Source of the DNA: Cyanophora paradoxa CCMP329
Taxonomy: Eukaryota > Plantae > Glaucophyta
Length of the DNA stretch: 47,937 nucleotides
Assembly (NCBI GenBank): GCA_004431415.1
Contig: QPMI01000016.1
Span: 1-47,937 of the forward strand
Reading direction: 5' to 3'
The notes below the pieces were generated by a model. The model was not told the DNA's origin and ran no database searches. It saw only the letters and a program-made list of their open reading frames with translations. Numbering within the stretch: position 1 is the first letter of the stretch; each line of letters begins with the position of its first letter. Position numbers and translations under genes: made by a program. Positions 1-47,937 of the stretch are shown piece by piece.

Positions 1-235
1 CGGCGGCCAGGCGGAGCGCATTCCGGCCAATGTTTCTAGGGACGCCCATTCGGCTCGCCGCTGTCCTGGGCGGCCGCTGCGGGGCCGCAATGCGAGGTGC
101 GGCGTTGAATCCGGCGGCCGGCAGCGGCGGCACGAACGCCGCGGCCTCCATGAGCTCAGAGTGCCGCAGGAAAGCGGCTAGAAGAACAACGACGAGCCGG
201 ACCAGGGGAAGAAGTGGGACCGGGATACGCGAATC

Positions 236-391
236 GGGCAGAACTGGCACTCGACCAGACCGTGAGCAAGCTGCGGCAGCTAGAGCGCGCAAACAATACT
301 AGCTACATCTCGTGGGCAGAACTGGGACTCGGTGAGACGTCCCCCCGTGAGCAAGCTGCGGGCAGCTAGAGCACACAAACAGAGCTAGCTG
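236..391. repeat. Degenerate ~78-bp tandem duplication, non-coding
   Basis: GGGCAGAACTGG...GTGAGCAAGCTGCGG(G)CAGCTAGAGC...CAAACA...CTAGCT occurs at ~236 and ~315. Confidence 0.7.
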
Positions 392-628
392 CGGTGTGCG
401 CTACAGCCGGCGTGCAGTGCACTCGTCGACATGAGCGCTGCGGAGGAGATCTACCGACGGGGAGCGCGAAGACACTGTGCGTGCACTCAGCAGAGCAATC
501 TAGCGCTCCGCAGCAGTTCCTCCTCCCCCAGGAAGCGTGCGTAGCTAACGGGCGACGCAGCGTCCAAGAAGGGGACGAGGAGCGCGCAGTCACAGGATCT
601 CGGACAGCTCTCGCCGCTGTCGGCCAGT

Positions 629-1937
629 ATGCTCTCAGTATCTCCTTCGTGGTCGAACATCGTGGACGGGATGAGCCCGCGCGAGTTCCGCGTCTTTCTG
701 GACGACCTGAAGCGCTCCGACGAGCGGCACAGCGTGGCGGCGAACACCGAGTTCGCAGCCAGCAACCTGCTGCGGCCGACGGGGTCGACGCTGGGGCAGC
801 GGATCGGCTACGCGAGGATCCAGAGCTTGCACGAGCAGCTGGCGCAGGCGGAGAAGGAGCGGCGGCTGCTGGCGACGCGGCTGAGGCGGCTGGAGGCGGT
901 GCAGAAGCAGCAGATCGGGAAGCACGAGAAGCTGTACCGGGCGGCGCAGGAGGGCTTGCGCATCACCCCCGAAGTTCTCGAGGCGGAGCGCGAGGCCCGC
1001 GAGCTCCGCGGACTCGTGTCCGCCCTCGAGGTGCGCCGCCGCCGCGGCCGCGGCCCCGCGCGGCGCCCCTCAGCGGGCGGCAGGTGCGGCTGGAGGACCT
1101 CGTGGAGGAGCTGGGGGCGGCGCTGCGGGCGGTGGCGGCGGGGCGGGCGGCGGCGGCGAAGGGCGGCGGGAGCGGGCGCCCCGAGGAGGTCCTCGAGCGC
1201 TGCGGGAGGGGACGGAGGAGCTCGAGGCCCGCCGCGACGCCGCCGCCAAGGAGGTGGAGGGGGCGGAGGCGCGCGAGCGGCAGCTGCGCGCCGAGGCGGC
1301 CGAGGCGGAGGCCGAGTGCGACGAGGCGCGCGCCCTCTGCGAGGAGCGCGCGGGGCGCGCGGCGGCGATCCGCGCGATGCTCGACGCGGGGCGCGAGCTC
1401 GAGGCCGTCCGCCGCGAGGCCGCCGCCGCCGAGGCGCTCACGGCGCGGGGCACGCACGTGCGGAGCGCGGCGGCGGCGGCGGAGGAGGAGGCGCGGGCGG
1501 CGGAGCTCGAGGCGGCGGTGGCGGCGCGGGACGCCGAGCTCAAGCTGCTGCGCGCCGAGCGCGACCGGTGCGCCCGCCGGGCCCGCCGCGCCCTGCCTCG
1601 CGGGCCCGCCCGACGCGGGGGCGGGGCCGGCAGGATGGAGGCGGCGCTCGAGGCGAAGGAGGCGGAGGCGGCGGCGCTGCAGGCGCGGGGCCTGGAGCTG
1701 GCGGGGCGGCGGGAGCGGCTGGAGCGGGAGCTGGCGGGGGCGCTGGAGCGGGAGATGGAGGCCCTCGCGGGGCGCGTCCGCTCCGTCAAGCAGCTCGCCC
1801 TCTCCCGCCCCGCCAGCGCCGCCCCCGCCCCCGCCCCCGCCCCCGGGGAGCCCCTCGACCTCGCCCCCGCCCCCCTCGACGTCGCCCCCCCGCTCAACCT
1901 CGCCCCACCCGGCTCCTCCTTCCAGCTCGCCGCGTAG
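629..1937 (+). CDS. Spliced gene for an E/A/R/L-rich coiled-coil protein of unknown family
   Basis: Exon 1 reads MLSVSP...HEQLAQAEKERRLLATRLRRLEAVQKQQ...SALE. A GTGCGC..CAG intron follows (1031-1083), then further heptad-rich exons (EAEAECDEARALCEER, LEAKEAEAAALQARGLELAG) to TAG at 1935-1937. Start could be 629 or 671. Confidence 0.75.
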
Positions 1938-2239
1938 CCCGCCTCCCGCCCCTAGGCCTCCCGGCCTCGTTCCCCGCTTCCTTTCCAACCCAGCCCCTGT
2001 TTCTCGCCCCCGGACCAGCTCTCCATCCAGCCTCCCCTCCCCCGCCTCCTGACAGAGGCGGCGCGTGCACTCGTTCTGACGCGAAGGAGACTCGAAGAAG
2101 ACCGCCCAGTGTCCCCCATGAGCTCTCCCGCCCCACGAAAGAGACTGTGCTCGAAAGATGCATTTGCGATCGCTTGCGAGGCACAGAGGGGGGTATGTAC
2201 AGGCGGCGGCGCGCTGGGCCGCGCCGGGGAGCCTCGGGC

Positions 2240-5200
2240 CTACGCGGACTCGAGGAGGGAGGAGGAAGGGCCGGCCTGCGGGGCGGCGGAGGCGTCGGAG
2301 GGCCGGGGCCGGGCGGCGAAGGTGCGGAAGGCGCGCCCCGGGGCGATGCTGATGTCCCCGTACGGCTCCTCCTGCTCCACGCGCACCGCGTCCCCCGTCG
2401 CCAGCACTGCGGCCCGTCAGCCGCCCCGCCGCCCGGCGGGGGCGCGGGGGCGCGGGGGCGGGGGCGGGCCGAGGATCTGGAAGAAGGTGCGGGCGGCGAC
2501 GACGCGGGACTCGCCGCGCAGGAGCTCGAGGAGCGAGAGCGACGCCCGCCCCTCCATCCGCTCCTCCAGGAACCTGCCGCCCCTCCACCTCGCGCCCCGC
2601 CCGCCCCGCAGGCCCCGCGAGCCCCGCACCCGACCATCTTGACCGTCGTCTCGCTCACCGAGCGGCCCGCCCCGCCCGCCCCGCCCGCCCCCTCCGACGC
2701 GCGGAAGTCCGATGACCGGCGCGCCTCTGCCCGCCGCGCGCGATGTCAGCCGGAGGCGACGAAGAAAAGAGGAGCGTGGGGGCGCGCCGTCGTCAAAGCT
2801 CGGGACGTCGACCGCTGGGGCGCAGTCAGCGCAGGGAGCGTGGCGGGGCGGGGGCCGGCGCACGCGGGAAGAGGCTGCCCGGGCTGCTCTCGCCGGTGGC
2901 GGCGCTCGTGCGGGCGGCGTCGAGCGCGCCGCGCGGCTCCTGCGCGGCGTCAGGCGGGGGGCGGCGGGCGGGCAGGGCGCGGGGCGCGGACGAGGGCGTC
3001 GGCCCCGTCTCCTCCTCGAGCTCCGCCATCAGCACGCCCGCCGTCGAGCGCCCGCGCCGCCCCTCTGCCCCGCCCTCAGCGCCTTCCCGCGGCGCGGCGG
3101 CGCGGGCTATCACCGCTGGAGGCGACGAGGGAGGTGGTGCGGAGGCGGACGGTGCGGGCGGCGCCGGCGTCGGAGGCGGCATCCTCGTCGCGCCGGCGCC
3201 CCCGCTCGGGCTCCTCCACCGCCGCCTCCTCCAGCGGCGCGAACGCCTCCGGCGGCGCGTCAAACCCGCGCCCCAGTCCGCCAGCGGCTCCTCCGCCACC
3301 GCGCCCGGCACCGCCTGCGCCTCCTCCTCCCGCTCCTCCCGGGCGCCGCTGCGCGCCCTTGCGCGCCCGCTTCGGCCGCTGCTCGGCCGCCGCCTCCACC
3401 GCGGCGCGCCGGACCCAGCGAGAGACCTCGGGGGCCTGCGGGAGGCGGGGGTCGTGAAGGGCTCGTGGAGGGTGCCGTGGGAGGCGGCGCACGAGGGCGG
3501 CGAGGAAGAGGGGCGGGCCGACGGCGAGGAGCTCCCGCAGGTCGGCCGCCCGCGGGCGCTCCGGCTGCAGGCCGTTAAGCGGGGGCGGGGCGCGGGGCGG
3601 GGCGCGGAGCGGGGCGCCGGGCGGGGGGGTGCCTCGTCGGGCTCCTCGGCGGTGCCGGGGCGGAGGAAGGGTAGATTCTCGGGGGCGATGGTGATGTCGC
3701 CGCGCTCCTCGAGCTGCCGCCCCGCCCCGTCGGCCCGGGGGCGGCAGGGCGGGGGGCGGGGCGGACGCAGGCGCGAATGAAGTCGCTGGCGAGCTCCGTC
3801 TCCTCCGCGAAGAGCGCCCCGCGCCGCCCCCGCTTCGCCCGCGCCCGCCCGCCGCCGGCGTGCCCGGCACCACCGCGGCCGGCGAGCCGCCAGCCGGGCG
3901 CTGCAGCTCGGCCTCCTCGAAGCGGTCGGGCCCGGCCCTCGGGCACCCGCGGCCCCGCCTCCTCGTCGGCCTCGCGCGGCTCCCGCGCCGGGCGTCCCCG
4001 CCCCCGGCCCCTCCACGTCCACCTCCACGCGCACCTCGAGCTCTGCGGCGCCCTCGGCGGCGGCGGCGGCGCGGGCCGGGGGCGGCGCCCGCGCACCGTC
4101 GAAGGCGGCGACCATCTCGGGAACGGGCTCGTCGGGCGGGGCCGGCGGGGCCGCCGCCTCCGCCCCGACGCCGAAGATGTCCTCCGCGAGCTGCAGGTCC
4201 GCGAACTCACCGAAGCCGCCCCTGCCGCCCCCTCAGCCCCCGGGCCGCGCCGCGGCGAGGCGGCCCCGGGCGCACAGGTCGGCCTCTGTGCCAAAGCCCT
4301 CGAAGGCCGCCCGCTGGCTCCCGCCCCGCGCCTCGTCCAGCGTGATCTCTTCCTGCCGCGCTGCCGGGGGCGATCATCGCGGGGACCCGCGCGCAGGCCG
4401 GACGCGCGCGCCGACGTGCGAGGAGGCCGCCGAGGCGCGCGGGAGACGCTCGCGGTCGCGCTCGCCCTCGCGCGCGGAGGCGGAGCGGCGGGCGGCGCTG
4501 CGCCGTCCGCGAGGCCGCTCTACCTCCTCCTCTTCCTCCTCGTCCCAGTTGATGACGAGCGGAGCGGGTCCCTGCCCGAAACATTCATGCGGGCGGCGGG
4601 CGGCGGCGGCTGTTGGGCAGCGCACGGCAGCGTCTCGAAGGAAGGAGGGAGGACCGTCCTCGAGGTCGAGACCACCGCCTTCCACCGCCATTGTGATAGC
4701 TTCCGTCCTGCAGGGCAATCAAAATTGAACGGGCCCTCGGGAGAGACAGCGCGGGCAGGCTCCGCGCGCCTGGCGCGCGCGTCGGTCGTCTGCTCGCGCT
4801 GAGTTTTGTCGGGCCGCTGGCTAAGGCGCGCCTGAACCAAGCGGACAAAGTCCGAGACATCAGCTGCGAAATGCGAGCGTCAATAAGGACACCGCGCGCC
4901 AGGGCCGACCTCAGCCACCTGCAAGGTATTGCGTTTGCTTGTCATATAACACGACACAGCCGTACCTGCAGGAAGCTCGCATCAGAAATGAAAAGAGGCT
5001 CGGGTGGCAATCTTGCCGCGCACATCAGCGTCGAGGAAAGACGGAGAGCGAGGGGTGCGACGGGCGACATGATCACCTTCACGCTATCCACCTGCGGGGA
5101 TTTCATTCGCTGCTTTAGATGGCAAGGAGAATGCGCAGTGCGTATGCAGAGCCAAGGAGCTGAACGCGCGCGACGCAAGTGACGAGTTTCCAGGATGCGA

Positions 5201-5416
5201 GTTCCGAGGTGCGACGCGCAAGGGAAGCGCCTAGATGCGAGGCGCACCACGTTGGCGCTCTGCACGAAGCGTTTGGAGAGCTTGGCGCCGCGCGTGGCGG
5301 CGAGCCATACTTGCCCGAGCGGCTGCAAGCGCGAGCGTTCGCCAGGGAGGAGTGGGCGCGGTGTGCGCGGGGCTTCGCACCCCCTTCTTGGTGAGGAGCT
5401 CGTTCGAGTAGAACAT
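2240..5416 (-). CDS. REC8: Rad21/Rec8-family kleisin cohesin subunit, REC8-like, multi-exon
   Basis: Spliced N-terminus MFYSNELLTKKG|PLGQVWLAATRGAKLSKRFVQSANV|VDSVKVIMSPVAPLALRLSSTLM|YGCVVLYDKQTQYLAAD matches the Rad21_Rec8 N-terminal domain. C-terminus SRVVAARTFFQILVLATGDAVRVEQEEPYGDISIAPG matches the kleisin winged helix. Stop TAG at 2240-2242. WLAAT (rather than WLAAH) favours REC8 over RAD21. Confidence 0.88.
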
Positions 5417-5496
5417 CTTGGAGCGCGGTGCGTTTTTTGAGCGAGGCCGGGTGGGTATACTAACTACACGCCGGCGTGGGTACACCAGCTGCCACG
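5417..5496. promoter_or_regulatory. Putative bidirectional promoter, 80 bp between divergent ATGs
   Basis: REC8 ATG at 5416 (-) and coiled-coil gene ATG at 5497 (+). Confidence 0.5.
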
Positions 5497-7688
5497 ATGG
5501 AGGCCGCCAGCGCGCCGTCGGGGAACGATGCGGACACGTCGGCGACTTGCGCGGAAAGCACGGCTGGTCCGAGCCAGCCGGGCGTGCCGCCCGACCTGGC
5601 CTTCTTGGTGGGCGACTCGGACGAGGCCCTCTTCGCCAAGAAGGTCCTAGCTATGCTGACGCGCGAAGACATAATCGCCAGCCTCAAGAGCCTTCGCGAC
5701 GACTGCAAGCAGCGCAAGGGAAACGCGTCGGCGCGGGAGCTGCCCAGGCCCAAGACGCCGCCTCGCAAGGCTCCGTATGAGAGGCCGTCGTTGCTATCGT
5801 TCTTGAGAGCGAAGCAGGCCGAGCCGGCGCCAGCTCATGCCTCCGACAGCCCGCTAGGACCAGCGACGGACCGCCTGCTGTGCGTGTGCCCGCCTCCTCT
5901 TTGGTATGTCCTTCGCTGAGCCTCTGGCCAGTGACGCGCGAGTTCGGAACTCGCGGACGCCTCGTAGACTCCACCACAACGCGTTCGGGGCGGAGCTCGG
6001 CGAGCAGATTGAGAGTATGCAGAGGGAGCAGAGCGAGGCGATGGCAGAGCTGTTCAAGGAGGTGAGCGGGCCCCCCCGCCTGCTCGCCCTTCGGCTCAAG
6101 CGCTCTCAGTACACGAGGATGAGGAAGCGGGAGAAGCAGTCGGCGCTCGAGCGCGAAAAGACCGCCAAGGCCCTGCAGGACATGACCGCCGAGCGCGACG
6201 TGCGTTTCAGGCCGCTTCCGGCAAGCTGCGGCCGGGAGCGCTGACAGTGGGGCGGGGCGTGCAGGCGGCGCTGGCGGAGGCGGGGCGCCTGCGGAACGCG
6301 GAGCAGCTGCTGCAGAAGGAGGGGAGGACGACGGGGGCGCAGCTCGAGGCGCTCGAAACGGAGCTGGAGCGCACGGAGACCGAGAAGACCGCTCTCCTCG
6401 AGAAGGTAGCGAGGCGGCTGCGGCGCGGGGCGGGCGGGGGCCGACGCGGGGCGTTCCAGTTCGAGACGCTGCGGGGGGACCTGGAGGCGCGCCTGGCGCA
6501 GGCGACGTGGCGGGCGTCGGCCTTGCAGGACCAGCTGGCCGCGGAGCACGAGCACGCGGTGGAGGCCGGCGAGCGCGAGAAGGAGGCCGCCGAGCGGCTC
6601 GAGAAGGCGCAGCGGGCGGCGGAGGAGAGCAAGGCGGAGGCGGCGGCGGAGAAGGAGCTGCGGCGGCGGGACCGGCAGGAGCTCCAGGCCCGCATCTCCA
6701 CCCTCGAGGCTGAGCTCGTCGTGCGCCGCCCCGCCCGGCGCCCCCGGGGGCCCGCGGCCGACCGCCCCCCCAGGCCGCCAAGCAGGGCGCCTCGGCGGAG
6801 ACGGTCTCGCGGCAGCGCGCGGAGATCGAGAGCCTGCGGGGGCAGCTCAAGCGCGCCGCGGACCGGGAGCGGGACGAGGGCCGCGAGAAGGAGGAGGCCG
6901 CCGCATCGCTGCAGCGGCTCCGCGAGGAGCTCGAGCGGCTGAAGGAGGCGCAGGGCAAGGGCTCCGCCAAGCGCGGCGGCGGGGCGGGGCCGAGCTTCGC
7001 GCAGAAGCGGGTGCGGCGGGGCGGGGCGGGGCGCGGGGAGCGGGGCGGGGCGTGAGGCGGGCGGGGCCAGGTGGAGGAGCTGGAGGGGCAGGTGGCGGGC
7101 CTGCAGGAGGCCCTCGGGCGCGCCCAGGGCGAGACCGCCTCCCTCCGCCTTCGCCTCCAGGCCCGCCCCGCCGCCACTCGCGTCCGGCCCCCGCAGACCG
7201 CCTCGCGCAGGTCCTCGAGGGCCTCCGCACCGCCGCCGCCGACGAGGGCACCCACGGCGACGTCTCGCGGGTCCGCCGCCGCCCCCGGCCCCGCGCGGGC
7301 GCGGCGCGGGGCCGACGCGGCGGCAGGCGCTGGCGGCGGAGCAGAAGAAGACGGCGGCGCTGCAGGCGGAGCTCGAGGAGGCGCGCAAGAAGGCCGCAGC
7401 AGCGGCGGCCGCCGCCACCGCGGCGCCCCCGAGGAGTCCCGCGCGGTGCGCGCACCCGCCCGGCGGCGCTGCGGGGCGCTCCTCACGCGGGGGCAGCGGG
7501 CGGCGGGGGCGGCGCTGCGCGCGACGCTGGAGGCGCTGGAGGCGGAGAACGAGGCGCTCGAGGCGCGCATCCGCAGGGCGCAGGAGCGCAAGGCAACGAA
7601 CGGCCGGGCCCTCCTGCGCGCCGAGGCCGACAGCGGGCCCTCCCCGCGCGAGCCCGCCACCAGCGCCCGCAAGGCAAGCGGCCGCTGA
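5497..7688 (+). CDS. Spliced gene for a long coiled-coil protein of unknown family
   Basis: MEAASAPSG...LTREDIIASLKSLRDDCKQRK, then heptad exons (EQIESMQREQSEAMAELFKE|YTRMRKREKQSALEREKTAKALQDMTAERD|...LEALEAENEALEARIRRAQER) joined by ~50-bp introns. TGA at 7686-7688. Confidence 0.78.
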
Positions 7689-7843
7689 GCTCTCGCACAG
7701 CATATTCAAGTAGCTGTAGCGTTACACTGTACAGAGAGAAAAATGTGGCCTGTGACTGAGAAAGACTGCAAGCTAAATTGTTCGGGGGACCCAAGGAGGC
7801 CTATGCAGCTGTACACTGGCGGGGCAACCTGATCGAGAGAAGG

Positions 7844-8666
7844 TTAGTCGCTGAAGCCGCGCGTGCCAGCCGCGGCCGCCCTTCGCCGTAGAAGTGGCTC
7901 GGCCTCGGGCGACATGCTGCATTTCACGCGCCGTCAGATCTAGTACTCGGCTTGCGAGTGGTGGGCAGGGCGCACCGGCCGGCCTTTGTTCTGATCTCCT
8001 CCATCATGATCTCCTTGGGGGGCTGCTCTCCAAGAACCGACGAAGGGGGCGCGGGCGCGTTGTTCGTCGCGGCGCTCGACCGCTGCGAGCTCCTGGCATC
8101 TTCCGATCGACTGTTCTGCTTCGAGTTCTCCCAAGCTTTGTCTTCTTTGTACTCCGCGGCGGCCTTCGCGGCGTCGTAATTCGAATTCGAGCAATAGAAC
8201 CTGCGAAACCTCGGATCAAGGTTCGGCGGTAGCGAGGGCAGATGCGCACTTTGCTTCCTCTACGTCGGCGCCGGTCATTTCCCCGAACTGCCGGAGCGCC
8301 TTGCTTTGCCTGCTCTCATGCTTTGAGCGCCACGCTTGCCAAAGCCGTGACGCATGCGCACCGCAAAGCCTCGAGCACCTCCGGGCGCGGCGGTACGTAC
8401 GACCCGTTCGAGGGGATGATCAGCTTCTTTTTGAATGTCAAACGCTCGACCGGCGTAGAAGGGGACGCGCCGAGGCTCAGGCCATTCGCCTGCCTAATCT
8501 GCGCATGCAGGATCAGCAGCGCGCCCCAGGCTGAACCCATCGACATCAGACCACGTACTTGCGCGACCGGCACGTTGTAGCAGAGGGAGAGCCCGAGAAG
8601 CGTGTCGGCTGCCGAGACCGGATGCTCTACGACGCCGTCGGCCCTCGGCGCCGCGCGCTGTGTCAT
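7844..8666 (-). CDS. LysM-domain protein with a UBA-like domain, no signal peptide
   Basis: HPVSAADTLLGLSLCYNVPVAQ|IRQANGL...KKKLIIP fits LysM. ALRQFGEMTGADVEEAK|FYCSNSNYDAAKAAAEYKEDKAWE resembles UBA-like three-helix domains. The last exon ends GTRGFSD*. Confidence 0.8.
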
Positions 8667-9343
8667 TGGAGTACTTTGTATGTCCCTAGCTATAAGAAGC
8701 GCTATGAGTCGCAGCCGGGCAGCTGAGCGCGTGCGCGTTTTGGGGTACTGCAAGCGCCGACGGGGCTGACTAGCTTCGCCTGCGCATGCAGCTGTGAAGG
8801 TCGACATGGCGCGAACATGAAGGTCAGCACGGGACGCCGCGGCCCGTCGGCTCGTACGCGTCGGGTGGCTGGTCTCCGCCACTCAGAGGCGCAAGTGCCG
8901 AGTTCTGTTTTGACGGCGTTGACCTGGCAGCTAACCGAGTCGACGGGTGCCTGGTCGCCGCCACTCAGGACTTCCCACATGCGGCAAACTTGGCCTAGTG
9001 ACCCCCTAGTCATCCCGGAGGCCCTGGCCGTGCCACAAGGAAAGAAGCCGCAAAAGGAACAAGTCTATCAGCCACTTATCCCACTCGGCCCAGTCGGAAG
9101 AACCTCAATGGAAGGCAAAGTAGATATCTTAGACATCTCTAGGGAAACTGCAAGTAGAAAAAACCACAGCAATAAAAGAAGCAGTAAACCGGAGTGCAAC
9201 CTGGGACCGCTTTATTTCGAGCCCAAGACGATTTGCCTTCCGGATTCTAACAAGAGCGATTCCAGCTGCCAACCGGAAGGCTACGGGTCCGAGAGACTCG
9301 TCGCACTGATTCATCTCCAGAGCCCGTTACTACTGTTCGCCAC

Positions 9344-10641
9344 TTACAGCTTCTTCACGAGGTCGAGGTCGCCGGGGTTCGGGAACCCTGCGAAAGCGCG
9401 TTGTCAGGAGGGGCACAAGTAATGGAGGGTTTTTCCAGACGCGCGAACCGTGGACGGGCTCCGACATGAGGAGCGCGAAGCCGAACACGACCTTGGTGAT
9501 AACGTCGAAGATGGCGTACAGGAGGATCTCAACATCGACGGTGACGGCGCGGGTGCCTGAAACAAGGCTAAGAATTCAAATCGAGCGGCAGGTAAGGTGG
9601 ACGCGTGCACACCCTCGCCGATGACCCAGATCACGGGGTAGGCGATCCAGGAGCCGAGGATGAGGAAGACCAGGTAGGTGTAGGTGAAGCCGACAGACTC
9701 CGACTTGGCGTACGCCGCCTTGCGGATGTTGCCGAACAGGCCGACAAGGGTGAGGAACAGGCCCCAGCAGCCGAGGCCGAACCAGCCCCAGCGGGAAGAG
9801 CTCTGGGAGAGGGCGCCGTTCAGGCCGCAGACGACCATGATGACGCTGGCGACGATGGTGGCGAGGGTGGTCTCAATGATCCGGACATCAGCCAGGACAG
9901 CGAGGCTGTAGATGGTGAGCGGGACGGTCACGGCCCACTCCGCATAGCGAGCCCAGTAGAAGTAGCGGAAGCCCGACATCACATCCTGTGTGCGAGAACG
10001 CATTGCGCGAGAATGAGTCCTCCGTTGGCGGGAGCGGCAACTCATCCCCGCAAGCGGGGCGATCAGGCGCAGGCACGAACGCACGTTGGGGAGGGGAACA
10101 CCACCCTGGCCGCGCGCCATGGCGTAGTACGCAACCTGCGGGCGGCATCCCCGGTCACGACTGCATTCGACCAACGGAATCTCGCTCGTTGCTCCGGGCG
10201 TGTTCGCATGTGCTTCTAACTGCCTAAAGATGCTGCTAGGACGCCTGACGCACCGCAGCGGTGCCAACAATGCCGAGCTGGAGGACATGGAGTTTCCGGG
10301 CCGCCTTGCCGTGGAAGAGGGTGAGGTAAAGGAACACGAATGTAGCCAGAACCTGGAAGCCGAAGCCCAGCCAGAAGAAGTCATAGCCCAGCTGTGTAAT
10401 GTTGTCCGGGTTGGACAGCAGCACATTGTAGCGGAGCAAGTACCTGTCGTGCAGCGCGGTCAGGCGAGGGGAGGCGCGATAGGCGCTGAGGGGCGATGGG
10501 AAGTTCTAGCGATCGAGAAACGCAAGGAAGTTGAGGCTACAAGGGTGGCAACGCCGGGACTCACTCCGTGAAGTTGTTATAGTCGAGGAACGCGGGGAAG
10601 TTCGTCGACGCAGGGTCGAATGCCATCAGGACGGACGCCAT
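9344..10641 (-). CDS. Type-1 (microbial) rhodopsin, bacteriorhodopsin/fungal-opsin-like, multi-exon
   Basis: Seven hydrophobic segments: VAYYAMARGQG (helix B), WARYAEWAVTVPL (helix C), WIAYPVIWVIGEG (helix F), LYAIFDVITKVVFG (helix G with the retinal-binding Lys). Last exon ends FPNPGDLDLVKKL*. The phase of the first intron could not be reconciled, so the 5' end is uncertain. Confidence 0.92.
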
Positions 10642-10827
10642 GGTTTATTTCGTGCCGGCTTGCGACCTCTCGCTGCCGGTTTTACTTTGCCCAAGTCCTA
10701 AAGGAAGGAGACTTGGCAGTTACTAACAGGCTGGGGGCGTCGTACCCTGGTAGGCCTGCCCCCCTCCCCTCTTCCTTCAACTTCAGGCAGAGACATTTCG
10801 GTGGGCGGCCCAGCGGCTGGGACCACG

Positions 10828-22503: not shown

Positions 22504-23258
22504 GTGTCGCGGGCCTGATTCGTAAATACAGGCTAGCCTGCCTCTATTCTGTGATATTGTGTGCTTTCTTCATGTATTCGCACGAGCTAGAGGTCAAGTT
22601 CTCTCTGCGCGCCTAAGTCTGGGACCAGGTACCCCCCCCTTAGGCCGGCTCGAGCCGGGCTCGAGCTGGCTCGAGGCTGGAGCGGGCCGGCTCGAGCTGG
22701 CTCGAGCCGAGGGTTTTTAGCTCGAGCCGCAGCTCTAGTTCACGGGCGGAAAAACGCTGGGGATGGAGCATCAATGGGAAAATAGGCGGGTTAGAGCCAG
22801 TTCTCGGAACTCATGATGCATAATGCATCATGATGATCATCATCATTTTTTCGCGAACAAGTTCGCGAACACGTCCAGTTGGCAACGTCCGTCGTCGGGT
22901 CAGACTGTCAGACTGTACCCCCCAGCTTTGCTGGAGAAGGGAAGTCTTATCAGACGTACCCCCCCAGCTTTGCTGGTGAGGGAAGTCTTATGGACTCGGG
23001 GGTCGGGGGCGTTTGACAAGTCTTGGGATCTCGCCTCTTAAGGCCTTTAAGGAGCCCGTTTCAACTCAATCGGATTCAGTAGCGTCCACTGGCATTCAAT
23101 GATTGTAGAACGCGCTAGCCCGCGCGCGCCGCGGTTGGCCTGACGCGCGCCGATGCTCACAACGGTCACTTCAACCGATTTGCCGAAAATTTGCTGGGTA
23201 CACGAAGTGTCTTAATCCTGCACTCAATCTGAAGTGCGTGTGTACGTACTACTACGGT

Positions 23259-23350
23259 ACGCGTGCACGTGTGTATACGTACGCGTGTAATATAAGGTAA
23301 CGTCGACGCGTTAACGTAACGTGGTCGGCGCACCGTGTATTCGTACGCGT
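23259..23350. promoter_or_regulatory. Cluster of four ACGCGT (MCB-like) boxes with a TATA-like element
   Basis: ACGCGT at 23259, 23281, 23306 and 23345, with TAATATAAG at ~23288, 140-230 bp upstream of the ATG at 23488. Confidence 0.45.
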
Positions 23351-23487
23351 GGCACGTACCCCCAAGCGAACGGAACCGGGACCGCGCTAGAGGCTAGAGC
23401 TAGCGCTAGCGCTAGCGCGGCGAAGCGCGCTCGGCTCGGCGAGCTCGAGCTCCGAGTCTCCGTCGACTAGTACTCTCCGACGTGCAT

Positions 23488-24542
23488 ATGGCGCCGACGA
23501 AACACCGTCGGAAGCACGTATTCGTACCGGTACCGTTGTCGGGCTCCATCCTCTTACAGTTAAGCGATTCGCACCGGGTCTCTGGCCACTACATCGCTGA
23601 AGCTGGCGGCCGTGACACCAAGACACCGAAGCTCAGCGAGCTAGAGCAGCGTGACGGGCTTGTCAAATTGCAAAGTAGGCCGGGTGCACGACATATGGAT
23701 CGGGCAGTGGTTAGAGCCCGACATCGCACGTCTTCTGCTCGAACGGCTCGATGAACGGCACCAGCAGCTGCGCATGCAGTGCGGAAGCATCAGGTTGACC
23801 GAGTGCAACGGGCGCTATCATGTCGGCACGGTGCACAACAGATGGATCGGGCAGTAGATGGATCTCGACAGCGCACGTAGCTTAGTCGCGCGCCTGGACA
23901 AGTGGCATGAGGAGCGCCAGCGTTGCAGCGAGCTGCTCGAGCAGTACCGGCACCAGCTCAGCAAGCTTAAGCTCGGCGCCGGCGCCCATGCCAGATCTAG
24001 ACAGCGATATCGATATCGTGATGTACAATGCGTCCCAGCCGCCGCCGCCACCGCCACGTGCACCGCCACCGCCGCCCGGCCAGCTCACTACAGCTGCAGC
24101 TGCTAGCGCTGTCCATGTAGCCGGCGCAAAGCCTAAGCGGCGCCGCGGGCTCCCGTCGCCTGTCAAGGGCGTCACGGACACGGCGCTAGCTCTAGTCCCG
24201 ATCCACGAGCATGCGCAGCCTGCGGATGGTGCTGGCGCTGGGCACGGCGACGGCAAGCGCCCACGGAACGCCCAGAAGCCGCATCGATTCCTGGATCCGA
24301 ACTTCACTGAGCAGGAATCCGCTTCCGCGCAGTCAAGCACGAGCCTCGCAAGCACCGTCGGTGCGGCCCGCGCGCGGCCGGCCCGCGCCGCTCGGGGCCG
24401 CGCGCATGATACTTACGCACGCGTACGCGTGTGCGCATGTACAGGATCCGGACGGCCTTCAGACCCGGACTTCGAATTGGCGGCCGTCGAGAGGTATCAA
24501 ACGAACAACCGCGCCAACATGCGTGCGCGGCGGGAGGTTTAG
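23488..24542 (+). pseudogene. Disrupted gene with a tandem KilA-N/APSES-like domain and a Pro-rich/basic tail
   Basis: VFVPVPLSGSILLQLSDSHRVSGHYIAEAGG...[frameshift ~23672]KVGRVHDIWIGQWLEPDIARLLLERL, then a second partial copy VGTVHNRWIGQ*MDLDSARSLVARL in which TAG (23855-23857) replaces the aligned Trp. Resembles the APSES pattern GSI..x..V....I..A...KV......GTW.P..IA..L. Confidence 0.5.
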
Positions 24543-24813
24543 GGTCCACATTGGATGCTACTGTACTTGGACCTGGGGCAAAGACGAATCTCGTGATGTA
24601 CTCTGCCATGCCTAGCGGCCGTGGCACAGCCTGGAGATCGCTGTCGCCCATCCACCGACTGTATAAGCTCATATTGTACACGGTGCTGTAGGCCTCCTGC
24701 ATCGCCGCACCACAACGAGTGAGCCGTCGTCCGTGCTGCCCTCCGTGGCGCTGGTCGTCATAAACTCTCCTGCAGTCCGGGGCCGTCGGAGCGCGCGTTC
24801 CGAGGCAGTCACG

Positions 24814-25804
24814 ATGGCAGCCACCGATATGCTCTCAAAAGCAGCCGCCGCGGAGCTTTGGAACAGCGTTCCGGTGCGTATGACGCCGAGAGTCGGGGTT
24901 GCTTTGTCGCTCAACACCGAATTCTCGGCGCAGGAAGGGCAGAGGCCAGTTCTCCTGCAACTCATCGACGTGCGTAGTTTCTGCCCGAGCGCTCGTTCCT
25001 TGAATCGTGCGCTCACGCGCGCCCGGCTCCGCGTTCATTCGATAGCGTTTGGAGCGGCGGGCGCACGACGCCGAGGTGCGCAGTCTTCCCTTCCTGCGCT
25101 TCCTCGAATGACGCGTCCGTGCATGGACAGGCGGAGAAGGCGGAGGAAAAGAAGCGCCTGGAGGTGCGCTTCTTCCATCTTAAGCTTCGCTTCCTCGAAT
25201 GACGCGTCCATGCATGGACAGGCGGAGAAGGCGGAGGAAAAGAAGCGCGCGGACGCAGCTGAGGTGCGCTTCTTCCATCTTAAGCTTCGCTTCCTCGAAT
25301 GACGCGTCCGTGCATGGACAGGCGGAGAAGGCGGAGGAAAAGAAGCGCGCGGACGCAGCTGAGGTGCGCTTCTTCCATCTTAAGCTTCGCTTCCTCGAAT
25401 GACGCGTCCGTGCATGGACAGGCGGAGAAGGCGGAGGAAAAGAAGCGCGCGGACGCAGCTGAGGTGCGCGCTTGAATCCGGCTGCATCTCTTGCGCTTGT
25501 CATAACGTTCACGCAGGCTAGCTTGCTCTACAAGCTTGCAAAGCGATTTTTCGCGTATAACCCGCTCATGTAGGCACACCCCGTGTCTTTTGCTGCTGCA
25601 GTCAGCGCTGGCACTGCCGCCTCCTTGTTCTTCTTCTCGTATTTGGGCCGAGCCTTCAACCACAGCCGTCAGGACTATCACGATTCGCAGTCCTACCGCT
25701 CGGCAATAGCCAATGATGGTCTCTCCGCCTGCGGCTATTTCGTTGCGGTTCTCTCCTCCATCATCACCCTGCCAGCAGCCCTGCAGAAGCTGCGAGTAGG
25801 TTAG
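24814..25804 (+). CDS. Small multi-exon coiled-coil protein with a probable C-terminal two-TM hairpin
   Basis: MAATDMLSKAAAAELWNSVP|EGQRPVLLQLID|RLERRAHDAE|AEKAEEKKRLE|(AEKAEEKKRADAAE)x3 with phase-0 GT-AG introns. The final exon is either ASLLYKLAKRFFAYNPLM* (to 25573) or the hydrophobic AHPVSFAAAVSAGTAASLFFFSYLG...GYFVAVLSSIITLPAAL..* (25574-25804). Confidence 0.65.
25098..25469 (+). repeat. 100-bp tandem repeat = 42-nt exon + 58-nt intron, ~3.7 copies
   Basis: Period of 100 (GACGCGTCC at 25201, 25301, 25401). Each unit is CAG|GCGGAGAAG...GCTGAG|GTGCGC...TGAC...CAG. Confidence 0.9.
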
Positions 25805-26229
25805 ATCTCCACGGCGATTTTCTTCTTCTCTCTTTCCCATTCTCTTTCTCTTCTTCTTGTACAGTGTTTCGCATATTATCCAACTGACGAGGAAGGGATC
25901 GACCAGCACGGGGCCACGTGTACGGGAAGGTCTCAGACTCCACCAGTAAATTGGGGGAGCAACGTGGGGATCCCCCACATCTAATTCTAGATCCGCTGGG
26001 CACCAACATACGTTTTGAAGACTAGGTCTCTTCTTTCCCTTAGACACATGTATGAGTGCGGATCGAAGGGCCGCCCCCCTCCCCGCAGACCGATATTCAA
26101 AAGGAGTGGAAACGCTCGCGGTGCGAGCCTTCAAAAGCTACCTGAGGTACGGGGAGATGGGGCGACTACCTAAGGTGTCGTAAATAAAGCGCCTATGGTC
26201 CGGCCGAGCCGCCGGAAACAGCAGCCCGT

Positions 26230-26263
<34 letters not shown>
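26230..26263. repeat. Poly-G run (34 nt)
   Basis: Read directly; a second run lies at ~19071-19088. Confidence 0.9.
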
Positions 26264-26265
<2 letters not shown>

Positions 26266-26827
26266 GACCCCTCCCTCCCTGCCTGGCCGGATCCGGACCT
26301 ATCCGAGCAAAGTTTTTTTCTTATACATACTCTTCTACTTCTTCTACGAGGGGGAACTTGGGTTCGAGATACAACAAACCCAGGTCTGCCAGAACTAACT
26401 AGTCTTTCAATACCCCCGCTCAGAGAGTTTGTTCAAACCTGGGTGCGTGTTCTTTAGTGCATCCCACAGCGAATGGGCGGGGCCACCAGTGCACTAACTG
26501 CAACAGAGAACAATGCAAGGTGCAAGGCAACACAGGATTATAGTGCACGAAGAGAAGCAACTTGACCCAGCAGATTGAAGCAGAGTGAACCAGCAGGATG
26601 AACTTGATGCAATCTTTATTCACCTGTGCCATTCAGAAAGCCGGTATCGGGGTGGGATTCGTGTGTTTGATTATTTTTTATAGTTCGCAGTATTTCAACA
26701 CCGCCCAGACTCAGGTTCAAATCCTGGGACTGACACATTATGAGTCTCTACTAGCCCACAAGCCCCCCTTCCCCCTTAGCAGTATGTATGGGTATTGAGT
26801 GGTAGCAAATTCAGGCCTTTCTGCAAA

Positions 26828-27659
26828 TTACATGTATACTTGCGGGGGTGGGTGCTCACGTCGACGCAACTCCCCAGTTTGATGCGGTGTCCCCTGCTGC
26901 AGCTGCAGCTGGGAGTCCCCCTGCCGCTGTGATCTCTGTGACGTCGACTGCGAACTCCTGATAGACAGGCTGCGGCGGTACGATGTCCAAAACTGGATGC
27001 TTAACGCCGCTAGAGCTGGCATCACGCCAAAGACAGAGTTGAAGAATGAACTTATGGAAGCTTCCCCAGCTCGGATGGCGAAGAGGAAGCTACAGATTGC
27101 GGCAACTACAGTCAAACCTACAAAGATCCAGAAAGGGAATCTCGCCATTGCCTGCTCAGTTGCGTTTAAGTTTGTAGAACCAATGTGAAAAAAGAACGAA
27201 GGGCCATCCCTATGTTATTATGAGCAAACTCTTGCAAAAGAGAGGGGCGGCGGGAGGGCGGGGCACACCGCGTCCTCCTCAACTGCCTCCTTTACATTCT
27301 CCATCTTGGACCATGGTCAGCAAAAAGCAGAGCGAAGCGAAAGCCCGGTTACCTTGGTTTCAAGCTGCTCCATCTTGGACCATGGTCAGCAAAAAGCAGA
27401 GCGAAGCGAAAGCCCGGTTACCTTGGTTTCAAGCTGCTCCATCTTGGACCATGGTCAGCAAAAGCAGAGCGAAGCGAAAGCCCGGTTACCTTGGTTTCAA
27501 GCTGCTCCATCTTGGACTGCATCGTCTGCAGCTGGTCGCCGATACCACCTTTTGAGGGAGAGGACGCGGTGAGCGCAGCGAAGTGACAAGTGACAGAAGA
27601 CAATGCGAACCTAACTTTTCCAGGATCGCTACGTCAGACAAACTTGTTGGCGCTGCCAT
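26828..27659 (-). CDS. Small multi-exon coiled-coil protein with a C-terminal two-TM hairpin
   Basis: MAAPTSLSDVAILEKLG|GIGDQLQTMQSKMEQLETK|MEQLETK|MEQLETK|MENVKEAVEEDA|(GWPF)|AMARFPFWIFVGLTVVAAICSFLFAI...FNSVFGVMPALAALSIQFW...*, with canonical GT-AG introns (CTGAC branch points in the repeated ones). Confidence 0.68.
27299..27516 (-). repeat. 69-bp tandem repeat = 21-nt exon + 48-nt intron, 3 copies
   Basis: Minus-strand unit: ATGGAGCAGCTTGAAACCAAG|GTAACC...GCTGACCATGGTCCAAG. Confidence 0.9.
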
Positions 27660-27905
27660 TGCAAAGGGGCTTGGCCCCCGCGAACTGCGCTTTATAGGAC
27701 CTAAGCTGGTTGCTGGTGATAACTGCAGTACCTTCACGGCAGCAAGCAGGCGGCGCAAGCAGGCGGCTGCGCCGGCGCGGACGTGCTCGAACGTGTGTGC
27801 TGCAGTACCCCGCAGTTCACAGGCCGGGTACACACATAGCAGGCTGGTGCGGTTGTACCCCCCTTTTGTTTGAGTCATATTGCAACGTCAACGTTAACTG
27901 ATATG

Positions 27906-27990
27906 GGCCTTGGGGAAAGGAGAGGCCCTTAGGTCTGTTGGTTTGATGTGACGGATCGGCCTTGGGGAAAGGAGAGGCCCTTAGGTCTGT
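27906..27990. repeat. 33-bp direct repeat, period 52
   Basis: GGCCTTGGGGAAAGGAGAGGCCCTTAGGTCTGT at 27906 and 27958. Confidence 0.85.
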
Positions 27991-28210
27991 GCCTGTCCTA
28001 TCCGGGATTTCAAACTGCGATTCAGGGCAAAATTTCTGGACCTAAGTACCCGTTTTCGACCCTGGGGAGCACGATGGCCGAGGCGGTTTTCCTATGAGAG
28101 GTCTCTAATCGGCAGTAACAGCACCTCGAAAAGCACAGAAAAGCATTTTCCCGGAAAAAAATAGAAAGCGCAAATCACATTGGTCGTCCGAGTCGAATTT
28201 TGAAAATTAT

Positions 28211-29174
28211 TCTGTTCGGTGCGGCCCGATTAAACTAGGGGGAGCGATTGGCGAGAGACCGAAGCGCTTAGCACGAGCTAGTACGCATCTAAATGCATAT
28301 CTGGTGCTCAGTCTCTCGCGGACGCGGTACAAAATTTTCCTAGATGTATGGTCATAGAAAGGCGACGAGGAAATGGCCAGTTTCGCGGCGAGCTAGCCGA
28401 GCTAGCAGTGCGCCCGGCCGGCGACTTATTGCCCCAGCGTTCGAGTCCCGGGAAGGGCAGTTGGGGGGAGCGGGGGGGCCTGGGCGGGCCTTGAGCTGCC
28501 TTGCGCTGTCGAGGGCGGAAGAGGGGCCGGGGCGCAGCGACCGCCGAGGCCAACTTTCGCGCGGCGAGGTTCTGGCGGGAGACCAAAAATGTTTTTCATC
28601 TCGGCTGATCTAAAATGCACTTCCTACCTGCCCGGTCTCGCGCCAGTCACTCGCTGTGCTCCGCTTTAATTTCGGCTGGACTTGTATGGCATCTGTTCGG
28701 TGCGGCCCGATTAAACTAGGGGAGCGATTGGCGAGAGACCGAAGCGCTTAGCACGAGCTAGTACGCATCTAAATGCATATCTGGTGCTCAGTCTCTCGCG
28801 GACGCGGTACAAATTTCCTAGATGTATGGTCATAGAAAGGCGACGAGGAAATGGCCAGTTTCGCGGCGAGCTAGCCGAGCTAGCAGTGCGCCCGGCCGGC
28901 GACTTATTGCCCCAGCGTTCGAGTCCCGGGAAGGGCAGTTGGGGGGAGCGGGGGGGCCTGGGCGGGCCTTGAGCTGCCTTGCGCTGTCGAGGGCGGAAGA
29001 GGGGGCCGGGGCGCAGCGACCGCCGAGGCCAACTTTCGCGCGGCGAGGTTCTGGCGGGAGACCAAAAATGTTTTTCATCTCGGCTGATCTAAAATGCACT
29101 TCCTACCTGCCCGGTCTCGCGCCAGTCACTCGCTGTGCTCCGCTTTAATTTCGGCTGGACTTGTATGGCATCTG
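28211..29174. repeat. Block 1 of the ~481-bp tandem array: exactly two units bounded by TCTG
   Basis: Units start TCTGTTCGGTGCGG at 28211 and 28692. The block ends ...GTATGGCA TCTG at 29174. Confidence 0.97.
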
Positions 29175-30629
29175 AGCGGTACCCCCCCTGCCGACGGGCG
29201 CCCTTCTAGCGAGGATTCTCTGCCTTCGACGCACCTATACGCACCTGGTTCGTGTTCTATGCATCCTCCTCTACTACTGCCCTGCTTTGCGGCCACCACA
29301 TTCGAATCTCCACCACCTATCGGTTGTTCTCTGCCTGCGGGCGCTTCCTTGTTGTCAATCTGCCTTCGGGCACAATACGCTTGTTGTCCATCTGCCTTCG
29401 GGCACAATCTCTGATAGCGGCGACCGTGCCCATTGGTTTCCCGCCACTTCCGTCGACCGTCCCTTAGCGTCTCGCCCATGCCATGTTATTGCTTTTGTCC
29501 TTCAGCTGCTCTTGTAGCTCATCCATCTCCTGCGCAGTGCGTACAATCCTCATGCCTCCCAGGCGTGCTCCCGCGCCCCAGGCATCTGATGGCGCACCTT
29601 CTGCGGACGTCGGCACACCTTTATGCACCTGCTTCGTGCCATATGCATCCGCCTGCTTCTTCGTTATGCCCGGCGGGCGCCTTGTCACTTTCCTTGTCGC
29701 CGTTTGGTTGTCGTCTGCCTTCGGACGCTTCTCTCTGACGAATCTGTCTTCGGGCACAAGACTCTTCACGCTTGCTGAATTTCCGATCCCGGCAGCCGCA
29801 CCCGCTGGTCTCCCGCCACTGGCGTTGGCCGTATTCTGCTCCTGCCTCGTACACGCAGCGCCAGCTATGCTCCGTTCATGTGCAGTGCTTATCATGACAT
29901 GTGCAGGGCGTCCGCTTCTGCTTGGTCTGCTCTTGTGGCTTTCTCGCCTTTGCACCCTGCCTTCGCATCTGCAGCTTTGCTACTCTTTGTCCGACCCATC
30001 CTCTCTTCCTCTTTGCTTCACTTGTCCGACCCATCCTCTCTTCCTATTTGCCTTTCTTTTTGGATCTTGATTCGTCTCTAAATCTCAATTCATTTTTCTC
30101 AATTCCTTTCGTGTCTGCTGCCATGCTTTTGTTTTAGCTTGCACTGAACACGCCCGTTCACCCCATTTCCTTCAATTGCCTGGCCCATCAGTCTGTTGCT
30201 GGTTCTTCCTCTCGTGGCCATCACTCTGCTTCTCCACTGTGTAAGCTAGGCCGTTTTCGATGAGAGCTATACCATGATTGCATGGATGATGATGGTGCTG
30301 TCTTGTGATTCAATTGCGCTTGAACCTGCCTCTGTTTCAATTTTGTGGGTAGCCACCCTCAATACCCCGGGCGGCTCGATAGGGAGCGGGTCGTTCCGGG
30401 ATTCGGGGTTTTCCATGGCGGGGACCCTGTGGGTCTCTGCATGGTTGCTCTCCCTTTGCTCTTTTGGCGCAGGAGCTTTGGCCCCTGCCCCTAGCGGTGC
30501 GTACGCACAACACTACCTGTGCCAGGAAGGTCCCTGGCGTGCCTTGCACGTCCCTTTCGGGGCCTCTGCGGCGCTGCTATACCTTGTCACCCTGGTCCAC
30601 GGGCGTGTCTTTTGCTTCATCTCTCTCTC
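29175..30629. other. 1.46-kb non-coding, pyrimidine-rich spacer interrupting the array (insertion, or internal region of the element)
   Basis: Flanked by TCTG on both sides and ending in (CT)n. It has an internal degenerate duplication (~29190-29460 vs ~29585-29830) and carries the reverse complement of an array motif. Confidence 0.8.
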
Positions 30630-33600
30630 TCTGTTCGGTGCGGCCCGATTAAACTAGGGGGAGCGATTGGCGAGAGACCGAAGCGCTTAGCACGAGCTAG
30701 TACGCATCTAAATGCATATCTGGTGCTCAGTCTCTCGCGGACGCGGTACAAAATTTTCCTAGATGTATGGTCATAGAAAGGCGACGAGGAAATGGCCAGT
30801 TTCGCGGCGAGCTAGCCGAGCTAGCAGTGCGCCCGGCCGGCGACTTATTGCCCAGCGTTCGAGTCCCGGAAGGGCAGTTGGGGGAGCGGGGGGCCTGGGC
30901 GGGCCTTGAGCTGCCTTGCGCTGTCGAGGGCGGAAGAGGGGGCCGGGGCGCAGCGACCGCCGAGGCCAACTTTCGCGCGCGAGGTTCTGGCGGGAGACCA
31001 AAATGTTTTTCATCTCGGCTGATCTAAAATGCACTTCCTACCTGCCCGGTCTCGCGCCAGTCACTCGCTGTGCTCCGCTTTAATTTCGGCTGGACTTGTA
31101 TGGCATCTGTTCGGTGCGGCCCGATTAAACTAGGGGGAGCGATTGGCGAGAGACCGAAGCGCTTAGCACGAGCTAGTACGCATCTAAATGCATATCTGGT
31201 GCTCAGTCTCTCGCGGACGCGGTACAAAATTTTCCTAGATGTATGGTCATAGAAAGGCGACGAGGAAATGGCCAGTTTCGCGGCGAGCTAGCCGAGCTAG
31301 CAGTGCGCCCGGCCGGCGACTTATTGCCCCAGCGTTCGAGTCCCGGGAAGGGCAGTTGGGGGGAGCGGGGGGGCCTGGGCGGGCCTTGAGCTGCCTTGCG
31401 CTGTCGAGGGCGGAAGAGGGGGCCGGGGCGCAGCGACCGCCGAGGCCAACTTTCGCGCGGCGAGGTTCTGGCGGGAGACCAAAAATGTTTTTCATCTCGG
31501 CTGATCTAAAATGCACTTCCTACCTGCCCGGTCTCGCGCCAGTCACTCGCTGTGCTCCGCTTTAATTTCGGCTGGACTTGTATGGCATCTGTTCGGTGCG
31601 GCCCGATTAAACTAGGGGAGCGATTGGCGAGAGACCGAAGCGCTTAGCACGAGCTAGTACGCATCTAAATGCATATCTGGTGCTCAGTCTCTCGCGGACG
31701 CGGTACAAAATTTTCCTAGATGTATGGTCATAGAAAGGCGACGAGGAAATGGCCAGTTTCGCGGCGAGCTAGCCGAGCTAGCAGTGCGCCCGGCCGGCGA
31801 CTTATTGCCCCAGCGTTCGAGTCCCGGGAAGGGCAGTTGGGGGGAGCGGGGGGGCCTGGGCGGGCCTTGAGCTGCCTTGCGCTGTCGAGGGCGGAAGAGG
31901 GGGCCGGGGCGCAGCGACCGCCGAGGCCAACTTTCGCGCGGCGAGGTTCTGGCGGGAGACCAAAAATGTTTTTCATCTCGGCTGATCTAAAATGCACTTC
32001 CTACCTGCCCGGTCTCGCGCCAGTCACTCGCTGTGCTCCGCTTTAATTTCGGCTGGACTTGTATGGCATCTGTTCGGTGCGGCCCGATTAAACTAGGGGG
32101 AGCGATTGGCGAGAGACCGAAGCGCTTAGCACGAGCTAGTACGCATCTAAATGCATATCTGGTGCTCAGTCTCTCGCGGACGCGGTACAAAATTTTCCTA
32201 GATGTATGGTCATAGAAAGGCGACGAGGAAATGGCCAGTTTCGCGGCGAGCTAGCCGAGCTAGCAGTGCGCCCGGCCGGCGACTTATTGCCCCAGCGTTC
32301 GAGTCCCGGGAAGGGCAGTTGGGGGGAGCGGGGGGGCCTGGGCGGGCCTTGAGCTGCCTTGCGCTGTCGAGGGCGGAAGAGGGGGCCGGGGCGCAGCGAC
32401 CGCCGAGGCCAACTTTCGCGCGGCGAGGTTCTGGCGGGAGACCAAAAATGTTTTTCATCTCGGCTGATCTAAAATGCACTTCCTACCTGCCCGGTCTCGC
32501 GCCAGTCACTCGCTGTGCTCCGCTTTAATTTCGGCTGGACTTGTATGGCATCTGTTCGGTGCGGCCCGATTAAACTAGGGGGAGCGATTGGCGAGAGACC
32601 GAAGCGCTTAGCACGAGCTAGTACGCATCTAAATGCATATCTGGTGCTCAGTCTCTCGCGGACGCGGTACAAAATTTTCCTAGATGTATGGTCATAGAAA
32701 GGCGACGAGGAAAGGCCAGTTTCGCGGCGAGCTAGCCGAGCTAGCAGTGCGCCCGGCCGGCGACTTATTGCCCCAGCGTTCGAGTCCCGGGAAGGGCAGT
32801 TGGGGGGAGCGGGGGGGCCTGGGCGGGCCTTGAGCTGCCTTGCGCTGTCGAGGGCGGAAGAGGGGGCCGGGGCGCAGCGACCGCCGAGGCCAACTTTCGC
32901 GCGCGAGGTTCTGGCGGGAGACCAAAAATGTTTTTCATCTCGGCTGATCTAAAATGCACTTCCTACCTGCCCGGTCTCGCGCCAGTCACTCGCTGTGCTC
33001 CGCTTTAATTTCGGCTGGACTTGTATGGCATCTGTTCGGTGCGGCCCGATTAAACTAGGGGGAGCGATTGGCGAGAGACCGAAGCGCTTAGCACGAGCTA
33101 GTACGCATCTAAATGCATATCTGGTGCTCAGTCTCTCGCGGACGCGGTACAAAATTTTCCTAGATGTATGGTCATAGAAAGGCGACGAGGAAAGGCCAGT
33201 TTCGCGGCGAGCTAGCCGAGCTAGCAGTGCGCCCGGCCGGCGACTTATTGCCCCAGCGTTCGAGTCCCGGGAAGGGCAGTTGGGGGAGCGGGGGGCCTGG
33301 GCGGGCCTTGAGCTGCCTTGCGCTGTCGAGGGCGGAAGAGGGGGCCGGGGCGCAGCGACCGCCGAGGCCAACTTTCGCACAGCGAGGTTCTGGCGGGAGA
33401 CCAAAAATGTTTTTCATCTCGGCTGATCTAAAATGCACTTCCTACCTGCCCGGTCTCGCGCCAGTCACTCGCTGTGCTCCGCTTTAATTTCGGCTGGACT
33501 TGTATGGCATCTGTTCGGTGCGGCCCGATTAAACTAGGGGGAGCGATTGGCGAGAGACCGAAGCGCTTAGCACGAGCTAGTACGCATCTAAATGCATATC

Positions 33601-36600
33601 TGGTGCTCAGTCTCTCGCGGACGCGGTACAAAATTTTCCTAGATGTATGGTCATAGAAAGGCGACGAGGAAAAGGCCAGTTTCGCGGCGAGCTAGCCGAG
33701 CTAGCAGTGCGCCCGGCCGGCGACTTATTGCCCAGCGTTCGAGTCCCGGGAAGGGCAGTTGGGGGAGCGGGGGGCCTGGGCGGGCCTTGAGCTGCCTTGC
33801 GCTGTCGAGGGCGGAAGAGGGGGCCGGGGCGCAGCGACCGCCGAGGCCAACTTTCGCACAGCGAGGTTCTGGCGGGAGACCAAAAATGTTTTTCATCTCG
33901 GCTGATCTAAAATGCACTTCCTACCTGCCCGGTCTCGCGCCAGTCACTCGCTGTGCTCCGCTTTAATTTCGGCTGGACTTGTATGGCATCTGTTCGGTGC
34001 GGCCCGATTAAACTAGGGGGAGCGATTGGCGAGAGACCGAAGCGCTTAGCACGAGCTAGTACGCATCTAAATGCATATCTGGTGCTCAGTCTCTCGCGGA
34101 CGCGGTACAAAATTTTCCTAGATGTATGGTCATAGAAAGGCGACGAGGAAAGGCCAGTTTCGCGGCGAGCTAGCCGAGCTAGCAGTGCGCCCGGCCGGCG
34201 ACTTATTGCCCCAGCGTTCGAGTCCCGGGAAGGGCAGTTGGGGGGAGCGGGGGGCCTGGGCGGGCCTTGAGCTGCCTTGCGCTGTCGAGGGCGGAAGAGG
34301 GGGCCGGGGCGCAGCGACCGCCGAGGCCAACTTTCGCACAGCGAGGTTCTGGCGGGAGACCAAAAATGTTTTTCATCTCGGCTGATCTAAAATGCACTTC
34401 CTACCTGCCCGGTCTCGCGCCAGTCACTCGCTGTGCTCCGCTTTAATTTCGGCTGGACTTGTATGGCATCTGTTCGGTGCGGCCCGATTAAACTAGGGGG
34501 AGCGATTGGCGAGAGACCGAAGCGCTTAGCACGAGCTAGTACGCATCTAAATGCATATCTGGTGCTCAGTCTCTCGCGGACGCGGTACAAAATTTTCCTA
34601 GATGTATGGTCATAGAAAGGCGACGAGGAAAGGCCAGTTTCGCGGCGAGCTAGCCGAGCTAGCAGTGCGCCCGGCCGGCGACTTATTGCCCCAGCGTTCG
34701 AGTCCCGGGAAGGGCAGTTGGGGGGAGCGGGGGGCCTGGGCGGGCCTTGAGCTGCCTTGCGCTGTCGAGGGCGGAAGAGGGGGCCGGGGCGCAGCGACCG
34801 CCGAGGCCAACTTTCGCACAGCGAGGTTCTGGCGGGAGACCAAAAATGTTTTTCATCTCGGCTGATCTAAAATGCACTTCCTACCTGCCCGGTCTCGCGC
34901 CAGTCACTCGCTGTGCTCCGCTTTAATTTCGGCTGGACTTGTATGGCATCTGTTCGGTGCGGCCCGATTAAACTAGGGGAGCGATTGGCGAGAGACCGAA
35001 GCGCTTAGCACGAGCTAGTACGCATCTAAATGCATATCTGGTGCTCAGTCTCTCGCGGACGCGGTACAAAATTTTCCTAGATGTATGGTCATAGAAAGGC
35101 GACGAGGAAAGGCCAGTTTCGCGGCGAGCTAGCCGAGCTAGCAGTGCGCCCGGCCGGCGACTTATTGCCCCAGCGTTCGAGTCCCGGGAAGGGCAGTTGG
35201 GGGGAGCGGGGGGCCTGGGCGGGCCTTGAGCTGCCTTGCGCTGTCGAGGGCGGAAGAGGGGGCCGGGGCGCAGCGACCGCCGAGGCCAACTTTCGCACAG
35301 CGAGGTTCTGGCGGGAGACCAAAAATGTTTTTCATCTCGGCTGATCTAAAATGCACTTCCTACCTGCCCGGTCTCGCGCCAGTCACTCGCTGTGCTCCGC
35401 TTTAATTTCGGCTGGACTTGTATGGCATCTGTTCGGTGCGGCCCGATTAAACTAGGGGGAGCGATTGGCGAGAGACCGAAGCGCTTAGCACGAGCTAGTA
35501 CGCATCTAAATGCATATCTGGTGCTCAGTCTCTCGCGGACGCGGTACAAAATTTTCCTAGATGTATGGTCATAGAAAGGCGACGAGGAAAAGGCCAGTTT
35601 CGCGGCGAGCTAGCCGAGCTAGCAGTGCGCCCGGCCGGCGACTTATTGCCCCAGCGTTCGAGTCCCGGGAAGGGCAGTTGGGGGGAGCGGGGGGGCCTGG
35701 GCGGGCCTTGAGCTGCCTTGCGCTGTCGAGGGCGGAAGAGGGGGCCGGGGCGCAGCGACCGCCGAGGCCAACTTTCGCACAGCGAGGTTCTGGCGGGAGA
35801 CCAAAAATGTTTTTCATCTCGGCTGATCTAAAATGCACTTCCTACCTGCCCGGTCTCGCGCCAGTCACTCGCTGTGCTCCGCTTTAATTTCGGCTGGACT
35901 TGTATGGCATCTGTTCGGTGCGGCCCGATTAAACTAGGGGGAGCGATTGGCGAGAGACCGAAGCGCTTAGCACGAGCTAGTACGCATCTAAATGCATATC
36001 TGGTGCTCAGTCTCTCGCGGACGCGGTACAAAATTTTCCTAGATGTATGGTCATAGAAAGGCGACGAGGAAAAGGCCAGTTTCGCGGCGAGCTAGCCGAG
36101 CTAGCAGTGCGCCCGGCCGGCGACTTATTGCCCCAGCGTTCGAGTCCCGGGAAGGGCAGTTGGGGGAGCGGGGGGGCCTGGGCGGGCCTTGAGCTGCCTT
36201 GCGCTGTCGAGGGCGGAAGAGGGGGCCGGGGCGCAGCGACCGCCGAGGCCAACTTTCGCACAGCGAGGTTCTGGCGGGAGACCAAAAATGTTTTTCATCT
36301 CGGCTGATCTAAAATGCACTTCCTACCTGCCCGGTCTCGCGCCAGTCACTCGCTGTGCTCCGCTTTAATTTCGGCTGGACTTGTATGGCATCTGTTCGGT
36401 GCGGCCCGATTAAACTAGGGGGAGCGATTGGCGAGAGACCGAAGCGCTTAGCACGAGCTAGTACGCATCTAAATGCATATCTGGTGCTCAGTCTCTCGCG
36501 GACGCGGTACAAAATTTTCCTAGATGTATGGTCATAGAAAGGCGACGAGGAAAAGGCCAGTTTCGCGGCGAGCTAGCCGAGCTAGCAGTGCGCCCGGCCG

Positions 36601-39600
36601 GCGACTTATTGCCCCAGCGTTCGAGTCCCGGGAAGGGCAGTTGGGGGGAGCGGGGGGCCTGGGCGGGCCTTGAGCTGCCTTGCGCTGTCGAGGGCGGAAG
36701 AGGGGGCCGGGGCGCAGCGACCGCCGAGGCCAACTTTCGCACAGCGAGGTTCTGGCGGGAGACCAAAAATGTTTTTCATCTCGGCTGATCTAAAATGCAC
36801 TTCCTACCTGCCCGGTCTCGCGCCAGTCACTCGCTGTGCTCCGCTTTAATTTCGGCTGGACTTGTATGGCATCTGTTCGGTGCGGCCCGATTAAACTAGG
36901 GGGAGCGATTGGCGAGAGACCGAAGCGCTTAGCACGAGCTAGTACGCATCTAAATGCATATCTGGTGCTCAGTCTCTCGCGGACGCGGTACAAAATTTTC
37001 CTAGATGTATGGTCATAGAAAGGCGACGAGGAAAAGGCCAGTTTCGCGGCGAGCTAGCCGAGCTAGCAGTGCGCCCGGCCGGCGACTTATTGCCCAGCGT
37101 TCGAGTCCCGGGAAGGGCAGTTGGGGGGAGCGGGGGGCCTGGGCGGGCCTTGAGCTGCCTTGCGCTGTCGAGGGCGGAAGAGGGGGCCGGGGCGCAGCGA
37201 CCGCCGAGGCCAACTTTCGCACAGCGAGGTTCTGGCGGGAGACCAAAAATGTTTTTCATCTCGGCTGATCTAAAATGCACTTCCTACCTGCCCGGTCTCG
37301 CGCCAGTCACTCGCTGTGCTCCGCTTTAATTTCGGCTGGACTTGTATGGCATCTGTTCGGTGCGGCCCGATTAAACTAGGGGGAGCGATTGGCGAGAGAC
37401 CGAAGCGCTTAGCACGAGCTAGTACGCATCTAAATGCATATCTGGTGCTCAGTCTCTCGCGGACGCGGTACAAAATTTTCCTAGATGTATGGTCATAGAA
37501 AGGCGACGAGGAAAAGGCCAGTTTCGCGGCGAGCTAGCCGAGCTAGCAGTGCGCCCGGCCGGCGACTTATTGCCCCAGCGTTCGAGTCCCGGGAAGGGCA
37601 GTTGGGGGGAGCGGGGGGCCTGGGCGGGCCTTGAGCTGCCTTGCGCTGTCGAGGGCGGAAGAGGGGGCCGGGGCGCAGCGACCGCCGAGGCCAACTTTCG
37701 CACAGCGAGGTTCTGGCGGGAGACCAAAAATGTTTTTCATCTCGGCTGATCTAAAATGCACTTCCTACCTGCCCGGTCTCGCGCCAGTCACTCGCTGTGC
37801 TCCGCTTTAATTTCGGCTGGACTTGTATGGCATCTGTTCGGTGCGGCCCGATTAAACTAGGGGGAGCGATTGGCGAGAGACCGAAGCGCTTAGCACGAGC
37901 TAGTACGCATCTAAATGCATATCTGGTGCTCAGTCTCTCGCGGACGCGGTACAAAATTTTCCTAGATGTATGGTCATAGAAAGGCGACGAGGAAAAGGCC
38001 AGTTTCGCGGCGAGCTAGCCGAGCTAGCAGTGCGCCCGGCCGGCGACTTATTGCCCCAGCGTTCGAGTCCCGGGAAGGGCAGTTGGGGGAGCGGGGGGGC
38101 CTGGGCGGGCCTTGAGCTGCCTTGCGCTGTCGAGGGCGGAAGAGGGGGCCGGGGCGCAGCGACCGCCGAGGCCAACTTTCGCACAGCGAGGTTCTGGCGG
38201 GAGACCAAAAATGTTTTTCATCTCGGCTGATCTAAAATGCACTTCCTACCTGCCCGGTCTCGCGCCAGTCACTCGCTGTGCTCCGCTTTAATTTCGGCTG
38301 GACTTGTATGGCATCTGTTCGGTGCGGCCCGATTAAACTAGGGGGAGCGATTGGCGAGAGACCGAAGCGCTTAGCACGAGCTAGTACGCATCTAAATGCA
38401 TATCTGGTGCTCAGTCTCTCGCGGACGCGGTACAAAATTTTCCTAGATGTATGGTCATAGAAAGGCGACGAGGAAAAGGCCAGTTTCGCGGCGAGCTAGC
38501 CGAGCTAGCAGTGCGCCCGGCCGGCGACTTATTGCCCCAGCGTTCGAGTCCCGGGAAGGGCAGTTGGGGGGAGCGGGGGGCCTGGGCGGGCCTTGAGCTG
38601 CCTTGCGCTGTCGAGGGCGGAAGAGGGGGCCGGGGCGCAGCGACCGCCGAGGCCAACTTTCGCACAGCGAGGTTCTGGCGGGAGACCAAAAATGTTTTTC
38701 ATCTCGGCTGATCTAAAATGCACTTCCTACCTGCCCGGTCTCGCGCCAGTCACTCGCTGTGCTCCGCTTTAATTTCGGCTGGACTTGTATGGCATCTGTT
38801 CGGTGCGGCCCGATTAAACTAGGGGAGCGATTGGCGAGAGACCGAAGCGCTTAGCACGAGCTAGTACGCATCTAAATGCATATCTGGTGCTCAGTCTCTC
38901 GCGGACGCGGTACAAAATTTTCCTAGATGTATGGTCATAGAAAGGCGACGAGGAAAAGGCCAGTTTCGCGGCGAGCTAGCCGAGCTAGCAGTGCGCCCGG
39001 CCGGCGACTTATTGCCCCAGCGTTCGAGTCCCGGGAAGGGCAGTTGGGGGGAGCGGGGGGGCCTGGGCGGGCCTTGAGCTGCCTTGCGCTGTCGAGGGCG
39101 GAAGAGGGGGCCGGGGCGCAGCGACCGCCGAGGCCAACTTTCGCACAGCGAGGTTCTGGCGGGAGACCAAAAATGTTTTTCATCTCGGCTGATCTAAAAT
39201 GCACTTCCTACCTGCCCGGTCTCGCGCCAGTCACTCGCTGTGCTCCGCTTTAATTTCGGCTGGACTTGTATGGCATCTGTTCGGTGCGGCCCGATTAAAC
39301 TAGGGGGAGCGATTGGCGAGAGACCGAAGCGCTTAGCACGAGCTAGTACGCATCTAAATGCATATCTGGTGCTCAGTCTCTCGCGGACGCGGTACAAAAT
39401 TTTCCTAGATGTATGGTCATAGAAAGGCGACGAGGAAAAGGCCAGTTTCGCGGCGAGCTAGCCGAGCTAGCAGTGCGCCCGGCCGGCGACTTATTGCCCC
39501 AGCGTTCGAGTCCCGGGAAGGGCAGTTGGGGGAGCGGGGGGGCCTGGGCGGGCCTTGAGCTGCCTTGCGCTGTCGAGGGCGGAAGAGGGGGCCGGGGCGC

Positions 39601-42600
39601 AGCGACCGCCGAGGCCAACTTTCGCACAGCGAGGTTCTGGCGGGAGACCAAAAATGTTTTTCATCTCGGCTGATCTAAAATGCACTTCCTACCTGCCCGG
39701 TCTCGCGCCAGTCACTCGCTGTGCTCCGCTTTAATTTCGGCTGGACTTGTATGGCATCTGTTCGGTGCGGCCCGATTAAACTAGGGGGAGCGATTGGCGA
39801 GAGACCGAAGCGCTTAGCACGAGCTAGTACGCATCTAAATGCATATCTGGTGCTCAGTCTCTCGCGGACGCGGTACAAAATTTTCCTAGATGTATGGTCA
39901 TAGAAAGGCGACGAGGAAAAGGCCAGTTTCGCGGCGAGCTAGCCGAGCTAGCAGTGCGCCCGGCCGGCGACTTATTGCCCCAGCGTTCGAGTCCCGGGAA
40001 GGGCAGTTGGGGGGAGCGGGGGGGCCTGGGCGGGCCTTGAGCTGCCTTGCGCTGTCGAGGGCGGAAGAGGGGGCCGGGGCGCAGCGACCGCCGAGGCCAA
40101 CTTTCGCACAGCGAGGTTCTGGCGGGAGACCAAAAATGTTTTTCATCTCGGCTGATCTAAAATGCACTTCCTACCTGCCCGGTCTCGCGCCAGTCACTCG
40201 CTGTGCTCCGCTTTAATTTCGGCTGGACTTGTATGGCATCTGTTCGGTGCGGCCCGATTAAACTAGGGGGAGCGATTGGCGAGAGACCGAAGCGCTTAGC
40301 ACGAGCTAGTACGCATCTAAATGCATATCTGGTGCTCAGTCTCTCGCGGACGCGGTACAAAATTTTCCTAGATGTATGGTCATAGAAAGGCGACGAGGAA
40401 AAGGCCAGTTTCGCGGCGAGCTAGCCGAGCTAGCAGTGCGCCCGGCCGGCGACTTATTGCCCCAGCGTTCGAGTCCCGGGAAGGGCAGTTGGGGGGAGCG
40501 GGGGGCCTGGGCGGGCCTTGAGCTGCCTTGCGCTGTCGAGGGCGGAAGAGGGGGCCGGGGCGCAGCGACCGCCGAGGCCAACTTTCGCACAGCGAGGTTC
40601 TGGCGGGAGACCAAAAATGTTTTTCATCTCGGCTGATCTAAAATGCACTTCCTACCTGCCCGGTCTCGCGCCAGTCACTCGCTGTGCTCCGCTTTAATTT
40701 CGGCTGGACTTGTATGGCATCTGTTCGGTGCGGCCCGATTAAACTAGGGGGAGCGATTGGCGAGAGACCGAAGCGCTTAGCACGAGCTAGTACGCATCTA
40801 AATGCATATCTGGTGCTCAGTCTCTCGCGGACGCGGTACAAAATTTTCCTAGATGTATGGTCATAGAAAGGCGACGAGGAAAAGGCCAGTTTCGCGGCGA
40901 GCTAGCCGAGCTAGCAGTGCGCCCGGCCGGCGACTTATTGCCCCAGCGTTCGAGTCCCGGGAAGGGCAGTTGGGGGAGCGGGGGGCCTGGGCGGGCCTTG
41001 AGCTGCCTTGCGCTGTCGAGGGCGGAAGAGGGGGCCGGGGCGCAGCGACCGCCGAGGCCAACTTTCGCACAGCGAGGTTCTGGCGGGAGACCAAAAATGT
41101 TTTTCATCTCGGCTGATCTAAAATGCACTTCCTACCTGCCCGGTCTCGCGCCAGTCACTCGCTGTGCTCCGCTTTAATTTCGGCTGGACTTGTATGGCAT
41201 CTGTTCGGTGCGGCCCGATTAAACTAGGGGGAGCGATTGGCGAGAGACCGAAGCGCTTAGCACGAGCTAGTACGCATCTAAATGCATATCTGGTGCTCAG
41301 TCTCTCGCGGACGCGGTACAAAATTTTCCTAGATGTATGGTCATAGAAAGGCGACGAGGAAAAGGCCAGTTTCGCGGCGAGCTAGCCGAGCTAGCAGTGC
41401 GCCCGGCCGGCGACTTATTGCCCCAGCGTTCGAGTCCCGGGAAGGGCAGTTGGGGGAGCGGGGGGGCCTGGGCGGGCCTTGAGCTGCCTTGCGCTGTCGA
41501 GGGCGGAAGAGGGGGCCGGGGCGCAGCGACCGCCGAGGCCAACTTTCGCACAGCGAGGTTCTGGCGGGAGACCAAAAATGTTTTTCATCTCGGCTGATCT
41601 AAAATGCACTTCCTACCTGCCCGGTCTCGCGCCAGTCACTCGCTGTGCTCCGCTTTAATTTCGGCTGGACTTGTATGGCATCTGTTCGGTGCGGCCCGAT
41701 TAAACTAGGGGGAGCGATTGGCGAGAGACCGAAGCGCTTAGCACGAGCTAGTACGCATCTAAATGCATATCTGGTGCTCAGTCTCTCGCGGACGCGGTAC
41801 AAAATTTTCCTAGATGTATGGTCATAGAAAGGCGACGAGGAAAAGGCCAGTTTCGCGGCGAGCTAGCCGAGCTAGCAGTGCGCCCGGCCGGCGACTTATT
41901 GCCCCAGCGTTCGAGTCCCGGGAAGGGCAGTTGGGGGAGCGGGGGGGCCTGGGCGGGCCTTGAGCTGCCTTGCGCTGTCGAGGGCGGAAGAGGGGCCGGG
42001 GCGCAGCGACCGCCGAGGCCAACTTTCGCACAGCGAGGTTCTGGCGGGAGACCAAAAATGTTTTTCATCTCGGCTGATCTAAAATGCACTTCCTACCTGC
42101 CCGGTCTCGCGCCAGTCACTCGCTGTGCTCCGCTTTAATTTCGGCTGGACTTGTATGGCATCTGTTCGGTGCGGCCCGATTAAACTAGGGGGAGCGATTG
42201 GCGAGAGACCGAAGCGCTTAGCACGAGCTAGTACGCATCTAAATGCATATCTGGTGCTCAGTCTCTCGCGGACGCGGTACAAAATTTTCCTAGATGTATG
42301 GTCATAGAAAGGCGACGAGGAAAAGGCCAGTTTCGCGGCGAGCTAGCCGAGCTAGCAGTGCGCCCGGCCGGCGACTTATTGCCCCAGCGTTCGAGTCCCG
42401 GGAAGGGCAGTTGGGGGAGCGGGGGGGCCTGGGCGGGCCTTGAGCTGCCTTGCGCTGTCGAGGGCGGAAGAGGGGGCCGGGGCGCAGCGACCGCCGAGGC
42501 CAACTTTCGCACAGCGAGGTTCTGGCGGGAGACCAAAAATGTTTTTCATCTCGGCTGATCTAAAATGCACTTCCTACCTGCCCGGTCTCGCGCCAGTCAC

Positions 42601-45600
42601 TCGCTGTGCTCCGCTTTAATTTCGGCTGGACTTGTATGGCATCTGTTCGGTGCGGCCCGATTAAACTAGGGGGAGCGATTGGCGAGAGACCGAAGCGCTT
42701 AGCACGAGCTAGTACGCATCTAAATGCATATCTGGTGCTCAGTCTCTCGCGGACGCGGTACAAAATTTTCCTAGATGTATGGTCATAGAAAGGCGACGAG
42801 GAAAAGGCCAGTTTCGCGGCGAGCTAGCCGAGCTAGCAGTGCGCCCGGCCGGCGACTTATTGCCCCAGCGTTCGAGTCCCGGGAAGGGCAGTTGGGGGGA
42901 GCGGGGGGCCTGGGCGGGCCTTGAGCTGCCTTGCGCTGTCGAGGGCGGAAGAGGGGGCCGGGGCGCAGCGACCGCCGAGGCCAACTTTCGCACAGCGAGG
43001 TTCTGGCGGGAGACCAAAAATGTTTTTCATCTCGGCTGATCTAAAATGCACTTCCTACCTGCCCGGTCTCGCGCCAGTCACTCGCTGTGCTCCGCTTTAA
43101 TTTCGGCTGGACTTGTATGGCATCTGTTCGGTGCGGCCCGATTAAACTAGGGGGAGCGATTGGCGAGAGACCGAAGCGCTTAGCACGAGCTAGTACGCAT
43201 CTAAATGCATATCTGGTGCTCAGTCTCTCGCGGACGCGGTACAAAATTTTCCTAGATGTATGGTCATAGAAAGGCGACGAGGAAAAGGCCAGTTTCGCGG
43301 CGAGCTAGCCGAGCTAGCAGTGCGCCCGGCCGGCGACTTATTGCCCCAGCGTTCGAGTCCCGGGAAGGGCAGTTGGGGGGAGCGGGGGGGCCTGGGCGGG
43401 CCTTGAGCTGCCTTGCGCTGTCGAGGGCGGAAGAGGGGGCCGGGGCGCAGCGACCGCCGAGGCCAACTTTCGCACAGCGAGGTTCTGGCGGGAGACCAAA
43501 AATGTTTTTCATCTCGGCTGATCTAAAATGCACTTCCTACCTGCCCGGTCTCGCGCCAGTCACTCGCTGTGCTCCGCTTTAATTTCGGCTGGACTTGTAT
43601 GGCATCTGTTCGGTGCGGCCCGATTAAACTAGGGGGAGCGATTGGCGAGAGACCGAAGCGCTTAGCACGAGCTAGTACGCATCTAAATGCATATCTGGTG
43701 CTCAGTCTCTCGCGGACGCGGTACAAAATTTTCCTAGATGTATGGTCATAGAAAGGCGACGAGGAAAAGGCCAGTTTCGCGGCGAGCTAGCCGAGCTAGC
43801 AGTGCGCCCGGCCGGCGACTTATTGCCCCAGCGTTCGAGTCCCGGGAAGGGCAGTTGGGGGAGCGGGGGGCCTGGGCGGGCCTTGAGCTGCCTTGCGCTG
43901 TCGAGGGCGGAAGAGGGGGCCGGGGCGCAGCGACCGCCGAGGCCAACTTTCGCACAGCGAGGTTCTGGCGGGAGACCAAAAATGTTTTTCATCTCGGCTG
44001 ATCTAAAATGCACTTCCTACCTGCCCGGTCTCGCGCCAGTCACTCGCTGTGCTCCGCTTTAATTTCGGCTGGACTTGTATGGCATCTGTTCGGTGCGGCC
44101 CGATTAAACTAGGGGGAGCGATTGGCGAGAGACCGAAGCGCTTAGCACGAGCTAGTACGCATCTAAATGCATATCTGGTGCTCAGTCTCTCGCGGACGCG
44201 GTACAAAATTTTCCTAGATGTATGGTCATAGAAAGGCGACGAGGAAAAGGCCAGTTTCGCGGCGAGCTAGCCGAGCTAGCAGTGCGCCCGGCCGGCGACT
44301 TATTGCCCCAGCGTTCGAGTCCCGGGAAGGGCAGTTGGGGGAGCGGGGGGCCTGGGCGGGCCTTGAGCTGCCTTGCGCTGTCGAGGGCGGAAGAGGGGGC
44401 CGGGGCGCAGCGACCGCCGAGGCCAACTTTCGCACAGCGAGGTTCTGGCGGGAGACCAAAAATGTTTTTCATCTCGGCTGATCTAAAATGCACTTCCTAC
44501 CTGCCCGGTCTCGCGCCAGTCACTCGCTGTGCTCCGCTTTAATTTCGGCTGGACTTGTATGGCATCTGTTCGGTGCGGCCCGATTAAACTAGGGGGAGCG
44601 ATTGGCGAGAGACCGAAGCGCTTAGCACGAGCTAGTACGCATCTAAATGCATATCTGGTGCTCAGTCTCTCGCGGACGCGGTACAAAATTTTCCTAGATG
44701 TATGGTCATAGAAAGGCGACGAGGAAAAGGCCAGTTTCGCGGCGAGCTAGCCGAGCTAGCAGTGCGCCCGGCCGGCGACTTATTGCCCCAGCGTTCGAGT
44801 CCCGGGAAGGGCAGTTGGGGGGAGCGGGGGGCCTGGGCGGGCCTTGAGCTGCCTTGCGCTGTCGAGGGCGGAAGAGGGGGCCGGGGCGCAGCGACCGCCG
44901 AGGCCAACTTTCGCACAGCGAGGTTCTGGCGGGAGACCAAAAATGTTTTTCATCTCGGCTGATCTAAAATGCACTTCCTACCTGCCCGGTCTCGCGCCAG
45001 TCACTCGCTGTGCTCCGCTTTAATTTCGGCTGGACTTGTATGGCATCTGTTCGGTGCGGCCCGATTAAACTAGGGGGAGCGATTGGCGAGAGACCGAAGC
45101 GCTTAGCACGAGCTAGTACGCATCTAAATGCATATCTGGTGCTCAGTCTCTCGCGGACGCGGTACAAAATTTTCCTAGATGTATGGTCATAGAAAGGCGA
45201 CGAGGAAAAGGCCAGTTTCGCGGCGAGCTAGCCGAGCTAGCAGTGCGCCCGGCCGGCGACTTATTGCCCCAGCGTTCGAGTCCCGGGAAGGGCAGTTGGG
45301 GGGAGCGGGGGGGCCTGGGCGGGCCTTGAGCTGCCTTGCGCTGTCGAGGGCGGAAGAGGGGGCCGGGGCGCAGCGACCGCCGAGGCCAACTTTCGCACAG
45401 CGAGGTTCTGGCGGGAGACCAAAAATGTTTTTCATCTCGGCTGATCTAAAATGCACTTCCTACCTGCCCGGTCTCGCGCCAGTCACTCGCTGTGCTCCGC
45501 TTTAATTTCGGCTGGACTTGTATGGCATCTGTTCGGTGCGGCCCGATTAAACTAGGGGGAGCGATTGGCGAGAGACCGAAGCGCTTAGCACGAGCTAGTA

Positions 45601-47937
45601 CGCATCTAAATGCATATCTGGTGCTCAGTCTCTCGCGGACGCGGTACAAAATTTTCCTAGATGTATGGTCATAGAAAGGCGACGAGGAAAAGGCCAGTTT
45701 CGCGGCGAGCTAGCCGAGCTAGCAGTGCGCCCGGCCGGCGACTTATTGCCCAGCGTTCGAGTCCCGGGAAGGGCAGTTGGGGGGAGCGGGGGGGCCTGGG
45801 CGGGCCTTGAGCTGCCTTGCGCTGTCGAGGGCGGAAGAGGGGGCCGGGGCGCAGCGACCGCCGAGGCCAACTTTCGCACAGCGAGGTTCTGGCGGGAGAC
45901 CAAAAATGTTTTTCATCTCGGCTGATCTAAAATGCACTTCCTACCTGCCCGGTCTCGCGCCAGTCACTCGCTGTGCTCCGCTTTAATTTCGGCTGGACTT
46001 GTATGGCATCTGTTCGGTGCGGCCCGATTAAACTAGGGGGAGCGATTGGCGAGAGACCGAAGCGCTTAGCACGAGCTAGTACGCATCTAAATGCATATCT
46101 GGTGCTCAGTCTCTCGCGGACGCGGTACAAAATTTTCCTAGATGTATGGTCATAGAAAGGCGACGAGGAAAAGGCCAGTTTCGCGGCGAGCTAGCCGAGC
46201 TAGCAGTGCGCCCGGCCGGCGACTTATTGCCCCAGCGTTCGAGTCCCGGGAAGGGCAGTTGGGGGGAGCGGGGGGCCTGGGCGGGCCTTGAGCTGCCTTG
46301 CGCTGTCGAGGGCGGAAGAGGGGCCGGGGCGCAGCGACCGCCGAGGCCAACTTTCGCACAGCGAGGTTCTGGCGGGAGACCAAAAATGTTTTTCATCTCG
46401 GCTGATCTAAAATGCACTTCCTACCTGCCCGGTCTCGCGCCAGTCACTCGCTGTGCTCCGCTTTAATTTCGGCTGGACTTGTATGGCATCTGTTCGGTGC
46501 GGCCCGATTAAACTAGGGGGAGCGATTGGCGAGAGACCGAAGCGCTTAGCACGAGCTAGTACGCATCTAAATGCATATCTGGTGCTCAGTCTCTCGCGGA
46601 CGCGGTACAAAATTTTCCTAGATGTATGGTCATAGAAAGGCGACGAGGAAAAGGCCAGTTTCGCGGCGAGCTAGCCGAGCTAGCAGTGCGCCCGGCCGGC
46701 GACTTATTGCCCCAGCGTTCGAGTCCCGGGAAGGGCAGTTGGGGGAGCGGGGGGGCCTGGGCGGGCCTTGAGCTGCCTTGCGCTGTCGAGGGCGGAAGAG
46801 GGGGCCGGGGCGCAGCGACCGCCGAGGCCAACTTTCGCACAGCGAGGTTCTGGCGGGAGACCAAAAATGTTTTTCATCTCGGCTGATCTAAAATGCACTT
46901 CCTACCTGCCCGGTCTCGCGCCAGTCACTCGCTGTGCTCCGCTTTAATTTCGGCTGGACTTGTATGGCATCTGTTCGGTGCGGCCCGATTAAACTAGGGG
47001 GAGCGATTGGCGAGAGACCGAAGCGCTTAGCACGAGCTAGTACGCATCTAAATGCATATCTGGTGCTCAGTCTCTCGCGGACGCGGTACAAAATTTTCCT
47101 AGATGTATGGTCATAGAAAGGCGACGAGGAAAAGGCCAGTTTCGCGGCGAGCTAGCCGAGCTAGCAGTGCGCCCGGCCGGCGACTTATTGCCCCAGCGTT
47201 CGAGTCCCGGGAAGGGCAGTTGGGGGGAGCGGGGGCCTGGGCGGGCCTTGAGCTGCCTTGCGCTGTCGAGGGCGGAAGAGGGGGCCGGGGCGCAGCGACC
47301 GCCGAGGCCAACTTTCGCACAGCGAGGTTCTGGCGGGAGACCAAAAATGTTTTTCATCTCGGCTGATCTAAAATGCACTTCCTACCTGCCCGGTCTCGCG
47401 CCAGTCACTCGCTGTGCTCCGCTTTAATTTCGGCTGGACTTGTATGGCATCTGTTCGGTGCGGCCCGATTAAACTAGGGGGAGCGATTGGCGAGAGACCG
47501 AAGCGCTTAGCACGAGCTAGTACGCATCTAAATGCATATCTGGTGCTCAGTCTCTCGCGGACGCGGTACAAAATTTTCCTAGATGTATGGTCATAGAAAG
47601 GCGACGAGGAAAAGGCCAGTTTCGCGGCGAGCTAGCCGAGCTAGCAGTGCGCCCGGCCGGCGACTTATTGCCCCAGCGTTCGAGTCCCGGGAAGGGCAGT
47701 TGGGGGGAGCGGGGGGGCCTGGGCGGGCCTTGAGCTGCCTTGCGCTGTCGAGGGCGGAAGAGGGGGCCGGGGCGCAGCGACCGCCGAGGCCAACTTTCGC
47801 ACAGCGAGGTTCTGGCGGGAGACCAAAAATGTTTTTCATCTCGGCTGATCTAAAATGCACTTCCTACCTGCCCGGTCTCGCGCCAGTCACTCGCTGTGCT
47901 CCGCTTTAATTTCGGCTGGACTTGTATGGCATCTGTT
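30630..47937. repeat. Block 2 of the ~481-bp tandem array: 36 head-to-tail units running off the window end
   Basis: First unit at 30630 and last junction at 47932 (17302 bp / ~481 = 36). Units are near-identical apart from homopolymer lengths and three substitutions. Confidence 0.98.

Follow-up and report, generated by a model that had tools for sequence, protein, structure and literature searches.

In the locus described here, a 481-bp unit is repeated head-to-tail 38 times over ~18 kb of the window (the whole 47,937-nucleotide stretch of Cyanophora paradoxa DNA that was analysed), and all three borders between the array and other DNA fall in one register, GGCA/TCTG. The explanation that accounts best for these observations, and that is considered somewhat probable, is a single array of an abundant satellite that was entered after its second unit by a 1.45-kb element, with the shared phase being a hot spot for breakage or joining. 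The coordinates of the features are collected in Table 1.

Layout, borders and abundance of the array

Tandem Repeats Finder detected 36.0 copies of the 481-bp unit with 99% matches at 30630-47937, and a motif marking the unit start occurs 38 times in the window, only on the + strand and at a spacing of 476-482 bp. The window stops 6 nt into the unit following the 36th of block 2, and no telomere-type repeat is present within it. Differences between units are nearly all changes in homopolymer length, probably reflecting long-read error. Ungapped comparison and direct reading place the beginning of unit similarity exactly at TCTG at both 28211 and 30630, the sequence upstream being dissimilar, and at 29174 the likeness to the unit stops after TCTG. 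Past this position, 8 of 13 bases still agree with the unit start, a level equalled by only 0.9% of the neighbouring 13-mers. The earlier note had observed that the three borders share the GGCA/TCTG register and that block 1 equals exactly two units plus TCTG, and this observation holds, with the caveat that the three borders represent two events rather than three.

Table 1 Features of the satellite array edge and the spacer
Feature	Position	Strand	Description
Block 1	28211..29174	+	Two complete 481-bp units and a closing TCTG; both units with edge variants
TCTG, left copy	29171..29174	+	Direct repeat flanking the spacer
Spacer	29175..30629	+	1,455 bp, CT-rich, (TC)n right end, probably non-coding
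TCTG, right copy	30630..30633	+	First four bases of block 2
Block 2	30630..47937	+	36 units and 6 bases
Module M1	31144..31214	+	In the reference unit: 12-bp box, 45-nt spacer with ATCTAAATGCA, inverted box
Module M2	31455..31555	+	In the same unit as M1: same two boxes, separated by a 49-nt spacer
Junction palindrome	31542..31635	.	Imperfect, across the unit-unit junction; arms ~45 nt, 31-nt centre

The unit shows the characters of satellite DNA, namely non-coding units following one another head-to-tail in a long array, a high copy number with many variants, a homogenised interior and divergent edges. Its variants were found in 928 contigs of run X1 and 428 contigs of run X5 at 90-100% identity, and in public contigs its summed depth reaches up to ~1,000x that of the spacer, a contig depth that is not to be read as an exact copy number. 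The open reading frame (ORF) of the unit has no homologues, and its product is not on record. When the edge of the array, a dimer of the unit and the spacer were compared with Rfam, no family came near threshold and no ribozyme or tRNA-like match was seen, while ARAGORN found no tRNA; on these empty results, a ribozyme satellite, an array of RNA genes and a tRNA-derived SINE were rejected. No Pfam matches were obtained for ORFs of at least 150 aa at 20.8-26.1 kb, and a homology search with a 930-aa ORF at 13061-15850 had no hits at 1e-10. In metagenomes, six loci matched an 18-mer of the unit start, but the agreement extended over just 18-22 bases and is attributed to chance. A literature search for satellites in the deep-branching algal lineage of the host found no description.

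Edge variants and the 1.45-kb spacer

The history of the array can be read from variants confined to its edge. T at unit position 164 is found in units 1-6 only, comprising all of block 1 and the four leading units of block 2, and G at position 352 in units 1-7 only, with the block-1 units carrying G/G at 352/354. The remaining units have A at 164 and A/A at 352/354, and block 2 is composed of 4-5 initial units of the edge type, one intermediate and 31 units of the type that forms the genomic majority. At the position-164 site (place 28852), A accounts for 182,258 of 191,452 in summed contig depth in run X1 and for 70,155 of 71,181 in run X5, and T164 thus belongs to fewer than about 5% of genomic copies, a rare variant that is common to both sides of the spacer. 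Removing 29175-30633 in silico restores an ordinary unit junction, and together with the occurrence of T164 across the spacer this indicates that blocks 1 and 2 are most likely a single array split by a later 1.45-kb insertion. The proposal of the earlier note, with independent integrations at a 4-bp core behind the three borders, is not supported, as the presence of this variant on either side of the spacer argues for two blocks that were formerly one array.

It could be argued that the layout is an assembly artefact, in which the spacer was misjoined to satellite reads or polishing removed differences between units. The array is located at the window end, the unit differences are of the homopolymer kind noted above, and the 29174/29175 border is bridged by no contig among those listed. 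Yet an 83-nt contig from an independent run matches 30602-30684 exactly and thereby bridges the spacer-array border, and the private variants of the edge follow an ordered pattern, making such an artefact very improbable.

The spacer contains five TCTG-YC-TTCGR motifs. As the spacer and the left flank resemble the unit no more than shuffles do, the spacer was rejected as a decayed satellite. None of four spacer ORFs has a Pfam match, and for two spacer ORFs neither a record nor a homologue was retrieved. The summed contig depth of the spacer is 800-2,000 in run X15 and ~115 in run X20, where that of the unit is 0-17; the RNA label of both runs is a guess, although the satellite is depleted 100-fold in both, which speaks against genomic DNA. 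Contigs from these presumed RNA runs are identical to 29208-29546 and 29585-30631, with zero differences. Two contigs continue past 30631 into non-array DNA, where they agree with each other at chance level (0.67) and have only TC, not TCTG, in common with the array start. In addition, DNA contigs from a slightly different copy of the spacer begin at 29182/29183, and in the DNA runs the last ~150 bases of the spacer are 6-10x deeper than the remainder, a change that is not a smooth gradient. Since the spacer is multi-copy and has the same end base beside unrelated DNA in other contigs, it is probably an inserted, transcribed, mobile and retroposon-like element. It carries neither poly(A) nor another standard retroposon tail, no coding capacity was detected in it, and it matches no known family.

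Two other origins of the break at 30631 were considered. Splicing was rejected, as neither strand offers GT or AG at the break unless chance matches are assumed. On the minus strand, the run-on sequence forms an open frame with TGA exactly at 30631; however, the reading of the spacer as a 3' UTR was abandoned, given that the two run-on contigs bear no relation to one another. The loose-end sequences of the listed public contigs occur nowhere else in the window.

In the favoured history, the element that entered after the second unit would probably be non-LTR retroposon-like, lying on the + strand and ending in a (TC)n tail, and its insertion would have left a TCTG duplication of 4 bp (at least 2 bp). 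The interior of the array would have been amplified and homogenised locally, with older variants remaining at the edge. The putative hot spot, in turn, may be caused by DNA structure, by a descent of the unit ends from those of an earlier inverted-repeat element or by the target taste of inserting elements.

The shared phase and the ends of the unit

If positions were random, the left edge of the array and the insertion would be expected to share a phase about once in 481 cases. TCTG is found three times per unit, at positions 1, 90 and 362, and the coincidence is therefore only 1 in 3 if TCTG suffices for the inserting element. Copies of the unit outside the window bear on this question. A 540-nt contig contains, behind unrelated DNA, sequence 91% alike to the unit and starting at 30633, and a 171-nt contig contains, likewise behind unrelated DNA, sequence that is 94% alike and starts 7 nt before TCTG. 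Two of the four visible breaks thus lie within +/-7 nt of the phase (p ~0.006 under uniform breaks), a result based on one window and a few assembled contigs, with 60 further loose ends outside the listing, from which a phase preference throughout the genome cannot be claimed.

An ordinary satellite, in which edge and insertion coincide by chance or in which the inserted element likes TCTG or TCT and primes on its (TC)n tail, could also be envisaged. The 1-in-3 expectation for an insertion seeking TCTG agrees with this, as does the combination of edge variants and a homogeneous interior, a classic satellite pattern, and breaks also recur at unit position 162, meaning that phase 1 is not exclusive. 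However, an ordinary satellite gives the left edge of the array no reason to fall at TCTG, and it leaves aside both the two diverged copies near the same phase and the position of that phase at the centre of the junction palindrome, so this explanation is considered rather unlikely. The earlier view that the borders do not lie at an arbitrary phase is upheld by the shared phase, the diverged copies and the palindrome centre. The shared phase suggests a preferred break point; it does not show that the repeat jumps.

The GGCA/TCTG border is situated 0.5-4 nt from the centre of symmetry of the junction palindrome, whose folding is modestly above that of shuffles (z -2.2), and this centre may be inferred to be a preferred site of breakage or joining. 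Within the unit, M1 and M2 repeat one another in direct orientation, and either module is able to form a 12-bp stem with a loop of 45-49 nt. As single-stranded DNA, the fold of M2 is beaten by only 1 of 200 shuffles (z -3.15), that of M1 has a z of -1.3, and the last 60 nt of the unit fold no better than shuffles (z +1.1). The inverted symmetry of the unit ends that had been described earlier is real but weak, with a local score of 38 compared with 22 +/- 4 and a maximum of 37 for shuffles. It begins 15-16 nt inside each end, leaving the outermost bases unpaired, and a direct orientation scores about equally (36) because the module at each end is itself an inverted pair of the 12-bp box.

Mobile elements and comparison with known systems

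The reading put forward in the earlier note is that the unit itself is a non-autonomous mobile element with a circular or single-stranded intermediate and a TCTG core (or TC flanking TG...CA), having entered the locus once as a dimer and once as a longer multimer, with a right end that recreates the target and hence yields head-to-tail copies. All borders being in one phase, the whole number of units between TCTG copies in block 1 and the two diverged copies that begin no more than 7 nt from this phase are in line with such an element. So are the end modules, which as direct copies that each form a hairpin recall the subterminal hairpins of IS200/IS605-type HUH elements, and the sequence after 30631, which would suit an empty site with TC in common. 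Nevertheless, the confinement of a rare variant to block 1 and the first units of block 2 would be unexpected from two independent integrations out of a pool of the majority type. Furthermore, the run-on contigs share TC rather than TCTG and are mutually unrelated, and they therefore fit the end of the spacer element and not an empty site of the unit. No inverted repeat is formed by the outermost 10-15 bases of the unit, whose right end also lacks a hairpin of its own. Solo copies, empty sites of the unit, circular forms and an enzyme partner were not found in the one window and few public contigs. A mobile unit is thus an unlikely explanation, and the earlier proposal stands at best in part: the non-arbitrary phase remains, and the independent integrations at a 4-bp core do not.

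Comparison with the known classes of element gives a similarly mixed picture. As in arrays of cut-and-paste transposons, the same target duplication is found between and around the units of block 1 (TCTG-unit-TCTG-unit-TCTG), a pattern equally explained by one array and one insertion, but terminal inverted repeats reaching the ends are lacking. Canonical Helitrons have 5'-TC and 3'-CTRR ends, a 3' hairpin and insert between A and T, whereas the unit starts with TC but ends with GGCA, its left flanks end with T and C, and its 3' end shows no such hairpin. Cryptons and other tyrosine-recombinase elements use a core in which inverted binding arms enclose a 6-8 bp crossover region; here, the arms at the junction are 31 nt apart, and none of the scanned ORFs of the window encodes a tyrosine recombinase. 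Members of the IS200/IS605 family carry a subterminal hairpin at each end, the two being similar and on the same strand, and insert 3' of a fixed tetranucleotide without duplication. The unit, with TCTG preceding its left end and again at its right end, agrees with this rule, yet no HUH enzyme is linked to it. Finally, a solo LTR or LTR retrotransposon would show TG...CA with a 4-6 bp duplication, whereas the TG...CA register of the unit is flanked by 2 bp (TC) only, and an internal region, primer-binding site and polypurine tract are absent. It could be speculated, as a decidedly improbable scenario, that the unit is an undescribed glaucophyte non-autonomous element of the HUH type or of a site-specific recombinase, for which the right-end tetranucleotide is the target and each copy the next landing site. 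If so, junction cuts by the same enzyme would account for the array edge, for the capture of the 1.45-kb piece and perhaps for the end of the contig 6 nt beyond a junction.

Retroposons with insertions in tandem repeats are exemplified by R1 and R2 in rDNA and by repeat-specific LINEs of the R1 clade. The favoured history resembles these in that a transcribed, retroposon-like piece lies at a defined point of the array with a short duplication, and in that a simple-repeat tail can pair with a nicked target. It differs in that there is one insertion only, with no reverse transcriptase or endonuclease linked to it, and site specificity is a candidate property.

Tandem arrays of whole transposons that turn into satellites are represented by the hobo, Bari1 and R1 arrays of Drosophila (McGurk and Barbash 2018, PMC5932611). 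Like these, the present array consists of whole head-to-tail units with the same short repeat between and around them and inverted motifs at the ends, and the parallel extends to the ability of a dimer to grow into tens of copies through unequal exchange (PMC5932611). In contrast to them, the 481-bp unit has a far higher copy number, hundreds of variants and outermost bases that are not inverted repeats, and neither a free-standing copy nor a transposase partner is known. A likeness to the border phenomenon may be sought in the bivalve satellite phBglII400, which has its borders concentrated in a palindrome (Satovic et al. 2016, PMC5139131). Both satellites switch to other DNA abruptly and non-randomly at a point tied to a palindrome, which in phBglII400 lies in the monomer (PMC5139131), whereas the palindrome described here is imperfect and exists only across a junction of two units. 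The evidence amounts to four to five borders here versus sixteen for phBglII400 (PMC5139131).

As it stands, the locus is mainly a well-resolved edge of a satellite array with an inserted element. If borders and insertions do cluster at the centre of the palindrome, it would represent a clear example of a satellite that carries its own break or integration point, which would bear on how satellites seed new arrays and on the exchange between transposons and satellites.

Layout of the 481-bp array and its probable history

The G+C content of the gene-like part of the window is ~74% at 1-17000 and falls sharply at 17000-18000, from ~74-80% with long ORFs on both strands to ~59%, a level kept through the repeats and the satellite. 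The 481-bp tandem repeat, whose unit begins with TCTG, is present from 28211 in two blocks flanking a spacer. All 38 occurrences of the unit-start motif are on the + strand, spaced 476-482 bp apart with a single exception of 1,938 bp (28692 to 30630). Tandem Repeats Finder gives block 2 as 36.0 copies with 99% matches. The window, and probably the contig too, terminates at 47932-47937, six bases past the unit junction GGCA-TCTGTT (chance ~1-2%), which could be a coincidence or reflect reads tending to stop at the junction. Between the genes and the satellite, the 59% G+C zone holds two short repeats and a run of G. The zone also holds a pair of direct repeats, 2,965 bp apart and 99.7% identical, which may represent a small LTR-type or split-repeat element; close by are inverted motifs rich in GGCTCGAGCC and a run of poly-G.

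Coordinates of the array and of repeats in the surrounding sequence
Feature	Position	Strand	Description
Direct repeat, first copy	19183-19539		357 bp
Direct repeat, second copy	22148-22503		357 bp
100-bp repeat	25057-25469		~3-4 copies
G run	26230-26263		34 G
69-bp repeat	27299-27517		3.2 copies, 99% identical
Block 1	28211-29174	+	two units + TCTG
Spacer	29175-30629		between the blocks
Block 2	30630-47937	+	36 units + six bases, then window end

Aligning all 38 units revealed only three true substitution sites, while the remaining differences are in homopolymer length and are probably long-read error. T is found at unit position 164 in units 1-6 (the block 1 pair plus the four units that open block 2), and G at position 352 in units 1-7. 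One unit counts as intermediate, leaving 31 with A and A/A. At position 164, the summed depth of public contigs from the same organism is 95% A in DNA run X1 and 99% A in X5, which makes T a rare variant, restricted to the array edge and continuing across the spacer. Furthermore, removal of 29175-30633 gives back a normal unit junction. The simplest reading is therefore one array, with the edge oldest and the interior amplified, that was later split by 1,451 bp with flanking TCTG duplication. The three array borders, which could be taken as separate integrations, accordingly reduce to two events, the array edge and one insertion.

Borders and the phase of breaks

The borders were checked by direct reading and by base-by-base comparison with an internal junction. 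Likeness to the unit breaks off exactly at TCTG at 28211 and 30630, with upstream sequence showing no similarity, and at 29174 it ends just after TCTG, so the borders had been described correctly in the earlier note. The spacer start after 29174 matches the unit start at 8/13 bases, a level of match seen in just 0.9% of the 13-mers nearby. The spacer insertion lies in the same phase as the left edge of the array itself, a coincidence with odds of ~1 in 481 under random placement, or 1 in 3 if TCTG is all that the inserted element requires (TCTG is found at unit positions 1, 90, and 362). Two diverged copies behind unrelated DNA add independent left borders near phase 1, the GGCA|TCTG border: the unit part begins at 30633 in a 540-nt contig (91% alike) and 7 nt upstream of TCTG in a 171-nt contig (94% alike). 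Among the contig ends listed, from contigs that break at repeats and drop variants, a second recurrent break besides phase 1 lies at unit position 162 (28853), with two unrelated flanks per DNA run. One RNA-run contig spans exactly 28853-29170, and the summed depth is far higher over the unit middle (28782-29003 region) than over the unit ends, suggesting that an older element of ~320 bp may underlie a composite 481-bp unit.

The spacer

Sequence comparison found no likeness between the spacer and the unit, and searches for a Pfam domain, protein relatives, or an Rfam family returned none. In runs presumed to be RNA, the summed contig depth over the spacer was 800-2,000 (X15) and ~115 (X20) compared to 0-17 on the satellite. 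As genomic DNA would give the opposite ratio, the spacer sequence appears to be transcribed somewhere in the genome. Two stretches, 29208-29546 and 29585-30631, are matched by contigs with zero differences. Two contigs extend beyond 30631 into non-array sequence, where they are no more alike than expected by chance (0.67), placing the spacer right end in at least three contexts. In an independent run, an 83-nt contig matches 30602-30684 exactly, which rules out an assembly error at the spacer-array join. In addition, DNA contigs of a slightly different spacer copy start at 29182/29183, and in DNA runs the depth over the final ~150 bases, a stretch ending in (TC)n, exceeds that over the remainder by a factor of 6-10. 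The spacer thus behaves like a mobile element that is present in multiple copies and whose right end is defined, and we infer a class most like a + strand retroposon with a simple-repeat tail, although it shows no standard hallmark.

Several short internal segments of the spacer are common to other transcripts. The pieces at 29539-29610 (72 nt) and 30529-30572 (44 nt) turn up again in DNA contigs and in other transcripts, and a 1,819-nt RNA-run contig has only the 72-nt piece in common. The motif TCTG-(CC/TC)-TTCG(G/A), resembling the unit junction TCTG-TTCGG plus two extra bases, occurs in five + strand copies in the spacer (29219-29753) versus one in the other 28 kb, and as RNA gives GCC-UUCG-GGC tetraloop hairpins.

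Unit ends, junction palindrome, and mobility

The inverted symmetry that the earlier note had seen between the unit ends is real but weak (score 38 versus 22 +/- 4 for shuffles), and aligning the ends in direct orientation gives an equally good match. Both ends bear a module in which a 12-bp box and its inverted counterpart enclose a 45-49 nt spacer with ATCTAAA(A)TGCA. Several named element families were compared with the unit. The required ends, target, and 3' hairpin of a canonical Helitron are all absent, the junction does not provide the 6-8 bp crossover region of a tyrosine-recombinase core, the inverted repeats fail to reach the unit ends, unlike those of an inverted-repeat transposon, and the TG...CA register leaves only 2 bp flanking the unit, which sets it apart from an LTR. 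In layout, the unit resembles IS200/IS605-type elements, with two hairpin modules that are alike and point the same way and a fixed tetranucleotide before its left end and at its right end, yet the stems enclose long loops and are weakly supported, and no enzyme is linked to the unit, so that such an affinity is tentative. Searches by gene product, homologue, and metagenome scan added no copy of the unit or spacer to those in the public contigs.

At a unit junction, the abutting right and left ends together make an imperfect palindrome (~45-nt arms around a 31-nt centre), which as single-stranded DNA folds at -18.2 kcal/mol (z -2.2). Measured from the GGCA|TCTG border, its paired motifs lie at distances of 15 and 16, 18 and 21, and 38 and 46 nt, placing this border 0.5-4 nt from the symmetry centre. 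In one mollusc satellite, 13/16 breakpoints are reported to cluster in a palindrome (PMC5139131). Moreover, whole transposons form tandem dimers that then expand into arrays (PMC5932611). Breakage at the palindrome, expansion of a transposon dimer, or enzyme cutting at the junction would each fit the phase.

Of the earlier proposal that the unit is a discrete mobile element multimerising head-to-tail at a TCTG core, the non-random phase of the borders is likely to hold, while the three borders represent an array edge and one insertion. The proposal is thus partly supported, with mobility of the unit a candidate reading, and the kinds involved are already known, namely transposon-like satellites and satellites with borders in a palindrome.
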